IMG/VR virus record: IMGVR_UViG_3300035180_001563
Location: 1 to 64,000 of that record
DNA length: 64,000 nucleotides
Source of the DNA: a virus
Direction: 5' to 3' (one strand)
Shown here piece after piece: positions 1 to 64,000 of this stretch. The translations under genes and the position numbers were made by a program. Each line of letters opens with the position of its first letter. Position 1 is the first letter of the stretch. The notes beneath the pieces are model-generated. The model made no database searches. It worked only from the letters and a program-made list of their open reading frames with translations, and was not told the origin of the DNA.

Positions 1-169
1 CAGTTTCAGGCCATTTGTTGACCACATCTCTGTACATATCATTACGATAAATACCTTCCATTCCACGATTGTAACAATATCGTACGACAGACGACAGTTG
101 TTTTTGTAACTGTTCAATCGTTTGGATGTTGTCATCCATCGTGACAAAAGGTAGTTTAATCGTGATCAT
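1..169 (-). CDS. Partial CDS running off the window; possible TnpB-related protein N-terminus
   Basis: Manual translation from ATG at 169: MITIKLPFVTMDDNIQTIEQLQKQLSSVVRYCYNR..., recalling the start of phage TnpB-related proteins; RuvC region not visible. Confidence 0.4.
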   Translation of the reverse strand, partial: MITIKLPFVTMDDNIQTIEQLQKQLSSVVRYCYNRGMEGIYRNDMYRDVVNKWPET

Positions 170-313
170 TCGCAGGTTTACTCAGTTCAGTTGCTAGTGA
201 AGAGATTCTTAGATAACTTAGAGTCTCCTGTTGTCATGTACCTCATATTATACAACCCATGTTGACATATTACTCATAAGTATATATGGTTGTATTTGTG
301 AGAGATAAAGAAA

Positions 314-565
314 TTAATATTCTGGTGGTTTCTTTGAAATCCAATTAACAAACTTTTGAATTGTTTCATGCGTCAGAAGTCGGTCAATTGTGTTGTAATA
401 GTTAGCCAATTCACGTTCACTAAAGGTCGCATGAATGTTTCGATGACAGACACGATGAAGCATAACTCCATCTTTTCCTTTAAATGTTTTGGGTATTAGG
501 TGGTGAAAATCAACATTAATATCATTAAGGGGTCTTCCACATAAAGGACATTTATCTTCTGTCAT
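314..565 (-). CDS. Small HNH endonuclease
   Basis: CPLCGR...HHLIPK...LHRVCHRNIH motif. Confidence 0.8.
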   Translation of the reverse strand: MTEDKCPLCGRPLNDINVDFHHLIPKTFKGKDGVMLHRVCHRNIHATFSERELANYYNTIDRLLTHETIQKFVNWISKKPPEY

Positions 566-873
566 ATAACATCCATTTTCATTTGCTCGCTACGTTTTGA
601 CTGTACAAAAAACGTCATTCTTATTTTTGTTAATAACCGTACTGCTGATTCATGATTGTGTAATTTGATCACACTTTCAGTGGTGTGAGCATATTCACAT
701 GAGTTGGGTACAGTTAATGCTAACCTAAACGAAAAATCTTTATCACCAACAAAATCTTCAAGAGCAATCCAGAGAGATATGGTCTTGAGAGTCTCTTTTG
801 GGTTATTCTTAACTTTAACTCCAAACAAAGCACCCTTCAGAAGCACTTGTCTTGATTCGTTTGTTAATTCCAC
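562..873 (-). CDS. Hypothetical protein
   Basis: 103-aa ORF, 4-bp overlap with HNH gene. Confidence 0.55.
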   Translation of the reverse strand: MELTNESRQVLLKGALFGVKVKNNPKETLKTISLWIALEDFVGDKDFSFRLALTVPNSCEYAHTTESVIKLHNHESAVRLLTKIRMTFFVQSKRSEQMKMDVI

Positions 874-894
874 AAATCACGTGACCTAAACAGT

Positions 895-1161
895 TTACTC
901 ATTAAAGTCGTCGTCACCATCATCGTCTTCGGACCACTTACCGTAAACAATTTCTGATTCAATTATGACTTCTTTGTTACATGCTGACATCATCCGCTCC
1001 AAAGTTTGTTTGATGTCCTCAACAGTTTCACCAGATACTCCAACCGCATACTTAGTCATGCCGGCGATCTCATTGTTGTCATTGTAATATACTTCATGAA
1101 TCTCATAAAAAGGTTCTCCATGATCATCAAACAACACAACACGGTGATTCCAATGGCTCAT
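895..1161 (-). CDS. Hypothetical phage protein
   Basis: WNHRVV...YEIHEVYY phage-type motif, acidic tail, 4-bp overlap with upstream gene. Confidence 0.7.
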   Translation of the reverse strand: MSHWNHRVVLFDDHGEPFYEIHEVYYNDNNEIAGMTKYAVGVSGETVEDIKQTLERMMSACNKEVIIESEIVYGKWSEDDDGDDDFNE

Positions 1162-1481
1162 CCGAATATTCCTAGACCAGAATATGTACCTGTTAATTTA
1201 CGCTTACGTTCAGCTTGTTCGTCAAAATATTCTTGACAATCAACGCAAAATTTGGCTGTGGGATTAGCACGTTGACGCTCAACTGGGATAAGTATCCCAC
1301 ATTCTACACATTCTTTATTTGGATCAACTAACTTTTCTGCTTCTTCTTTTGTTCCTTGAAACACCTTAGAACGAACAGCGTTCACACCATTCTCTCGTTC
1401 AAATTGTTCCAACTTTTCAGCTAATTCAGCTTCGTCAAAAACTTCTGTATTTGCAGTCATACAAACTCCTATATTAATCAA
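1158..1481 (-). CDS. TraR/DksA C4-type zinc finger protein
   Basis: CVECGILIPVERQRANPTAKFCVDCQE. Confidence 0.8.
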   Translation of the reverse strand: MINIGVCMTANTEVFDEAELAEKLEQFERENGVNAVRSKVFQGTKEEAEKLVDPNKECVECGILIPVERQRANPTAKFCVDCQEYFDEQAERKRKLTGTYSGLGIFG

Positions 1482-1675
1482 TTAAATTACCCTCTATCGT
1501 ATGAGGTGTGAATGTAATATACACATTACCCTAACGAATGACAACATATTTATTAAACAGCATAAATAAAAGACACTGTTTTAAATATTTAAATCAATCA
1601 AAAATCAATAGAGGGTCAGCAGCCCCTTCTCATCATCACAGATTTGATGGTATAATTTAAGAAAAAGGAGTTATT

Positions 1676-2218
1676 ATGAATGGGATTATATTGTCTCTAT
1701 TTTTACTAACGACCTCCAGTCTTGTATACTCAGATGATACCCATCAGTATCATGAAAAAAAGTTGGAGTTGAAACAACTAGTTGCATCAAACGAAGAAAC
1801 GTTTAGAAAACAACAAGGATGTTTGGCAAAAACAATATATTTTGAAGCTTCAGATCACGAAAAAGCGCAAATTGCGGTAGCTAACGTGGTAATTAATAGA
1901 GCTGAAAATGAAGATTATCCAGTTTCAATATGTGGAGTTGTACAACAAAAGACGCGAACACCAAGAGGAAAAACTATTTGTCAGTTTTCTTATCAGTGTG
2001 AAACACATAAACAGATCGTAGAGGATTCTGATCGTTGGGAGAGTGCTCAAGAAATTGCTATTAGATTGTTATCGTCGATCGTTGATGGGAGCAGAGATGA
2101 TAACACTGAAGGAGCCACTCATTTTCACGACATTCGTGTATATCCTAACTGGGCTCGATCTCATGAATTCATTAGAACTCTGAAAACCTCATCTCTATCA
2201 TTTTATAAAAAAAGATAA
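1676..2218 (+). CDS. Cell wall hydrolase, SleB/Hydrolase_2 family
   Basis: Signal-like N-terminus; CLAKTIYFEA, AVANVVINR, ICGVVQQ, CQFS, GATHFH; AAGGAG RBS. Confidence 0.9.
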   Translation: MNGIILSLFLLTTSSLVYSDDTHQYHEKKLELKQLVASNEETFRKQQGCLAKTIYFEASDHEKAQIAVANVVINRAENEDYPVSICGVVQQKTRTPRGKTICQFSYQCETHKQIVEDSDRWESAQEIAIRLLSSIVDGSRDDNTEGATHFHDIRVYPNWARSHEFIRTLKTSSLSFYKKR

Positions 2219-2227
2219 TTAAAGAAA

Positions 2228-2413
2228 TTAATATCCATCTTTATACCATCCACCTCCTTTAAGATGGAACGCTGTTGGGAAGGACGGCTTTTTACAAAGT
2301 GTATCCTTCCCACATACTGGACATTTAATAGGTTCTGGATGTTCTGTTTGTACTTTTTCTAGACGATCTTCACTGTGTTTACATAGTGAACATTCGTATG
2401 AATATAACGGCAT
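2228..2413 (-). CDS. FmdB-family zinc-ribbon protein
   Basis: MPLYSYECSLC...CPVCG...FHLKGGGWY. Confidence 0.85.
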   Translation of the reverse strand: MPLYSYECSLCKHSEDRLEKVQTEHPEPIKCPVCGKDTLCKKPSFPTAFHLKGGGWYKDGY

Positions 2414-2423
2414 TCAATGTATC

Positions 2424-3392
2424 CTATTGTAAAAGCTCAACTGCACCTTTCGAAAGTCCTTCACTGATATAAACAGTAGTTACTCCTGCATTACGGAGTT
2501 GGTCACCATACTTCATTTTAACATACGCAGCCAAGAATTCAACTGTTGTTTCAGTGGGAAGCACTACGATCTTATGTTTTTCGGTGTTTAATACCAAATT
2601 GAATCTACCTCTTTGCGTTGTGGAATACCCAATTGTAATAGTATCGTTATCAGTAGCAATAACATTATCTTGTCGAACAAACACAGTGTCATCTAATTCA
2701 GCAGCGATTTCTGTTAGTAAATATCGAATCACAGGTGCTCGCACATCTCCAATTTCAATGTCAGTATGAATATATGAACGATGACCGTGAGCAATGTTTT
2801 GACAGCCATAAGAAGTTGAGTCTTTTAATCCATGCACATAATGGAACGGTCTCGTTTCGACGTTGAATGTAAGATGTTCATCGACAGTATTAACACACTG
2901 TGTTTCCACATTAATGAGAGGATATAGTTGAGAAAGTTGTCGTTGAACTAACTCCGTAAATGCTGCACCGATATAATCGAGATGGTGTGATGGATTCTTT
3001 GATTCTACTCGAGAAATGTATCGAACAGCATTTGAAGGTAAGTCTATTTTTAAACTAGGAGTTTCAATGTGAACCATCTCGTAATTGTCTGGTACATATT
3101 CATTAATAGCCGAATAACCCTCAATTACCCATAGTTTATGATCATAACCATTTATCAAAGGATTTGATAAATGTTGATCAATCACCTTCTTGATATCTTT
3201 CTTAATTGTTGAAAAATCCACCACTACTTTTTCAACATCATCTGGTTTTCCAGCTACGATAAAATTTGGATTGAAAGATCCACCACGAACACAACCTTTG
3301 TCATCAATATATGCATGATCAACCACCGAAATTTGATTCAAGAAAATCCTAGACGTTGTTGGTTCTTCTAACTTTGCAATATTTGTAAGCAC
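2424..3392 (-). CDS. QueD-like 6-carboxytetrahydropterin synthase, long form
   Basis: VVDFSTIKK...YDHKLW, HGL...CQNIAHGH, TTVEFLA motifs; near queE. Confidence 0.7.
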   Translation of the reverse strand: MLTNIAKLEEPTTSRIFLNQISVVDHAYIDDKGCVRGGSFNPNFIVAGKPDDVEKVVVDFSTIKKDIKKVIDQHLSNPLINGYDHKLWVIEGYSAINEYVPDNYEMVHIETPSLKIDLPSNAVRYISRVESKNPSHHLDYIGAAFTELVQRQLSQLYPLINVETQCVNTVDEHLTFNVETRPFHYVHGLKDSTSYGCQNIAHGHRSYIHTDIEIGDVRAPVIRYLLTEIAAELDDTVFVRQDNVIATDNDTITIGYSTTQRGRFNLVLNTEKHKIVVLPTETTVEFLAAYVKMKYGDQLRNAGVTTVYISEGLSKGAVELLQ

Positions 3393-3428
3393 TTTTTATC
3401 TCCATTTTTATTTTATTAATTATACTGT

Positions 3429-4385
3429 TTAAACATAAATTTGACTAACTGATTGTTTTGATCTTATACGACGAAGTGTTTCTGCCACAACATTACTTAT
3501 AGATATTTGTCGTATCTTTTTATTTGTAAGTAACGGAATAGTATCAGTTACAACCAACTCGTCTAGCTGTGATTCATTGATAGTTTGATAAGCAGCATTC
3601 GAAAGTACGGGGTGAGTGACATATGCAACAACCTTAATTGCACCGTGATTTTTTAAAGCAGCCGCCGCTTTACATAAAGTTCCACCAGAATCAATAATGT
3701 CATCAATCATAACACAAACTTTCCCGTCAACATCACCAATGATATTCATAACTTCCGATTCACCAGCTTTTGGGCGACGTTTATCAACGATGGCTAGTTG
3801 TGTTTCTCCATTTAACTGACTTGCAATCTGTCTAGACCTAGCTACACCACCAACATCAGGAGAGACAACGATAATATTCTTCTGTTCAATCTCTTTTCTG
3901 TAGATTAGTTTAATATCTCTAATGAATTCAACTGAGGCAGACACATTCGTGAATGGGATTGTAAAAAAACCTTGTTGTTGAAGAGAGTGAATATCAACAG
4001 AAACGATATGGTCAATACCAGCAGACTGTATCATGTCAGCAATGAGTCTTGACGTTATTGGGCCACGACTAAATCCAGGTCGTCGATCTTGACGAGAATA
4101 GCTGTAATATGGAACAATAGCGATGATTCGTTTAGCTGCTGCTCGACGAAGTGCATCTGTTATTACTAACAATTCCATGAGATTATCATTAACAGGAGCA
4201 CAAGTAGATTGTATAACAAAAACAGTATTGCCCCTAACTGTTTCATCAATCTCAACTGATGTCTCACCGTCATTAAATTTTCCAACTCGCATCTTTCCCA
4301 GGACTAAACCCATTTTATCTGCAATCTTTGATGCTAACTCTATATTAGAATTTCCTGCAAACACTTTTACATTTACCAATGACAT
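3429..4385 (-). CDS. prs: Ribose-phosphate pyrophosphokinase
   Basis: FNDGE, PYYSYSRQDR, VSPDVGGVAR, DKRRP, DDIIDSGGTL. Confidence 0.97.
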   Translation of the reverse strand: MSLVNVKVFAGNSNIELASKIADKMGLVLGKMRVGKFNDGETSVEIDETVRGNTVFVIQSTCAPVNDNLMELLVITDALRRAAAKRIIAIVPYYSYSRQDRRPGFSRGPITSRLIADMIQSAGIDHIVSVDIHSLQQQGFFTIPFTNVSASVEFIRDIKLIYRKEIEQKNIIVVSPDVGGVARSRQIASQLNGETQLAIVDKRRPKAGESEVMNIIGDVDGKVCVMIDDIIDSGGTLCKAAAALKNHGAIKVVAYVTHPVLSNAAYQTINESQLDELVVTDTIPLLTNKKIRQISISNVVAETLRRIRSKQSVSQIYV

Positions 4386-4556
4386 ATATCACCCTGTTTT
4401 TATTTAATTGTTGAAACTTTAGTAATCTTTATATTTTTGTAAATCGTTGGTTATGAAATCTAATCCGAGTTTGATTAATAGTGCTGAATGTATCCCTATA
4501 ATAAGTATAACTAATGCTCTTATCAATACACTCACAATGTTCCTATTAGTAAACAA

Positions 4557-5432
4557 TTACGTTCCTACTTTATTTCCCCACACATCTAAGTGTACACGAT
4601 GACAATATGTCAGACCTCGTTCAATACACATACGAGCCACGTCTGCTGCAATGGTGTCTTGCTGGGTGGTCACACAACTCATTGGCATGATAAACACATT
4701 ATTATCAGGTATAACACCTGCATTCCAATACTCCTGCATTGCACGCCCAACTTCTTCAAACTCTTCTTCGTTTGGTCCACACACAAACTTGAAGTACTGT
4801 TCTCCACGCTTAACTTGTTGTTGTGCAACAGCAACTTCAGGCTTGATTGCATCTTCCCACTTTTCACCACTGGCGCGAAGTTTGGGGGAATTTGAGAATG
4901 TGATTTTTCTTCCAGGTTTCCACCAACTATTTAAGGCGTTGACAAATTCACTACGAAGAGGAACAGAGCAATTTGTTTCAATAAGGATGTGTTGACAGTC
5001 TTCCATTAAAGGGTGGTTCAGCAAAACAATAATCTGTTTTTGGAACAAAAGTGGTTCACCACCAGTAATCGAAAATATAACTGGTTGATTTGTGGTTGGG
5101 TGTATCCAAGATTTGTGAGGAATCGTGTTTAACAATTCCTCAACCACTTTATTTTCATCTCCAGTAAACCACATATGTTCAAATTCTTTATTTACTGAAT
5201 ATTGACTATCACACCCACACTCAATTAGGGGAAGTTGTTGGAGTGAAGAATAATCTTTGGGGTTAAACGTTAGTGGTGCATAACCCTCTTTAGTTTTTTT
5301 ATTTGCTGGATTATTAAATCCAGCACAGGTGAAATTACATTTTGCAAAACGAAGGTATGTTGTCGGACGACCAGCATAAATAGCTTCGCCTTCTATAGAG
5401 GAAAAAATTTCGGACCAAGTGAATTTTGCCAT
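4557..5432 (-). CDS. queE: 7-carboxy-7-deazaguanine synthase (radical SAM)
   Basis: EIFSSIEGEAIYAGRPTTYLRFAKCNFTC...CDS, ITGGEP, IETN, SPKL, RVHLDVWGN. Confidence 0.9.
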   Translation of the reverse strand: MAKFTWSEIFSSIEGEAIYAGRPTTYLRFAKCNFTCAGFNNPANKKTKEGYAPLTFNPKDYSSLQQLPLIECGCDSQYSVNKEFEHMWFTGDENKVVEELLNTIPHKSWIHPTTNQPVIFSITGGEPLLFQKQIIVLLNHPLMEDCQHILIETNCSVPLRSEFVNALNSWWKPGRKITFSNSPKLRASGEKWEDAIKPEVAVAQQQVKRGEQYFKFVCGPNEEEFEEVGRAMQEYWNAGVIPDNNVFIMPMSCVTTQQDTIAADVARMCIERGLTYCHRVHLDVWGNKVGT

Positions 5433-5464
5433 TGACGGCTCCTATAAAACCAACTTATAATTAA

Positions 5465-5493
5465 TTATACTGTCTACTATTTAGAAAAACAAC
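5465..5493 (-). promoter_or_regulatory. sigma70-type promoter upstream of queE
   Basis: TTGTTT-17 nt-TATAAT on minus strand. Confidence 0.55.
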
Positions 5494-5497
5494 TACA

Positions 5498-7387
5498 ATG
5501 AATGAACAAATCAAATACAATACACTAATACAAAGATACCATAATTCTTATACAGGTAAAATTAAAACTCAACATCCAGAATTTTATGATTTTATTGTTA
5601 ATATGACTGCCTTTTTACCTCCTAGTGTTACCACAACACAACGGTTGTGGCATATTCATAACAATCTGTTTAGTGTTCCCCTATGTAAAACATGTAATAC
5701 TCCTGTGAATTGGGATATTGTTAAACAAGATTATAGAAAGTATTGTTGTAGAATGTGTAGTCCAAAAAAATCAGCAGAGGATCATGGAACACCTCCACAG
5801 TGTAATAACTCAAACTGTACTGAATTAGTACACTGGAACTCAAATACAAAAAAGTGGAATAATACATGTTCACATAAATGTAAAGAGGAATTATCGAGGA
5901 ATACTATGTCTTCTCTGGAGGAAATGAACAGTGTGTTATCTGCACTCCCATCTGATTATAATTATAGAAATTTTATAGCTGAACACCGAAGTGTTGTGAA
6001 TCGTATTCACTATGAAACAACACACCTACCAACTTCATATCAAATCAAAAAACGCATAGGTTGGTTGTTGGGAAGAACCAAAACAAAGCGTGAAATAATC
6101 AACACCGCCATAACATCACTCGATATTACTAACGAAGAAGATATACTGTCTTCGTTGAGGTATGCAAGAGCACTTATTTCCTCACAACTAAAAAAAGATT
6201 GCTTAATTTGTGGTGCACCAAGACAATATAATTCCAAAACCGGAAGATTTAGAAAATACTGTGGAGACGGGTGTGCCGAAAAACACAAAAAACAAATTTT
6301 ATTAAAACAATTTGTTAAAAAATTAACAGTTCTAACCCATAAAAAGTTTGGTCCTTCAAATAAAAATCATGACAATCGGTTGAACAGTTATGAATGGTTA
6401 TATGATCATCATTACAATAAAAAGTGGTCAAAACAACGAATATCCAAAGAGTTAAATGTCGACAAAGAGACTATAACAAACAGATTTAACTTGTTAGGAA
6501 TAACTTCAATACGACATTCTTCTAATAATGCTGAACAGGAAATTGTTGATTTTTTGAAATCAATATACAACGATCAGATTATACTTAATACAAGAACAAT
6601 AATTGGTCCTAAAGAACTTGACATATTTCTTCCAAACGAACAACTTGCTATAGAATATTGTGGTTTGTATTGGCACAGTGATGTCCACGACAGGATTACA
6701 CGATCGTATCATAAACAAAAATATCAATTATGCAAAAAACAAGGAATCCGGCTAATTACCATTTTTGAAGATGAATGGTTACACCATCCTGATATCGTTA
6801 AATCCAAACTGAAGAGATTGTTAAAAATAAACGATCAAAACACAGTATATGCGAGGAACACAAAAGTTATACAACTTAGTTCTACACAGTATAAACCCTT
6901 TTTAAACGAATTTCATATTCAGGGGAATAAAGATGGGTCTGTTGTATATGGGTTGACCACAGCAGATCAAATCGTTGCTGTTGTTGTGTTCAAACAACTT
7001 AAACCAAATACTTGGTCTATAGAAAGATATGCCACAAGCATTAATGTTCCAGGAGGTTTTACTAAATTGTTGTCTTATTTCCAAAAACATCACACATGGA
7101 ATCAAATAATAACATTTGCAGATTTAAGATGGAGTGAGGGTGATTTATACAAACTGGCCGGATTTACTATTGAAACAATTATTCCACCTGATTATTCCTA
7201 CATAAACCAAACAACAACGACAAGACATCATAAGTTTGGATATAGACATAAATTTTTATCAACTAAATTAGCAAAATATGATAAAAATGTAAGCGAGGCA
7301 GAAAACATGAAAAATAATAACATTTATAGGATATGGGACTGTGGGAAAATAAAATATGTAATCAACATTAACCAACTTTCTATTTAA
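5498..7387 (+). CDS. Vsr-like/Hef-type putative homing endonuclease (copy 1, inverted relative to neighbours)
   Basis: ELDIFLP..LAIEYCGLYWHS, LITIFEDEW, ITFADLRWS, RIWDCGK; Cys-rich N-terminal repeats. Confidence 0.8.
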   Translation: MNEQIKYNTLIQRYHNSYTGKIKTQHPEFYDFIVNMTAFLPPSVTTTQRLWHIHNNLFSVPLCKTCNTPVNWDIVKQDYRKYCCRMCSPKKSAEDHGTPPQCNNSNCTELVHWNSNTKKWNNTCSHKCKEELSRNTMSSLEEMNSVLSALPSDYNYRNFIAEHRSVVNRIHYETTHLPTSYQIKKRIGWLLGRTKTKREIINTAITSLDITNEEDILSSLRYARALISSQLKKDCLICGAPRQYNSKTGRFRKYCGDGCAEKHKKQILLKQFVKKLTVLTHKKFGPSNKNHDNRLNSYEWLYDHHYNKKWSKQRISKELNVDKETITNRFNLLGITSIRHSSNNAEQEIVDFLKSIYNDQIILNTRTIIGPKELDIFLPNEQLAIEYCGLYWHSDVHDRITRSYHKQKYQLCKKQGIRLITIFEDEWLHHPDIVKSKLKRLLKINDQNTVYARNTKVIQLSSTQYKPFLNEFHIQGNKDGSVVYGLTTADQIVAVVVFKQLKPNTWSIERYATSINVPGGFTKLLSYFQKHHTWNQIITFADLRWSEGDLYKLAGFTIETIIPPDYSYINQTTTTRHHKFGYRHKFLSTKLAKYDKNVSEAENMKNNNIYRIWDCGKIKYVININQLSI

Positions 7388-7424
7388 TTTTCACCACCAA
7401 TCTCTCTTCAAATTCTCTAAAAAT

Positions 7425-7775
7425 TTAGACTCCTAATTCATATAAAGCATGTCTTACACAACTCGCTAATTTATCAACAAGAATCACTGATTGTGGTTTG
7501 CCTGACATATTGTTGTACTCAATAACTAATTTGTTTTCTACATCAAAAACCACAGCTGGATTTATCATCATCATAACACCAAAATTTTGAGACGATCCAT
7601 CTACTGCAATCAGGGGTTGATTAACACCAATATCTGGAGCAATAATATATTCCAAATTATGATACTGCATTGTTTCTAGCATGTCTCTAAACGTATTTGC
7701 TAATGAAACGTCTGTTTTTGTAATTTTATCGAGAGGGATTTGGTTGAGTTGTGGAACCAGTTCTTTAATAGCCAT
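7425..7775 (-). CDS. Peptide deformylase-like protein, probably inactive
   Basis: DMLETM, APDIG, MINP and C-terminal helix align with PDF; EGCLS and QHExDH motifs missing. Confidence 0.6.
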   Translation of the reverse strand: MAIKELVPQLNQIPLDKITKTDVSLANTFRDMLETMQYHNLEYIIAPDIGVNQPLIAVDGSSQNFGVMMMINPAVVFDVENKLVIEYNNMSGKPQSVILVDKLASCVRHALYELGV

Positions 7776-7857
7776 ATTATTCTCCGTTATTATTATAGTT
7801 GTAAGAGTATTTACTCTAGAAATAATACTATGAATTCATAATATGGGCAACGAAAAG

Positions 7858-8044
7858 TGGTAGTAATCAGGCTGGAGCGTCAATGAGGTATAGGCTCTTG
7901 ACTCCTACTTTCCTATACTGCGAATTAGGTAGGATTTAATCTGATAATCCAGAAGAGTTTAGAAAGATATCCTAGGAATATATTTCTTGTGATCATACGA
8001 TCAGGTGGTCGTATTCACATTCAATTTGGATTTGCTTGTATTAC
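7858..8044 (-). ncRNA. Candidate structured ncRNA ending in CCA
   Basis: Terminal stem GTAAT-A-CAAGC / GCCTG-ATTAC then TACCA; several internal hairpins; directly downstream of last tRNA. Confidence 0.5.
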
Positions 8045-8049
8045 ATGTT

Positions 8050-8153
8050 TGGTGCTGAATGTCGGATTCGAACTGACGACCTATCGCTTGTTCAGAATCC
8101 TCTCTAGAAGACTCTCAACAAGGCGATGGCTCTACCAACTGAGCTAATTCAGC
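8050..8153 (-). tRNA. tRNA-Thr(TGT)-like gene with 28-nt insertion in the anticodon loop
   Basis: Canonical acceptor GCTGAAT/ATTCAGC, D arm, T arm, ACCA; 104 nt. Confidence 0.75.
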
Positions 8154-8172
8154 AATCTTTACTACAAAATTA

Positions 8173-8247
8173 TGGTGGAGGTACGGGGAATCAAACCCCG
8201 AATTTCTGCGTGCAAGGCAGATGTGTTCTCGTTAGCACTATACCCCC
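8173..8247 (-). tRNA. tRNA-Ala(TGC)
   Basis: Cloverleaf, G3:U70, TCTGC-CTTGCAC-GCAGA, CCA. Confidence 0.9.
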
Positions 8248-8250
8248 ATA

Positions 8251-8466
8251 TTACTTACCCCAAAAATCTTTTGATATAAGCAACACTTCTATTTCTTTTT
8301 TCCACCTTGAATGCATCATTTTGTGATGGTTTGAACATAGTGGAATTAAATTATCTAGATCATTATTTCCATGATTACCATCTAAATGATGGATTTCTAA
8401 TATTTTATCATGCCCACAGGCATAACAAAACAAGCGGATGTAACTTTCGATGTGGGCATGCTCCAC
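8251..8466 (-). CDS. Small, probably truncated HNH endonuclease inside tRNA cluster
   Basis: CYACG...EIHHLDGNHGNNDLDNLIPLCSNHH. Confidence 0.7.
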   Translation of the reverse strand: MEHAHIESYIRLFCYACGHDKILEIHHLDGNHGNNDLDNLIPLCSNHHKMMHSRWKKEIEVLLISKDFWGK

Positions 8467-8472
8467 TGAATC

Positions 8473-8555
8473 TGGTGCTGGAGGTGAGACTCGAACTCAC
8501 GGAGGTTTCCCGACGGCTTACAAAACCGTTGCAATTGCCACTATGCGACTCCAGC
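8473..8555 (-). tRNA. tRNA-Thr(TGT) with long variable arm (copy B)
   Basis: GCTGGAG/CTCCAGC, ACGGT-TTTGTAA-GCCGT, GG-GAAA-CC variable arm, CCA. Confidence 0.85.
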
Positions 8556-8607
8556 AAACATAAAGAAGTATATATAGTTTTTACTTCTAACACAACAAAA
8601 AATTTAA

Positions 8608-8707
8608 TAGTATTGGATGGATTCGAACCATCGGCTTGGGCTTATAGAGCAGCGTATTGGTCCTTCACCATGAGCTCGTCCCCTCTCTACCACTGATGTA
8701 CAATACC
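8608..8707 (-). ncRNA. tRNA-like RNA with enlarged anticodon domain, no CCA
   Basis: GGTATTG/CAATACT acceptor, AGTGGTA D loop, GATGG-TTCGAAT-CCATC T arm. Confidence 0.6.
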
Positions 8708-8710
8708 ATT

Positions 8711-8793
8711 TGGTGCTGGAGGTGAGACTCGAACTCACGGAGGTTTCCCGACGGCTTACAAAACCGTTGCAATTGCCACTATGCGACTCCAGC
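8711..8793 (-). tRNA. tRNA-Thr(TGT) with long variable arm (copy A)
   Basis: 83 nt identical to 8473-8555. Confidence 0.85.
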
Positions 8794-8808
8794 AAAACTA
8801 TGTAAAAC

Positions 8809-8837
8809 ATTATATCTGACTTTTATTCCTTAGACAA
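8809..8837 (-). promoter_or_regulatory. sigma70-type promoter for distal tRNA block
   Basis: TTGTCT-17 nt-TATAAT ending 15 nt before the tRNA 5' end. Confidence 0.7.
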
Positions 8838-8875
8838 CCGTTTGCACTACCGGACTGCACTACACTCTGAACTTT

Positions 8876-9115
8876 TCACCGTGTATTTGATGGCCACACG
8901 TCAACAGGTCTACTGTCACCATAAACTATCACATGTACAGTATATAAAAACATCAAATCTGATAGTATTTCTAGTTCAAACCCCTGTCTCGATGTTCGTT
9001 CCATTAAATACAAACTATCGAAGTATGTATAAAAGTGTTGTTTTCCCCACAAAGCGATTAGTCTATCGACTATATGAGGATATAATACTTCTATATCTGC
9101 AACCACACTCTTCAT
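8876..9115 (-). CDS. Hypothetical protein
   Basis: YPHIVDRLIALWG...RQGF motif recalling small proteobacterial proteins; GAGGA RBS. Confidence 0.65.
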   Translation of the reverse strand: MKSVVADIEVLYPHIVDRLIALWGKQHFYTYFDSLYLMERTSRQGFELEILSDLMFLYTVHVIVYGDSRPVDVWPSNTR

Positions 9116-9178
9116 TTGTGTTCCTCAAAAGCTGTTATTTATGTGAAAAGTATACAACACATAAAACACAAAATCAAC

Positions 9179-9442
9179 TCATGCAAACAGAGAAATTGTG
9201 TGATCGACATTGTCTGGCTGTGTGTATGTATTTGCAACACTGGAAGAGGTAGTGTTTTGGGTATTTTCTACAATACTTGGTGTTGATACCAAATCAGACC
9301 CATTAACTTTGGTTGTTTTATTTGTTAAATTTTTTACTGCAGTTTCAAATATATGTTGTATAGGAGGAGATATCTGTCCTAAATTAACAACATACCCCTC
9401 TTGCTTAGCTGCAAAAACTTCTGCTTGTGCTTGTAATCTCAT
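9179..9442 (-). CDS. Hypothetical protein (start uncertain)
   Basis: 87-aa ORF; frame stays open further upstream. Confidence 0.45.
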   Translation of the reverse strand: MRLQAQAEVFAAKQEGYVVNLGQISPPIQHIFETAVKNLTNKTTKVNGSDLVSTPSIVENTQNTTSSSVANTYTQPDNVDHTISLFA

Positions 9443-9572
9443 GATTTCAGCATCAACACCTTTGAGAGAATTTTGAATAGTTGTAGTCTCATAGTGGTTA
9501 TTTGCTATAAATTGATTAACAGCTTGTTTAAATTTAAGGTCAGTAATCTTTACGGTTAGGCAAAAATAATTT

Positions 9573-9812
9573 TCATTGCATCATCTTATATGCTTCTTCT
9601 CCACTAATAACCTTTTTAGTTACAGTCGCATTAATTTCTTTACCAGTCATGTACTTACGTGCTTCAAGCGAAGAGTCAAACGGTCCAATAAGTGTTGGTT
9701 CCACAGTATCCATATACACGTAGAACTTATCTTTTTTAATTCCCCTAGCATCAATAACATTGGTTCGTTTTAAGTTATAAACAGTTTCGGATATGATGTC
9801 AGCTAGTTTCAT
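9573..9812 (-). CDS. Hypothetical late protein with MKLxDII.E leader
   Basis: CATAAATA late-promoter-like motif and AGGA RBS upstream. Confidence 0.7.
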   Translation of the reverse strand: MKLADIISETVYNLKRTNVIDARGIKKDKFYVYMDTVEPTLIGPFDSSLEARKYMTGKEINATVTKKVISGEEAYKMMQ

Positions 9813-9847
9813 TTTAGTTTTTCCTGTATTTGTACATATTTATGCTC

Positions 9848-9922
9848 TGGGGTGCCCAACCGGGTTTGAACCGGTGATGACGGAATCACAATCCGTAGTG
9901 TTACCACTACACTATGGGCACC
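9848..9922 (-). tRNA. tRNA-His(GTG)
   Basis: G-1, ACGGA-TTGTGAT-TCCGT, CCA. Confidence 0.92.
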
Positions 9923-9931
9923 ATTAACACA

Positions 9932-10999
9932 TCACAATAAGGTCGTCATTAATTTTTTCCAAACTTTAGATGTTTTATTTGAGTACGATTTCAAATTCAA
10001 ATAGTGTATATAACGATTAAAAATAGACATTTCATATGATCTCACCAATGCACGTTCTATAGAGTATTGGTCAGTTGGATCAGCAATAAACCACGAAGAT
10101 GCCCATGGAACTTCATTGCTTACAACAACAGGAACACCAACGTTAACCAAATCCGCAGCTACAATATTAAAAGTCTCACTAAATGATACTTGCATACCAA
10201 CATCCATAGTTGCACACAGTTTAAGAAAATCATCTCTAACCATCCAGGTATGCTCTATCAATTCATGTCCATTTTGAGATTGTCTATCAAACAATCGACG
10301 GAGGTTGTGAAGGATTGGTTCACCTTTCATTTCTAATCGATTTGCATTAATGTGAAATTTGAGTTTTTTTCCTAACATATTTGCAACATGAATTGCAGCT
10401 AAGGCTTGTTGTAAGTGATTTTTTAAAGGTCGGATAGCCCCAAAACATCCAATGTTAATATACTCTGATTTTGTATTGATGATATGTGTTAGTGTATTGT
10501 CAATTGGGTAATAATTAGGCATGTATATGAATTTTGACTCTAACTTCTGTGGAAGATGTAACTTACACAAACTAGACATCATTCTTGGTGAATTTACACC
10601 AACAAATACATTAGCATAATCTAAGTAATCGGTTATCCAAGCATAAGCAATACCTTCTTGTGCCATGAATGGTACTTCGCTGTGAATTCTAACTACCCAC
10701 TTTACTGTCGGATGAAGTTTTTGGAGGATTTCAAATTTATCCGGAACCACCCACAAGGCTTCAATTATAACAACTTTTGGTTTATGTTGAGTCACGATCC
10801 GATCTATACAGTTATTATCAACAGCAACTTCAACTTCAGAAGAAATCCCCATCCCATTTAACATATCATTCACATATGACGCCGAATTCAGCAAACCTGT
10901 AGATAATCCTTTTGGTTCATCAAAGTGTTTGACACCATAACTTTCTTTTCTTTTTAAAATAAACAGCACGTCAGACATTTTAGTCTCCTTGGTAAACAC
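9932..10999 (-). CDS. GT-B fold glycosyltransferase
   Basis: IGCFGAIRPLKN, SFSETFNIVAAD, GVPVVVS; probable start at MSDVLF after AAGGAG. Confidence 0.75.
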   Translation of the reverse strand: MFTKETKMSDVLFILKRKESYGVKHFDEPKGLSTGLLNSASYVNDMLNGMGISSEVEVAVDNNCIDRIVTQHKPKVVIIEALWVVPDKFEILQKLHPTVKWVVRIHSEVPFMAQEGIAYAWITDYLDYANVFVGVNSPRMMSSLCKLHLPQKLESKFIYMPNYYPIDNTLTHIINTKSEYINIGCFGAIRPLKNHLQQALAAIHVANMLGKKLKFHINANRLEMKGEPILHNLRRLFDRQSQNGHELIEHTWMVRDDFLKLCATMDVGMQVSFSETFNIVAADLVNVGVPVVVSNEVPWASSWFIADPTDQYSIERALVRSYEMSIFNRYIHYLNLKSYSNKTSKVWKKLMTTLL

Positions 11000-11078
11000 T
11001 TATTTATCAAAGATATGGAGGTGCTTTAAAATATATTTTTGGTAGATATCCCCAAAATGGGATACTAAAAATATAACA

Positions 11079-11486
11079 CTACACTTGTGCAGATAGTTGT
11101 GTATTTCTTGAATTGTCTAATGCTTTATTTCTTTGAATATTGCGTTTTGTTTTATTTTGATTTGGAGTTAACCACTGCAAATTCTTAACACTGTTGTTTC
11201 TGGTATTGTGGTCAATATGATCCACCTCCATATCTGCAGCTTTAGGTGAACCCAGAAAGGCGAAGGCGACAATCCGACTAACGCGAACATGTTTACTTAC
11301 ATTATTTGCATGTAAATGCACCCGCATATATGGATTTTTTTTATCATTTCCAAAATGTTCTTCTTGAGCTAAGAGTTTCTTTGTTTTTGCCGATCGAACT
11401 TTTCCAGATCTTGATACTTCATATCCTGGCCAACCAACAACGGGCTTCCAGGTACTTTCTGCTTCAAATAGATCAATCAATTTCAT
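11079..11486 (-). CDS. NUMOD4-HNH endonuclease
   Basis: WKPVVGWPGYEVSRSGKVRS; VDHIDHNTRNNSVKNLQW. Confidence 0.88.
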   Translation of the reverse strand: MKLIDLFEAESTWKPVVGWPGYEVSRSGKVRSAKTKKLLAQEEHFGNDKKNPYMRVHLHANNVSKHVRVSRIVAFAFLGSPKAADMEVDHIDHNTRNNSVKNLQWLTPNQNKTKRNIQRNKALDNSRNTQLSAQV

Positions 11487-11513
11487 TTTGTACGTCCTGT
11501 TAACATATTGTAT

Positions 11514-11750
11514 TTATATGGATGAACAACATAACAACAATTTAAGAATACTGATAACTTGATGTGCATATTCTTTACCATACACGTCAATCAATGTATA
11601 TTCAATTTTATCAATTGTTGTTTTTATGTTCCATCCATGATCCGTGGATACTTTATAAAATTCCAACCAATCCACTACACAATCATGCTCTTTAATTTGA
11701 TCTACAATAATGTCAAGAGGAATACCAAGAGCCTCTGAGTGTTTGAACAC
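11514..11750 (-). CDS. Small protein resembling an alanyl-tRNA synthetase helical segment
   Basis: INGLDVFKHSEALGIPLDII...VVDWLEF vs AlaRS pattern LxGxxAFKLYDTYGFPLDLT...VDxxGF. Confidence 0.45.
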   Translation of the reverse strand: MFKHSEALGIPLDIIVDQIKEHDCVVDWLEFYKVSTDHGWNIKTTIDKIEYTLIDVYGKEYAHQVISILKLLLCCSSI

Positions 11751-11864
11751 ATCTAACCCGTTTATTACTCGTTTTCCGTCCGTAGTTATACCAACTTGTC
11801 TTAATCCGTAGTGTTTTTTCCATTTGCGTTTAGCATCTCCCTACCCTCCTTGTCGTTAAAAGTT

Positions 11865-11938
11865 TGGAGCTTGATGAGAGAATCGAACTCTCACAGCATT
11901 CATACCAAGAATGTAGTCTACCATTAACCTAATCAAGC
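11865..11938 (-). tRNA. tRNA-Thr(GGT)
   Basis: CATTC-TTGGTAT-GAATG, G1-C72/C2-G71, CCA. Confidence 0.9.
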
Positions 11939-11946
11939 ATATCGTT

Positions 11947-12023
11947 TGGAGGTGATGGCCGGAATCGAACCGGCATGATCCTTGTTATGAGCAAGGCGGT
12001 ATTACCTTTTCACCCACATCACC
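11947..12023 (-). tRNA. tRNA-Met(CAT), elongator type (Ile2 not excluded)
   Basis: CCTTG-CTCATAA-CAAGG, paired 1-72, CCA. Confidence 0.85.
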
Positions 12024-12025
12024 AA

Positions 12026-12099
12026 TGGCAGACCACCAGGGAATTGAACCCCGTCCAACGGCTTTGGAGGCCGCGGTGCTTCCGTAACACTTGTGGTCT
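12026..12099 (-). tRNA. tRNA-Trp(CCA)
   Basis: GCGGC-CTCCAAA-GCCGT, G73, CCA. Confidence 0.9.
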
Positions 12100-12131
12100 A
12101 TTAAGTTAAAGCACAATATTTTATTATCATT

Positions 12132-12207
12132 TGGGGGGGCATACTCAGATTTGAACTGAGTCCAACGGAATCACAATCCGCGATGCTGCCATTACACCAT
12201 ACGCCCC
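12132..12207 (-). tRNA. tRNA-His(GTG)
   Basis: GCGGA-TTGTGAT-TCCGT, CCA. Confidence 0.9.
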
Positions 12208-12217
12208 ATTGAAACAT

Positions 12218-12299
12218 TGATTGTAGCGGAATCGAACCAACTAGCCTGTGACACAGACCTACTACCAACTCAGTTGCTTGCAAGTCAACTTTACAATCA
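12218..12299 (-). ncRNA. Asp-like tRNA derivative with extra 5' hairpin, no CCA
   Basis: TGATTGTA/TACAATCA stem, AGTTGGTAG, GGTCT-GTGTCAC-AGGCT, GGTTCGATTCC. Confidence 0.55.
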
Positions 12300-12302
12300 G
12301 TG

Positions 12303-12376
12303 TGGAGCCATCTGTCAGAATCGAACTGACGTATCAACGGTACGAAGGTTGTGTAATACCACTATACGAAGACGGC
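12303..12376 (-). tRNA. tRNA-Thr(CGT)
   Basis: Cloverleaf, loop TTCGTAC, C31:C39 mismatch, CCA. Confidence 0.85.
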
Positions 12377-12386
12377 ATATTAAAAT

Positions 12387-12461
12387 TGGTGCTCCAGCGA
12401 GGATTCGAACCCCGTTCCACTTCCTTACAAGAGAAGGCTTCACCGTCAAAGTTTCTGAAGC
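12387..12461 (-). tRNA. tRNA-Thr(TGT)
   Basis: CTTCT-CTTGTAA-GGAAG, CCA. Confidence 0.88.
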
Positions 12462-12520
12462 TTATGTTTTTGGTAGGTAGACGATCTCAGAATCGAAAGA
12501 CTACCTATAATGATTCTATT

Positions 12521-12597
12521 AGGTAGGGCCCCGCGGAATCGAACCGCGACCATCTGCTTTTCAGACAAGCATGCTCACCAGTTTACACCAGAGCCCT
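12521..12597 (-). tRNA. tRNA-Phe(GAA)
   Basis: Loop CTGAAAA, strong T arm; weak anticodon stem; ends ACCT rather than ACCA. Confidence 0.75.
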
Positions 12598-12604
12598 ATA
12601 AATT

Positions 12605-12759
12605 AATTCGCTCGTCATTTAGGTTGATCAAGACCTCTTAATGAAAGAGTAGCTTACTCTCCAGTCGTATTCGGGGTGGGAATCGAACCTCACTCCTGCC
12701 CCACATATAGAGGCCGTGCAACCATTACACTAAACCGAAAGTTGTCTTGCTTGCGAATT
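12605..12759 (-). ncRNA. About 155-nt RNA enclosing a tRNA-like domain
   Basis: Outer stem AATTCGC/GCGAATT; core 12670-12739 with D, anticodon-like and T arms. Confidence 0.55.
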
Positions 12760-12834
12760 TGGCACCGTGTATGGGAATTGAACCCATCTCATCAGCTTGA
12801 AGGGCTGAGGATCTCACCAGAAATCCAACACGGT
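12760..12834 (-). tRNA. tRNA-Glu(TTC)
   Basis: TCAGC-CCTTCAA-GCTGA (C33), G73, CCA. Confidence 0.85.
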
Positions 12835-12907
12835 ATTAATTTTTTGTATTGATTATTGCCAAGGATGTTGCTAACTACACCCTTGTGACTTCTACCAGTA
12901 CACTGTT

Positions 12908-12982
12908 TGGTGGAGGCCCAGGAAATCGAATCCTTGTAGACACAAACATTGCAAGTGTTTGCCATAACCCATTACTGCCCCC
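12908..12982 (-). tRNA. tRNA-Ala(TGC) with reduced D arm
   Basis: G3:U70, AAACA-CTTGCAA-TGTTT, D arm GTAA-TGGG-TTAT, CCA. Confidence 0.8.
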
Positions 12983-12988
12983 ATTGGT

Positions 12989-13067
12989 TGGTCCGAATGG
13001 TCAGCATCGAACTGACATGAATATCTCCGCTCCGGACGGAGTGGCTTACCAATTAGCCCACACTCGG
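12989..13067 (-). tRNA. tRNA-Pro(CGG)
   Basis: C1-G72, A73, CTCCG-TCCGGAG-CGGAG, CCA. Confidence 0.85.
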
Positions 13068-13083
13068 ATTGTAAAGTTGTTTG

Positions 13084-13156
13084 TCGGTCACACAAGCTTC
13101 GAACTTGCACCTTCCTCGCCCCAAACGAGGTGGACTTCCTATTATCCCAATGACCG
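13084..13156 (-). tRNA. tRNA-Pro(TGG), CCA not encoded
   Basis: CCTCG-TTTGGGG-CGAGG, C1-G72, A73. Confidence 0.85.
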
Positions 13157-13191
13157 ACAAACAACTCTAATGTTTATATCGAATTTGTTTG

Positions 13192-13266
13192 TCTAGCGGG
13201 GAGACTTGAACTCCCATGATAACCGCACTCCAGATGCGGTGGCTTACCAAATTAGCCAACCGCTAG
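13192..13266 (-). tRNA. tRNA-Pro(TGG), CCA not encoded
   Basis: CCGCA-TCTGGAG-TGCGG, C1-G72, A73. Confidence 0.85.
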
Positions 13267-13316
13267 ACAAACAAATCCAAATTTTTAATGAACAGGTTAA
13301 AACATTTACGGCAGAC

Positions 13317-13348
13317 AAAAAGAAGGGCCACTTTTTGGTGTGGCCCTT
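13317..13348 (-). terminator. Intrinsic terminator (attenuator) ahead of the tRNA array
   Basis: AAGGGCCAC-ACCAAAAA-GTGGCCCTT followed by CTTTTT. Confidence 0.88.
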
Positions 13349-13373
13349 GGAAACTTTCTGGAAAAATTCTTAT

Positions 13374-13475
13374 TTAATCTTCCCAACCCTCTCCAAGGGC
13401 ACACACAGGCATCGCTGGGGCAGTCCATGCCTCTGCGGGTGTATGCTCAAAAGTAAAAAAGGTTGCAAATGTCAT
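13374..13475 (-). CDS. 33-aa leader peptide MTFATFFTFEHTPAEAWTAPAMPVCALGEGWED
   Basis: GGAG (13485-13488) 9 nt before ATG; codons 24-28 complementary to terminator 5' arm; below ORF-track size cut-off. Confidence 0.85.
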   Translation of the reverse strand: MTFATFFTFEHTPAEAWTAPAMPVCALGEGWED

Positions 13476-13531
13476 TTAGTAAATCTCCAATAAATTAGGT
13501 TTTGTTAAGCTTTTGCTCAACTGTTGAATCA

Positions 13532-13560
13532 ACTATATATAATCTATTTATAAAAGTCAA
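13532..13560 (-). promoter_or_regulatory. sigma70-type promoter of leader/tRNA operon, with embedded TATAAATA
   Basis: TTGACT-17 nt-TATAGT; A-tract region upstream. Confidence 0.8.
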
Positions 13561-13770
13561 CGAAAAGTTTTTTATTTTTCTTAAAAAATACTTTTTCTTA
13601 AATTCGGGATATTTCATTCCATCTAAGTCTTGTTTAACCTGTGCTTCTAACTTTTTTGTCTGTTCAAACAAGATCTCTAAGTTTCATAGATGAATTTAGA
13701 GTAACAAAAGGTTATGGACGTTATCCTGCAAATTTCTCTGTGCCGGAAGCTGCGTTCCCAAATCGATGAT

Positions 13771-14178
13771 CTATCGGATGTGACAATTTTTCAATGATTG
13801 TTCAATTCCTACACTAATTAGATAATGACTGTCAACATAATGAGGATTGGCCTTAATAAGTGATGAGGCTAATTCCTCAGCTTTATTAACTGTTGTAAGC
13901 ACATCGTTGATATGATACTGAGCTTGATGTTCTCTTTTGTCGTTTAACACTGTAAACACCCAAAAAACCTCATTAGTGTTTTGATCCATCTCAATATCAA
14001 ATTCAATATACCATCCAGGTTGATGAAGATACATCAAAGCATGAACAAACATAGAAGCAACTTCTTCTATGGTTTTGCCGTACTCATTTTGAAGACCCTG
14101 ATTGAGGTCTTCTTGAAATTCAAAATTAAGTTGTGGTTCTGTACTTTCGTTATTCACAAACGAACTCCAAATTTTCAA
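13771..14178 (-). CDS. Hypothetical protein
   Basis: 135-aa ORF with TTG start. Confidence 0.55.
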   Translation of the reverse strand: MKIWSSFVNNESTEPQLNFEFQEDLNQGLQNEYGKTIEEVASMFVHALMYLHQPGWYIEFDIEMDQNTNEVFWVFTVLNDKREHQAQYHINDVLTTVNKAEELASSLIKANPHYVDSHYLISVGIEQSLKNCHIR

Positions 14179-14223
14179 TACTATAATACAATAATCTGAG
14201 GTATACTACAAATATTTAAATTT

Positions 14224-14649
14224 TTACACAGCTGCAAGAATCGTATTAATACGGTCTTGAGTCAAAAGTCCTGCTGAAACCAATGCAGCCATACCGGCAA
14301 TTGTTTCTGGATCGGTTACATCGATCGATTCCGCAATCTTAAACATGTCTAACCATACCTCTACTGGCACAATGGTTTTAGCTGCTGTGTATATACTTTG
14401 GAGCTCAGCTGTTGTAAAACGTTTCATTATTTCTAATTTTGTGAATACGGTATGTACATTACTTGGGCTGACGTACTCATTATCAGCGTATGTGTTATCT
14501 GGTTGTCTGAACTGACCCATCGTTACCGTATCAGGTGCATCAACAATTATAATGTCTGAACCTAATATGCTATTTTGTTCAACATATTCTGATGCAGATG
14601 AGACTGTTAGTATTTCAACGATTTGATCTTTGTGTAAACGTACAAGCAT
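14224..14649 (-). CDS. Fibre-associated small protein, paralog of 45565-45993
   Basis: FTKLEIMKRFTTAE...DVTDPETIAG...GLL C-terminus; follows a fibre gene. Confidence 0.7.
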   Translation of the reverse strand: MLVRLHKDQIVEILTVSSASEYVEQNSILGSDIIIVDAPDTVTMGQFRQPDNTYADNEYVSPSNVHTVFTKLEIMKRFTTAELQSIYTAAKTIVPVEVWLDMFKIAESIDVTDPETIAGMAALVSAGLLTQDRINTILAAV

Positions 14650-14660
14650 TGTAGTATCCT

Positions 14661-16130
14661 TTATGATGTCTTGATAATTGCGTCCAACATACCAGCTGGT
14701 ACCGCACCCAGTGTTGTGCTTGGTGTTATCTTATAAATTGCTGTTCTCGTTTGAGTTTGCATATTCTGGTAAAATAGTGTAGGAGTAGACGTGGCATTAT
14801 AAAACATTCCTGGTCCATTAGCAGCAATACCAGAACTGAGTTTTGTTGCATATGTGTAATATGAAGGGAATGTCATTTCATTTGCGGATGAGTATGCTAC
14901 TGATAAACCATTATCAACTGAGCTATACGAAGATAATATTGGTGCATACGTTGAATTATCACCAAGAACCAGTTTATCTCCATATAAGAACGAAGCAGAA
15001 GACGGGTTCGTTCCGGTGATGGATGAACTTATGGAATTAAGTACTAGAGATCCTACTGATAGCGTCCAATTATCACCATATTTCACAATTGATGTATTAG
15101 ATGAGTTTGACATAACCCATGTAGTTGAGGCTGTGGATACTCCTGGTGAAATTGACGTGGTGGGGTTACTATATGTAGTACCATTTGCGATTTCAGTACC
15201 ACTAAATACAACATTATTTGAACCATAATCTGTAGCAAATATGTCTCCACTTAGATACAGATACGAACCAACACCCGAGTTAACAACAAAACTACCAACA
15301 TATTGTTGTTTACCGACCAAGCTTGCTCCTGTCATGTTTATATTATTTGACATTCTCCAACCAAAACGAGTAGGTCCATACGTACAGTTGCCAACAGAAT
15401 TAATTAAATTACCACCCCAAACCCATGAACCACTAACAGTTGGTGTATCTGAGTACACATAACTAATATACCAAGGATAATTATTCGTACTCGTGCCATC
15501 ATATGCAGAAACAATCGAATAACATCTTACTGAAGAAAATGAAAATATAGGACCAAAAAAGTGTACACTCATATTTTGTGGTAGAGAATTGATTGTTCCA
15601 AACGTCGTCGCTGCAGACCATGATACTCCAAGATTAGTACTCGTATAGTATCCTATATAACTAGTAGATGAATATGCAGAAGCTTGTAAAAATATCGTGT
15701 TGGATATAGGATTGTAGTTTAATTTAAGATTGTCATAATAAACCCAGAGCGATGTATTGATAGATACAGAAGATGAATTTGTTATCCAGGTATTTCCACT
15801 ATCATTTGAATACATTATTCGAACATATAGAGTCGTAGACCCAACTATTCTGTACGTTCCAAACACAAGAAAACCAGTTTGTGGATCATAATAACCATTT
15901 TCAAACTGTGACCATGTTTGTCCATCAGCAGGATCATCTGTGAATATCTGAGTCATTTGAGGAGTTGGAGTTGTAACTCCATACAAAGATGTATCACCGG
16001 CGGGGTTTAGTGACTGAATTGCTTTCCAACCAGTTGGAGGATTTTCTCTATTGGGGTATCCTCGTATGATTGACCCTTTAGGTAAGCCTCCACTACCACC
16101 TTGACTATAAAATTGCGTTAATGTACTCAC
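14661..16130 (-). CDS. Putative receptor-binding/tail-fibre tip protein
   Basis: MSTLTQFY..GG start, Ser/Thr/Tyr-rich, Asp-box-like SNDSGNTW and STNLGVSW. Confidence 0.65.
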   Translation of the reverse strand: MSTLTQFYSQGGSGGLPKGSIIRGYPNRENPPTGWKAIQSLNPAGDTSLYGVTTPTPQMTQIFTDDPADGQTWSQFENGYYDPQTGFLVFGTYRIVGSTTLYVRIMYSNDSGNTWITNSSSVSINTSLWVYYDNLKLNYNPISNTIFLQASAYSSTSYIGYYTSTNLGVSWSAATTFGTINSLPQNMSVHFFGPIFSFSSVRCYSIVSAYDGTSTNNYPWYISYVYSDTPTVSGSWVWGGNLINSVGNCTYGPTRFGWRMSNNINMTGASLVGKQQYVGSFVVNSGVGSYLYLSGDIFATDYGSNNVVFSGTEIANGTTYSNPTTSISPGVSTASTTWVMSNSSNTSIVKYGDNWTLSVGSLVLNSISSSITGTNPSSASFLYGDKLVLGDNSTYAPILSSYSSVDNGLSVAYSSANEMTFPSYYTYATKLSSGIAANGPGMFYNATSTPTLFYQNMQTQTRTAIYKITPSTTLGAVPAGMLDAIIKTS

Positions 16131-16160
16131 AACAGCTCCTTTTTACTAATTACATTTTAT

Positions 16161-17663
16161 TTATATTAAAACCCACCCTGGATTTGTTGTATTTCCTGAG
16201 TATTGTAATCCAAAGCTGGCATTTGATACGTCAACAGTCATAGAACCTGACACACCCATTATCCGACATGTTCCGTATGGGATTATTGTACATGTGAGTG
16301 TTCCACTTAAGTTTACAAATCTCACTATATCTCCAGTTACTGGGGCAGAAGGTAATGATAAAGCAACAGAAGCAGTTGCAACATATGTTATTCCAGCAAC
16401 AGCTGTTATGTTTGTACTTATCAAAGATATAGGACTATTGCTCTGTGGATGTTTCCATGTAAGTGGTGTTGGGTCAGTGGCACCATTCCACGTTAGACAC
16501 GTAAACAGATCTGACATTGGGGGGGCTGGAATAAATCCAGTTACTCCTGCAGACGTTTGATAAACAATATTAAATGAGTCTCCACCCATAATGTTTGTTG
16601 TTGAACCAGCAGACCCAGTAGTATTTTGATTTAATGTTGGAATATCAGCTGCAGTAATTGCTCTAAATGTTGGTGTTCCTGATGATCCACTGGGGGCAGC
16701 GAAAAAATAATTGGCTGTTTGTGATCCTATTGCAGCAATAACATCAGATGAATTAATGTTAGATCCAGTTGTAACTAATCCCTTGTTATTAACGGTAACT
16801 TTGCTATATGTTCCACTAACAACCCCAGAACTATTCAAAGATGTAATAATAGTGCCTGTACCAGAACCAACAACATCTCCCGATAAAGTTATATGTTGAC
16901 TACTTGCAGTATTATCAACATATAACTTATTGACTACATCTGAATCATTGACAAATCCACCAGTTGGTGTAGGAATCGTTACTCCAGTGTCAAGAGTCAT
17001 CGTTAAACTTCCAGTCATAGTACTTCCAGTTAACTGTACATATTTTGCATCAGCTTGAGCTACTGTTATACTTCCTGACCCACCAACTGCAATGATTATC
17101 CAGGCTCCTTCGTTCGAATAAACACTCATAGTATCATTACTTGTGTTAAACCATAGTTGACCTGCTATTGGGTTCATCGGAGGAGTTGAATTTGCGTAAT
17201 GTTCCAACATATGTAAGAAGTTTTTATTTAATACTTCTCCATAATTTAAGGCACCTCGACCAGGCAACGATAAACATGTTTGGTTGTTAATTTCATTTTT
17301 TGGAGCAATCAGAGGAGCTCTTGATGTATCTGTAAAATCTATGTAGTATCCAGAAACTATAACATCCACATTTGGATTTAATATTGGTAACGGATATATG
17401 GATTGATCTATACCAGATCCGGCTAGTGATTGATTTGTAACTACTTTCGTGATTAGATTTACAGGATCGTACGTTGACGATAGAACGCTGAGATTTGTAC
17501 AATTTTTTAGTGTTATGTTAGTTAATGGATTGATTATATCAAATAAAGACCCAGGTTGAAATATTGCTGTCACGTCTCCAAAATCTACTATTGTGATTGT
17601 ATTTGTAACTATATCAACTTTTGTTTGTATGTCAACATGAAAAGAACGAGCACTAATAGTCAT
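16161..17663 (-). CDS. Virion fibre/baseplate-attached protein
   Basis: NYGE..N.NF..MLEHYA...GQLWF domain; ITLSGDV.GSG and GTYSKVTVN.KG repeats. Confidence 0.75.
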   Translation of the reverse strand: MTISARSFHVDIQTKVDIVTNTITIVDFGDVTAIFQPGSLFDIINPLTNITLKNCTNLSVLSSTYDPVNLITKVVTNQSLAGSGIDQSIYPLPILNPNVDVIVSGYYIDFTDTSRAPLIAPKNEINNQTCLSLPGRGALNYGEVLNKNFLHMLEHYANSTPPMNPIAGQLWFNTSNDTMSVYSNEGAWIIIAVGGSGSITVAQADAKYVQLTGSTMTGSLTMTLDTGVTIPTPTGGFVNDSDVVNKLYVDNTASSQHITLSGDVVGSGTGTIITSLNSSGVVSGTYSKVTVNNKGLVTTGSNINSSDVIAAIGSQTANYFFAAPSGSSGTPTFRAITAADIPTLNQNTTGSAGSTTNIMGGDSFNIVYQTSAGVTGFIPAPPMSDLFTCLTWNGATDPTPLTWKHPQSNSPISLISTNITAVAGITYVATASVALSLPSAPVTGDIVRFVNLSGTLTCTIIPYGTCRIMGVSGSMTVDVSNASFGLQYSGNTTNPGWVLI

Positions 17664-17666
17664 TTG

Positions 17667-19118
17667 TTATCCTCCAAATACTAAAAATTCAACTAATTCA
17701 CCACCTGTAAGTATAAGAGGAGATGTAAAAGTTATTTGTGTTGTGGTTGTTTCAGTATAAGAGTTTGTTACGTATGCTTTCACTCCGTTGATAAAAACCC
17801 AAAGATGATTTGTTCCAATTGTATAACTGAATGGTAGGTTGAACACAGTTTGCCCAGCGCCTGCAGTAATCACTATTCGTTTAATATCTGCGACTGTTGA
17901 AATAGACGTGTCAACATATGATTTGGATACAGCCCCATTCGGATCAACAGTTGGGGTTGAGTTGAGAACTATATCTCCAGTCATAGTTCCCCCACTTTTA
18001 GTTAAAAATAACAAGTTAGCTGATATGGTGTCGACATATAAAGACAAGTTATTATCAACATACTGTTTTGTTACTGCACCGAGAGTAGATGTTGGGTCTG
18101 CATTGAGAATCAATGCTCCGTTCATCGTGTCTCCAGCTAAATTAACTGGCGTAAATCCTAGGTTGTTTTGTTTTGTTCCTAAAACTGTTGTGACATTTGT
18201 GTCGAGTGTAGATACACTAACATCAACATATTGCTTCGTTGCTGCCCCCAAACCAGTGATTGGATCGGCGTTGAGGATTAATGAGCCAGTCATTGTACTA
18301 CCATTTAACTGAACATATCGTCCATCAGCAAATACCTGCGATATACCACTAACGGAAACTGCTGCAGTAATTGAATTATCAACATATTGTTTTGTGGCAG
18401 CTTCGAGATTATTATTTGGATCTGCGTGTAATGTAAGTGTTCCGGATAACGTTCCACCATTTATGTGGAGATATAAACCATCTGCTTGAGATTGCGTAAA
18501 TTCTCCAAGCACAGTTGTGTTAATCGCATTAATTATAGTTGTATCAACATATTGTTTTGTAGCGGCATCGTATAAACCTGATGGATCCGAACTAAGTGTT
18601 AACGTTCCAGATAAAGTTCCACCGTTTATGTGGAGATATAAACCATCTGCTTGGGTTTGCGTAAAATCAGAACTTTCAAGAGCTGCTATAGATGAATCAA
18701 CATATTGTTTTGTAGCGGCTTGAAGAGATGACGTTGGATCCCCATTAAGTATTAGGTTACCAGAGAGAACTCCTCCTCCAAGGATAGTTACAACTCCATC
18801 CCAACCCAAACCATCTCTGTATATGTTTAAAATACCTGCACTGTTATTATACCACAATTGACCAACAGTAGGATAGACAGGTGGAGTTCCATTGCTTGCA
18901 AAATTTTCAAGCAAGTAAATGAAATTTTCTTGAACAAGATCACCGTATTCAGGGACACCTTTGCCTAAAATCAAAAGAGATGTGGAAGCGGTTAGTGAAT
19001 TAAATTCCCCCCCATGTAGAGAGGAATTTAGGGGGGCGCTGGGACCATCCGTTTTATATTCGGGGATGGTAAAAGGAAGCTTTAATGTTGAATCTGTAAA
19101 GTTGATTGTATACGCCAT
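17667..19118 (-). CDS. Virion fibre protein with DP..xxAATKQYVD repeats
   Basis: YG...QENF..LLENFA...GQLWY domain and about 6 GG(T)xxG.L.L..DP....AATKQYVD repeats. Confidence 0.8.
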   Translation of the reverse strand: MAYTINFTDSTLKLPFTIPEYKTDGPSAPLNSSLHGGEFNSLTASTSLLILGKGVPEYGDLVQENFIYLLENFASNGTPPVYPTVGQLWYNNSAGILNIYRDGLGWDGVVTILGGGVLSGNLILNGDPTSSLQAATKQYVDSSIAALESSDFTQTQADGLYLHINGGTLSGTLTLSSDPSGLYDAATKQYVDTTIINAINTTVLGEFTQSQADGLYLHINGGTLSGTLTLHADPNNNLEAATKQYVDNSITAAVSVSGISQVFADGRYVQLNGSTMTGSLILNADPITGLGAATKQYVDVSVSTLDTNVTTVLGTKQNNLGFTPVNLAGDTMNGALILNADPTSTLGAVTKQYVDNNLSLYVDTISANLLFLTKSGGTMTGDIVLNSTPTVDPNGAVSKSYVDTSISTVADIKRIVITAGAGQTVFNLPFSYTIGTNHLWVFINGVKAYVTNSYTETTTTQITFTSPLILTGGELVEFLVFGG

Positions 19119-19182
19119 ATTATATTGTGCTTAATGTTAATCACAATATATTTATGCTTATAGGCAACAAACGTAAAACAAC

Positions 19183-19887
19183 CTAAGATGTCCAAACTAT
19201 GGCGTGAATTACATCAGCATTTGTTTGAGAAGGTTCTTCGGAGACGCTGGCAATTTGTGTCTTTAAAGTACTTAAATGTTTACGTTGAGTTTCTATATAT
19301 CTTAACATATCTTCATTTAATACACGGACTTGATTAGCAGTGTGTGGTTTTAATGTCCAACTAGCGTTGTCATTAGGGACGGAACACCAAACCAACACAC
19401 TCCAATCTGCAGGGTTTGTTGGATTCATCGAAGCTGATACAGCAGTTAATAAATTTTGTTGATCGATTGGAGATGACCCATAAAAATAAGAAGATCCAAT
19501 AGCACTGCTAACAAAACCAGATACACATGCTGCTGAACAACAACTATTCAACATCGATATTTTGTTAATTTTAATATGTGGTATATTGGGAAGTGTGGTT
19601 ACTACACCATTCAGATAATATGTTGAACTTTCTTGAAGCATCCCATTGAGGGTTTCACTGTTTGAATTAAACGTTTGTAATAACTTAGTTATAACATCTG
19701 GATCTGATATAATTTTATAATTTTGAGGTTTGGAATCAACTAAAGATTGCAAATCATCATCTAATATTCCAACAATTGTAATTATTAGATTTGTTGTTGG
19801 ATCTGTGAATATTACTAATTGGTTCATGATTATTCGCCTATGACAGTAAATATAGTTTTTAGAGATATTTTGGTAAGGGTAACCCAT
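19183..19887 (-). CDS. Tail-fibre assembly-type protein (DUF4376-like)
   Basis: GFVSSAIG..YFY.S..IDQQNL, WC, HTANQV; probable start at MNQLV. Confidence 0.7.
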   Translation of the reverse strand: MGYPYQNISKNYIYCHRRIIMNQLVIFTDPTTNLIITIVGILDDDLQSLVDSKPQNYKIISDPDVITKLLQTFNSNSETLNGMLQESSTYYLNGVVTTLPNIPHIKINKISMLNSCCSAACVSGFVSSAIGSSYFYGSSPIDQQNLLTAVSASMNPTNPADWSVLVWCSVPNDNASWTLKPHTANQVRVLNEDMLRYIETQRKHLSTLKTQIASVSEEPSQTNADVIHAIVWTS

Positions 19888-21437
19888 GATGATTGAGCCA
19901 TAGCATATGCTTGAATCGTCACTCTAATCGGTGTGTTCGCAGGTAAAGCAGGATAGTTCCACTCGAACGGATCTTGGAAAACGCTTCCTGTTGAGGTGTA
20001 GTAAGCTGGCATACTATAATCATTAGGAAAAGTTACATTCCATGCTTTTGTATATCCTGGAGGAGAGTCTACCGAGTAACCTTGTGCATCAACAGATACA
20101 TAACCAGAAAAAGTTCCAGTAGAATCTGTAGCTTGTCCCCATCGACCATCGGAAGAGTTTGGTATTATAACCCATGTTCCTCCTACATACTTCTCCATCT
20201 TTACATAATGACCTGCTACTGTTACAGTTGAGCCACTAAATGTATGATTACTTGTAACATTCAAATTTACACGACAGGTTTGAGGACACGTAAAGGTGAA
20301 TATATTCTGCCCACATAATGTAGAGGCATATGGATATAGACCAGAGTACCATCCACTACCAGCAGAATACATAGGATGGTTTCTGTATGTGGAACTATAT
20401 ATAGGCACAAACGAATTCGTAAACGTTGAAGGTGTAGTTGTATTCCATGCTCCTACCCCATAACATATACTGCCACTTCCCAACCAAGCTGAGGTTGGTG
20501 CAAACATCTTGTATACTTTATTTTTAAACATTGGGTTTGTTGCATCCCAAGGAGTAGCAAGAACACTAGTTATGCGACCACTATTGTCAATTACAAGTTC
20601 TTGTATATTCCCATAACTCCCTGCAGCTACACCTGACGGTGCTAGAGTTGTTGAAACTGTTATGGTCCCTGTTCCAGATGGTGTTACTGTTCCTGTTACA
20701 TCCCCATTAAGAGTAAGGGTTCTATTAGCCAGCGAATCTACATATTGTTTTGTTGCAGCTCCCAAGTTGGCTGTTGGATTTGCACTTAAAATCAACAAAC
20801 CAGACATTGTAGAGCCAGACAATTTAACATATGTATTCCCAGCAACCGTACCAGCACCCGTAATTGCTACATCAACATACTGTTTTGTAGCAGCACCTAA
20901 ACTAGTGGTTGGATCAGAATGTAAGGTTAAATTTCCCAACAATGTTCCACCAGTTAATGGTAGATAGTTTGACGTGGTGTTGGTGACAAGTGTATCAACG
21001 TAAAGTTTCGTTGCAGCCCCTAAACTGGTAGTTGGATCAGCATTCAGGGTCAAATCCCCTGACATTGTTCCACCAGTTTTTTGTAAATATCTTAGATCTG
21101 CATCTGTTTGTGAAATTCCTGAAATTGAGGACCAAGACAAGGTTGTATCATACACCTTCAACAAATTGTGTCCCGAATCAAACCAAAGTTGTCCTATGGT
21201 TGGAAGTATTGGAGGTGTGTTATTAGCAAAATGTTCTAATAACCGAATCCAGTTCTCATTTGCTTTTTCCCCGTAACGAAGATAGCCCATTCCAAACAAG
21301 TTGATAGATGTATGACATTTTTGTGGATTAGTTGCAAATAAGTCTGGTCCATCATAGTCACCAGGGGCTATTTGAAACGGACTCTTACCAGACAAAGCAG
21401 GATTTTGAAAATCAATTGTGTAAACAGTGCCAATCAT
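19830..21437 (-). CDS. Virion fibre protein with AATKQYVD repeats
   Basis: Same N-terminal domain and repeats as 17667-19118. Confidence 0.8.
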   Translation of the reverse strand: MIGTVYTIDFQNPALSGKSPFQIAPGDYDGPDLFATNPQKCHTSINLFGMGYLRYGEKANENWIRLLEHFANNTPPILPTIGQLWFDSGHNLLKVYDTTLSWSSISGISQTDADLRYLQKTGGTMSGDLTLNADPTTSLGAATKLYVDTLVTNTTSNYLPLTGGTLLGNLTLHSDPTTSLGAATKQYVDVAITGAGTVAGNTYVKLSGSTMSGLLILSANPTANLGAATKQYVDSLANRTLTLNGDVTGTVTPSGTGTITVSTTLAPSGVAAGSYGNIQELVIDNSGRITSVLATPWDATNPMFKNKVYKMFAPTSAWLGSGSICYGVGAWNTTTPSTFTNSFVPIYSSTYRNHPMYSAGSGWYSGLYPYASTLCGQNIFTFTCPQTCRVNLNVTSNHTFSGSTVTVAGHYVKMEKYVGGTWVIIPNSSDGRWGQATDSTGTFSGYVSVDAQGYSVDSPPGYTKAWNVTFPNDYSMPAYYTSTGSVFQDPFEWNYPALPANTPIRVTIQAYAMAQSSWVTLTKISLKTIFTVIGE

Positions 21438-21475
21438 GAAAAAATTCCTTGATTATGTTATTATATTTATGTTAT

Positions 21476-22180
21476 TTATAAATCTAATTCCTTAACCAAT
21501 TTGTCCATGTACAGTTTGTCTTCGGCCCTACTCTCAAATTTTTGTTTCCAATACGAAAACCGAACTAGTTGACTTAAAATTAACTGTTCTTCCTTAGTCA
21601 TTAGTTCCATTTTCACCATAAATTTTTTACTTCTTAATAATATCCACGGAGATAACTTTCGTTCGCGGATCAATTGAATTATTTCACTTCCTGTTAAAAT
21701 ATCAAATATTTCTCCAATATCACATTCAGCAACATCTGACATTTTTTCAATCGTTTTTATTGTTATACCAGCCTGCTTTTTTGGAGACAATTTTCTATCC
21801 AAATATTCTAAATAAAATGTGTACATCTCATCTTTTGTCCAATGTGCAGGTAATATTCCTTTATCATTCATCATCTTTATGAACAATTCAGTTTCTGATA
21901 TTTTGAATTTTTTAACGAACTCAGCAAATTTCATAAATGGTTTATATTGTTTTGAATTGATAAAAGAATCCATGCTCGGAGCTGTTCGTTTTTTTGTAGT
22001 GAACCACAATTCATATAATATGAATGCAGCTTGACCAACTGGACTCTTGGAGTCTTCAATCCGTTTCATTTTTTCACATTTATGAGACAAAAATCCAGTA
22101 TCTGTTTTGAAATCTTTCCCACAGTGATGACATGTTAGAATGTTTGTGAATATGTTGCTATCATTACTCATTAGGTTCAT
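21476..22180 (-). CDS. Zinc-finger-containing phage protein
   Basis: CHHCGKDF...HKCEK; KLSPWILL. Confidence 0.7.
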   Translation of the reverse strand: MNLMSNDSNIFTNILTCHHCGKDFKTDTGFLSHKCEKMKRIEDSKSPVGQAAFILYELWFTTKKRTAPSMDSFINSKQYKPFMKFAEFVKKFKISETELFIKMMNDKGILPAHWTKDEMYTFYLEYLDRKLSPKKQAGITIKTIEKMSDVAECDIGEIFDILTGSEIIQLIRERKLSPWILLRSKKFMVKMELMTKEEQLILSQLVRFSYWKQKFESRAEDKLYMDKLVKELDL

Positions 22181-22182
22181 TT

Positions 22183-22686
22183 TTAAACGGTTCTACATTT
22201 TAACTCAGATTTTACCTTTTGAATCTCATCTTTTTGTAAACCTTGTTGCTCTGCAAACTGTAGTATAGTGTCATTGGATAGTAAAGAATATACCTCGTTT
22301 GCCTGCTGTGTACTATAACCATAATGATTACATATGACTTTGATGCTGTGTTTGTGTTTGTGTGAAGTTGATTTCACTTTCATCCATTTATATTTTTGTG
22401 GTTTTACTGTACATATTGTCATAAGTTTATACAATAAATCTGGATGTTTATTTAAAGTGAATATAAATGGATTGACAAACTCACTCAACATGACAATCTG
22501 AGCTGGATCGCTAGTACCAGATTGCCAACGAGTTGTAACAAGAGGGATAAATCCCTTTCGTTCTTCCTCTTCTAAATTACTATAAAATTCATAGTTTTTC
22601 TTATTTAGTTGATTAAGAACGAGGAATATGTCAAGTTTATACTTCTTTGTGTCGCCCATCACTACCTTCTTCGAGAGCTGTAACAT
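22183..22686 (-). CDS. Probable clamp loader small subunit (gp62-like)
   Basis: F.P.V..RW.S, YKWMK, YGYS..QA.E...LL pattern; near large subunit. Confidence 0.55.
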   Translation of the reverse strand: MLQLSKKVVMGDTKKYKLDIFLVLNQLNKKNYEFYSNLEEEERKGFIPLVTTRWQSGTSDPAQIVMLSEFVNPFIFTLNKHPDLLYKLMTICTVKPQKYKWMKVKSTSHKHKHSIKVICNHYGYSTQQANEVYSLLSNDTILQFAEQQGLQKDEIQKVKSELKCRTV

Positions 22687-23047
22687 TTACTCTTTCTTCC
22701 TCAGATACTGGTTTCATCGTCTTTTCACAGAACTTACAAGTTACAGTTTCAGTTATTTCATTATACACCAACATATCATATGGGTGAATACATTCTTCTG
22801 TCATAACGACTCGTAATTCTGAGATTTCATCATATGTTGGTTGCATTTTTGCTCGAATTTCCATTATCTTATCTTCAAGTGGTCTAAGCAACTTGACTAA
22901 TTTTTCCATGTTATTACGTTTTCGTTCCCATGCTGTTTTTTCACTTCTAGTTGCATGATTAGAAACAGCCTCAAATATATTGCGAACCGTTGCTTGTTCA
23001 GGTGTTTCAAATTCTGGTTTCTTTACTCTTGACATTATTAACTCCAA
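22637..23047 (-). CDS. Hypothetical protein, coiled coil plus Cys/His cluster
   Basis: CIHP...CKFC. Confidence 0.65.
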   Translation of the reverse strand: MELIMSRVKKPEFETPEQATVRNIFEAVSNHATRSEKTAWERKRNNMEKLVKLLRPLEDKIMEIRAKMQPTYDEISELRVVMTEECIHPYDMLVYNEITETVTCKFCEKTMKPVSEEERVNVTALEEGSDGRHKEV

Positions 23048-23658
23048 TCATGTAAGCGACTGAATGCCTTAGCAATTGAATTGGCAGCAGTAGGAATATC
23101 ATTATTAACGTGGTTTGTTTTAGTTAAAGAATCAATTTCAAGTTGTTTTAAGCTAATTATCTTTTCTAATTGTTCCACTTTTGCAGTTAGAGCAGAGATA
23201 GAATGTTTTGATATTGTTTCCCAAAAAATTGTTACAGCTATATCAGGTTTATAGTTTGCACCATATGAATTTTTAATTGCGACTAATGGTGTTTGAGTGG
23301 TTGATGCTGTAACTAATCCGGGGTATGGAGCAATACCAACATATTGTACTGTATTTGTCTGTAAGTTATTGTCAGTATGATATGTTCGTTTATTGCGATT
23401 TACTTGTGAATCATCATTACATGCCATTTCTTGTAGTGTTTTTGATGTGAATGTTTGTTTTGATGCTGCATCTGGGTTGGAAAAAGTACTGAAACACTCA
23501 GCGTCAAACTCAGCTCTGAAAGAAGTGTTGTTTTTTTGCTCTGTTGGTTCGTAAGAAACCTTCCAATTAGCCCTATTTTCAGGGGCTTGTGATACTGGTT
23601 GCTCCATCAGAGTTACACTCCAAGGAGTAATTGTTCCATACCATTGTTCTTCTATCAT
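23038..23658 (-). CDS. Hypothetical protein
   Basis: 206-aa ORF with AGGAG RBS. Confidence 0.65.
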   Translation of the reverse strand: MIEEQWYGTITPWSVTLMEQPVSQAPENRANWKVSYEPTEQKNNTSFRAEFDAECFSTFSNPDAASKQTFTSKTLQEMACNDDSQVNRNKRTYHTDNNLQTNTVQYVGIAPYPGLVTASTTQTPLVAIKNSYGANYKPDIAVTIFWETISKHSISALTAKVEQLEKIISLKQLEIDSLTKTNHVNNDIPTAANSIAKAFSRLHDWS

Positions 23659-23671
23659 TATATTCTCCTAA

Positions 23672-24601
23672 TTAAAGTTGTCCGAGACGGATTAAACAAG
23701 CTGCCATACAGATTTCTGGATCAGCTGATAGTGCATGTTTATAAAGTTGTTCAGCAATGATTACAATACCTTCTTCCCATCGTTCAGTGTTTTGAAATTT
23801 CGGAGCACGAGACAAATTCTCATATAAAAATTTATATAAGTCTTCCCACTCTTCACCAGAAACATTCTCACACACCAATTCTCTAGCCGATGCCCATCTA
23901 TCTAATTGAATTAAGTCAATTAATTCAAACATATAATCACCAACTTCTCCCTGTGATGTGAGTGTTTGAAGGATTCCATTATGGGAATTTTGTTGCATCA
24001 AATGAATTATTTTACGAATGTCTGGATAACCAACAGAAACATACTTATCCAACGTCTGGAGATCGAATTTGATTTTTTCACCGATGAGAATTGTAGCGAC
24101 ATATTCAGTCACGTTATTACGATCTGCCGCTTTAAACCTGAAATGCTGACAACGAGACCGTACTGCTGGAATTATTTTATTTTCATAATTGCATGTTAAA
24201 ATAAATCTAGATACGTCAGCATATTCTTCCATAATCACTCGAAGAACAGCTTGTCCATTAGGAGTAATATAGTCCGCTTCTTCAAGTAACACTACTTTAT
24301 AATCACCCATCGCATAGGTGGTAATAAAACCTTTGATCTTTTCACGTATAACATCAACACTATTTTCATCTGAAGCATTGATAATTAAAATGTCTGTTTC
24401 ATCTATTTCACACTGAGAAATAAGAATCTTTGCTATTGTGGTTTTACCAGTTCCTTGTGTTCCCGATAATAACAAATGAGGGATTGATTTAGTTTCAACC
24501 ATCCGTGTAAACGACTGTTGTTGTTTTTCATCGTGGAATACGTATTCGTCTAAAGTCTTTGGCCTATATTTCTCCACCCAAAGTGTTTCAAGCTGTGACA
24601 T
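23672..24601 (-). CDS. Clamp loader AAA+ subunit (gp44/RFC-like)
   Basis: WVEKYRP, GTQGTGKT, INASD, EEAD, SRC. Confidence 0.95.
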   Translation of the reverse strand: MSQLETLWVEKYRPKTLDEYVFHDEKQQQSFTRMVETKSIPHLLLSGTQGTGKTTIAKILISQCEIDETDILIINASDENSVDVIREKIKGFITTYAMGDYKVVLLEEADYITPNGQAVLRVIMEEYADVSRFILTCNYENKIIPAVRSRCQHFRFKAADRNNVTEYVATILIGEKIKFDLQTLDKYVSVGYPDIRKIIHLMQQNSHNGILQTLTSQGEVGDYMFELIDLIQLDRWASARELVCENVSGEEWEDLYKFLYENLSRAPKFQNTERWEEGIVIIAEQLYKHALSADPEICMAACLIRLGQL

Positions 24602-24658
24602 AAGTTAACCTCTATAATCTATGTTTAATTATACTTGATTTTTTCAAAAAATCAATAG

Positions 24659-25561
24659 TTAACTTGTTGACCTTATATCAGAGATTAATTGATTTTTTCT
24701 ATGTAACTGTTGGATGTGCTCATCGGTATCAACTGCTGGCAAATTACTATGTGTAGATTGTTTTATCTCTTCTGAGATTAACATCTTTATTTCTTCTGCT
24801 GTTAGACTAGATTCAGTATTTAACTCGACTGGTTTTTCTGGTATAACTGGTGGTGCGTTTAACAAAGCTTCCTGTTGTTCTTCTTTTCTAATTCTCAATG
24901 CGACGTTAACTCCAATCGTTAATGCTACTGCTAGTGGGTCAAATACAACAATTAATAATAATATGATATATTTGGTTGCATCATCAATGTCTTTACCAAA
25001 AGCTTTAGCTATATAAACGATCGGTCCTGTATGTGCTTGAGTTGATATTAACTGGGTACTCAGCTGTTGTATTTGACTTGTAAGTTCAGGTATACGGCTA
25101 TTGATAGTCTTAAGTTCAGGACCAAACGACTTCATTAACTGTTGTCTTCCTTTTATTGTATTTGTAGGCAGTAACTGAATTTGTTTATCAATTTCTGCTT
25201 TTCTATCGGAAAGTCTTTGCTGTTCTTGTTTTAAAAGTTCAACTTTTGTTTCAGATTGTTTGAGATTGATAGTATCAGCCTGATATCCGATAGATAGCAT
25301 ACCAAAAATACCAACCGAAGTAATAACCATCAACATTAACACAGCAACAACTAAGTAACTACGCAAAACCCACCCCAATTTTGCCCAATATCTATATAAA
25401 AAAGAAGCTGCAACTAGCTTTCCAGCTTCAAGAGATGCTCCCATAATTAATACAGGAGTCACCATTCCTTGAAATAATTGGGCTAATCCATATACACTAA
25501 AAAATGCGGCAGTTCCTGCAATTGATAGTGTAGATAAAAAGAGGATCGCAATAAAAAACAT
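24659..25561 (-). CDS. Membrane protein with coiled coil
   Basis: Three N-terminal hydrophobic segments, LEAGKLV, VFDPLAV. Confidence 0.8.
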   Translation of the reverse strand: MFFIAILFLSTLSIAGTAAFFSVYGLAQLFQGMVTPVLIMGASLEAGKLVAASFLYRYWAKLGWVLRSYLVVAVLMLMVITSVGIFGMLSIGYQADTINLKQSETKVELLKQEQQRLSDRKAEIDKQIQLLPTNTIKGRQQLMKSFGPELKTINSRIPELTSQIQQLSTQLISTQAHTGPIVYIAKAFGKDIDDATKYIILLLIVVFDPLAVALTIGVNVALRIRKEEQQEALLNAPPVIPEKPVELNTESSLTAEEIKMLISEEIKQSTHSNLPAVDTDEHIQQLHRKNQLISDIRSTS

Positions 25562-25566
25562 ATCAG

Positions 25567-25878
25567 TTATTCTTCTCTAATTGCAATAATTTCTTTTTCG
25601 ATTGTTCTCCACACTTTATGACCATTAAATTCGATACCTTCTGTCCAACGAAGAGGTTCAATCAACACTTCCATATCAACTTCAATGTTTTCAACACGAG
25701 GGCCTGTTGCAAGAACCTTTCCCCAACGAGCACTACTGGTACTATCGCTCATGGATTTAAAAATAATGCCAGTTTCAGTTTTATTTGTAAATCCTTTTTC
25801 ATTCACATCATCTAAAAATACAAAAAGAATTGAATCTCCTATTGCTCGTAGTGTTTGCTGTTCCATGTTATTCCTCAA
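25567..25878 (-). CDS. groES: GroES-like co-chaperonin
   Basis: LRAIGDSIL, TETGII, GKVLATGP, EKEIIAI. Confidence 0.85.
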   Translation of the reverse strand: MRNNMEQQTLRAIGDSILFVFLDDVNEKGFTNKTETGIIFKSMSDSTSSARWGKVLATGPRVENIEVDMEVLIEPLRWTEGIEFNGHKVWRTIEKEIIAIREE

Positions 25879-26125
25879 CTGTGGTTGTTGGTTCGGGGTT
25901 ATTTTGTGACACCTCTGTTGTCACTAAAGTGACAGGTTGAGAAGATGTTTTAACTATCTTCCGCTTAGCTCTTTTATCTAAAAAATTTTCAGGTTTCTTT
26001 ACTTCTATTAATGAAACATCTTTCACCTGTTTATCTTTTTTTCCAATCAATTGTGCCTTGATTGCAAGCATGTCAAAATCAACAGCCACCCCTCTAGCAC
26101 TCCTCACTGTTTTACCCATCTCCAC
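25868..26125 (-). CDS. Hypothetical phage protein
   Basis: RSARG..VDFD motif; late-promoter-like motif upstream. Confidence 0.65.
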   Translation of the reverse strand: MEMGKTVRSARGVAVDFDMLAIKAQLIGKKDKQVKDVSLIEVKKPENFLDKRAKRKIVKTSSQPVTLVTTEVSQNNPEPTTTVEE

Positions 26126-26172
26126 TCTCCTTTTATTTTAATTAGTATTTATGATATTAAATCATACATGAA

Positions 26173-27777
26173 CTACAGGGTTAACACAAACCGTTTTAAT
26201 CCACAGTCCCATATCCTGGGTATATTCTTACAATTTTCAGATTCACTCAAAGTTGGATTATATTTGGTTCCTAAAATTGATGGAAGATGTTTGTGTCTAA
26301 AATTGAATTTATGAATTCTTCTATTACCAACAACATAACGATAGTCAGGCTTAATTGTTTTATCACACACGAAACCTGTTTTTTCATACAAAGTACCATT
26401 ACTCCAACGTCGGTCAGCAAAAGTAACGATTTGGGTATACAATTCTTGTTTTTTTATATATTTTAATATTTTACCCAACCCCCCAACCACAAGAGTACTT
26501 GTAGCATACCGGTTTAACTCTAATCGACGATTACCCAACTGCTTAAATCCTGCACAAGCAACCATAACACCATCAGCAAACAAACCTATATTCAGTGAAC
26601 TTTTCCCATCCCCCATCAAATGATACTTTTCAAAAAATGGTTTTTTATCTGTAGTTACTTGTCGTATGTTGCATGCTTTTGCATAAACTTTATTACCACT
26701 AATGTTATTGAGAACATATGATATTGTATTGAATATAATATCTTTTCTGAATATCCACTCATCTTCGAATATTGTTATCAATCGAATACCAAGTTTATTA
26801 CACATGTCTAATTTATTTAAGTGATAGTTTGGTGTAATACGCTCAACACTATTACTATGCCAATATAACCCACAGTACTCAAAAGCAACTTTTTTTGAAG
26901 GTATGTACACGTCCAGTTCATATGGATATATTACGGATCGTACATTACTTTGTGCATCTGGACATATATTATAAACATACTCAAACAATTCACGTTCACC
27001 AACAGATACACTAAACCTCTTAGGTTGTATATTGTGAAATTTTAACCACCGAAGAACAGTATTCTGATCAACCTCTAAAGTTAATGCAATCTTTGATGCA
27101 GGCTGTTGATCTAATATGTGTGCTTGATATAAATAATTATAATCCTTTAATAAATCCAACACATCTGAACCGTAGTGTTTTTGCGTTTGAGAATCTACCT
27201 GATATAACTCATTCCAAAACTGTTTGTTATTATGTTTGAACACGTCTGTTTTAAAATAATTATCTTGTCCATATCGTGCAATTAAAATATTTTTTATCTT
27301 TTCAGGATTTGCTCTTAACCAAGTAACGTCTCCATATCGTTCTATATTTGTATGTCGAATCTGTTCCTTGACTTTCTCTGTTTTTCGCACATTGTCAACT
27401 CCATACAACTCCATACAAGTCTTCTGTATCTTAGTTATATTATTTTTACTTCCATATTTCAACACTTTAGTTTTCTGTATTTTTTGTTGAACGTTAACAC
27501 TTTTTCTAGAATTATCCACCCCATATTTTTCAATACAAGCTTTTTTGTATTTGTCTTTCCATGTGGGATCTTGGTTTCTACATTTAGCAGAGCAATATGT
27601 ACGATACTTTCCCAGAGAATTATCCCAGTTTACGGGATTTGAGTTACAAATTAAACACATTTGAATTGTATGTATTTGATTTATTATGTGCCATTTTCGT
27701 TGAGCTTTTTTAGCATCAATAGGCAAAAAATTTGTAAGTGTAATCAATTCTTCTTTAGGTATATTAAGATCAATCAT
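26173..27777 (-). CDS. Vsr-like/Hef-type putative homing endonuclease (copy 2)
   Basis: KYGVDN repeats; ELDVY, FEYCGLYWHS, IFEDEW, TFADRRWS, RIWDCG. Confidence 0.8.
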   Translation of the reverse strand: MIDLNIPKEELITLTNFLPIDAKKAQRKWHIINQIHTIQMCLICNSNPVNWDNSLGKYRTYCSAKCRNQDPTWKDKYKKACIEKYGVDNSRKSVNVQQKIQKTKVLKYGSKNNITKIQKTCMELYGVDNVRKTEKVKEQIRHTNIERYGDVTWLRANPEKIKNILIARYGQDNYFKTDVFKHNNKQFWNELYQVDSQTQKHYGSDVLDLLKDYNYLYQAHILDQQPASKIALTLEVDQNTVLRWLKFHNIQPKRFSVSVGERELFEYVYNICPDAQSNVRSVIYPYELDVYIPSKKVAFEYCGLYWHSNSVERITPNYHLNKLDMCNKLGIRLITIFEDEWIFRKDIIFNTISYVLNNISGNKVYAKACNIRQVTTDKKPFFEKYHLMGDGKSSLNIGLFADGVMVACAGFKQLGNRRLELNRYATSTLVVGGLGKILKYIKKQELYTQIVTFADRRWSNGTLYEKTGFVCDKTIKPDYRYVVGNRRIHKFNFRHKHLPSILGTKYNPTLSESENCKNIPRIWDCGLKRFVLTL

Positions 27778-28333
27778 GAATAAAATCTTCTATGGGTAAT
27801 TGAAATTTCACACAATCAATATCATGAATTCCAATCAGATATAGTATATATGAAGAAACCGAACTTCCACGACCTACCCCCCACACCACATTATTTTGTT
27901 CAAATACATCCATAACGTAAATCATTAATCGTAAAACAGGAAATAAATTTTTTGTTTTGAATAATTTCAATTCCATTCTAGTTCGATCAATTCTTGCCTC
28001 ACTGTCAAGTGCAGTCATTCCATGAATTTCAGATTCCAAAGCCTCAACTATAAATTCCGATACGCTGATTTTGTGATATGATTTTTCAATCATCCAATCA
28101 AATTGAAGCGGTTTAATATTGGTTTTAACCTCAATTTTCTGATCGCTAGTTAACACTAAGTCGTTATATTTTTCCAAGTCACGAGTAAGTTCTGTTGTAA
28201 AAAGTGACTTTACAGGAACCCCCTGTACAATAAGTTTTTCAATTTCTAATGGAGATACAGAGATATCTCCATCGTACCACAACACTCTATCATTTAATTT
28301 TGTATTAAATAAATGTTGATCTGTAATTTCCAT
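27770..28333 (-). CDS. DNA polymerase III alpha (DnaE)-like fragment
   Basis: WGVGRGSSVSSYILYLIGIHDID..KF.L..EDF. Confidence 0.8.
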   Translation of the reverse strand: MEITDQHLFNTKLNDRVLWYDGDISVSPLEIEKLIVQGVPVKSLFTTELTRDLEKYNDLVLTSDQKIEVKTNIKPLQFDWMIEKSYHKISVSEFIVEALESEIHGMTALDSEARIDRTRMELKLFKTKNLFPVLRLMIYVMDVFEQNNVVWGVGRGSSVSSYILYLIGIHDIDCVKFQLPIEDFIHD

Positions 28334-28667
28334 TTGATGTGTCTATGTCAGGTGTTTTTGGTGTATCAAAGTGGGGTGGAGTTGCCGGTGGAGCAATGTA
28401 TGTGGACACTTTCGGTGATTGTGAAGGTCTCGGTATAATTGGTGATTCATCAAACTGTGATTGAGGTATGGATGGACCAGCAACTACATTTCGATGTGTG
28501 TAGTTAGTTGGAATTGGATTTACTACAACTTCTTCAATTAAGTTAATTTTATCGCGAATCTTCTGCCATTGAATCGGACTTGGTGTCCAACCAGTTTCTT
28601 GCATATCTTCAACACCCTGCAACCATGATTTAAAATCTTTCAGTGAGATTGTTTCTACTTCATTCAT
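28305..28667 (-). CDS. Hypothetical phage protein
   Basis: FKSWLQGVEDMQ..W.P...QW; Pro-rich tail. Confidence 0.7.
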   Translation of the reverse strand: MNEVETISLKDFKSWLQGVEDMQETGWTPSPIQWQKIRDKINLIEEVVVNPIPTNYTHRNVVAGPSIPQSQFDESPIIPRPSQSPKVSTYIAPPATPPHFDTPKTPDIDTSNGNYRSTFI

Positions 28668-28681
28668 TATTATTTTCCTTT

Positions 28682-29167
28682 TTAAAAAAGATCCCCAACG
28701 ATCATTTCTTTAAGATATTTACTGTACGTATCGATGGAGGATACGCTGATCCAAAAATCAGGTGCAACTGGATGACAAAGCATTTGGTGTTTATTTAACG
28801 ATGGTCCCACGTGTTTATATTGTGGGAAATAATCTACTGGAGTTGCTTTGATCGGTGCTACTCGTGGAGATGATATACTACTTCCCATCAGCGTGTGTGT
28901 ATTTCCTGTTAATTCAGAAATTTTAACTGCATCAATTTGAGTTGTTTCAGTATCATATACAATCACAAACCAATTTGTTGGTAATGTAAAAGTAAATCCG
29001 AGAACATCCAAGACAATAGCTGGTGAATGTATTTCTTCGAGCATTGTAATTGGTGCTAGTGTAAAATCTCTTAACTCAAGATCTAGTACCCACATAAACG
29101 ATGAAGCCAAAGGAGTGTAGATACTATCTAAAATGATTGGTTTTGTATTTTCGTTATAAATTAACAT
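28682..29167 (-). CDS. Hypothetical phage protein
   Basis: 161-aa ORF; TTGATT-17-TATAAT upstream. Confidence 0.7.
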   Translation of the reverse strand: MLIYNENTKPIILDSIYTPLASSFMWVLDLELRDFTLAPITMLEEIHSPAIVLDVLGFTFTLPTNWFVIVYDTETTQIDAVKISELTGNTHTLMGSSISSPRVAPIKATPVDYFPQYKHVGPSLNKHQMLCHPVAPDFWISVSSIDTYSKYLKEMIVGDLF

Positions 29168-29219
29168 ATACTTCCTTATTATAGTTATTGATTATACATA
29201 TATTATGGTTTATAATCAA

Positions 29220-29648
29220 CTATTCATTGTGTTGTAGTACAGAAAACACTTTCTTATGACTTACTGATAAAAAATTCAATTCTTCTTGGTTTAGTGATTC
29301 TCGTAATTTACGGACAACATCATTCAAAATTGTTAACTCTTTTTCAAAAGTTAGTTTCCGTTCAAACAACACGTTCAAAAACTGTGATAGATGTATCTCA
29401 AATGTTTCAAAACTGAAATCATCTATATTATTACAATTGAAGCTATATGTATTTTTATCAATATCACATTCAAGAAAAAACACAAATTCTGAAATTTCTG
29501 GTCCAGAAAAGTTTATATCTTTTCCCAGTGGTGTAGAAAATTTATATGCAAGATATTCTCCAGACTGGAGAAATCTATCAAGACTCATTTTTTCAGCTGC
29601 TGTTAATTTTGACAATACAACTAATAAACGTAAGAATTTATTTTTCAT
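29220..29648 (-). CDS. Hypothetical protein
   Basis: 142-aa ORF. Confidence 0.55.
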   Translation of the reverse strand: MKNKFLRLLVVLSKLTAAEKMSLDRFLQSGEYLAYKFSTPLGKDINFSGPEISEFVFFLECDIDKNTYSFNCNNIDDFSFETFEIHLSQFLNVLFERKLTFEKELTILNDVVRKLRESLNQEELNFLSVSHKKVFSVLQHNE

Positions 29649-29660
29649 TTTGAATAAGAA

Positions 29661-29696
29661 GAGAGATATCCGATTAGTATAACCGGATATCCTCTC
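29661..29696 (-). terminator. Probable intrinsic terminator after structural gene pair
   Basis: GATATCCG / CGGATATC inverted repeat followed by T-rich run on minus strand. Confidence 0.5.
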
Positions 29697-29719
29697 AGTG
29701 TCAACTACAATATTGTCAT

Positions 29720-30136
29720 CTACGAAGTAAATACGATTATTGCTCTACCTGCAACATTGGAGATGAATGTTACTGTAACTGTATTTGCGTCGATAACATT
29801 GAAACTATCTGGAATTATCTGATGTCCAGCATCATCATACACAATGGCAATACAATCAAGTGAGTTTAAATTATGTGTAATTGTCCAAACACTAGCAGCT
29901 GGAGTTTGTGTATAATTGTAGCTTTTTGGAATCATACCACTACCCAGACCAGGAATGGTAATACCTTGAACAACACCAGAAATGCGACCAAGAACCTGGC
30001 CATCTGTTAAGGGGACGAAATCCAACTGTCTTGGTCCAGCTCCACGACGGACTGGAATTGTTTCTTGGGCCGGATCAGTAGCAACCCATGGTCTACGAGG
30101 AAGTTCAACCTGGATAAAATCTTCAAATGCGCTCAT
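29720..30136 (-). CDS. Virion structural protein
   Basis: WTITHNL...D.NTVTVTF...GRA C-terminal module shared with 42113-44812. Confidence 0.7.
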   Translation of the reverse strand: MSAFEDFIQVELPRRPWVATDPAQETIPVRRGAGPRQLDFVPLTDGQVLGRISGVVQGITIPGLGSGMIPKSYNYTQTPAASVWTITHNLNSLDCIAIVYDDAGHQIIPDSFNVIDANTVTVTFISNVAGRAIIVFTS

Positions 30137-31854
30137 TATGCTGTCTCCCCAATAGTAATTTGCAGTGTTCCTGTTGTGTTAGCTCCAGCAAAGTCGGCAT
30201 CTGTCAATAAGAACCAATTTGACGGTGAACCACTGAACACAAAATTAGAATAATTCTGGAATGGTTCCGCTCCTACAGTGTAAACCAAAGCACTACCATC
30301 AACTAATGACCAACCCTTTTGAAATTGAGATAAATCAGTTCCTCTGTATGTAAATGGGTCAGCTGTACCTGCGTATTCAACTACAACTTTCGTTGGATCT
30401 TCGATAACAACACCCAAATCAACGACTTGCTCTAAAGCTCCAATCGTAACATTTCTTGTGGTGAATCCACCAACAGTATAGTTCTGTCCAGCAGTAATTG
30501 TTGGTGACGTGAATGTTGAATTAGCAAGGTTGACAACAGATGTTACTCCAAACGTTTGAGCTCCCTTTGGATCTGTATCTGCAATGTTCAGTGTTGCTGT
30601 CCATGTGATTCCACTTCCTGTAAACGACGTCAAAGTACCTGAAGTAGCTGTCACAATCGGTGCTGACAACAATCTCTGAGAAGCAGTGAGTGTTACTGTA
30701 TATGACTGTCCAGGAGTTGGGGATGAAACCAATCTCGGCGGGGTTCCAGTAATAGTAAAAGCGACTGTTGGTGCTATATTTGCAATATTCACTGAAGTTG
30801 AAGCTGTTGCAGATGATCCGTTGGTAGATTTAGTTGCAGTAATCGTATAATTATTTGTACCATAAACATAATTGCCTCCTACACGAGTTGCTGATTTCGA
30901 AGCTGAATATGTTGATGGATTAGCTACTGACAAATCAGCACTTGACGTATAAGATATCGATGTATAATTTGTAACCGTGGACGTTACAGTTGCAACTTCG
31001 GAACCTTTCAGTGCAGATTGACCAGCTGGATACGTTACAGTGAATCCTCCAATTGTTGGAATTACTTGATCCAAAGTTATTTGATTTGATGAGGTTATGT
31101 TTGTACCAAATGTTCCAAAAGAATTTTTTGCTTTAGCTGTTACACTTTGTAGTCCAGATAAGCTACTCACTGTAAATTGTACTGTAAATGTCTTGTACCC
31201 AACACCACCTGAATCTGCTACTCCAAGTGAACCTCCTGTCGTAGTTGTCGTAAATGTTCCTGAACCAACCGCCCCAGAACTACTCAGTAGATCTACTTCT
31301 GATGCTGTATTTGCAACAGTACCTGACACTGTCATTACGTCACCAACTTTTGCTGTTGTTTGTGAACCTGGGTAAGATCCAATCGTGAACGATTGAATGG
31401 ACGGCGCTGCCGCTGCTCTGTGAATAAGGACTTGGGCAACCGAACCTGTGCTAGATGTTATGTATACTATACGATCCGCAACCACTTCAATATCTGCATA
31501 CCCATAATACGATCGTTTATCTGTGGAGATTTCAGTAAGTGTAGCTACTACCCCAGGTCCTGGTGTTGTGTCCACGGTAACGACTGGGGAGTAAAATGCT
31601 GCTCCACCTTCCGCTAAAAAAGTAACTCTAACAAGTGCTGTATCGGATGTTGCTTCTGCAATAACTGCGTTTGAAGGAGTCGTTCCATCTACATACACTT
31701 TCGTTCCAACGATCCCCGTTGAGGTAGCTGAAACATCTGTAACAAAAAGACCTGCTCCTGAAGAAGTGATCGAAGCATCAACATATCGCTTTGTTGCTGC
31801 TTCCATGTCATTTTGAGGATCTCGGGTCAATACCGCTCCTTGATGAATTTTCAT
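30136..31854 (-). CDS. Virion protein with Ig-like repeats
   Basis: DP....AATKRYVD start; Thr/Ser/Val-rich beta-strand pattern. Confidence 0.7.
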   Translation of the reverse strand: MKIHQGAVLTRDPQNDMEAATKRYVDASITSSGAGLFVTDVSATSTGIVGTKVYVDGTTPSNAVIAEATSDTALVRVTFLAEGGAAFYSPVVTVDTTPGPGVVATLTEISTDKRSYYGYADIEVVADRIVYITSSTGSVAQVLIHRAAAAPSIQSFTIGSYPGSQTTAKVGDVMTVSGTVANTASEVDLLSSSGAVGSGTFTTTTTGGSLGVADSGGVGYKTFTVQFTVSSLSGLQSVTAKAKNSFGTFGTNITSSNQITLDQVIPTIGGFTVTYPAGQSALKGSEVATVTSTVTNYTSISYTSSADLSVANPSTYSASKSATRVGGNYVYGTNNYTITATKSTNGSSATASTSVNIANIAPTVAFTITGTPPRLVSSPTPGQSYTVTLTASQRLLSAPIVTATSGTLTSFTGSGITWTATLNIADTDPKGAQTFGVTSVVNLANSTFTSPTITAGQNYTVGGFTTRNVTIGALEQVVDLGVVIEDPTKVVVEYAGTADPFTYRGTDLSQFQKGWSLVDGSALVYTVGAEPFQNYSNFVFSGSPSNWFLLTDADFAGANTTGTLQITIGETA

Positions 31855-31929
31855 ATTGTAATCTCCTGATAATATAAAATATGTTATTTCATGTTTACAT
31901 ATTTGTGTGTTATTTATGTTGCAATAATT

Positions 31930-33447
31930 TTACCTTATTATTTCCACATTTTCTGAATATTCAACAAGTAACTTTTTATACTTATAATGTGCACCTTTAT
32001 AATATTTTATTCTTTTTGTTAAGTGATCTTTTGAATATTTTAAGTTACCACAAATGTCTATTATATCTACACTGTCTTTATCTTTACCTTTACGAAGACC
32101 ACGTCCTATAGTTTGTATTGTTCTGACAAATGACTTACCTCCATCAACATAACATAAATTGAAAATTCTGTCGATACTCAACCCAACGCCAGCAATTTGT
32201 ACTGTTGCAATAACAATAAGGTCATCATTTGTTTCAAAAAGATCATATACACGTTGTCTAACCTCTTGTTTATCCTTTCCATACAGAAACGTTGAATTGG
32301 GTATTAGTTTTGCAAGTCTTTTACCAACAATCACACTACTGACTAAACAAAGAACATTACCTTTTTGAGCAGATCCCTTTTCGACAATAAAGCTAGCAAT
32401 CCAACTCCAGCGAAGTTTATCGCTGTTCAAAAATGCTATTTCATTATCGTATGTAATTTTTTCATCTGGGTCTTTAGTAGTTTCATTCTGCTCCATCAAC
32501 TGTTCAATTCTGCGTTGGTCATCTAATTGAACAACAGTTATGTTTGGGATAGATAACCACCCACTACTTATCAATGTAGACGCAGCTATCGTATATCTCA
32601 CTGGGCCTAAACTTAAGCGAACCATCAAAGAATCGACTTTATGGTCAGGTAATGTTCCTGTGAGACCGAAACGATGTACAATATGTTTTCCATATTCGTT
32701 AATCAGACCTCCTATTACACTCGCTTTAGCTCCATGGCATTCATCAATGACAATCACATTAAATTTACTTATTAGCTGAGGATAGTTTTGGAGAGACTGC
32801 CACGTCGAAATTATATGTATATGGTCAAGATCTTTATTATCACCACTATATTCCCCAACATCCAATCCAAGCAATTTGAATTCTCTGATTGTTTGACTAA
32901 CAAGGGAAATGGAGGGAACAATAGTGATTGATTTCAGTCCATGTTTTCCGTAATTATCAACTAGAGCAGCATTTATACTCGTTTTACCTGCTCCAGTTCC
33001 TGCAATTATAATACCAAAACCGTGTTCAAATAATTGATTCAATGAGTCGACTTGATATGGTCGCACTTCCCACGGTTCATCTGTTTTCGGATTTATAATA
33101 TGAGAAAAGTATTCAGAATCAATCTGATCAACTTCGGTGAAATCGTTTAATCTCTTATCATTGATTTCAATTTTGTATCCAAATGATTTAATTTTTGGAA
33201 CTAATTCGTCCAATAAGTTGACATATGTATGTCCATCATCAGTAAAGAATTTTTTCTTCCCATCCCAAACTCCCAACTTGTATTTTGGCTGGAAAAAATA
33301 TCCTTTCACATGAAGCGCATATTCTTCAACGAAAAAATCTGAATGATCTTTGTGTAAACCGGATATTATACAATGAACTTCGTCTTGTAACGTAATTCTT
33401 ACTTTTTTAACAAACGTTTGTTCAACGAGACGCACAATATCCATCAA
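31930..33447 (-). CDS. uvsW: UvsW-like SF2 helicase
   Basis: WDGK, RPYQ, GTGAGKT, DECH, GLTGT, QTIGRGLR. Confidence 0.93.
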   Translation of the reverse strand: MMDIVRLVEQTFVKKVRITLQDEVHCIISGLHKDHSDFFVEEYALHVKGYFFQPKYKLGVWDGKKKFFTDDGHTYVNLLDELVPKIKSFGYKIEINDKRLNDFTEVDQIDSEYFSHIINPKTDEPWEVRPYQVDSLNQLFEHGFGIIIAGTGAGKTSINAALVDNYGKHGLKSITIVPSISLVSQTIREFKLLGLDVGEYSGDNKDLDHIHIISTWQSLQNYPQLISKFNVIVIDECHGAKASVIGGLINEYGKHIVHRFGLTGTLPDHKVDSLMVRLSLGPVRYTIAASTLISSGWLSIPNITVVQLDDQRRIEQLMEQNETTKDPDEKITYDNEIAFLNSDKLRWSWIASFIVEKGSAQKGNVLCLVSSVIVGKRLAKLIPNSTFLYGKDKQEVRQRVYDLFETNDDLIVIATVQIAGVGLSIDRIFNLCYVDGGKSFVRTIQTIGRGLRKGKDKDSVDIIDICGNLKYSKDHLTKRIKYYKGAHYKYKKLLVEYSENVEIIR

Positions 33448-34913
33448 TGTTCCACCTCAAGAATCCACACCATATTTCCACAATCCCAGATTCTATCATA
33501 ATTATTATTTTTCATATTTTCCCACTCTGTTGCATTTTCATCAACAAACTCGAGAATATTTTTTAATTTATGTTTTTGAAATTTTTGTCTTGAGTATAAC
33601 ACTAGAGCATTGTTACACTTAAAATATTTGTAATTTGGTGATGAATCATGTGTATGTTTAAAACCTAATTGTTTGTAAAGATTTCCGGCTGACCAACGCT
33701 TGTCAGCATATGATATTATAGAGCGGGGGTTATATTTTTTGATAAACACATTTAATAATTTACCTGCTCCTCCAACAACACTTGTGTTTAGTTTGGATGA
33801 AAACCGTAGTAGCTCATAAGATATATTTGAATTAAATCTTGAGCGACAAAAAGACATAGCAGATACTAGTTCATCATCAACATATAACCCATATGTTACT
33901 AGAGCACGTCCGTTTCCCTGTAAATGAGTTTCATTAAAAAACATTTTACTATTATAATGATCAAGCTCCAACACTTTACAATTTCGGGCATATATTTTTG
34001 CAGTTTGTGACTTGAACAATTGTTTTATTCTTGACTGCACGATTTGTTTATTATACAACCACTCACTTTCGAGTATTTGTATCAAAGTAAATCCTGCTCG
34101 TTCACACAACAACCGTTTGTGCTCATGGTATGATTTATTTTTTCCTCCAAATTGTTCACTGTGCCAAATATTTCCATTGTACTCTATACACAGGTTATGT
34201 GAGTATGATACAATATCTATCTCGTATGGGTGAATTAAATTACGGACATTCGTCTTTATAGTGGGATCTAATTCTCTCACAAAGTCAGCAATTTCTTGTT
34301 CTTGAAGTGAGGTTTTAAAATGTTTTGTTGGTATACCATACTTCTGAAATCTTGCCCAAACTGTACTAACTGAAACTCCCAATTCAGATGCAATCTCAGT
34401 CAACGTTAAATTATTGTCCCGATTTTGTGTTTCTAACCAACTCCTGGTATCTAGTAAATTCAAACTATCTGCACAAATATTTTGTTGCTTTGGGTGTATT
34501 TGTGCTTTAGTACGTTCAACATAACATGAAGGACAACCCGATTTACACATTATATGATTTTTTAGGGAAGTGTTAAACGTTCCATGAGTGGGACATATAA
34601 TATCTACGTTATCTTTAGTATAACGAACATCATCGTTTATCATAGAATAGTCATAAGTACCAACGCCGTGTATTGATTCAGCTTGCGCAATTAAATCTAA
34701 TACATTTCGTTTTCTATTATAAAAAGAACACTTAGGACACCCTTCTCCGTTTAAGTGAGAAAACACTCGCTTTTCGAAAAATCCATGCTTTGGACACAAA
34801 ATTCGTACTCTTGATAACACACCATTATCAACAACACTATAATCATAGTTATACGTATGATTATAGCGAATTTCGGCTTTTGTAATAAATTCTTCAGTTG
34901 TTATTTTTTTCAT
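33444..34913 (-). CDS. Vsr-like/Hef-type putative homing endonuclease (copy 3)
   Basis: Two YDYS...IICPxHG..GCPxC repeats; IEYNGNIWHS, ISYADKRWS, RIWDCG. Confidence 0.8.
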   Translation of the reverse strand: MKKITTEEFITKAEIRYNHTYNYDYSVVDNGVLSRVRILCPKHGFFEKRVFSHLNGEGCPKCSFYNRKRNVLDLIAQAESIHGVGTYDYSMINDDVRYTKDNVDIICPTHGTFNTSLKNHIMCKSGCPSCYVERTKAQIHPKQQNICADSLNLLDTRSWLETQNRDNNLTLTEIASELGVSVSTVWARFQKYGIPTKHFKTSLQEQEIADFVRELDPTIKTNVRNLIHPYEIDIVSYSHNLCIEYNGNIWHSEQFGGKNKSYHEHKRLLCERAGFTLIQILESEWLYNKQIVQSRIKQLFKSQTAKIYARNCKVLELDHYNSKMFFNETHLQGNGRALVTYGLYVDDELVSAMSFCRSRFNSNISYELLRFSSKLNTSVVGGAGKLLNVFIKKYNPRSIISYADKRWSAGNLYKQLGFKHTHDSSPNYKYFKCNNALVLYSRQKFQKHKLKNILEFVDENATEWENMKNNNYDRIWDCGNMVWILEVEH

Positions 34914-35378
34914 TTAATTAATAAAATAATCAGATGCCTCTGAAGTTACTAATCTCGTTATATTATTTAGCGAATATCCTCTTGCTTTAAAAGCGTCAAC
35001 AACTGAGACATATTGATCATACATATCTTTCAATTCCAAGTACAATTCGTACACACTTAAATATGATGGCTCGTGGTTGATGTATTGTTCTTTGTCTTTA
35101 GATTGAAGTTCTCTTGAATAATTTTCTGTATAATCTTTCCACAATTTACCTCTTGTTCGGTGAACCTGAGCTTCCACATAGTCAAGAGCAGATTTTAATT
35201 CTGCCCTACGAGAATCATAAAACACCAACCACCCAGGTTGTTCGTTGTTAGCTACAACAAGTTGCTTTCCTTTGAGGCGAAGATGATCCTCAAATCCAGC
35301 TAGATCGTTCTCGTAAACTTCTAATACTTTAACAACATTTGTGATGTTTTCATGTAGTAATTCTAGAGGTCTATTCAT
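34914..35378 (-). CDS. uvsY: UvsY-like recombination mediator
   Basis: ENYSREL.SKD...YI, ARGYSLNNITRL; between uvsX and uvsW. Confidence 0.75.
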   Translation of the reverse strand: MNRPLELLHENITNVVKVLEVYENDLAGFEDHLRLKGKQLVVANNEQPGWLVFYDSRRAELKSALDYVEAQVHRTRGKLWKDYTENYSRELQSKDKEQYINHEPSYLSVYELYLELKDMYDQYVSVVDAFKARGYSLNNITRLVTSEASDYFIN

Positions 35379-35379
35379 T

Positions 35380-35862
35380 TTAGTGTAGAGTTCGTTTTAT
35401 TTTTATTGTTGCACGATTATCCTTGATATCATCATCTGGATCAACATCACCGTCGTCATCTTCAATATCTGTGATATTATATCGTTGCAACAAACCACTT
35501 ACCCTTTCAAACAATTCAACTTCCCTAGCCACTCGACTTGAATCTCGTTGTTTAAAAAATTCAAGTATCTTCTCTTTAGATTGTTGTTTTATAACTTCGA
35601 TTGGAATCCCTACAGTCAAGACGCGGTGTTTTTTATCTTGTTGTAATGATGGCATCTTTGCTACAATTACGAGCAGTTCGTTAGATAAATCAATACTTTC
35701 CCACTCCATTTCATGCGCATTCTGTTCGAGGTATTCAATAATCGCCTCAAACACAAAGTCAATTTTCTTTGCAATTCCACTGGTTGCTCGTTGGTGTACA
35801 AAATTACGTTTGTTTATAGCATCTACAATCTCTGTAACAAATTCATCTGTTAATGCCGACAT
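35380..35862 (-). CDS. Hypothetical protein
   Basis: 160-aa ORF, AGGAG RBS, acidic tail. Confidence 0.7.
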   Translation of the reverse strand: MSALTDEFVTEIVDAINKRNFVHQRATSGIAKKIDFVFEAIIEYLEQNAHEMEWESIDLSNELLVIVAKMPSLQQDKKHRVLTVGIPIEVIKQQSKEKILEFFKQRDSSRVAREVELFERVSGLLQRYNITDIEDDDGDVDPDDDIKDNRATIKIKRTLH

Positions 35863-35927
35863 CAGAAACTCCTATTTTTGGATATTTATTCCAAAATAGG
35901 AGTGTGTCCAAATACAGGTGCATTTTA

Positions 35928-36989
35928 TTACCAAACCGTGTCTTGTATCTGCATTATTGTGTTAGCAACATACGTCACATTTACTTGACTTGGAAGATGT
36001 GTTTTTTTAACTGCTTCGTTAACTTCATTATTCATATGATCTGCATATTCGATGATTTGTTCATATGACCAAGCTCCATTACGAATCGACAATAACTCTT
36101 GAGCATCTGGTCTCTTAACTTTAATAACACCTTCTGTTAAAGCTTCATATCCCATTCGCAGTAGCCGAACCAAGTGCATTGCATGTTTTGTATCATAACC
36201 AAATTGTTCTTCAAGGGAAGAACGAGCAACATTTCGGTTCTGTTTCCATGTCCAATAATTTTTCCAATTTGTGTGTGCTTCTTCAAATTGTTTAGAATTA
36301 ATTTTAACAATCAATTCTGGAGTTTTTCCTTTTCTTGTTACAGTTTTTAACACAAAACTTGACATATTATCAAAATAAACCTTTTCATGGACAATTGGGT
36401 TACCGTTCTTATCCTTCCAACACGAACCTTTTTCGCTAAACAAAGCATATAAATTATCACCTAAACTCAATGCAGAATATCCATTAAATGGAACGGTTTT
36501 ATTCCATTCCAAATTACTGGTGAAGTTATAAACAATACTAACATGATCAAGCTGTTGTGGAGCTTGAACTGGTTGTGGATTATTGACCCATTTGTTGTGA
36601 CCTTTAATACGTTTTAACTGAGAAAATCCATATCCGGTTGTAGAGAACGCAATTTTTTTCGTTAACAAGTTTCCCCGAGCTTGACGAAGAATTTCATATC
36701 CTGGGGAAGAAAAAATCAAATCTTGTCCAGCTGTCCATAACAATTCTACCACATTTGGATTTTGTTCAACAGCCAACTTCATGAATTTATTCAATTCAAA
36801 AAATTTAATATCCCCATCAGGAAGCTCTATTTCTTCAACGTCAAAAAACGGAGTACGGATGCTAATTTGATCAGCAACAAATATTCCACGGATGTCTACA
36901 TCTGATGTTGGAAGATTCGTTCCATATGCTCTTGAGCCTGCATACATCTCTACAACTTTGTTCCGATCTAAAACTTTTTTCATATCCAT
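35928..36989 (-). CDS. Nucleotidyltransferase (YcgL/RlaP/T4 NrdC.11-like)
   Basis: GSRAYGTN..TSDVDIRGIF, NPN.VELL, GYDTKHAMHLVRLL. Confidence 0.88.
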   Translation of the reverse strand: MDMKKVLDRNKVVEMYAGSRAYGTNLPTSDVDIRGIFVADQISIRTPFFDVEEIELPDGDIKFFELNKFMKLAVEQNPNVVELLWTAGQDLIFSSPGYEILRQARGNLLTKKIAFSTTGYGFSQLKRIKGHNKWVNNPQPVQAPQQLDHVSIVYNFTSNLEWNKTVPFNGYSALSLGDNLYALFSEKGSCWKDKNGNPIVHEKVYFDNMSSFVLKTVTRKGKTPELIVKINSKQFEEAHTNWKNYWTWKQNRNVARSSLEEQFGYDTKHAMHLVRLLRMGYEALTEGVIKVKRPDAQELLSIRNGAWSYEQIIEYADHMNNEVNEAVKKTHLPSQVNVTYVANTIMQIQDTVW

Positions 36990-37038
36990 TTTTAGTTTCC
37001 AAATTAATTAAGTTGAAGAAATAAAGTAAATCATTTAC

Positions 37039-37299
37039 TCAACTATGTCTACGATTTACTACACCATGCTGTTCTAAACACGCAAACCCTGTTGCAACGA
37101 CCTGAAGAATTTCAAGTAGAGCATCACTATCACCATTTTTCATCCAAGCATCTTCAGCTTCAATCAACTCCTTTTTCATAATCAATAACCAGTTTGGAAT
37201 TGTGTGAATTTTTTGTTCAATAGTCCCCCACTTCAAATCTTGATATGTGCGTTCTGCTATAATAGCGTTTATCACATCTGTTCTAGGCACATTGTTCAT
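37039..37299 (-). CDS. MazG-like small pyrophosphohydrolase-fold protein
   Basis: ER.YQD.KWG, W..IM.KEL.EA, EILQVVA. Confidence 0.6.
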   Translation of the reverse strand: MNNVPRTDVINAIIAERTYQDLKWGTIEQKIHTIPNWLLIMKKELIEAEDAWMKNGDSDALLEILQVVATGFACLEQHGVVNRRHS

Positions 37300-38993
37300 G
37301 TTATGGTCTCCATTAAATTTGATTTTATGAATCGTATTTTACCACAATCCCATATCCGAATACAACCATTAATATCACAATTAACTCTTTCACTCAGTAG
37401 TGGATCAAAATTCTGAAGTTTTTTAGATAAAAACTTCCTTCTGTAATTAAATTTATGAACTCGTTTATTGTTTTCAATATAATAATAATCTGGTTTTAAT
37501 AATTTATTAAATACAAACCCGTTATTAACGTATAACTCTCCAACACTCCATCGACAATCTGCAAATGTAATTATTTGTTTCCATGTATGATTGTTACAAA
37601 AATGAGAAATTAATTTAGAAAACCCACCAGGAACGATTGTTGATGTTGCATATCGATTTAACACGAATGTGCCATTGGACTGTTTGATGAATGTTATTGC
37701 TGCTACGATGCTCTCTTTATATTTTAATCCATAACTAATCGAACCAGGACCATCTCCCTGAATGTGATATTTTTCAAAAAACTCACGTTTTTGGTAATAT
37801 TCAAGTGGCACAATAATGGTTTTTCTAGCAAATATTGAGTTCTGATGATCTTCTTGAATAATATGAAGAATTTTTTGTTTTATTATATCTGTTTGATAAA
37901 TCCACTCATCTGAAAATATTGTCAATAACCTAATCTTGTGTTCGGTACACCGATCCAATTTTTCTTTATGAAAGTTTGGTGTTTTAAATTTGTCACTGTG
38001 CCAATATAACCCGTTATATTCAATTGCGACATTATAGTCCGGAAGAAATATATCAAGTTCGTGTGGTGCAATAATTTGCCTATTACCAGTCACAAATTTG
38101 ATATTATGTTCAGCTAAAAAATCTGTTATTTGACTCTCTTGATAACTATGAGCATAATAGCGCACATCAATAGAAAATTTTAACATTCTTGTTGATATTA
38201 ATTTTTCATCCTTTAAACCTAATTCTGTAGCAATTTGTTGAAGTGGTTTTCTAAGTGTGTGATGTTGATTTATCAACCATTCTTTATTTGTTAATTTTTC
38301 CAATACATCACTAGAAAAATTGTCATATCTATGTTCCTGTTGTTTATGTTTTACATAATCCAGCTTTGACGTAGATGTAACACCATACTTATACATAATT
38401 GTATCATGTGCTACTTGTTGTACAGCTTTACTTTGAAGGGGAAAATCAACTCCGTATAATCTTTGATTAGTTGATTGGCGTTGATATTTGCCACTATCTG
38501 ACTGTTGATGATATTCTGTTCCGTATAAGTTCATGTTTGTTTCACGGGCTTTGGCTTTTACTATTTCATTTTGGGTTGGATACTCTACTCCATACTTAAT
38601 TAAACACGTTTTCTTATACTTGGCCTTAACTGTATCAGTTGTTCTTGGGTGACCCCCATACCTCGTGTTATTTGTGTCTGATATTTGTTGTTTTTTATCA
38701 GGTGAGTTGTTACTACAATACGTACTACAGTATTGTCTGTATCCAGTTGTATTATTGAATTTAACTATATTATTACCACACACCAAACACACTGGGTGTT
38801 TGGTGATATTATGCATTATGCAATACAGTCGTTCTGATAAAGAGGTCGCAAGTGAACCTTGTGTAAATGAGTATATCGCCTGTCGTAAATCTGGGAGGTT
38901 TTCAAGTATTTTACGTCCAGATGAATTTACTCTACCAGACTTCAATATAATGTTGAAGAGTTTTAATTGGGCGATCAACTCTTCTCGTGACAT
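37296..38993 (-). CDS. Vsr-like/Hef-type putative homing endonuclease (copy 4)
   Basis: KYGV repeats; ELDIF, IEYNGLYWHS, TFADCRWS, RIWDCGK. Confidence 0.8.
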   Translation of the reverse strand: MSREELIAQLKLFNIILKSGRVNSSGRKILENLPDLRQAIYSFTQGSLATSLSERLYCIMHNITKHPVCLVCGNNIVKFNNTTGYRQYCSTYCSNNSPDKKQQISDTNNTRYGGHPRTTDTVKAKYKKTCLIKYGVEYPTQNEIVKAKARETNMNLYGTEYHQQSDSGKYQRQSTNQRLYGVDFPLQSKAVQQVAHDTIMYKYGVTSTSKLDYVKHKQQEHRYDNFSSDVLEKLTNKEWLINQHHTLRKPLQQIATELGLKDEKLISTRMLKFSIDVRYYAHSYQESQITDFLAEHNIKFVTGNRQIIAPHELDIFLPDYNVAIEYNGLYWHSDKFKTPNFHKEKLDRCTEHKIRLLTIFSDEWIYQTDIIKQKILHIIQEDHQNSIFARKTIIVPLEYYQKREFFEKYHIQGDGPGSISYGLKYKESIVAAITFIKQSNGTFVLNRYATSTIVPGGFSKLISHFCNNHTWKQIITFADCRWSVGELYVNNGFVFNKLLKPDYYYIENNKRVHKFNYRRKFLSKKLQNFDPLLSERVNCDINGCIRIWDCGKIRFIKSNLMETIT

Positions 38994-40084
38994 TACTCTT
39001 CTTCAGCCTTTTTAAGGCGTTTTTTCTTAGAAGATTCTCCAGATGACATATCCACAACTTCATTGTCTCCAAGTTTCACTTGCAGAAATGCATCTGTTAA
39101 TGTTTCACATTGTGCCAAAATATCAGGTGCAAATTGATTGAAATTTTTGGATTGAAATTTTTCTTCTCCGAATTTATACCAAGACCCGTTCTGTTCTACT
39201 ACTCCCAACCCAACAGCAGCCTCTAACAAGCCATTATATGAATCCATACCAGTTTCATATGGGACCTCAATAGTAACACTCATAAATGGTCTACAAAATC
39301 TTGTTTTATACCCTTCACATTTCATACGTATGCCTTGGACATCACTAGGAGTGTCTCCTCGTAACTTTAACTTTGTCAGTAGTGTAATTTGGGACAGAGA
39401 ATATTTTACTGCATCATTTACAATCCATACTCCCTCACCGTTCATCACATCTTGATTCTTATATACTTGGTGTGTTACAATCATACTAATATTTTGATGT
39501 TTAATGGCATGCACGAATTGTCTCAAGACAGACTTCATCTGTTTGCTTCGTTGTCCTTGGTCGCCCTTGAGAACACCTTTATCAAAGTTTTCTTCTTCAG
39601 TTTCGGTCATGAGCATATCTAAACTATCTATAACAATCACTACTTTTGGTGCATTAGGATCTCCGATTCCATACTCTTTCTCATATGATTTAAGAAACGA
39701 CGACACATATTTTTGAGCTTGTGGAATAGTATCCAAATCTGCATGAATAAACATATCTTCACTAACGTCTACACCAATCTTGGAAGCAAACACTGCATCG
39801 AGTGCGTGTTCACTGTCTCCAACGACTGCAAATATTCCCTCTTTTTGTGCTTCTCTTATACAATTACAGGTAATAAACGTTTTTCCTGAGCCTGATGGGC
39901 CAGCGAAACAAACTATACGACCTTGGGGAATTCCCTTCAAAAAACTACCCGAAATAGTTTTATTTAAAGCGTAATTTCCAGTGGAGAACCAGTATCGAGG
40001 TGGCTCAGCAGCACCTATATCAATTCCTACTTTATCCATATCTTTAACAAAACCTTTAACAAACTCTGTTTTAAACTTTACCAT
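38993..40084 (-). CDS. uvsX: UvsX/RecA-like recombinase
   Basis: GPSGSGKT, DSE, VIDSL, KGDQG, KTRF. Confidence 0.92.
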   Translation of the reverse strand: MVKFKTEFVKGFVKDMDKVGIDIGAAEPPRYWFSTGNYALNKTISGSFLKGIPQGRIVCFAGPSGSGKTFITCNCIREAQKEGIFAVVGDSEHALDAVFASKIGVDVSEDMFIHADLDTIPQAQKYVSSFLKSYEKEYGIGDPNAPKVVIVIDSLDMLMTETEEENFDKGVLKGDQGQRSKQMKSVLRQFVHAIKHQNISMIVTHQVYKNQDVMNGEGVWIVNDAVKYSLSQITLLTKLKLRGDTPSDVQGIRMKCEGYKTRFCRPFMSVTIEVPYETGMDSYNGLLEAAVGLGVVEQNGSWYKFGEEKFQSKNFNQFAPDILAQCETLTDAFLQVKLGDNEVVDMSSGESSKKKRLKKAEEE

Positions 40085-40991
40085 TTTTCATCTCCTGTTT
40101 TATTTTAGACCATTCACTACCCCAAATGGTGACTAAATTGTATCCATACTGTTTAATAAGTTGTTCTCTCAGCTGAGTCTCATTCCATAGTTGTTCAGCA
40201 GTTTTTGATAAAAACGAAAACGGAACATCTGCTGGATTTAACACATCTAAGTTTCCATGCCACATATCCCCATAAAATTCATACACTGTGTTAGTTTCTG
40301 GAATAAACCCATCAAAAAACACATGTTTCTTTCCCAATTGCTTATGTACTTGTCTTGTCTCTGGTTTGTCAGGGACTCCAACATAGTCTAACCACTCTTG
40401 TTCACTTTTGGATGCTACTCTGCTGCATTTTCTGCATCCACACCTAGCATTTATATGAGTATCAGGAACTTGACTGAATACTCCATGTTTTTTACATATT
40501 ATATTAACAGGAGTTTTACTATTGATATACTCTACTAAAGAATAATCATACATATCACCATGTGTGTTAATCGCTTTTTGAATAAATATGTCCTTTCCAC
40601 TTTTGTTATAAGTTTTACAATTAGGACACCCTACACCATATAAATGGTCATTGGGTTTTCTTAGAAAGTGCCCATGTTGTGGACATATTATCTGAACTTT
40701 TTGTTTATTGTGAATATACTCAACTAAAGAATAATCATATTTGTTATCATATAATAAATTGCATCTATCAATAAATGTTTGTGTAGATAACCGTTGATTA
40801 TCAGCCTTACAGTATTTGCAACCATATCCAGCTAAATGTTGATATGGCTTTTGTAAAAAAGGTCCATGTTTTCTACAAATAATAGTAACTGGTATATGAG
40901 AATTTTTATAGTTAACTAACGAATAATCGAACAACCCACCATGAATTATGTGGGCTTGTTCGATAAACACCTTTTCCGTTTTTTGTTGCAC
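40071..40991 (-). CDS. Putative homing endonuclease, CapR/DUF723-like zinc repeats plus Vsr-like domain
   Basis: Three YDYSLV.Y...V.IIC..HG.F repeats; FDGF..VYEFYGDMWHG. Confidence 0.8.
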   Translation of the reverse strand: MQQKTEKVFIEQAHIIHGGLFDYSLVNYKNSHIPVTIICRKHGPFLQKPYQHLAGYGCKYCKADNQRLSTQTFIDRCNLLYDNKYDYSLVEYIHNKQKVQIICPQHGHFLRKPNDHLYGVGCPNCKTYNKSGKDIFIQKAINTHGDMYDYSLVEYINSKTPVNIICKKHGVFSQVPDTHINARCGCRKCSRVASKSEQEWLDYVGVPDKPETRQVHKQLGKKHVFFDGFIPETNTVYEFYGDMWHGNLDVLNPADVPFSFLSKTAEQLWNETQLREQLIKQYGYNLVTIWGSEWSKIKQEMKNGKV

Positions 40992-41005
40992 GTGTTTATA
41001 AAGTA

Positions 41006-41950
41006 TTATTCACTATCTACCTTATTTGCCTTACGACGAGCACGAAGTCTTGCTAAAATTGCTTCCGGATCGTCATCATCACCATCAGAAGATGAGTCAG
41101 CAGGAGTAGATTCTACTTTATCTACTTTAGTTGTGGTTGGTTTCTTAGTAGATTTTTCAACGACATCCTTGATAGATGACACTTTAGTGACAGGTGTATC
41201 ATCAACATTTTCGGTGTTATCAGATCCCGAATTATCAGAGTTATATTCTTCCCCAGTCATTGCAGCTTTAAGCATTGCTTCAACTTTGTCTAAGCCTGGG
41301 TTCTTGGGAAGTAACGTAGATAAGTTGATAAGAGACGCTTCAACATGAGATACAGTTTCATCGTCAAGATCACTTGCACGTTTAGCGAATGAACTGCGTG
41401 AATAATCCGCATAGTCGCCACTTTGACGCTTTTTAATCATGAAGTTTGTTCCACCTTCATACAAATATGGGATTTCTTCCAAATCACCACTTTCAAAAGC
41501 GTCCTTAATTGCATCATAAATCTTACTACCTAACGCTAGATAACGAATTTTACCTTGGTGAGTTTCACCTGTTTCTTTATCCGCAGGTAGAGGATCTTCG
41601 ATTATCAATGCTTGAGCAATGTATTGCTTCTTACGCCAATATTTCTTACCGTTTGTTTTATCATCTTTCTTGTAAAAGGCAGCTGATACCTTACAAATTG
41701 GACAATCTTCACCATACATCTTAAGACATGGTACTGATTTATTTTCCCCATTAATACTTAAAGTATGCATTAATTTTTCAACTAAGAACCCCATTGGGTT
41801 TTCTTCATTTGCGTCAGGTAAAAAACGTACAGTTGATTGTTCTCCTACTTCCATATTCCAAAATGGGTAATAATTATTTTGTCCACCTTCGGTTGCGGTT
41901 TCGGATTTCTTGAATTGACTCTTGAGGTCATTTAATGAGAGTTTAGCCAT
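41006..41950 (-). CDS. Single-stranded DNA-binding protein (gp32-like)
   Basis: VRFLPD, CPIC, DYSRSSF, acidic tail; ATG at 41950 after AAGGAG. Confidence 0.9.
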   Translation of the reverse strand: MAKLSLNDLKSQFKKSETATEGGQNNYYPFWNMEVGEQSTVRFLPDANEENPMGFLVEKLMHTLSINGENKSVPCLKMYGEDCPICKVSAAFYKKDDKTNGKKYWRKKQYIAQALIIEDPLPADKETGETHQGKIRYLALGSKIYDAIKDAFESGDLEEIPYLYEGGTNFMIKKRQSGDYADYSRSSFAKRASDLDDETVSHVEASLINLSTLLPKNPGLDKVEAMLKAAMTGEEYNSDNSGSDNTENVDDTPVTKVSSIKDVVEKSTKKPTTTKVDKVESTPADSSSDGDDDDPEAILARLRARRKANKVDSE

Positions 41951-42112
41951 TATTATTCTCCTTTTCACTTTTCTCGTGTTGTGATTGAATTCACTTTTAA
42001 ATAATACATTTTTTTCGCTTAGAGATCAAGGGTTATGATCACGGTTGTAGAAAATGATTTCTACACATGTATTTATGTTAGTTATGAAAAACGTTACAAC
42101 AAAGTAATAGGG

Positions 42113-44812
42113 TCAAGATAATGATAATAACAAAATTTTCCCCGTAAACCCTACTGAGAACGTAATTTGCATGGTATTGTTATCTACAAACAATACTTGG
42201 ATTGGTATAATGGGAGTTTGTACTCCATTAACATCAACATATATATTATACATAATATCAGCTGAGTTTAAATTGTGGGTAATGATCCATATGTTAGAGT
42301 TGATTGTAATTATCTCTTTATATGATTTACTAATACCCAAACTCGATACTGAGTTATCAACATACTGCTTTGTTGCTGCATTTAAGTTGGATGTTGGGTC
42401 TCCAACCAAAGATAGATCACCAGTCATACTACCACCCGAGGTAGACAATCGCGTTGCAGTAGTGACATCAACATATTGTCTTGTTGCTGCACCCAGACTA
42501 TTTATTGGGTCTCGATATAAAATTAAATCACCAGTCATAACATCTCCACCCCTGTTCACATAGGAGCCAATGTTTTGACTTACTTGAGTGTCAACATACT
42601 GTTTTGTTGCAGCTTCGAGAGCAGTGTGAGGATCTGAGGCTAGTTGTAATATCCCTGTCAACGTTCCACCTGTTAGGCTTAGATATAACTGATCAGCAAT
42701 AACTTGACTCAAACCTCCACCTAGTGTTACGTTACTAACCTGTGTGTCAACGTATAATTTCGATGCTGCTTCTAAACCATATTGTGGATCACCTTGCAAC
42801 ATCAAATGACCATTTACAGTAAGATCCCCAGAAACGGTATCCCCCGTTTTTTTAACATACAAACCGTCGGTTTGTGTTTGTGTGAGATATAAACTTGTGG
42901 CAGTAGTTTCAGAAGTTGTTATAGCATTATCAACATATTGTTTTGTTGCTGCTCCATAACTAGTGGTTGGATTTCCGGATAAAATCAACAACCCGTTCAT
43001 TGTGTCTCCAGAAATGTTTACTGGAGTAAAACCAAGCGTATTAATTAAATCAACTGATGTTTGGTTAGTCCCAGACGTAACTAAACCATTAACATTAACA
43101 GTTACTGAGTTATAAGTTCCTGGAATAATACCTGAGCTTGATAGAGTCGTTACAATTGACCCAGTTCCTGAACCGGATACTGCACCTGATAATGTAATTG
43201 GTTGATTTGGGGATGAACTGATTGAACTATCAACATAATGTTTTGTCGCTGCACCGTTGTTTACAACTGGATCTCCCGATAGAACCAGCAACCCAGTCAT
43301 TACATCTCCAGCTTTGTTAATTGGAGTAAAGTTTAGGGCAGTAGTAACGTCTGAGTTACTGAGAGAGTTTCCTACTGTTACCAATCCCTTGGAGTTCACT
43401 GTGATTTTTGAATAAACTCCTGGTGTTACACCAGAATTAGCTAACGTTGTCGAAAAAATAGAAGTTCCTGAACCTGTAACATCACCAACCATTGTAATTA
43501 GTTTATTTGGTATATTATCAACATACTGTTTTGTAGCAGGTTGCATTGCTGATGATGGGTCTGAGTTTAACGTTAAAGGACCTGTTAAAGTTCCACCGGA
43601 AATGTTTAATTTGATATCATCCAATTCTTGCAAATTCTGTTGAACAGTAGTGGCACTTAAATCGGTATATGCAACTGTCGAAACAGTAGAAGCTGTATGT
43701 GTATGAGCTAAGGGTGTTCTTGCATTTGAATTTCGTGGGTCGTTATCACCAACAGCCACAGGGTTTAATGGATCTGTTGCTTCAACGGATAATTTAACAA
43801 CTCCAGTAATGGTAGATGATGCTTTTTGAGTTCCAAGACCAGGATCACCTTTAGGTCCAGTTAAACCAGCTGGGCCAACCGCACCTAAACCCTGCATAAA
43901 CATTATTGTTGTTTTGGATGTTACTCGAGCGATGGGGACTTGTGTTGGTCTAAAAGAATTGATAATAGCAGGATCGATATCTGTTAATGATCCGTTTGTA
44001 TCTACCCAAAGTGGAGCATTTATTGTTGTCCAGTTCCACCCAGGATTCGTTATAATTCCCTGAAATATGACTGGGGTTACTTGATCGTAGGTAGCAGATT
44101 TAATACACATCATTAATACAGATGATGATGTATCTTCATAATTTGCCAATCTAATGCGGTTGAAATCTGAGTATGTGACTACGGAGAACGATGAGATGTT
44201 TTCATTTGCCTGAGCAAACGTAATATCTGTTTCAAGTCTATTTGACATCTCAAATGTTCCATCAACAAACCATTGGTCTTCAGATGAAAAGAATGTGTTA
44301 TCAGATTTTTTGAGAGCTGAACCCAATCCATCAAACAATATTCTTCCTGATTTATAACTCACATTTGATCCTACTTGAGTTCCAGGTTGATTTAATACAA
44401 GAGTCGTTCCATTAAGAAGGGCGCCAGCGAATACTCGGATACACTCGACCCAACGAATACTATCCCAAAAACGCATCTTGTTTGCAGTCGTATCAAACCA
44501 GTGTTGATTCAATTGGGGGGAGGGAGGGTTTGTAGCGCTAACAATTGGTTGAACACTAGTGAAACCAAATGTTCTCACTGCTGTGTTTTTATTAATATCC
44601 CAATACAACCAACTTGAATCTGTTGAGGATAAATTTGTCCAAGCTGCTATTGTTACTTGACTTGAGGGTTCTGTGAACATATATTCTGCAGTGCCAAAAG
44701 AGGCTGTGAACACTGCAGGACTACTTCCCACGTTAAGATTAACTGTTGTTCCTGTTTTAGTAAGAAAGTCTGACTGACTTTGAACTATACCTTGTCTAAA
44801 AGATAGTAACAT
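42113..44812 (-). CDS. Large virion fibre protein
   Basis: Short collagen-like GPAGLTGPKGDPG; multiple AATKQYVD repeats; WIITHNL C-terminus. Confidence 0.8.
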   Translation of the reverse strand: MLLSFRQGIVQSQSDFLTKTGTTVNLNVGSSPAVFTASFGTAEYMFTEPSSQVTIAAWTNLSSTDSSWLYWDINKNTAVRTFGFTSVQPIVSATNPPSPQLNQHWFDTTANKMRFWDSIRWVECIRVFAGALLNGTTLVLNQPGTQVGSNVSYKSGRILFDGLGSALKKSDNTFFSSEDQWFVDGTFEMSNRLETDITFAQANENISSFSVVTYSDFNRIRLANYEDTSSSVLMMCIKSATYDQVTPVIFQGIITNPGWNWTTINAPLWVDTNGSLTDIDPAIINSFRPTQVPIARVTSKTTIMFMQGLGAVGPAGLTGPKGDPGLGTQKASSTITGVVKLSVEATDPLNPVAVGDNDPRNSNARTPLAHTHTASTVSTVAYTDLSATTVQQNLQELDDIKLNISGGTLTGPLTLNSDPSSAMQPATKQYVDNIPNKLITMVGDVTGSGTSIFSTTLANSGVTPGVYSKITVNSKGLVTVGNSLSNSDVTTALNFTPINKAGDVMTGLLVLSGDPVVNNGAATKHYVDSSISSSPNQPITLSGAVSGSGTGSIVTTLSSSGIIPGTYNSVTVNVNGLVTSGTNQTSVDLINTLGFTPVNISGDTMNGLLILSGNPTTSYGAATKQYVDNAITTSETTATSLYLTQTQTDGLYVKKTGDTVSGDLTVNGHLMLQGDPQYGLEAASKLYVDTQVSNVTLGGGLSQVIADQLYLSLTGGTLTGILQLASDPHTALEAATKQYVDTQVSQNIGSYVNRGGDVMTGDLILYRDPINSLGAATRQYVDVTTATRLSTSGGSMTGDLSLVGDPTSNLNAATKQYVDNSVSSLGISKSYKEIITINSNIWIITHNLNSADIMYNIYVDVNGVQTPIIPIQVLFVDNNTMQITFSVGFTGKILLLSLS

Positions 44813-44881
44813 AATGTGTTGTACTCACCATAATATTTTATATATTTATAAATTGTGCAACACAATGGTGGTGTTAGTGTT

Positions 44882-45541
44882 TTAGTGTCGTACTTCCCAG
44901 ACTACTTCAAAATCTGGACATTCATAAAATGTTTGTGGATCTAACCTCATACCATATTGAGCAATCATAGCTTCAAACTGTGCAAAGTTTTTATCATAGT
45001 CATTATCACCCATCAATGCAGCTCTAACCAATTCTACGCACGAGAGATTTTGATCTTGACTAAGATCAAAAAGAGTATCGTACGGCTTACCAAGTTCTGT
45101 TTTAGCTTTATCTAACGCTGCTGTCCAATCTTCAAGAGTCATATTTTTTGGTTTCAATAAAGCAACAGAGCTACATTGTTGATCAAATACGTCATTGAAT
45201 CCAGAATAATGAACACCAGTATCTGTAGATTCTATAAACCTGAAGTCATCAGTTGTATCAACAGTGTCTTCAAGGTTCATAAATGAATGTCCATAATATC
45301 CAGGTTTCTTAAATTTTGAAAGGATCCAGTGAGCTAATTGAATAAAATAAACCGAAAGGTGTCCACGATGCATTGATAATATCACATAATAATCTTTTGA
45401 TAACTTTTCATTGAGAGTGTCTCGTTCTGATTGAGTTAAAACTCGTTTTGAGTTCCAGTTAACTTTTCCAATCAACATAATGATTACACTCACAACTACA
45501 ACGTAAGTTCTCGAAAAGGACATTTTAATTTTATTAAACAT
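44882..45541 (-). CDS. Permuted papain-like NlpC/P60 protein (YiiX/YebB-like)
   Basis: YGHS precedes LGKPYD..F...LSCVELV. Confidence 0.8.
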   Translation of the reverse strand: MFNKIKMSFSRTYVVVVSVIIMLIGKVNWNSKRVLTQSERDTLNEKLSKDYYVILSMHRGHLSVYFIQLAHWILSKFKKPGYYGHSFMNLEDTVDTTDDFRFIESTDTGVHYSGFNDVFDQQCSSVALLKPKNMTLEDWTAALDKAKTELGKPYDTLFDLSQDQNLSCVELVRAALMGDNDYDKNFAQFEAMIAQYGMRLDPQTFYECPDFEVVWEVRH

Positions 45542-45564
45542 AGTGGATGTACTCCTTTGTATGA

Positions 45565-45993
45565 TTACACAGGTACGCGATTTGCAAGAACTTGAGCTGC
45601 TCTACCGACACCGATAAGTCCAAGTTGTTCTAACATTTGTACACCTGCGATTGTATTAGGGTTTGTTAATTGAACTTCTGCAGACAGCTCCATATCTTTT
45701 GCCATCGTCAATAAAATTGCCTTATAATTGGCTGGAATATTTGGATTTGACTGAACATTATCGATTCCAACACGTTCCGCTAAAGTAAACAACTGTCTAA
45801 ATTGAAACTTAGTAATAACAACTCCAGCAGCTATTTCTGGATTTGCTGCAATCCATGTATCTAGTGTAGTTTGATCAGGGATTGGAGCACCTGCATCCCA
45901 TATAAGATCTGCATAAACTGAACCATCTCCATTTGCGTGGCATTGAACGGCTGGAAATCCAACACTAATTGCCTGAATGTATGTCATTGTCAT
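45565..45993 (-). CDS. Fibre-associated small protein, paralog of 14224-14649
   Basis: ITKFQFRQLFTLAER...LT.P.TIAG...GLI. Confidence 0.7.
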   Translation of the reverse strand: MTMTYIQAISVGFPAVQCHANGDGSVYADLIWDAGAPIPDQTTLDTWIAANPEIAAGVVITKFQFRQLFTLAERVGIDNVQSNPNIPANYKAILLTMAKDMELSAEVQLTNPNTIAGVQMLEQLGLIGVGRAAQVLANRVPV

Positions 45994-46055
45994 AAGTTTT
46001 TCTCCAATAATTGTAATATGTATATACCAGTGTATTTATGATATGTGTTTGTAAT

Positions 46056-46739
46056 TTATGCTAATTCTGAAACAGTAACACCACTCTTAGCTAACATACC
46101 GTTGAAATTATTCCCTGTTGTGCCTGTTTGGCCAATATACCAAGTTCCAGTACCATTGCTTATACCGACTCTAATAGAGTAGGTTTGAGTTGATGTAGAT
46201 CCAGGTGTATCGATAAAATTAAATGGTAGAGTATAAATTAGAGTAGTTGTACTAATGCTTGCTCCGACAACACCAATACAAGTAGATCCTCTAAAAAATG
46301 CAGCTGTTAATTGTCTTGATGTTGTACTCAATGAGTAACAAAATGCCCCAGAGATATTAACATTACTAGTGGTATAGGTGGGGGTAATTGTGTGGGACCA
46401 TATTTGCGTTCCCATAGCTGTAGTTGGTGTGGTATTAGCTAATGTTATTGTTGATGTTCCTGTGGTTGCAGCTATATTAGAGAAAGTTTGTTGTATCGGT
46501 TGTCCGGACCCAACTACAGGAACACCTGCACTCAATAAGATCCACGATGCTCCATTATCTCTATAAATTAGGTTAGTGTCTGTTGTAATATACACGTTTC
46601 CAACGTTTCCTGCTGCTGGCAACGCAGAAAATATACCGGAAGTAATTTGGGGAGTATTTCCACCATTTAATAAAACAGGTGTTCCATTAACATCTGGAGT
46701 ATTAGCAAAACTATATGAGCCGAAGACTGGTGTTGACAT
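46056..46739 (-). CDS. Virion fibre-tip protein
   Basis: ITPTYTTS, DTPGSTSTQTYSIR, TVSELA C-terminal domain. Confidence 0.7.
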   Translation of the reverse strand: MSTPVFGSYSFANTPDVNGTPVLLNGGNTPQITSGIFSALPAAGNVGNVYITTDTNLIYRDNGASWILLSAGVPVVGSGQPIQQTFSNIAATTGTSTITLANTTPTTAMGTQIWSHTITPTYTTSNVNISGAFCYSLSTTSRQLTAAFFRGSTCIGVVGASISTTTLIYTLPFNFIDTPGSTSTQTYSIRVGISNGTGTWYIGQTGTTGNNFNGMLAKSGVTVSELA

Positions 46740-46818
46740 TTGTTTTTTCCTATTTTATTATTATTTATCAATCTCTCGACTAAGAAAACCCCAGATGCTT
46801 CAGCATTGGGGTAGTTCA

Positions 46819-47526
46819 CTACATTGGAGGTCTACTGTCTCCAGATATATAGCTAGCTGAATAAGTGAAATTAACTCCAGTGGCAGTACCGATTGGTGTT
46901 AGGTTATTTCCCTGTCCTGAATAATCTATTATTTTAGTAACGGTTGTTCCTGGGGCACCCTCATCGAATAACAAACTTGTTATTAAACCATATACCAACC
47001 CATCTTTATCTCCAGCAGTTGAATATGCCGTCAATATTTCATCCGCTGAAAGTACTCTATTAAAGTATGAGATGTCGTCAACTGAAAATGTACCTGTTTC
47101 ACTAACTCCACCACCTGGATAACCGTTTATATACACAGCTGTAATTGTACCAGCTTGTTGTGCTACAGTTGCAGAATTTACGAATTTTCCATTAATATAA
47201 ATACTGTGTGTTGTTCCATTGAAGGTATATGCAATGTGATTCCATGCATTTGATGTTGGTAATATTATATTATTAGATGAAACAAGTATAGTTCCACCCC
47301 ATGTCCACACATCAACATTACCATTTCCAGAACTTGTTCCAATTTGAATTGCAGTTCCACCACTAGTTGCTGTATTATATGTACCAACCATACTTATTTT
47401 ACTACCAGAACTAAAATTTGCATTAATCCAAGTCATTAACGTAACTGGTGTTAGAGCATTAATAGCTAGTGCTCCTGTTTGACTAGCCAAATGATAATCA
47501 ACTGCTCCTGGAGTTGTAATAGCCAT
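46819..47526 (-). CDS. LamG/concanavalin-A-like domain protein
   Basis: WNHIAYTFNG...IYING, DDISYFNRVLSADEI, DYSGQGN. Confidence 0.85.
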   Translation of the reverse strand: MAITTPGAVDYHLASQTGALAINALTPVTLMTWINANFSSGSKISMVGTYNTATSGGTAIQIGTSSGNGNVDVWTWGGTILVSSNNIILPTSNAWNHIAYTFNGTTHSIYINGKFVNSATVAQQAGTITAVYINGYPGGGVSETGTFSVDDISYFNRVLSADEILTAYSTAGDKDGLVYGLITSLLFDEGAPGTTVTKIIDYSGQGNNLTPIGTATGVNFTYSASYISGDSRPPM

Positions 47527-47535
47527 ATCAGGTCC

Positions 47536-48618
47536 TTAAGTAAACTGAATAGTTATTTCTGACAATAACCAGTTATAAGCTAAATTACCACTCACACTCA
47601 CATTTCGTGTAATTTCCATTTGACATAAATTTCCTGCTGTCAGTGAGAGTGATGCAATGGAAAGTGTTTGTGAATAATATTGATAATATGCATTTGTTGG
47701 GACTGTGACAGTTGTCAGGTTTGTTGCAGCTGTCCATGCTCCGATCACAGCGTTATTGGGGATATTTCTAGTATAAACTTTAAGTTGTAAGTTAGCAGCT
47801 GATGCTGGTGCTGTTTGCGATCTTCCTTTGTAGGAAAACGTAACATTAGTAGCTCCTGCCGGTACAGGAACAAAGCACCCAACACCTTGTTCTACTGTGT
47901 TTGAAAATTGTCTAATATTCATAGCAGAAAAGGCAGGATCTACTGTTGTTGGCGCTAATGCATTTACAGTCCAGTCAGCTGTATTTGGTGAATCAAGACT
48001 AGTTGCAAAGTATGAGAGAGATCGTAATGGTGGTAACCCAGATATATCTGCTGCTGTTAGTGTTACATCTCCAATCCTTCCTGCTACAGATGTAACAGAA
48101 CTTGCTCCAGATCCAACCACAGTAAGTCCGTTTGCAATCACTACAACTCTAATACTGTGTGTGTTTCCTGTTACTGTAATCGTCGCTGAATTCGATGAGG
48201 TGAGAACTACCTTATCTGCTTGTATTAAAGTATTTGTGGTAGTATCGAACAATGATATAACCACATTTTGTGTTCCAAGATTATGACTTACAACGGCTGA
48301 ATATAAATTACCCGATACGAGTGTCCAAGAGGTAATTGTCGTAGAATAAGAGCTTGGAGTCGTTGCATTATTAACCCAAACACTCCCATTGTAAGTTAGA
48401 ACTTGTCCAGATATGGGTGAGGTTAAAGTAACATCAGATAACCCCGCTAATGCTTCTTGGGGTCCAATTTGAACAATAGAATCAGATCCATTATTCTTTT
48501 TAATATACATCTTACCATCGTAGGTGTTGATAGCAATCTCACCTAACTGAAGATCGGTTGTAGCTGGCACCTTTGCCGCCACAGACGATCTCTTAATTAA
48601 AATCGTATTTGTAGCCAT
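47536..48618 (-). CDS. Fibre protein with Mtd-N-like N-terminus
   Basis: IKRSS...P...L.LGEIAINTYDGK; LSDV......GQVL.YNG..W.N. Confidence 0.75.
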   Translation of the reverse strand: MATNTILIKRSSVAAKVPATTDLQLGEIAINTYDGKMYIKKNNGSDSIVQIGPQEALAGLSDVTLTSPISGQVLTYNGSVWVNNATTPSSYSTTITSWTLVSGNLYSAVVSHNLGTQNVVISLFDTTTNTLIQADKVVLTSSNSATITVTGNTHSIRVVVIANGLTVVGSGASSVTSVAGRIGDVTLTAADISGLPPLRSLSYFATSLDSPNTADWTVNALAPTTVDPAFSAMNIRQFSNTVEQGVGCFVPVPAGATNVTFSYKGRSQTAPASAANLQLKVYTRNIPNNAVIGAWTAATNLTTVTVPTNAYYQYYSQTLSIASLSLTAGNLCQMEITRNVSVSGNLAYNWLLSEITIQFT

Positions 48619-48640
48619 TATATTCTCCTATATAGGAAAC

Positions 48641-48662
48641 ACCTCCCGTATATACGGGAGGT
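48641..48662. terminator. GC-rich intergenic palindrome (terminator or processing site)
   Basis: ACCTCCCGTATATACGGGAGGT. Confidence 0.5.
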
Positions 48663-48675
48663 TACCACTTATTTA

Positions 48676-51600
48676 CTAGAACGTGCCACCATCAATAACC
48701 TGACCCACAATCATTGCATTTGTAATACCATAACCAGTCGTGGTTGTTGGTGTTGCAGTTACTTGTGAGAACGGAACAGTTAACGCTACGGCTGTACCAA
48801 TTGCAGTTACTAATCCTTTCGAGTTAACTGTGATTGGGTAATGATTTGCACCACCTGTGTTATACGTTCCTGCAACTACTCCACTATTCGCAAGTGTCAG
48901 AACAACTGAAGTGGTACCAGAACCAGTTGCATCACCAGTGAATGTGATATTTTGGTTTCCAGTCAAATAAGCAGTCGTAGATGCAGCAGTTACCTGACCT
49001 TGAGCATTTACTGTGAATGTGTTGTAACCAGAACCAGCGGTAACTGCGGTGTTAGTAATACTAAACGCATTTCCAGATAATGTTAAACCTGTTCCAGCTG
49101 TATACGTATTAGCTCCGGTAAACTGGGAGAACGTAATGTTTGTGGTTCCAACAGTGATTACGCCTGATACGTTTTCTGTCCAACCTGTACTTGCTAAGGT
49201 AGTACCTTGATCAACATACACAGCCATACCAGCGACTTGTGTTGAAGTTGTTGCATCTGTTGCACGACCCCAAGCACCTGTGGCAACAATATATATGCCA
49301 TTCTGTGAACCTGTTGTTTGATTCTTAACCAACACACGGTCCCCAGCAACAACAGCAACGCCATCAATTGTTTGTGTACCAGAAAGTGTTATATTTGCAG
49401 TTGTTGCAACACGAACTGCTTCTTTCCACGACAATCCAGCGACAGCATTATCAACATACTGTTTAGTAGCTGCACCAAGAACATTTACTGGATCTCCTGA
49501 AAGAACCAACAATCCGGTCATAGTGTCACCGGCTTTATTAACTGGTGTATATGCTAACGCTGTTGTAACATCACTAGATGTGAGTGTTACTGCACCAGTA
49601 CGTGTATTAAAGGACAATACACCAGTATTTCCAAACGTAATGTTGCCTGTTGCTCCTGAAACGCTAATACCAGAACCTGCAATTGCTGATAATACACCAG
49701 TGTTAGCAATCGTAACTGCCCCTGTTGCCCCGGAAACGCTAATACCAGAACCCGCTACATTTGACGTAACACCAGTATTGTTGATTGTAACTGTTCCTGT
49801 TCCATTAGAAACGTTAATTGCTGTTCCAGCTGTTACTGTTTTATATTCAAGTCCAGTTGCACCTGAATTGACTCCAAGAATCTGATTGGCTGCTCCAATT
49901 GAAGAAAGTCCAGTTCCACCATAACCTGTTGCAACTGTTGTTCCATTCCAGACACCAGATGTAACAGTTCCCAATGTAACTATAGAACTACTACCTGCAG
50001 CAGGTGCACGAGAGGTATCAGTTGGGTGAATATGATCTTGTCTTGCATACAAATATGAAGTACCGACTGCAACTGTTCCATCCATAATTGGATTAGCTGT
50101 ACCGGCTTGACCAAGAACAAACGCAGTAGTTGCAATTTGTGTTGAGTTAGTACTAACAGCTGCTGTTGGAGCAGATGGAGTTCCTGTAAATGTTGGAGAT
50201 GCTAATAATGCATACGAGGCTGCAGGTGTACCACCTAGATTGGTTGAATTTGAAGCTGTCCCAGAAATATTAATACTCCACGTTCCAGAAGCACCAGTAC
50301 CTGTCAATGTTGGAGCGTAAACTGAGTTAATATCAGTAATACCATAACCTGCAACTGTTGTGGGTTTACTTGTAATTGAACTCCATGCTGGTGTGATTGT
50401 TACTGCTGAACCAGTTGCTGTTACACGTCCTTTAGCATCTACAGTATATGGTGTAATTGCTGTTACACTATTGTTGTATGTTCCTGCAGTGACTCCACTA
50501 TTTGCAAGTGTTAATGTAATTGCTGTTGTTCCTGAACCAGTAGCATCACCAGACAATGTGATATTCTGGTTTCCAGTCAAATAAGCGGTTGTAGAAGCTG
50601 CTGTGACTTGACCTTGACTGTTAACTGTAAATGTATTATAACCAGAACCGGCGGTAACTGCGGTATTTGTAATACTGAAAGTGTTTCCAGATAATGTTAA
50701 GCCTGTTCCTGCAGAATATGTGCCAGAACCGGTAAATTGAGCAAATGCTAAACTTGTTGTCCCAACTGTAATTGCACCAGTTGTTGTTTGTGTCCACCCT
50801 GTATTTGCTAATGTGGAACCTTGATCAACATAAACCGTCAAACCTTGAATCTCTGTTCCTAAATCAGCATCTGTAGATCTTGTCCATGCACCAGAACCTG
50901 CAATGTAAATACCATTTTGAGATGCTGTTGTTTGATTTTTAACTAAAACACGATCACCAGCAATAGTAGTATACCCATCAATCGACTGTAATCCTGAAAG
51001 AGTTATGTTTGCAGTAGTTGCACACATAACAGCTTCTTTCCAAGAAAGACCTGCAATGGCATTATCCACATATTGTTTTGTGGCAGCACCTAAAGCTGCT
51101 GATGGATCTCCTGAAAGAACTAACAATCCAGTCATCGTATCGCCGGCTTTGTTAACTGGTGTATATGCTAACGCTGTTGTAATATCACTAGCGGTTACTG
51201 CAGTTGTTCCAGTAACAAGACCTTTGCCGTTTCTAGTAATTTTTAAGAAAGAACCTGAACCACTGTCGGTAATTGTTGCAAGAGTTGCTGTTATTGCTGT
51301 AGTACCTGACCCAGACACGTCTCCAGAAAGAGTAATTGTTTGGTTTCCAGACAATGGAGTATATCCAAGAGCTGTGCTGACATCTGAAGATGTTAATGTA
51401 ACAGCTCCTGTTCTACCAAATACAGACGTTACTGGAAAAGCAATCGCTGTAGCTGATGCTGCTGTTACTAAACCTTTACCATTTACTGTAAACGATCCTA
51501 CGTGTGTACTATCTCCAAATGTTCCTACGTTTGAGTTAACTGTTGCTAAGGTAAGAGAAACAGCGGCTCCACTAACTGAACCAGAAACATCACCAGAGTA

Positions 51601-51762
51601 TGTGTACAAACCAACCTGAATGACACTGTCTGTGCCATTATTGATGTGCATATACATCTTACCATCATATGTGTTTAACCCTACTTCACCGATAGCAATA
51701 TCTGTGATCGCAGGAATTTTTCCTGGGGTTGACGTTCGTTTTAAAAGAATCTGATTTGACAT
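48676..51762 (-). CDS. 1028-aa Thr/Gly-rich fibre protein with internal duplication
   Basis: Mtd-N-like start; two copies of WKEAV..ATTANITLSG.Q.IDG...GDRVLVKNQ...NGIY. Confidence 0.85.
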   Translation of the reverse strand: MSNQILLKRTSTPGKIPAITDIAIGEVGLNTYDGKMYMHINNGTDSVIQVGLYTYSGDVSGSVSGAAVSLTLATVNSNVGTFGDSTHVGSFTVNGKGLVTAASATAIAFPVTSVFGRTGAVTLTSSDVSTALGYTPLSGNQTITLSGDVSGSGTTAITATLATITDSGSGSFLKITRNGKGLVTGTTAVTASDITTALAYTPVNKAGDTMTGLLVLSGDPSAALGAATKQYVDNAIAGLSWKEAVMCATTANITLSGLQSIDGYTTIAGDRVLVKNQTTASQNGIYIAGSGAWTRSTDADLGTEIQGLTVYVDQGSTLANTGWTQTTTGAITVGTTSLAFAQFTGSGTYSAGTGLTLSGNTFSITNTAVTAGSGYNTFTVNSQGQVTAASTTAYLTGNQNITLSGDATGSGTTAITLTLANSGVTAGTYNNSVTAITPYTVDAKGRVTATGSAVTITPAWSSITSKPTTVAGYGITDINSVYAPTLTGTGASGTWSINISGTASNSTNLGGTPAASYALLASPTFTGTPSAPTAAVSTNSTQIATTAFVLGQAGTANPIMDGTVAVGTSYLYARQDHIHPTDTSRAPAAGSSSIVTLGTVTSGVWNGTTVATGYGGTGLSSIGAANQILGVNSGATGLEYKTVTAGTAINVSNGTGTVTINNTGVTSNVAGSGISVSGATGAVTIANTGVLSAIAGSGISVSGATGNITFGNTGVLSFNTRTGAVTLTSSDVTTALAYTPVNKAGDTMTGLLVLSGDPVNVLGAATKQYVDNAVAGLSWKEAVRVATTANITLSGTQTIDGVAVVAGDRVLVKNQTTGSQNGIYIVATGAWGRATDATTSTQVAGMAVYVDQGTTLASTGWTENVSGVITVGTTNITFSQFTGANTYTAGTGLTLSGNAFSITNTAVTAGSGYNTFTVNAQGQVTAASTTAYLTGNQNITFTGDATGSGTTSVVLTLANSGVVAGTYNTGGANHYPITVNSKGLVTAIGTAVALTVPFSQVTATPTTTTGYGITNAMIVGQVIDGGTF

Positions 51763-51781
51763 TTACTACTCCTATTTTTGG

Positions 51782-52114
51782 TTAAAATGTTCCTGCATCT
51801 AGTGATATTTCTATATTTTGTGCTGATATTAATTTCCCAGTTTGATCTACCGTAAACTGTCCAACAGAACTAGCAGTTCCATATGTACCTGCCAATATCC
51901 CACTTGCTGTTGCTGTTGATAATAAAACCCAATCTGTGTTAGTTTGTCCTGTTTTAAGGTACAACCCACTATCTGTTCCAAAAGAACGAAGGAATAGAGA
52001 TCCTTCAGGGGCCTCGTAACCGGTTACTGAAGGATCAATTGTGCCTTGCGTTATTAAAACATCATCACTTAATGATAATGTTTCAATTCTAAATGCACTG
52101 TCTATGTGAGCCAA
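51782..52114 (-). CDS. Small virion protein
   Basis: AP.GSL.L...LY.K...W motif; DAGTF end like neighbour. Confidence 0.7.
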   Translation of the reverse strand: MAHIDSAFRIETLSLSDDVLITQGTIDPSVTGYEAPEGSLFLRSFGTDSGLYLKTGQTNTDWVLLSTATASGILAGTYGTASSVGQFTVDQTGKLISAQNIEISLDAGTF

Positions 52115-52136
52115 GGTTGTTTCCTTTTAAAAAAGA

Positions 52137-53336
52137 TTAAACTGCAGAAACGCGCTTGATCTTAACTTCCATGTTTGTTGTAGATGTTACTGTTAGCACT
52201 AAATCACCACCTGATACTGTAACAGCTGCTGCAATTCCAGCAACACCAACGCCAAGCCTTAAAATTCCATATTCGTTATAATCAACATCTGCACCATTAG
52301 TTGCACCTAATACTTCAAAAGAGGACATATTAGCAGGTGTTCCTGTTTGTGTTGCGTAAACGATCCATTTAGCAACAACCGCAGTAACTGTATCTGTAAT
52401 ACTTTGTGTACCAGTTCCAACAACTTTCTTACCAGACTGTTCAACATAATCTGCAAGTGCTTGAATATTAGAATCAACAGAACTACCAGCAGTGATGATT
52501 GTATTTGTAGTTACACCAGCACCAATCGCGGAATCCAATTGTGTCAATACGTTTGTGATACTTGTTGGAGAGGTAACATTGTTAAATGTTGCTCCTGCTG
52601 CATTAAATGTACCATTAGCATTAACTAAACCACCAACGGATGTTTCAATGGCATCAACTTCTGTTTGTACGTTATTAGATTGACCCTGTAATGTAGAAAT
52701 CTGACCATTAATCGTTGTAATACTTCCATTTATTGTGGTAATATCACCTTCTACTGTAGTCATACGACCAACAAATGCTGGATCAATTGTTATTACATAA
52801 CCCACATCAGAAGAACCTGACACTGCGATCAAATTTGCTGTACCCTGCACGTTCGAGTTTGTATTATCAATTATATCAACACCACCAGATGTATTCCAGA
52901 CTAAACCGTCACCTGCATTTGCATAGAAAGCTGTACCTGCTCCAACAACGAACCAACCTGATGTTGATGCCTTATAATAATCTCCAGCGTCTTTTCCATT
53001 TGTTGGGAGAGTTGCTAAATCAAAAGGAGTTACTTGTGCAACACCAGCTGTTAACACTCCAACATAATTAAACGCATTTCCTAAGTTTGTGATTTCTGTT
53101 TGAAGATTAGTAATCTGAGAATCTACATAACTGGATGCAGCTTGTTTGGACCACTTATTGGTACCTACTCCAGCAGTAATTTTTGTATATAAATCGCCAG
53201 AACTATGATCAAGATACAACGAACCTACGGGAGCCAAACTTGGGTCACCCGCTGCTCCTGGTACACCAGCACCTTCAAGAATTTGAATATTGTCTAATTC
53301 TAAACCTTTTGTAATACGAAACATTGATAAAGCCAT
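52137..53336 (-). CDS. Virion fibre protein with coiled coil
   Basis: APVGSLYL..LYTK motif; heptad segment ITTINGSITTING. Confidence 0.75.
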   Translation of the reverse strand: MALSMFRITKGLELDNIQILEGAGVPGAAGDPSLAPVGSLYLDHSSGDLYTKITAGVGTNKWSKQAASSYVDSQITNLQTEITNLGNAFNYVGVLTAGVAQVTPFDLATLPTNGKDAGDYYKASTSGWFVVGAGTAFYANAGDGLVWNTSGGVDIIDNTNSNVQGTANLIAVSGSSDVGYVITIDPAFVGRMTTVEGDITTINGSITTINGQISTLQGQSNNVQTEVDAIETSVGGLVNANGTFNAAGATFNNVTSPTSITNVLTQLDSAIGAGVTTNTIITAGSSVDSNIQALADYVEQSGKKVVGTGTQSITDTVTAVVAKWIVYATQTGTPANMSSFEVLGATNGADVDYNEYGILRLGVGVAGIAAAVTVSGGDLVLTVTSTTNMEVKIKRVSAV

Positions 53337-53381
53337 GATAAACTCACTCCTAAAAATTTGTTATTTGGTTAATAAATTCAA

Positions 53382-53732
53382 TTACGTTGTCTTTATATTT
53401 GCTATATTTATTACAAAATCAAAACTCTCATGGTTAATTACACTAATTGTAATCAGTCCGGATTGAATACTCACTTCAAGAGTAAAATTCAAACTATCTC
53501 CCACAATACCATATGAATTGTATGAAACGGTAGTTCCCACCTTAACTGCTAAAATTTCAAATGCTTGAGCTTTAGTATTTGGTTGATCTGTGATCGTTAC
53601 AATCCATTTAGCAGATATTCCACTACTTTGGACCAGTATCGTTTGTGTATTAGGAGGGACTGTGTATGTGCTTGGGTATCCCAAAACACTACCCAAGCCA
53701 CCTTGGACTGGTTTGGATAAAACTAATGGCAT
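53382..53732 (-). CDS. Small virion protein
   Basis: AKWIV...FEILA...YN.YG shared with C-terminus of 52137-53336. Confidence 0.7.
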   Translation of the reverse strand: MPLVLSKPVQGGLGSVLGYPSTYTVPPNTQTILVQSSGISAKWIVTITDQPNTKAQAFEILAVKVGTTVSYNSYGIVGDSLNFTLEVSIQSGLITISVINHESFDFVINIANIKTT

Positions 53733-53898
53733 GTCTTTCCTTTGTAAGGATGTTATTCGTTGTTAGTGTATTTACTTCACTTTTAAAATAATTATTAGAT
53801 TTGTTTAACAAATTTAATAGGTTAAAAACATACTTCGATTCTTCTTTGTGTTTGTAAACAATAAATAATAAGAAACATTTTAAAAACAAGGAAGTCAA

Positions 53899-54522
53899 AT
53901 GAATGTCATCATTAGTTCATTCTTAACCCAAAACAACGAACCTGCGTTGGGTCTGTTACCTACAATACGTATTTGGAAAATAACTGAAACATCCCAAACA
54001 CTTGTAGTTCCTGGTAGTGGACCAGAACTAACAATGACTGAGGTTGGGGATGGTTTTTATAAATTTGATTTTACTGATACATTGGGGTTTAATTCATTAA
54101 ACACTTATGTTGCTAGAATTGATGGAGGAGTTGCATTGGATAGTACTGGAGAACGGTTCCAGGCTGTTAATATCGACCTCACTACTGCAGGTAATGCCAC
54201 TATCACACCAACAGATATCAGTACTATTGTTAATGGTGTATGGGATGCAACAGCAACAAACCATATGGTACCTGGAACAATGGGGTCATTTCAGAATGAA
54301 ACTCACGCGGATGCACAACAAACTTATATCAATGTGACTACAGCTATTAACCTAATGACAACATTATTAAAATATGAAAGAAATAGAACAAGAATAGATA
54401 AATCAGCCATGACGTTAACTGTTTACGATGATGATGGAATTACACCTATTGAAGTATTTAATCTTAGGGATTCTACGGGCAGTCCATCAGTCACTGAAGT
54501 ATGTGAACGACTTCCAGTATAA
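53899..54522 (+). CDS. Hypothetical (probable virion) protein
   Basis: MTEVGDGFYKF, LTVYDDDG.TP motifs; ATAAATA upstream. Confidence 0.7.
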   Translation: MNVIISSFLTQNNEPALGLLPTIRIWKITETSQTLVVPGSGPELTMTEVGDGFYKFDFTDTLGFNSLNTYVARIDGGVALDSTGERFQAVNIDLTTAGNATITPTDISTIVNGVWDATATNHMVPGTMGSFQNETHADAQQTYINVTTAINLMTTLLKYERNRTRIDKSAMTLTVYDDDGITPIEVFNLRDSTGSPSVTEVCERLPV

Positions 54523-54533
54523 AGGAAAATATT

Positions 54534-55001
54534 GTGGATTCTATGGGTGGCATTCTTCTAAAAGGTCTTGGTGCTCCAGCATGCTGTGGATTAATATTAG
54601 CACAATTTAATCTTGCTAAGTGTTGTCAATATACAGTCACTGTAACATCACCAATACAATATGATGGAGGATCTCGACCATTGGCTCCTGGAGAAATACA
54701 TCAGTTTTACACTCCAGTGAGTCCAACAGGAAGAGTAACACCTGGAATTAAACCATTAGAATATTTAACACCATACAATCCCCCAAGGCCGGTTGATAAA
54801 ATTGTCGTCGAGTTAAAGGTTAAGGACAAAGACCCAATCGTTAAGGAATATTACGTTCCTCAATATCACTCTAAAGTTATTTTACAAGTAACCAGATTTA
54901 CAGCGGGAACTGCAGGTATTATATCGGTATCAGTTACAAATTTAAAAAATGAGTTTAAGAAAAAAATACAAGTATTCATTGATAAATTCACCAAACGATA
55001 A
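54534..55001 (+). CDS. Hypothetical protein
   Basis: 155-aa ORF in plus-strand operon. Confidence 0.6.
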   Translation: MDSMGGILLKGLGAPACCGLILAQFNLAKCCQYTVTVTSPIQYDGGSRPLAPGEIHQFYTPVSPTGRVTPGIKPLEYLTPYNPPRPVDKIVVELKVKDKDPIVKEYYVPQYHSKVILQVTRFTAGTAGIISVSVTNLKNEFKKKIQVFIDKFTKR

Positions 55002-55022
55002 ATAAACAAAAAAGGTTTAAAC

Positions 55023-55619
55023 ATGGACACTATTACCGTCAATCGTACAAAACAAACAACAGTGGAATTTGATTTAAGAGTTGAAGGAGCTTCTACAGAA
55101 GATGCCCGTTCCAGGCTTATAATTCATTGTGAAGGGTTTAATTTAATGTTTGATTGTAAGCGAGATTCTCAATCTACTTTCATAACTACTATTCCCCCTG
55201 TTTCTTTTCTCGATAGAGGAACTCATGATTGTAGCGTTGAAGTTATAATAAACGGTCAATTGTTTACTCCTCTGAAAGGTACTGTTATTGCTGTTGATGA
55301 CGTATCAGTTTCTGTGTCACCCAAATCAAACTCAAAAGATGAAAATAATGAGGAAGGTGAAGAATATGAAGAAGAGAAAGCTTCTCCTAAATCAATTTTA
55401 AATTATATGCAAAACCATGATGCTGTTGAGGAAGAAGAAACAGTAACTGAACATATTACCCCAATAATAAAAACACCAAGAAAGATTGAAAAGAAGAAGA
55501 AAAGTGTAGTTAATGAGAAGGAAGTTAAAGTACGACAAATTTTAGAGTCTATGGATCACCCCGTAAAGAAGAAAACAAGATCCATTTCTCTAAAAACTCT
55601 CACTTCAACAAAAAATTAA
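55023..55619 (+). CDS. Hypothetical protein
   Basis: EVII.G..FTP domain plus charged tail. Confidence 0.7.
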   Translation: MDTITVNRTKQTTVEFDLRVEGASTEDARSRLIIHCEGFNLMFDCKRDSQSTFITTIPPVSFLDRGTHDCSVEVIINGQLFTPLKGTVIAVDDVSVSVSPKSNSKDENNEEGEEYEEEKASPKSILNYMQNHDAVEEEETVTEHITPIIKTPRKIEKKKKSVVNEKEVKVRQILESMDHPVKKKTRSISLKTLTSTKN

Positions 55620-56128
55620 ATCACGATTCTCATGACTTCAAGTTGATCTATCAACTTGAACAAATGTTTACACATTCCAGGTTTGTGAGAAGGATTAACA
55701 TCGGGTCTGTTTGTTTTCTTTACGTACGGAGGAGGTGGATTTCCATCCAATGAATCTTTTTGATAATTGGTTTGAGCAAATCTGTAATAAAAATCCATAC
55801 AATTACACTTCACTTTAACGTCATTTACACCTGAATTGATGGGGTGAATGTTGTAACTGGTTCCATCGGAACCATCAAATGAAACTAATCTGTTCGATGG
55901 TTGTGTCTCATAAAAAACATTTTCAAACTCAATAGAACAGTTATATCTATGTCCTCCACTATTAGCAACAGCATCAACTTTAAGCACATTAGACTTAGTA
56001 TATGGCAGCAGTTTCACGTTTGAAATGTTTATAGAGCTTACTACCTTTTGCCTTTTGGATGTATCGGGAAATGCATCTTCCGACGACTTCTGTAAATTTT
56101 TAAGCGTAAGTTCTAGTAACGTTGTCAT
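55616..56128 (-). CDS. SWIM-type zinc-finger protein
   Basis: VKVKCNCMDF...GMCKHL. Confidence 0.75.
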   Translation of the reverse strand: MTTLLELTLKNLQKSSEDAFPDTSKRQKVVSSINISNVKLLPYTKSNVLKVDAVANSGGHRYNCSIEFENVFYETQPSNRLVSFDGSDGTSYNIHPINSGVNDVKVKCNCMDFYYRFAQTNYQKDSLDGNPPPPYVKKTNRPDVNPSHKPGMCKHLFKLIDQLEVMRIVI

Positions 56129-56167
56129 ATGAAAACCTCTTTATTGTATTTATATCAAAAATAACTG

Positions 56168-56196
56168 TTGACTGATTTGTTTTTATGTTGTATAAT
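56168..56196 (+). promoter_or_regulatory. sigma70-type promoter with no downstream ORF
   Basis: TTGACT-17 nt-TATAAT. Confidence 0.6.
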
Positions 56197-56299
56197 TACA
56201 TTGTCCCACCCGCATGTAATAACTATATAATATTTAAACTATTTTAAAACCGTTTAAAACTATTTTTTAGTATTTAACAGTTCTCTTTACCCTAATTCA

Positions 56300-57472
56300 T
56301 TACATGCCCCCAAACGGATCAAAGCTGTTCGGATCATTTGGGTCAGTAAAAGTTCCTCTAGGCTTCACATGTCCATACCCCTGAGTATAAACCATTGGTG
56401 TACCCTGCTCAGTTTCATCATACTGCTCTTGGTCATATCCATCTTCAATCTCTTCCATTTGATATAACAATTCGAATGCTTTATCTTCAAACATTGAAAT
56501 CTCCTCAATTATACGAACAATGATTAATGTTGCTGAGATGGAATCATCAGTTGAACCATATTGTGCTGCATAAGTTCCCATCTTTCGCACATATGTCTTT
56601 AGTTCTGCAAGTAAAGGTTTTGATTTCACTCCCATTTTTCCTTTAGTGATCAACTCCTTTAGATTATTACATGCTTTAGCCTTCGATTTCCCGGTTGTAG
56701 TCATTCCCAAACGCCCCTTACCGACCTCTGATACGAAATGTGCTTCGGGTGGATTATCGTCATTCTGATAAAGAGCAATAATTCCTTCCCCAACACCATT
56801 ATTCTCAACAGAGAAGTAAGCTAATGCTCCTAATCGTTCAATTGACCTTATAGCATATTTCAGAGTTTTGTATAAATCAGATGAAGAAGTGGTATTTGAT
56901 CTAAATTCACCATATTGAATTAACGATGGAAACTCAAATATTTCTATTGAACTCATATCACTACCAGTCCCTGTAGATGGATCAACGCCAATTAAAAAGT
57001 TTTGACCTTTAGTTGGCGTGTCAAACCAATGAATTCCATATTGATCTGGTTCTGGTAAGTTTTTGGTGACAATATTGTTTAATACGTGAGAACTAATCAA
57101 CAAAGCATCTGACGATAGGAAATGACAATTATGTGATAATACCCCGTTTGTCATATATGTGTGAGTTTGGGAATTAATTATATCATAAACATCTTCAACC
57201 TTATTGAAATTCACACTTTCAACTTCCACCCGACTGTGATTGTCACCAACAAGCTCTATTCCTGGATAAAGATCTTGTGTGAATACTTCTTTTGATGTGT
57301 TATATTCAAAAAAACGATGATTATGAGTAACATCAATGTAGGTTTCATTTGTAAACTTAACCCGATAGGTTTTCTTATTTTGTTGTTTTCGAATTCCATC
57401 AAATTCAACAAAACCATGTTCGGATTTAATTTTTATCCCTATATTATTTTTAATGAACTCTAAATTTTCCAT
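56300..57472 (-). CDS. terL: Terminase large subunit C-terminal half fused to C-intein
   Basis: 115-aa IntC ending SHN/C, then nuclease domain IGVDPSTG...VENNGVG...DD. Confidence 0.9.
   Translation of the reverse strand: MENLEFIKNNIGIKIKSEHGFVEFDGIRKQQNKKTYRVKFTNETYIDVTHNHRFFEYNTSKEVFTQDLYPGIELVGDNHSRVEVESVNFNKVEDVYDIINSQTHTYMTNGVLSHNCHFLSSDALLISSHVLNNIVTKNLPEPDQYGIHWFDTPTKGQNFLIGVDPSTGTGSDMSSIEIFEFPSLIQYGEFRSNTTSSSDLYKTLKYAIRSIERLGALAYFSVENNGVGEGIIALYQNDDNPPEAHFVSEVGKGRLGMTTTGKSKAKACNNLKELITKGKMGVKSKPLLAELKTYVRKMGTYAAQYGSTDDSISATLIIVRIIEEISMFEDKAFELLYQMEEIEDGYDQEQYDETEQGTPMVYTQGYGHVKPRGTFTDPNDPNSFDPFGGM
57128..57472 (-). mobile_element. Split intein C-fragment (115 aa)
   Basis: THNH block B, VYDI block F, NGVLSHN block G, Cys+1. 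Confidence 0.9.
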
Positions 57473-59000
57473 AACCAATTTTCCCACAATCCCACACTCT
57501 ATATATTCCATTATTTACACAATTTTGACTTTCTGACACCAATGGATCGTAGTGTTTTAAACGTTTTTTCAAACTTTTATGTCTAAAGTTAAATTTGTGA
57601 ACACGTTTACCTTGTTGGACATATTGGTAATCTGGTTTGAGTACTGTTATTACATCGAACCCATTACTCTTGTAAACCTGACCTGTGCTCCATCTATTAT
57701 CTGAAAATGTTGTTATTATGCGATAATCTGAATAATTGGTTTCAAAATTGTTTATTATCTTGGAGAATCCACCGATAACTCGTTGACTTGTGGCAAATCG
57801 AACAAGTTTATACTCATGGTTTTCATGCTTTGAAAATATGCTGGCGGCAACCAGTTCATTTGTGTTATTTCGTAATCCGATTACAATGCTTCCCTTACCA
57901 TCTCCCTGAACGTGGTTTAATTCAAAAAAACGTTTTCTGTCGGCCATCAAAATATTGTTGTCTATAGTGGTATTTCTTGCATACACGACTTGTTGAGTTG
58001 ACTTGTTTGTTAAATGTAGAATTTTGTTAAAAATTAGCTCTTTGTTTTTCCATTCATCCTCAAAAATAGTAAGTAATTGAATTCCTAATTCCTTACATCT
58101 TATATATTTTTGGTAATGGTAATTATTGTCTATCCGTTCATGTTTATCACTATGCCAATACAACCCACACAGTTCGATTGCTACATTAGCGTCGGGCAAA
58201 AAGAAATCAAGTTCTCTTGGCTTGATAACATCTCTATTATTTTTTGTAAAAACGATATTGTGTTCATTTAGAAAATCTGAAAGCTCCATCTCCCAATTTG
58301 AATGTTGGAACAATTTAGTTGAAAATCCATGTTTTTTAAGATGAACTCCAACTGTTCGATCTCCTACGTCCAATTCTTGAGCAATTACATATAAAGGTTT
58401 TTGTAAATTGTAATGTTGATCGTATAACCACTCTTTGTCATCCAATAACATTTTTGACTGTGGTGAAATTAACGAAGTACTGAAATTGTTGCAGTGATAT
58501 TTCTTATCTACCGTTACCTTTATTTTGTTTCTTATTATTGGTGAACTCCACGGATGTTCAACACCATATTTTGTGATATTTGTTAATTTTCTCTTTGTTG
58601 TGATTAGGTCAAGTTCTTCTTTACTTTTAGAACTCATCGTCTTTTTAAATTTGGCTCTAAAATTATCTAAATCAGATTTGGTTCTAAGTTCTTTAGAACT
58701 GGATATAGTGTTTCCTATACATTTACGGGATTTACATGTGCGTCCATACCTCATTTCATGTGGATCAAATGAACAAAGTGTTCCACATGAACAAATTTTT
58801 ATCATAGATGGGAATAATCTATCAAATAGTTCTTGATATGATGTAACGTTATGTGACTGGAGGTGTCGTAAAAATTGACCATTCTTACGACAATATGTGT
58901 TATTGTCTATAGGGGAAACTACATACTTTCCGACTAAATCTTCAGGTTTAACATTTGTGTTAGCTAGTTCCAGTGTGGGTTGATGTTGACAACAATTCAT
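57450..59000 (-). CDS. Vsr-like/Hef-type putative homing endonuclease (copy 5) between the terL halves
   Basis: ELDFF, IELCGLYWHS, IFEDEW, TFSDNRWS, RVWDCGK; ATG 59000 after GGAG. Confidence 0.82.
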   Translation of the reverse strand: MNCCQHQPTLELANTNVKPEDLVGKYVVSPIDNNTYCRKNGQFLRHLQSHNVTSYQELFDRLFPSMIKICSCGTLCSFDPHEMRYGRTCKSRKCIGNTISSSKELRTKSDLDNFRAKFKKTMSSKSKEELDLITTKRKLTNITKYGVEHPWSSPIIRNKIKVTVDKKYHCNNFSTSLISPQSKMLLDDKEWLYDQHYNLQKPLYVIAQELDVGDRTVGVHLKKHGFSTKLFQHSNWEMELSDFLNEHNIVFTKNNRDVIKPRELDFFLPDANVAIELCGLYWHSDKHERIDNNYHYQKYIRCKELGIQLLTIFEDEWKNKELIFNKILHLTNKSTQQVVYARNTTIDNNILMADRKRFFELNHVQGDGKGSIVIGLRNNTNELVAASIFSKHENHEYKLVRFATSQRVIGGFSKIINNFETNYSDYRIITTFSDNRWSTGQVYKSNGFDVITVLKPDYQYVQQGKRVHKFNFRHKSLKKRLKHYDPLVSESQNCVNNGIYRVWDCGKIGYGKFRVH

Positions 59001-59076
59001 ATAATTCTCCAATAGTACAAGTTTTTGTATTTCCTTGCACATCCTGTATTTCTATAATCGTATTTATACTGCAACA
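58960..59076 (-). mobile_element. Split intein N-fragment (38 aa)
   Basis: CCSINTIIEI block A ... TIGELYELL then stop, directly after QEYE. Confidence 0.88.
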
Positions 59077-59859
59077 CTCGTATTCTTGCAACCATTTGAG
59101 CTCACCAATTTTCGCTGTTTCTGTTCTTTTGAATTCCTCGTCTCGTCCAGGTGGTTCATTCCACTTAATCCAAGTTGAAACAAATCCATTTATGTCCAAC
59201 TCTGCACCTCTCCATAGTTGTGCAAAGAGGTTTGAGTCCCCATTTGGGGTTGATGTTATGATACATGCACCACCTGTTGACAGTGTTGGTGAAATAGAAG
59301 TCCAGAACAATTCTTGAATGTTTGGAGGTACGAAAGCAAACTCATCGCAATACAATAATGAGATTGACATACCACGACCAGAATCTTCTGTGGTTGCTTG
59401 AGATATAATACGGCTCCCATTATCAAAACCTATACTGTGTTTATTCCATTCATCATCAGCAACTCCCGGCTTTAACCACTGGGGTAGATTTTCGTAAGCT
59501 GTTCTAGCTCTTGATATCATTTCCATGGCATTACTGTTTTTATTTGACACTATCAATATAGTTTTATCTTCATGAAAAATAGCAAACCACAAAAGATATG
59601 CTGCTGAAGTTACAGATTTACCTGTCTGTCTTGCTGATAATACTATATTGAGTCGATTTCCATTATAACTATTGATTAACTGTTCTTGATATGGATATAG
59701 ATTGAATGGAACGATACCCTTCACAGGATGTTGAATTTTTACATAATGTTTAATGAAATATACAGGGTCAACAGAACATCTCAATAATTCATGAACTTGA
59801 TCGTTAGAATATTCAACAAGTTCATGAGCTCTTTTTATATACGGATTTTTTCTAGCCAT
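58960..59859 (-). CDS. terL: Terminase large subunit N-terminal ATPase half fused to N-intein
   Basis: LYPYQ, ARQTGKS, GRG, LYCDEFAF, STPNG, QEYE. Confidence 0.93.
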   Translation of the reverse strand: MARKNPYIKRAHELVEYSNDQVHELLRCSVDPVYFIKHYVKIQHPVKGIVPFNLYPYQEQLINSYNGNRLNIVLSARQTGKSVTSAAYLLWFAIFHEDKTILIVSNKNSNAMEMISRARTAYENLPQWLKPGVADDEWNKHSIGFDNGSRIISQATTEDSGRGMSISLLYCDEFAFVPPNIQELFWTSISPTLSTGGACIITSTPNGDSNLFAQLWRGAELDINGFVSTWIKWNEPPGRDEEFKRTETAKIGELKWLQEYECCSINTIIEIQDVQGNTKTCTIGELYELLSTSTHTGTS

Positions 59860-59909
59860 ACCCCAAACCCCATCATTTTGTTCTATTTATTGTGTAAAAT
59901 AAAGGGGTA

Positions 59910-60332
59910 TCATTTGACAGTTGAGTCTTTCAACATTTTTAATAACTCATTTCTGTCCATTATTAAATTATTATTGACTGTTTTAGGTCCTGACTCTTTT
60001 GAATTTTTCTCTTTTGCAATTTTTAGTGCAGCCTTCTCCTTTGCCGCTGACAAAGCTGTATTCAAAAAAGCGTTAGCTACTTCCATATTACGTGCACTAT
60101 ACTTTGGGTCTGACTGTGTTAACAATCCAGCTTGGTCTGCAAAAGACGTCATAGCAGCATCATATACTTCTTGAAACTGACCTTCAATTTCCCTATCCTT
60201 CTCATCGTAAGAATCGATAACAACCATATCTGTTTGAACTTGCTCTACTGTAATTTCAGTAGTACCTCGTTCAATTCCAAATATAGCTTCTAGGGGATGT
60301 TCAACTGTTTTCGTTTCAATGATTGTTTTCAT
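59910..60332 (-). CDS. Probable terminase small subunit (gp16-like)
   Basis: ARNMEVA helix, NNNLIMDRNELLK end; immediately upstream of terL. Confidence 0.6.
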   Translation of the reverse strand: MKTIIETKTVEHPLEAIFGIERGTTEITVEQVQTDMVVIDSYDEKDREIEGQFQEVYDAAMTSFADQAGLLTQSDPKYSARNMEVANAFLNTALSAAKEKAALKIAKEKNSKESGPKTVNNNLIMDRNELLKMLKDSTVK

Positions 60333-60369
60333 TACAAAACACCTCTTGCAAATGTTTCGTATTTATACC

Positions 60370-60819
60370 TTAATTTGTGAAGAGTTCTTTCTCAGTGAGG
60401 ATACGAAACACTACTCCATTATGATCACACCATCGTTTTGCACTTTCCCATTTTGCCACATTAATAGCATATGTTATTTGTTCGTAAAGGTTTGATCGTT
60501 TTGTAAGTTTAGTTTGACTTGCCGGCTTAATTTCAATTAACTCTTTATGCTCTTGACCATTTTTATCTTTAAATACAATAAAATAATCAGGAAAGTAATT
60601 ATGAACCTTCTGATCAGTACATTTAATATAAGGAATCGCTATAACTTCAGAACCCCAATAAGTAATATTTGGATTATTATCTAAGAATTTATTGAATTTT
60701 AATTCCCAAGAAGATCTGTACGTAATCTTATTAACATCTCCAATATATTTTTCAGGATGTTGTGGTTTATATAACCCCTGTAGATATGTTCGTTGCTTTT
60801 TAGGAGCTGGATCTTTCAT
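60370..60819 (-). CDS. Head completion nuclease (T4 gp4-like)
   Basis: YRSSWE, WGSE..IPY, YFPD, IEIKP, N.AKW, ILTE. Confidence 0.9.
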   Translation of the reverse strand: MKDPAPKKQRTYLQGLYKPQHPEKYIGDVNKITYRSSWELKFNKFLDNNPNITYWGSEVIAIPYIKCTDQKVHNYFPDYFIVFKDKNGQEHKELIEIKPASQTKLTKRSNLYEQITYAINVAKWESAKRWCDHNGVVFRILTEKELFTN

Positions 60820-62210
60820 AATTTAGTTTTAAACATTCCTGACGTACTTTTAACCACACTGTTAACAACTGATTTAATTTCTGAATTAACTATCTTCACT
60901 GCCGTGTTTTTAATAACGTTTTCGATATTGGTGGGTTGTAGTAGTGAATTAACATTTATGTTGTGTATTGGTGAATAAGATTTATTGTTTGAGGTTGCAG
61001 TTTTTACTATAGACGTAATCGACATAGTACTAGCAATTTTGCTTAAATTAGCAGATGATGTTTGTGAATTCATGGTTTTACTAACAACAGCAGCCATACT
61101 TGTTGTATTGTTTGTGGAGGATCCAATACCTGATAACCCAACACCAGCTTGAACAGGTAATGTTTGTGAATTCATGGTTTTACTAACAGCAGCAGCCATA
61201 ATTGTTGTATTGTTTGTGGAGGATCCAATACCTGATAACCCAACACCAGCTTGAGTAGATGATATGACAGCATCAGACATCTTTTTTGTTTCGGCCACGT
61301 TATTAGATACAAACGTATTTAAACTAGTAGAGTTATTTAATAGTGTTGAAGAGGTTACTGCTTGTTGAGTACTACTTGTATTATTACCAGCTGAGTTATT
61401 AGTACTTAAATCTTGTACTGGAAATCCGAGATTATATACCATCCCTGGACATATCTCACTAAGAGCTGTAAGCTCACTCGAATCTGTAGTTGATTTGTGT
61501 GGTTCAATGTACATTCCATCATATACAAACTCAAATGTGATTGAGTTTGTAGCACTTTCAGTCATATTAAGTTCATCAAAGGCAATATTCGTAATTTTAG
61601 GATTGAAAAAACTATATACATCCATATACTGATTAGCATCAAATAAGTGGAATACTTGAATTTTGCTGAATATTGATGTCATGTTTTCAATAGGGCTTCC
61701 ATTCTCATTCAGAAAAAAACCACTAAATGGACTCTGTTGTAGAGTACCAAAACTAGCAGAAGAGAAATTTGAGTCACTTGGTGCTGATCCAATTGAAAAA
61801 TCGAGGCCTGAAGAAACATTTTCATAATTGGGAGTGGTTCCAGCTGAACCACTAATATTAAATATCGGACTTAAACTTCTAACATAATGAACCAATGTTC
61901 CCATAGAATTGGATCCCTTATCATCATGAACAGACATGCTTACAGGATTGTATTTAACTTGTTTTGGAACTTGAGTTTTAAAGTTATACAAATTTACATC
62001 CTCATGCTCTATTTCTATTTTAGGGCGTTCGAATTTGTAAACCAATGATCCAATGGACTTAACACCTCCAAAATACTGTTGAAATGGTTCGTTTATATAG
62101 AATGCTACCGCAAAAAGAAATTTCGATTTGGGAGTAAACGAATCCGATATGTCTGTAGCATATGGGGTCATAAAAAGTTGAGTTTTAGATGTTTGATCTG
62201 TTGTTGCCAT
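60816..62210 (-). CDS. Tail-tube-like/baseplate protein with low-complexity tail
   Basis: PK.KFLF, RPK, NLYN, Y.PVS..HDD, FEFVYD; adjacent to tail tube. Confidence 0.7.
   Translation of the reverse strand: MATTDQTSKTQLFMTPYATDISDSFTPKSKFLFAVAFYINEPFQQYFGGVKSIGSLVYKFERPKIEIEHEDVNLYNFKTQVPKQVKYNPVSMSVHDDKGSNSMGTLVHYVRSLSPIFNISGSAGTTPNYENVSSGLDFSIGSAPSDSNFSSASFGTLQQSPFSGFFLNENGSPIENMTSIFSKIQVFHLFDANQYMDVYSFFNPKITNIAFDELNMTESATNSITFEFVYDGMYIEPHKSTTDSSELTALSEICPGMVYNLGFPVQDLSTNNSAGNNTSSTQQAVTSSTLLNNSTSLNTFVSNNVAETKKMSDAVISSTQAGVGLSGIGSSTNNTTIMAAAVSKTMNSQTLPVQAGVGLSGIGSSTNNTTSMAAVVSKTMNSQTSSANLSKIASTMSITSIVKTATSNNKSYSPIHNINVNSLLQPTNIENVIKNTAVKIVNSEIKSVVNSVVKSTSGMFKTKL
61058..61254. repeat. Two near-identical 95-bp direct repeats, period 102 bp, in frame
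   Basis: QAGVGLSGIGSSTNNTT.MAA.VSKTMNSQT twice. Confidence 0.9.
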
Positions 62211-62261
62211 AATAAGGTTTATCTTATAAGTATTGATTATTTATCAATACTGTACAAAAGA

Positions 62262-62290
62262 AAAAAGACCACTCAATGAGTGGTCTTTTT
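62262..62290 (-). terminator. Intrinsic terminator after tail tube gene
   Basis: AAAAAGACCACTC-AAT-GAGTGGTCTTTTT. Confidence 0.85.
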
Positions 62291-62305
62291 GTTGAGTTAT
62301 GCTGA

Positions 62306-62914
62306 TTATAAACTCGAACTGCCTGTAGCGTTAGTACTCTCAATGTTGCTGGTTGTTCCATTAATTTCTTGGACAGCATGATCGTATCTTAACGTAGTAG
62401 TAATTTCTACCTTTTCATTTGCATTATAATCAAGTTCACCGTAGTTTACTTCTTTAATCCAAGCTCCTTGTAATGTCCATGTTTCGACAACACCTTGGTT
62501 ACCATCCAACATTTCAATAGTAGCAGTGAATTTATACATACTTCCAGTTGCTGTTGCTGGTAAAAATTGTCCATCGGCACCATCATCATTTGCAATAATG
62601 CGTTTTTGACCAGTTAATTGATTTTGCACTACCTGAGAAGCGGTTCCAGTTATGTCATCTTCAAATGTAACTGTGCATTCATTCCATTTATGCTTTCCAG
62701 CTACCCATGCTACTGAGTTGTAACGATGCAATTCAATTTCATCAAATGTTAACGTTGGTCTATTAAACTTAACAACTTGATAAGATAAAGGAGATGATGT
62801 TGTTCCATACATGTCCTTAAAGGTGATACGCCAGCGGTCCTTGTGTTTTGGATGAAGAATACCTGCTGGTCCAGCACCACCAATAGGAATACCAAAATCA
62901 TTAATTGTAGCCAT
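62306..62914 (-). CDS. Tail tube protein (gp19-like)
   Basis: PKHKDRWR, RPTLTF, YNS...AGKH.W, W.LQGAWI....GELDY, LRYD. Confidence 0.88.
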   Translation of the reverse strand: MATINDFGIPIGGAGPAGILHPKHKDRWRITFKDMYGTTSSPLSYQVVKFNRPTLTFDEIELHRYNSVAWVAGKHKWNECTVTFEDDITGTASQVVQNQLTGQKRIIANDDGADGQFLPATATGSMYKFTATIEMLDGNQGVVETWTLQGAWIKEVNYGELDYNANEKVEITTTLRYDHAVQEINGTTSNIESTNATGSSSL

Positions 62915-62994
62915 AATTTGCTCCTGTTAAAAATCAATAAAATGTGTTTAAAGTATTTATGTGCACAACAAAGAAAAGTACGCTTTTCTTGAGT

Positions 62995-64000
62995 TTATTC
63001 ATACACGAATTTATACTTCCCACAATCCCACACCCTAATAACTCCATTATTGTTACAGTTTTGTTTCTCGCTTAGATTAGTATCAAAATGGTTGAGTCGT
63101 TTTTCTAAAAACTTCCTTCTGAAATTGAATTTATGTATTCTGTTAAGTCCATCTAGTGAATATGTGTAATCCGGTGGAATGACTTCAACAAACTTCCACC
63201 CACAACGTTCATACATCTTTCCAACACTCCAACGAGCATCAGCGAAGCTGATTACTGGAATGTTAGAATTTTTGATGTTTTTAACAAAGTGTTTAAATAA
63301 TTTGTCAAAACCTCCAATTATGGTATGAGTGGTTGCATACCTGTTAAGATAGTAACATTCATCCCTGGAAATAAAGGACATTACTGCAACAATGACATTA
63401 TCATAATGTAGTGCTAAATTTATAGAACCTGGACCATTGCCCTGGATGTGATTTTTTTCAAAAAATTCTCTCTTTTCATGTGTTGTTATCGTTTTGATGG
63501 AACATTTTCTAGCATATGTAGTTTTTTCACTCAAATTAAGTAAGTGTAATATTTTTCTTTTAACTTGGTCTTTTCTAAATAACCACTCATCCTCAAAAAT
63601 GGTAAGAAGTTGTATATTTAGATTTTTACATAAATTGTGTTTATTTGAATGATACTGTTTATCTTTGTAAACATCAGAATGCCAATACACTCCACAATAT
63701 TCTATAGCTAAATTAAATGAGGGGATGTATATATCCAATTCTAATGGAGAAATAATAGATCTTGTATTTGTTTTAAACTGTATATTGTGTTCAATTAAAA
63801 ATTCAGCAATTTCTTTTTCTCCACTACTTCTTGAAAAATTCTTAATTTCAATATTGTGCCTTTTCATATATGTTGACACAATACTGACATCTACTCCAAC
63901 TATCGCGGCGATCTCTGTTAGTGTCCTTTGTTGAGTGTGATGTGTTAGATACAACCATGAAGCATCATTAAGTAAGTCAATTTGTTTTCCTTGTTGCCAT
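62995..64000 (-). CDS. Vsr-like/Hef-type putative homing endonuclease (copy 6, 5' end outside window)
   Basis: ELDIY, IEYCGVYWHS, IFEDEW, SFADARWS, RVWDCGK; frame open to window edge. Confidence 0.8.
   Translation of the reverse strand, partial: WQQGKQIDLLNDASWLYLTHHTQQRTLTEIAAIVGVDVSIVSTYMKRHNIEIKNFSRSSGEKEIAEFLIEHNIQFKTNTRSIISPLELDIYIPSFNLAIEYCGVYWHSDVYKDKQYHSNKHNLCKNLNIQLLTIFEDEWLFRKDQVKRKILHLLNLSEKTTYARKCSIKTITTHEKREFFEKNHIQGNGPGSINLALHYDNVIVAVMSFISRDECYYLNRYATTHTIIGGFDKLFKHFVKNIKNSNIPVISFADARWSVGKMYERCGWKFVEVIPPDYTYSLDGLNRIHKFNFRRKFLEKRLNHFDTNLSEKQNCNNNGVIRVWDCGKYKFVYE

What the first reader, a model, noticed from the sequence alone, without database searches (positions are those of the whole stretch)
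11865..13560. Leader-peptide attenuator whose codons mirror the downstream phage tRNA array: a candidate tRNA-depletion sensor
SEEN (minus strand): promoter TTGACT-17-TATAGT (13560-13532), then GGAG, then a 33-codon ORF (13475-13374) MTFATFFTFEHTPAEAWTAPAMP-VCALGEGWED, then the terminator AAGGGCCAC/GTGGCCCTT+CTTTTT (13348-13317), and the first tRNA about 50 nt later. Codons 24-28 (GTGTGCCCTTGGA, 13404-13392) can pair with TCCAAGGGCCACAC (13351-13338; 13 bp, one bulge), sequestering the terminator 5' arm as an antiterminator. An upstream hairpin AGGCAT/ATGCCT (13432-13407) could be the pause/protector. Codons 1-23 use only M,T,F,A,E,H,P,W. The 12 canonical tRNAs at 13266-11865 are Pro x3, Ala, Glu, Phe, Thr x3, His, Trp, Met: the same eight amino acids, none missing and none extra. 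Other residues (V,C,L,G,D) appear only from the antiterminator onward. KNOWN: this layout matches trp/his/thr/pheST attenuators, and host defences such as PrrC and PARIS cleave tRNAs that phage tRNAs can replace. INFERENCE: a stall at any sensor codon frees the antiterminator and induces the replacement tRNAs, an eight-input OR gate with negative feedback. I know of no description of this for a phage tRNA array, but could not search the literature.
Basis: partly seen in the sequence, partly recalled or inferred. Interest (0 to 1): 0.96.

Follow-up and report, generated by a model that had tools for sequence, protein, structure and literature searches.

The report
Leader-peptide attenuator gating phage tRNA array
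A tiny gene spelled only in the eight amino acids carried by the phage tRNA genes behind it is wired to a switchable transcription stop, so the phage probably makes these tRNAs when ribosomes read those codons slowly, a trp-operon-style control that I could not find described for tRNA genes.

Summary
Codons 1-23 use only M,T,F,A,E,H,P,W, the amino acids of the array. This is the longest such run in all six frames of the 122-kb record (chance about 1.5e-11). The RNA folds into an antiterminator that takes the terminator's 5' arm; the two states are nearly isoenergetic.

A related phage record (72% tail sheath identity) keeps the homologous leader (dN/dS 0.17). It also has two further units with the same promoter and different leader compositions; the one whose array is on the contig matches that array. 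A distant record has four more units. Each of six independent leaders fits its own array best (true pairing best of 720 permutations).

Corrections: only 11 tRNAs pass default ARAGORN. The Ala gene is aberrant, and two extra tRNA-like elements sit in the array.

Translation, stalling and the host-defence trigger are inferred, not shown. Nine literature searches found no published account. This scan has noted the same design before on other phage DNA (AI notes).

The parts
13532..13560 (-). Sigma-70-like promoter (-35, 17-nt spacer, -10). It also contains a T4-late-like octamer at 13552-13545.
   Evidence: 10 of 12 matches, tied for best in 7500-14500. Three near-identical copies (4-5 mismatches of 29) head the three leader units of relative G006. 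The same stretch recurs on other, deeper contigs of the source samples.
13485..13488 (-). Shine-Dalgarno-like GGAG, 9 nt before the ATG
   Evidence: read from the sequence. G006 units have GGAG or AGGA at the same distance.
13374..13475 (-). Leader ORF, 33 codons plus stop
   Evidence: dN/dS 0.17 against the G006 homologue over codons 2-27.
13407..13475 (-). Sensor part, codons 1-23: only M, T, F, A, E, H, P, W
   Evidence: longest such run in the 122-kb record, p about 1.5e-11; 19 of 22 codons are readable under strict wobble by the array's tRNAs, which read 16 of 61 sense codons.
13407..13432 (-). Upstream hairpin inside codons 15-23; possible RNA polymerase pause site (inferred)
   Evidence: Present in the MFE folds. 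The sequence is nearly invariant between G000 and G006.
13390..13406 (-). Antiterminator 5' arm (codons 24-29)
   Evidence: Duplex with the terminator 5' arm is -25.1 kcal/mol, reached by 0 of 1000 shuffles.
13358..13386 (-). Nested 11-bp hairpin in the antiterminator loop; the stop codon 13376-13374 sits at its top
   Evidence: G006 has a hairpin of different sequence at the same place, also holding the stop codon.
13338..13353 (-). Antiterminator 3' arm, overlapping the terminator 5' arm
13317..13348 (-). Intrinsic terminator (9-bp stem, 8-nt loop, T run)
   Evidence: Hairpin alone is -16.1 kcal/mol. The terminator-enforced fold is -58.0 against an MFE of -59.5.
13274..13297 (-). Conserved 24-nt motif just before the first tRNA; function unknown
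   Evidence: recurs 7-9 nt before the first tRNA of G006 arrays 1 and 3.
11865..13268 (-). tRNA array: Pro x3, (aberrant Ala), Glu, (tRNA-like), Phe, Thr x2, (tRNA-like), His, Trp, Met, Thr
8053..9921 (-). Further tRNAs downstream on the same strand (His, Thr x2, Ala, one interrupted tRNA), all of the same eight amino acids. They are interspersed with HNH and glycosyltransferase-like ORFs and have a promoter-like site of their own at 8837-8809.

Best explanation
This is a ribosome-mediated (leader-peptide) transcription attenuator that controls a phage tRNA operon.

Transcription starts at an early-type promoter, and the 33-codon leader is translated as it is made. Two outcomes follow.

- Fast decoding. 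If the 22 sensor codons (Thr, Phe, Ala, Glu, His, Pro, Trp, Met) are read quickly, the ribosome runs over codons 24-29, which form the antiterminator 5' arm, and sits at the stop codon inside the antiterminator loop. The downstream arm then pairs locally into the terminator, and RNA polymerase stops 49 nt before the first tRNA.
- Slow decoding. If any of those codons is read slowly because its tRNA is scarce, uncharged or cleaved, the ribosome lags. Codons 24-29 pair with the terminator's 5' arm, the terminator cannot form, and the tRNA genes are transcribed.

The product tRNAs speed up leader translation, which closes a negative feedback loop. The lineage uses several such units, each spelled in the amino acids of its own array.

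Shown here, by computation only: the parts and their order, the composition match and its co-variation with array content, the competing RNA structures and their geometry, and purifying selection on the reading frame.

Inferred: that the leader is translated, the direction of the switch, and the physiological trigger.
For: 1. Layout: promoter, RBS, ORF, terminator, then tRNAs.
2. Composition: 22 of 22 sensor residues lie in the array's amino-acid set, p about 1.5e-11. It is the unique longest run in the record. Over the whole ORF, 26 of 32 residues are in the set against 10.3 expected.
3. Codon level: 19 of 22 sensor codons are readable by array tRNAs that read only 16 of 61 codons. In the rest of the ORF it is 3 of 10.
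4. Competing structures: the antiterminator is in the MFE (z -4.7 and -5.8). The terminator state is only 1.5 kcal/mol higher.
5. Homologue in G006: the promoter and codons 1-27 are conserved, while the 5' UTR and the region after codon 27 have diverged but keep the nested hairpin, antiterminator and terminator. There are 6 synonymous against 4 non-synonymous changes, dN/dS 0.17, Fisher P 0.011. Two of the three replacements stay within the set.
6. Co-variation: G006 units 2 and 3 and the four G003 units have different leader compositions. All the units whose arrays are on the contig, G006 unit 2 and the four G003 units, match those arrays. The true leader-array pairing is the best of 720 permutations.
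7. Geometry: in all 8 units the terminator 5' arm starts 20-30 nt after the stop codon. Its complement lies in the last part of the ORF. Shuffles reach the observed duplex in 0, 0, 104, 14, 1, 12, 0 and 0 of 1000.
8. Specificity: a blind scan for a short ORF plus terminator finds only tRNA-preceding units in G006 (2 of 2) and G003 (3 of 3). In G000 it finds ours plus 5 ordinary gene ends. PaBG and crAss001 tRNA arrays lack such units.
Against: - There are no expression, ribosome or termination data. Only DNA runs hold the stretch.
- The match is not perfect outside this window. The G006 homologue has Val6 and Trp17 with no tRNA-Val or tRNA-Trp found in that array, and a tRNA-Arg(UCU) that the sensor does not represent.
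- G003 leaders are only partly matched: 7 of 21, 9 of 29 and 15 of 41 residues.
- I defined the arrays after seeing the data, by one fixed rule: all tRNAs downstream until the next unit or the contig end. G000 background frequencies were used for all three records.
- In this window the Ala gene is aberrant, and an Ile-like and another tRNA-like element are not mirrored in the leader.
- G006 unit 2 has only weak antiterminator complementarity (104 of 1000 shuffles). In 2 of 7 units the MFE of the truncated RNA does not choose the antiterminator.
- Nothing blocks the antiterminator when the leader is not translated, so untranslated RNA should read through.
- A ribosome at the stop codon covers the loop but not the 5' arm itself, so termination rests on a steric argument.
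- The conserved motif at 13297-13274, next to the first tRNA, could be a separate start or processing signal that bypasses the switch.
- The downstream block has a promoter-like site of its own.
Confidence: 0.72

Rival explanations
1. It is a small stand-alone gene with its own promoter and terminator. The tRNAs are made from another start, for example at the conserved motif 13297-13274, or by unregulated read-through. The peptide is built from amino acids whose tRNAs the phage supplies so that it can always be translated, and the peptide itself has some other function.
For: The promoter-ORF-terminator set is a complete unit. A conserved motif sits beside the first tRNA, and in G006 unit 3 an inserted HNH gene separates it from the terminator. 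The amino-acid sequence is conserved.
Against: This does not explain why the ORF's last codons are complementary to the terminator's 5' arm in 7 of 8 units. It does not explain why units with unrelated peptides all share this geometry, or why each composition follows its own array. The motif was not called promoter-like.
Confidence: 0.1
2. It is a translation-coupled switch that is not codon-specific. Any global slowing of translation lets the antiterminator form. The composition match is a secondary adaptation, for example to avoid dependence on host tRNAs.
For: The untranslated RNA defaults to the antiterminator, so loss of translation in general would switch the array on. The published Anabaena tRNA operon is induced under translational stress (PMC8421152; title, start of the abstract and term search only).
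Against: Three units in one phage have near-identical promoters but disjoint leader compositions, and the two whose arrays are on the contig each match their own array. That is hard to explain unless the codons matter.
Confidence: 0.1
3. It is an RNA element only. The hairpins stabilise or process the tRNA precursor, and the ORF is incidental.
For: The structure is strong (z -4.7 and -5.8). Part of the ORF (codons 13-27) is conserved at nucleotide level, including third positions.
Against: Synonymous changes dominate where the two homologues differ. An RBS is present at the right spacing. An RNA-only role has no use for the composition match and its co-variation.
Confidence: 0.05
4. It is a chance coincidence of a short ORF with the array's amino-acid set.
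Against: p is about 1.5e-11 before any correction. It is the unique longest run in the record, and the design recurs in G006 and G003.
Confidence: 0.01

Closest known systems
Multivalent leader-peptide attenuators of enterobacterial amino-acid operons (thr leader: Thr plus Ile; ilvGMEDA leader: Ile, Leu, Val). Recalled textbook knowledge; no call tested these sequences.
   Same: A short translated leader, regulatory codons for more than one amino acid, and an intrinsic terminator competing with an antiterminator whose formation depends on where the ribosome is.
   Different: The regulated genes are tRNA genes of a phage, not biosynthetic enzymes. The leader lists eight amino acids, mostly as scattered single codons in several synonymous forms, rather than runs of one to three amino acids. 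There is no protector (1:2-type) pairing, so untranslated RNA should read through. The antiterminator 5' arm lies inside the ORF, upstream of the stop codon. No Rfam leader family matched at E<=1.
pheST (pheM) and similar leaders that control aminoacyl-tRNA synthetase genes. Recalled; not tested here.
   Same: Leader translation senses the supply of charged tRNA and regulates a component of the translation apparatus.
   Different: The output here is the tRNA itself, which gives direct product feedback. It has many inputs and a phage origin.
T-box riboswitches
   Same: A terminator/antiterminator decision driven by tRNA status.
   Different: T-boxes bind uncharged tRNA directly and need no ribosome. 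No T-box match appeared in 7000-15000 at E<=1, and the leader here has an RBS and a conserved reading frame.
Long tRNA gene array (trn operon) of Anabaena PCC 7120, silent until translational stress and repressed by TrcR (PMC8421152, PMC10272220; I saw titles, starts of abstracts and term searches only)
   Same: An accessory tRNA array is switched on when translation is impaired.
   Different: Control there is assigned to a protein repressor. 'leader' and 'attenuat' occur 0 times in either main text. It is a bacterial megaplasmid, not a phage.
Phage tRNAs as counter-defence against tRNA-cleaving host systems (PMC10264068, PMC11555353, PMC12409363; search listing and starts of abstracts only)
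   Same: These papers give a reason why a phage would want to replace depleted tRNAs.
   Different: As far as the listings show, they concern what the tRNAs do, not how their genes are regulated. No sensor is described there.

Membership tests
Ribosome-mediated (leader-peptide) transcription attenuator | Short ORF with a ribosome-binding site between the promoter and the regulated genes | tested here: met
   ORF 13475-13374 with GGAG 9 nt upstream. Same layout in the G006 units.
Ribosome-mediated (leader-peptide) transcription attenuator | Regulatory codons enriched for the amino acids linked to the regulated genes | tested here: met
   22 of 22 sensor residues, p about 1.5e-11. 19 of 22 codons readable by the array. 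Co-variation across 6 independent units.
Ribosome-mediated (leader-peptide) transcription attenuator | Intrinsic terminator between the leader ORF and the regulated genes | tested here: met
   13348-13317. Present in all 8 units examined.
Ribosome-mediated (leader-peptide) transcription attenuator | Mutually exclusive antiterminator that uses the terminator's 5' arm and a segment placed so that ribosome position decides | tested here: met
   Shuffle control 0 of 1000 here, and at most 14 of 1000 in 7 of 8 units.
Ribosome-mediated (leader-peptide) transcription attenuator | The leader is translated, and stalling at regulatory codons raises read-through | not testable with these tools
   Only indirect support: dN/dS 0.17. 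No RNA run is listed.
Ribosome-mediated (leader-peptide) transcription attenuator | Protector pairing (1:2) that allows termination without translation, as in trp | tested here: not met
   The MFE of the free RNA forms the antiterminator, and the upstream hairpin does not involve its 5' arm.
Curated Rfam leader families (Thr, His, Phe, Trp, Leu leaders and others) | Match to a covariance model | tested here: not met
   cmscan of 7000-15000 at E<=1 returned tRNA and three weak unrelated hits only.
T-box riboswitch | Match to the T-box model (specifier loop and T-box sequence) | tested here: not met
   No T-box hit at E<=1.

The most novel reading that the evidence does not exclude
Some large phages carry a modular, codon-resolved monitor of the cell's decoding capacity. 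Several leader-peptide attenuators share one promoter type, and each lists the amino acids of its own tRNA block. Between them they may cover most or all 20 amino acids. Each block is switched on separately when its codons are read slowly, for instance after a host anticodon nuclease cleaves one tRNA species, and is shut off again by its own products. That would be a phage-encoded sensor and repair loop for the tRNA pool, and the first case of leader-peptide attenuation acting on tRNA genes.
Probability: 0.45. Interest if true: 0.92.

Novelty: new variant of a known kind. Interest (0 to 1): 0.85.

Why it matters
Why phages carry tRNA genes has been debated for decades: codon compensation or escape from tRNA-cleaving defences. 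How those genes are regulated has hardly been addressed.

A leader that lists the array's amino acids implies that the phage measures decoding speed codon by codon and supplies tRNAs on demand. This extends a classic mechanism, attenuation, to a new class of target genes and to many inputs at once.

It also makes a clear, cheap prediction. Depleting one tRNA species should induce only the array whose leader holds its codons. Such leaders could further help annotation, because leader composition predicts the content of incomplete arrays, and they could serve as compact multi-input sensors of tRNA status.

Tried and rejected
- Nucleotide search of 11800-13700 against GenBank phages (distant mode): no match.
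- Relatives through ORF 14224-14649 (L001, L002): no tRNAs.
- Relatives through the glycosyltransferase-like ORF 9932-10999: 11 loci. Most have at most one tRNA-Cys. Only L012 (record G003) was useful.
- Terminator-arm pattern in viral contigs: 5 hits, none with tRNAs, so chance terminators.
- Conserved-hairpin pattern: only G006 in viral contigs and nothing in metagenome contigs.
- Back-translated nine-residue leader pattern in metagenome contigs: one hit, L028. It is a high-GC bacterial ORF without tRNAs, taken as chance.
- Tail sheath alone, and as a two-row alignment: only G006.
- Nearest GenBank phages by sheath (36% identity): Phage NCTB has no tRNA hit. Pseudomonas phage PaBG has 5 tRNAs and I saw no leader unit.
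- Following earlier notes about crAss-like phages, I checked Bacteroides phage crAss001. It has 26 Rfam tRNA hits and 12 gaps over 60 nt in its tRNA region, with no short ORF plus terminator unit seen. The design is therefore not universal.
- Sequencing runs: no RNA holder listed. Contigs of four DNA runs showed no variant in the leader, so no population data.
- Blind scan: the five other hits in G000 are out-of-frame ORFs at the ends of long genes, not leaders.
- Papers' supplements were not opened.
- Nine literature searches found no paper on leader-peptide attenuation of tRNA genes. The library lacks most subscription journals.
Full report
WHERE THE WINDOW LIES. It is bases 1-64000 of a 122,193-nt linear IMG/VR virus record, which CheckV estimates to be 36% complete. 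It is a tailed phage. The window encodes a tail sheath, helicase, clamp loader, several Hef-like and HNH homing endonucleases, QueE/QueD-like proteins and a nucleotidyltransferase. The nearest GenBank phages by tail sheath are only 36% identical: Phage NCTB and Pseudomonas phage PaBG. All tRNA hits of the record lie at 8053-13268 on the minus strand.

THE OBSERVATION. Read on the minus strand, the order is as follows.
- A promoter-like site at 13560-13532, tied for the best match in 7500-14500. The number of such sites there is not above shuffles.
- GGAG at 13488-13485.
- An ATG ORF of 33 codons at 13475-13374.
- A 9-bp GC-rich hairpin with a T run at 13348-13317.
- The first tRNA at 13268.

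The first 23 codons use only M, T, F, A, E, H, P and W. V, C, L, G and D appear from codon 24 on. In ORFs of 150 aa or more from this record, the eight amino acids make up 0.3225 of residues, so 22 consecutive hits have a chance of about 1.5e-11. Among 1728 ORFs of 20 aa or more, the next best prefix run is 11 residues. In the whole six-frame translation the next best run is a 13-residue two-letter repeat.

At codon level, 19 of the 22 sensor codons can be read under strict wobble rules by tRNAs of the record. Together these tRNAs read only 16 of 61 sense codons. For the remaining ten codons of the ORF the figure is 3 of 10. The three exceptions are pyrimidine-ending Pro and Ala codons, in boxes served by U34 tRNAs.

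THE tRNA LIST NEEDS QUALIFYING.
- Default ARAGORN gives 11 genes in 11865-13268: Pro x3, Glu, Phe, Thr x3, His, Trp, Met.
- Rfam gives 10 at E<=1, 9 of them over the gathering score.
- The Ala(UGC) gene at 12908-12983 shows only at relaxed threshold. It has a G3:U70 pair, the Ala anticodon loop and an encoded CCA end, which it shares with the solid Ala genes at 8173-8247 and in G006. Its D arm and anticodon stem are deviant.
- Two more tRNA-like elements lie in the array: 12667-12740, readable as Ile(UAU), and 12217-12299.
- The four further default-threshold tRNAs downstream (His, Thr, Thr, Ala at 8173-9921) also belong to the eight amino acids.

RNA STRUCTURE. The 226-nt leader folds with z = -4.7 and its 105-nt core with z = -5.8.
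- The MFE holds the upstream hairpin 13432-13407.
- It also holds a long helix between 13406-13390 (codons 24-29) and 13353-13338, which includes the terminator's 5' arm.
- This helix closes a nested 11-bp hairpin with the stop codon at its top.
- The terminator alone is -16.1 kcal/mol.
- Over the 176-nt leader, the best structure with the terminator enforced is -58.0 against an MFE of -59.5 kcal/mol. The two states are nearly balanced, as a kinetic switch needs.
- The complementarity between the ORF and the terminator 5' arm (-25.1 kcal/mol) was reached by 0 of 1000 shuffles of the ORF.

THE COMPARATIVE TEST: G006. Only one close relative was found, record G006: 56,271 nt, 72% identical tail sheath. 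It has 21 default-threshold tRNAs on one strand in its first 27 kb.
- It carries the homologous unit: the same promoter (4 mismatches of 29), GGAG, a 32-codon ORF, a terminator, and then Pro, Glu, Ala, Phe, Thr, His....
- In the alignment, the promoter and codons 1-27 are conserved. The 5' UTR and everything after codon 27 have diverged, yet a nested hairpin holding the stop codon, the antiterminator and the terminator are all kept.
- Over codons 2-27 there are 6 synonymous and 4 non-synonymous changes: dN/dS 0.17, Fisher P 0.011. The three replacements are Ala to Thr, Thr to His (two base changes) and Phe to Val. Two of the three stay within the set.
- The residues after the sensor part are the ones encoded by the antiterminator arm. 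That explains why 'foreign' amino acids start there.

G006 has two more units with the same promoter, each with 5 mismatches of 29.
- One has a 33-codon leader rich in Q, R, I, D and S, a terminator, and then Gln, Gln, Gln, Arg, Ile, Asp, Arg, Ser....
- The other has a 34-codon leader rich in N, G, L, C, Y and S and a terminator. An inserted HNH gene follows, and the start of a long-arm tRNA lies at the contig end.

THE COMPARATIVE TEST: G003. A distant record, G003 (37% identity in the glycosyltransferase-like protein), has no Shine-Dalgarno sites, and its promoters look different to my eye. It has four units of short ORF plus terminator. They stand before Pro(-His-Gln-Gln), Asp-Glu(-Glu-Val-Leu-Leu-Ala-Ala-Leu-Trp...), Tyr-Lys(-Lys) and Cys-Ile-Ser-Ser.

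LEADER AGAINST ARRAY. I defined each array by one rule: all tRNAs downstream on the strand until the next unit or the contig end. The table gives the residues of each leader that belong to its own array.

| Unit | Own-array residues | Binomial P |
|---|---|---|
| G000 | 26 of 32 | 1.6e-8 |
| G006 unit 1 | 22 of 31 | 3.8e-5 |
| G006 unit 2 | 24 of 32 | 3.8e-5 |
| G003 Pro unit | 7 of 21 | 3.7e-3 |
| G003 Asp-Glu unit | 20 of 30 | 2.5e-4 |
| G003 Tyr-Lys unit | 9 of 29 | 2.3e-3 |
| G003 Cys-Ile-Ser unit | 15 of 41 | 1.4e-3 |

- Every amino acid of every array occurs in its leader, except one of seven in G006 unit 2.
- For six independent units (dropping the G006 homologue of ours), each leader scores best on its own array. 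Only 1 of 720 assignments, the true one, reaches the observed total.
- G006 unit 3 was left out because its array runs off the contig.
- Caveats: I drew up the rule after seeing the data, and G000 background frequencies were used throughout.

GEOMETRY IS SHARED.
- In all 8 units the terminator 5' arm begins 20-30 nt after the stop codon.
- Its best complement lies in the later part of the ORF: codons 23-29 of 33, 24-30 of 32, 29-32 of 33, 20-23 of 34, 35-38 of 42, 20-23 of 30, 27-30 of 31 and 16-22 of 22.
- Shuffles reached the observed duplex in 0, 0, 104, 14, 1, 12, 0 and 0 of 1000.
- In the MFE of RNA cut before the terminator's 3' arm, the 5' arm pairs with the ORF in 5 of 7 units.

SPECIFICITY.
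- A blind scan for an ATG ORF of 15-50 codons followed within 10-40 nt by a terminator found 2 of 2 hits in G006 and 3 of 3 in G003 directly before tRNAs. It missed two units that I had found by eye.
- In the 122-kb G000 record it found ours plus five others. These five are out-of-frame ORFs at the ends of long genes, with unremarkable composition and no tRNA downstream.
- PaBG (5 tRNAs) and crAss001 (26 tRNA hits) show no such units.

MECHANISM. The best reading is classic ribosome-mediated attenuation applied to a tRNA operon.
- Using the usual footprint of about 12-13 nt ahead of the A site (established knowledge, not tested here), a ribosome held at codons 2 to about 19 leaves 13406-13390 free. 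The antiterminator then forms and transcription runs into the array.
- A ribosome that reaches the stop codon has unwound that arm. It occupies the roughly 35-nt loop between the two arms, so the 3' arm folds locally into the terminator.
- This last step is a steric inference. The ribosome at the stop codon covers the loop and the nested hairpin, not the arm itself.
- Unlike trp, there is no protector pairing, so untranslated RNA should read through. The leader acts as an off-switch that needs fast translation.
- The conserved upstream hairpin could be a pause site that synchronises polymerase and ribosome. This is untested.
- The output tRNAs speed up the leader's own translation, which gives negative feedback.
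- Whether the natural trigger is cleavage of host tRNAs by defence nucleases, loss of host tRNA synthesis during infection, or high demand from late genes cannot be told from sequence.

COMPARISON WITH WHAT IS KNOWN.
- The unit meets four structural criteria of leader-peptide attenuators. It fails the trp-type protector criterion, and its target genes are of a new kind.
- It matches no Rfam leader or T-box model at E<=1.
- Nine full-text searches found no paper that describes leader-peptide attenuation of tRNA genes, in phages or in cells.
- The nearest work is the Anabaena tRNA operon, which is induced by translational stress and has a protein repressor. Both papers have no occurrence of 'leader' or 'attenuat' in the main text.
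- Papers on phage tRNAs as counter-defence I saw only as listings.
- The library lacks most subscription journals, and supplements were closed.

EARLIER NOTES OF THIS SCAN. AI notes describe the same design in at least ten other phage genomes, and their follow-up agents reached the same reading. I used them only as leads. The idea that leaders partition the amino acids agrees with what I saw in G006. The crAss-like lead made me test crAss001, which was negative.

VERDICT. The defence-sensor rationale remains a hypothesis. I put 0.72 on the attenuator mechanism, class it as a new variant of a known kind, and rate interest at 0.85.

Noticed in passing
window 13274-13297 (-); L023 (G006) at record 24103; L022 (G006) at 83: A conserved 24-nt AT-rich motif lies 7-9 nt before the first tRNA of three arrays. 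In G006 unit 3 an inserted HNH gene separates it from the terminator, so it goes with the tRNA and not with the switch. It could be a processing signal or a second start site.
   Followed up: partly
window 13545-13552 (-): The leader promoter holds, between its -35 and -10 hexamers, an octamer identical to the T4-type late promoter core that other notes report for this genome. One of the three G006 copies keeps it exactly and the other two differ by one base. The array may be transcribed both early and late.
   Followed up: no
window 12667-12740 and 12217-12299 (-): Two tRNA-like elements with good T arms but deviant anticodon regions sit inside the array. One can be read as Ile(UAU) at relaxed ARAGORN threshold.
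   Followed up: partly
window 8053-8153 (-): A 101-nt Rfam tRNA hit (56 bits) that default ARAGORN misses. With introns allowed or at relaxed threshold it reads as Val or Leu, with about 28 extra nt in the anticodon arm.
   Followed up: no
window 8251-8466 and 11079-11486 (-); G006 and G003 arrays: HNH endonuclease genes are inserted between tRNA genes or just after leader terminators in all three records. This is in line with homing endonucleases spreading with tRNA regions.
   Followed up: no
window 35928-36989 (-), 7425-7775 (-), 4557-5432 (-), 2424-3392 (-): Other translation-related genes lie in the window: a nucleotidyltransferase (phrog_388, possibly a CCA-adding enzyme), a peptide-deformylase-like protein, and QueE-like and QueD-like proteins.
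   Followed up: no
window 13512-13561: In the source-type metagenome runs this promoter stretch also lies on other contigs at 5-15 times higher depth, which then continue with unlike sequence. More units with this promoter therefore exist in those samples, perhaps in the missing part of this genome.
   Followed up: no
L014/L015 (G003) units at record 789-661, 9312-9220, 20668-20573, 22650-22582: The G003 units have no Shine-Dalgarno site, and by eye their promoters look like the Bacteroidota type (recalled consensus, not tested). The design therefore seems to occur in phages of hosts with different initiation signals.
   Followed up: partly
L028 880-906: A high-GC bacterial ORF in a metagenome contig shares ten consecutive residues with the leader. 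I take it as chance, given the size of the collection.
   Followed up: partly
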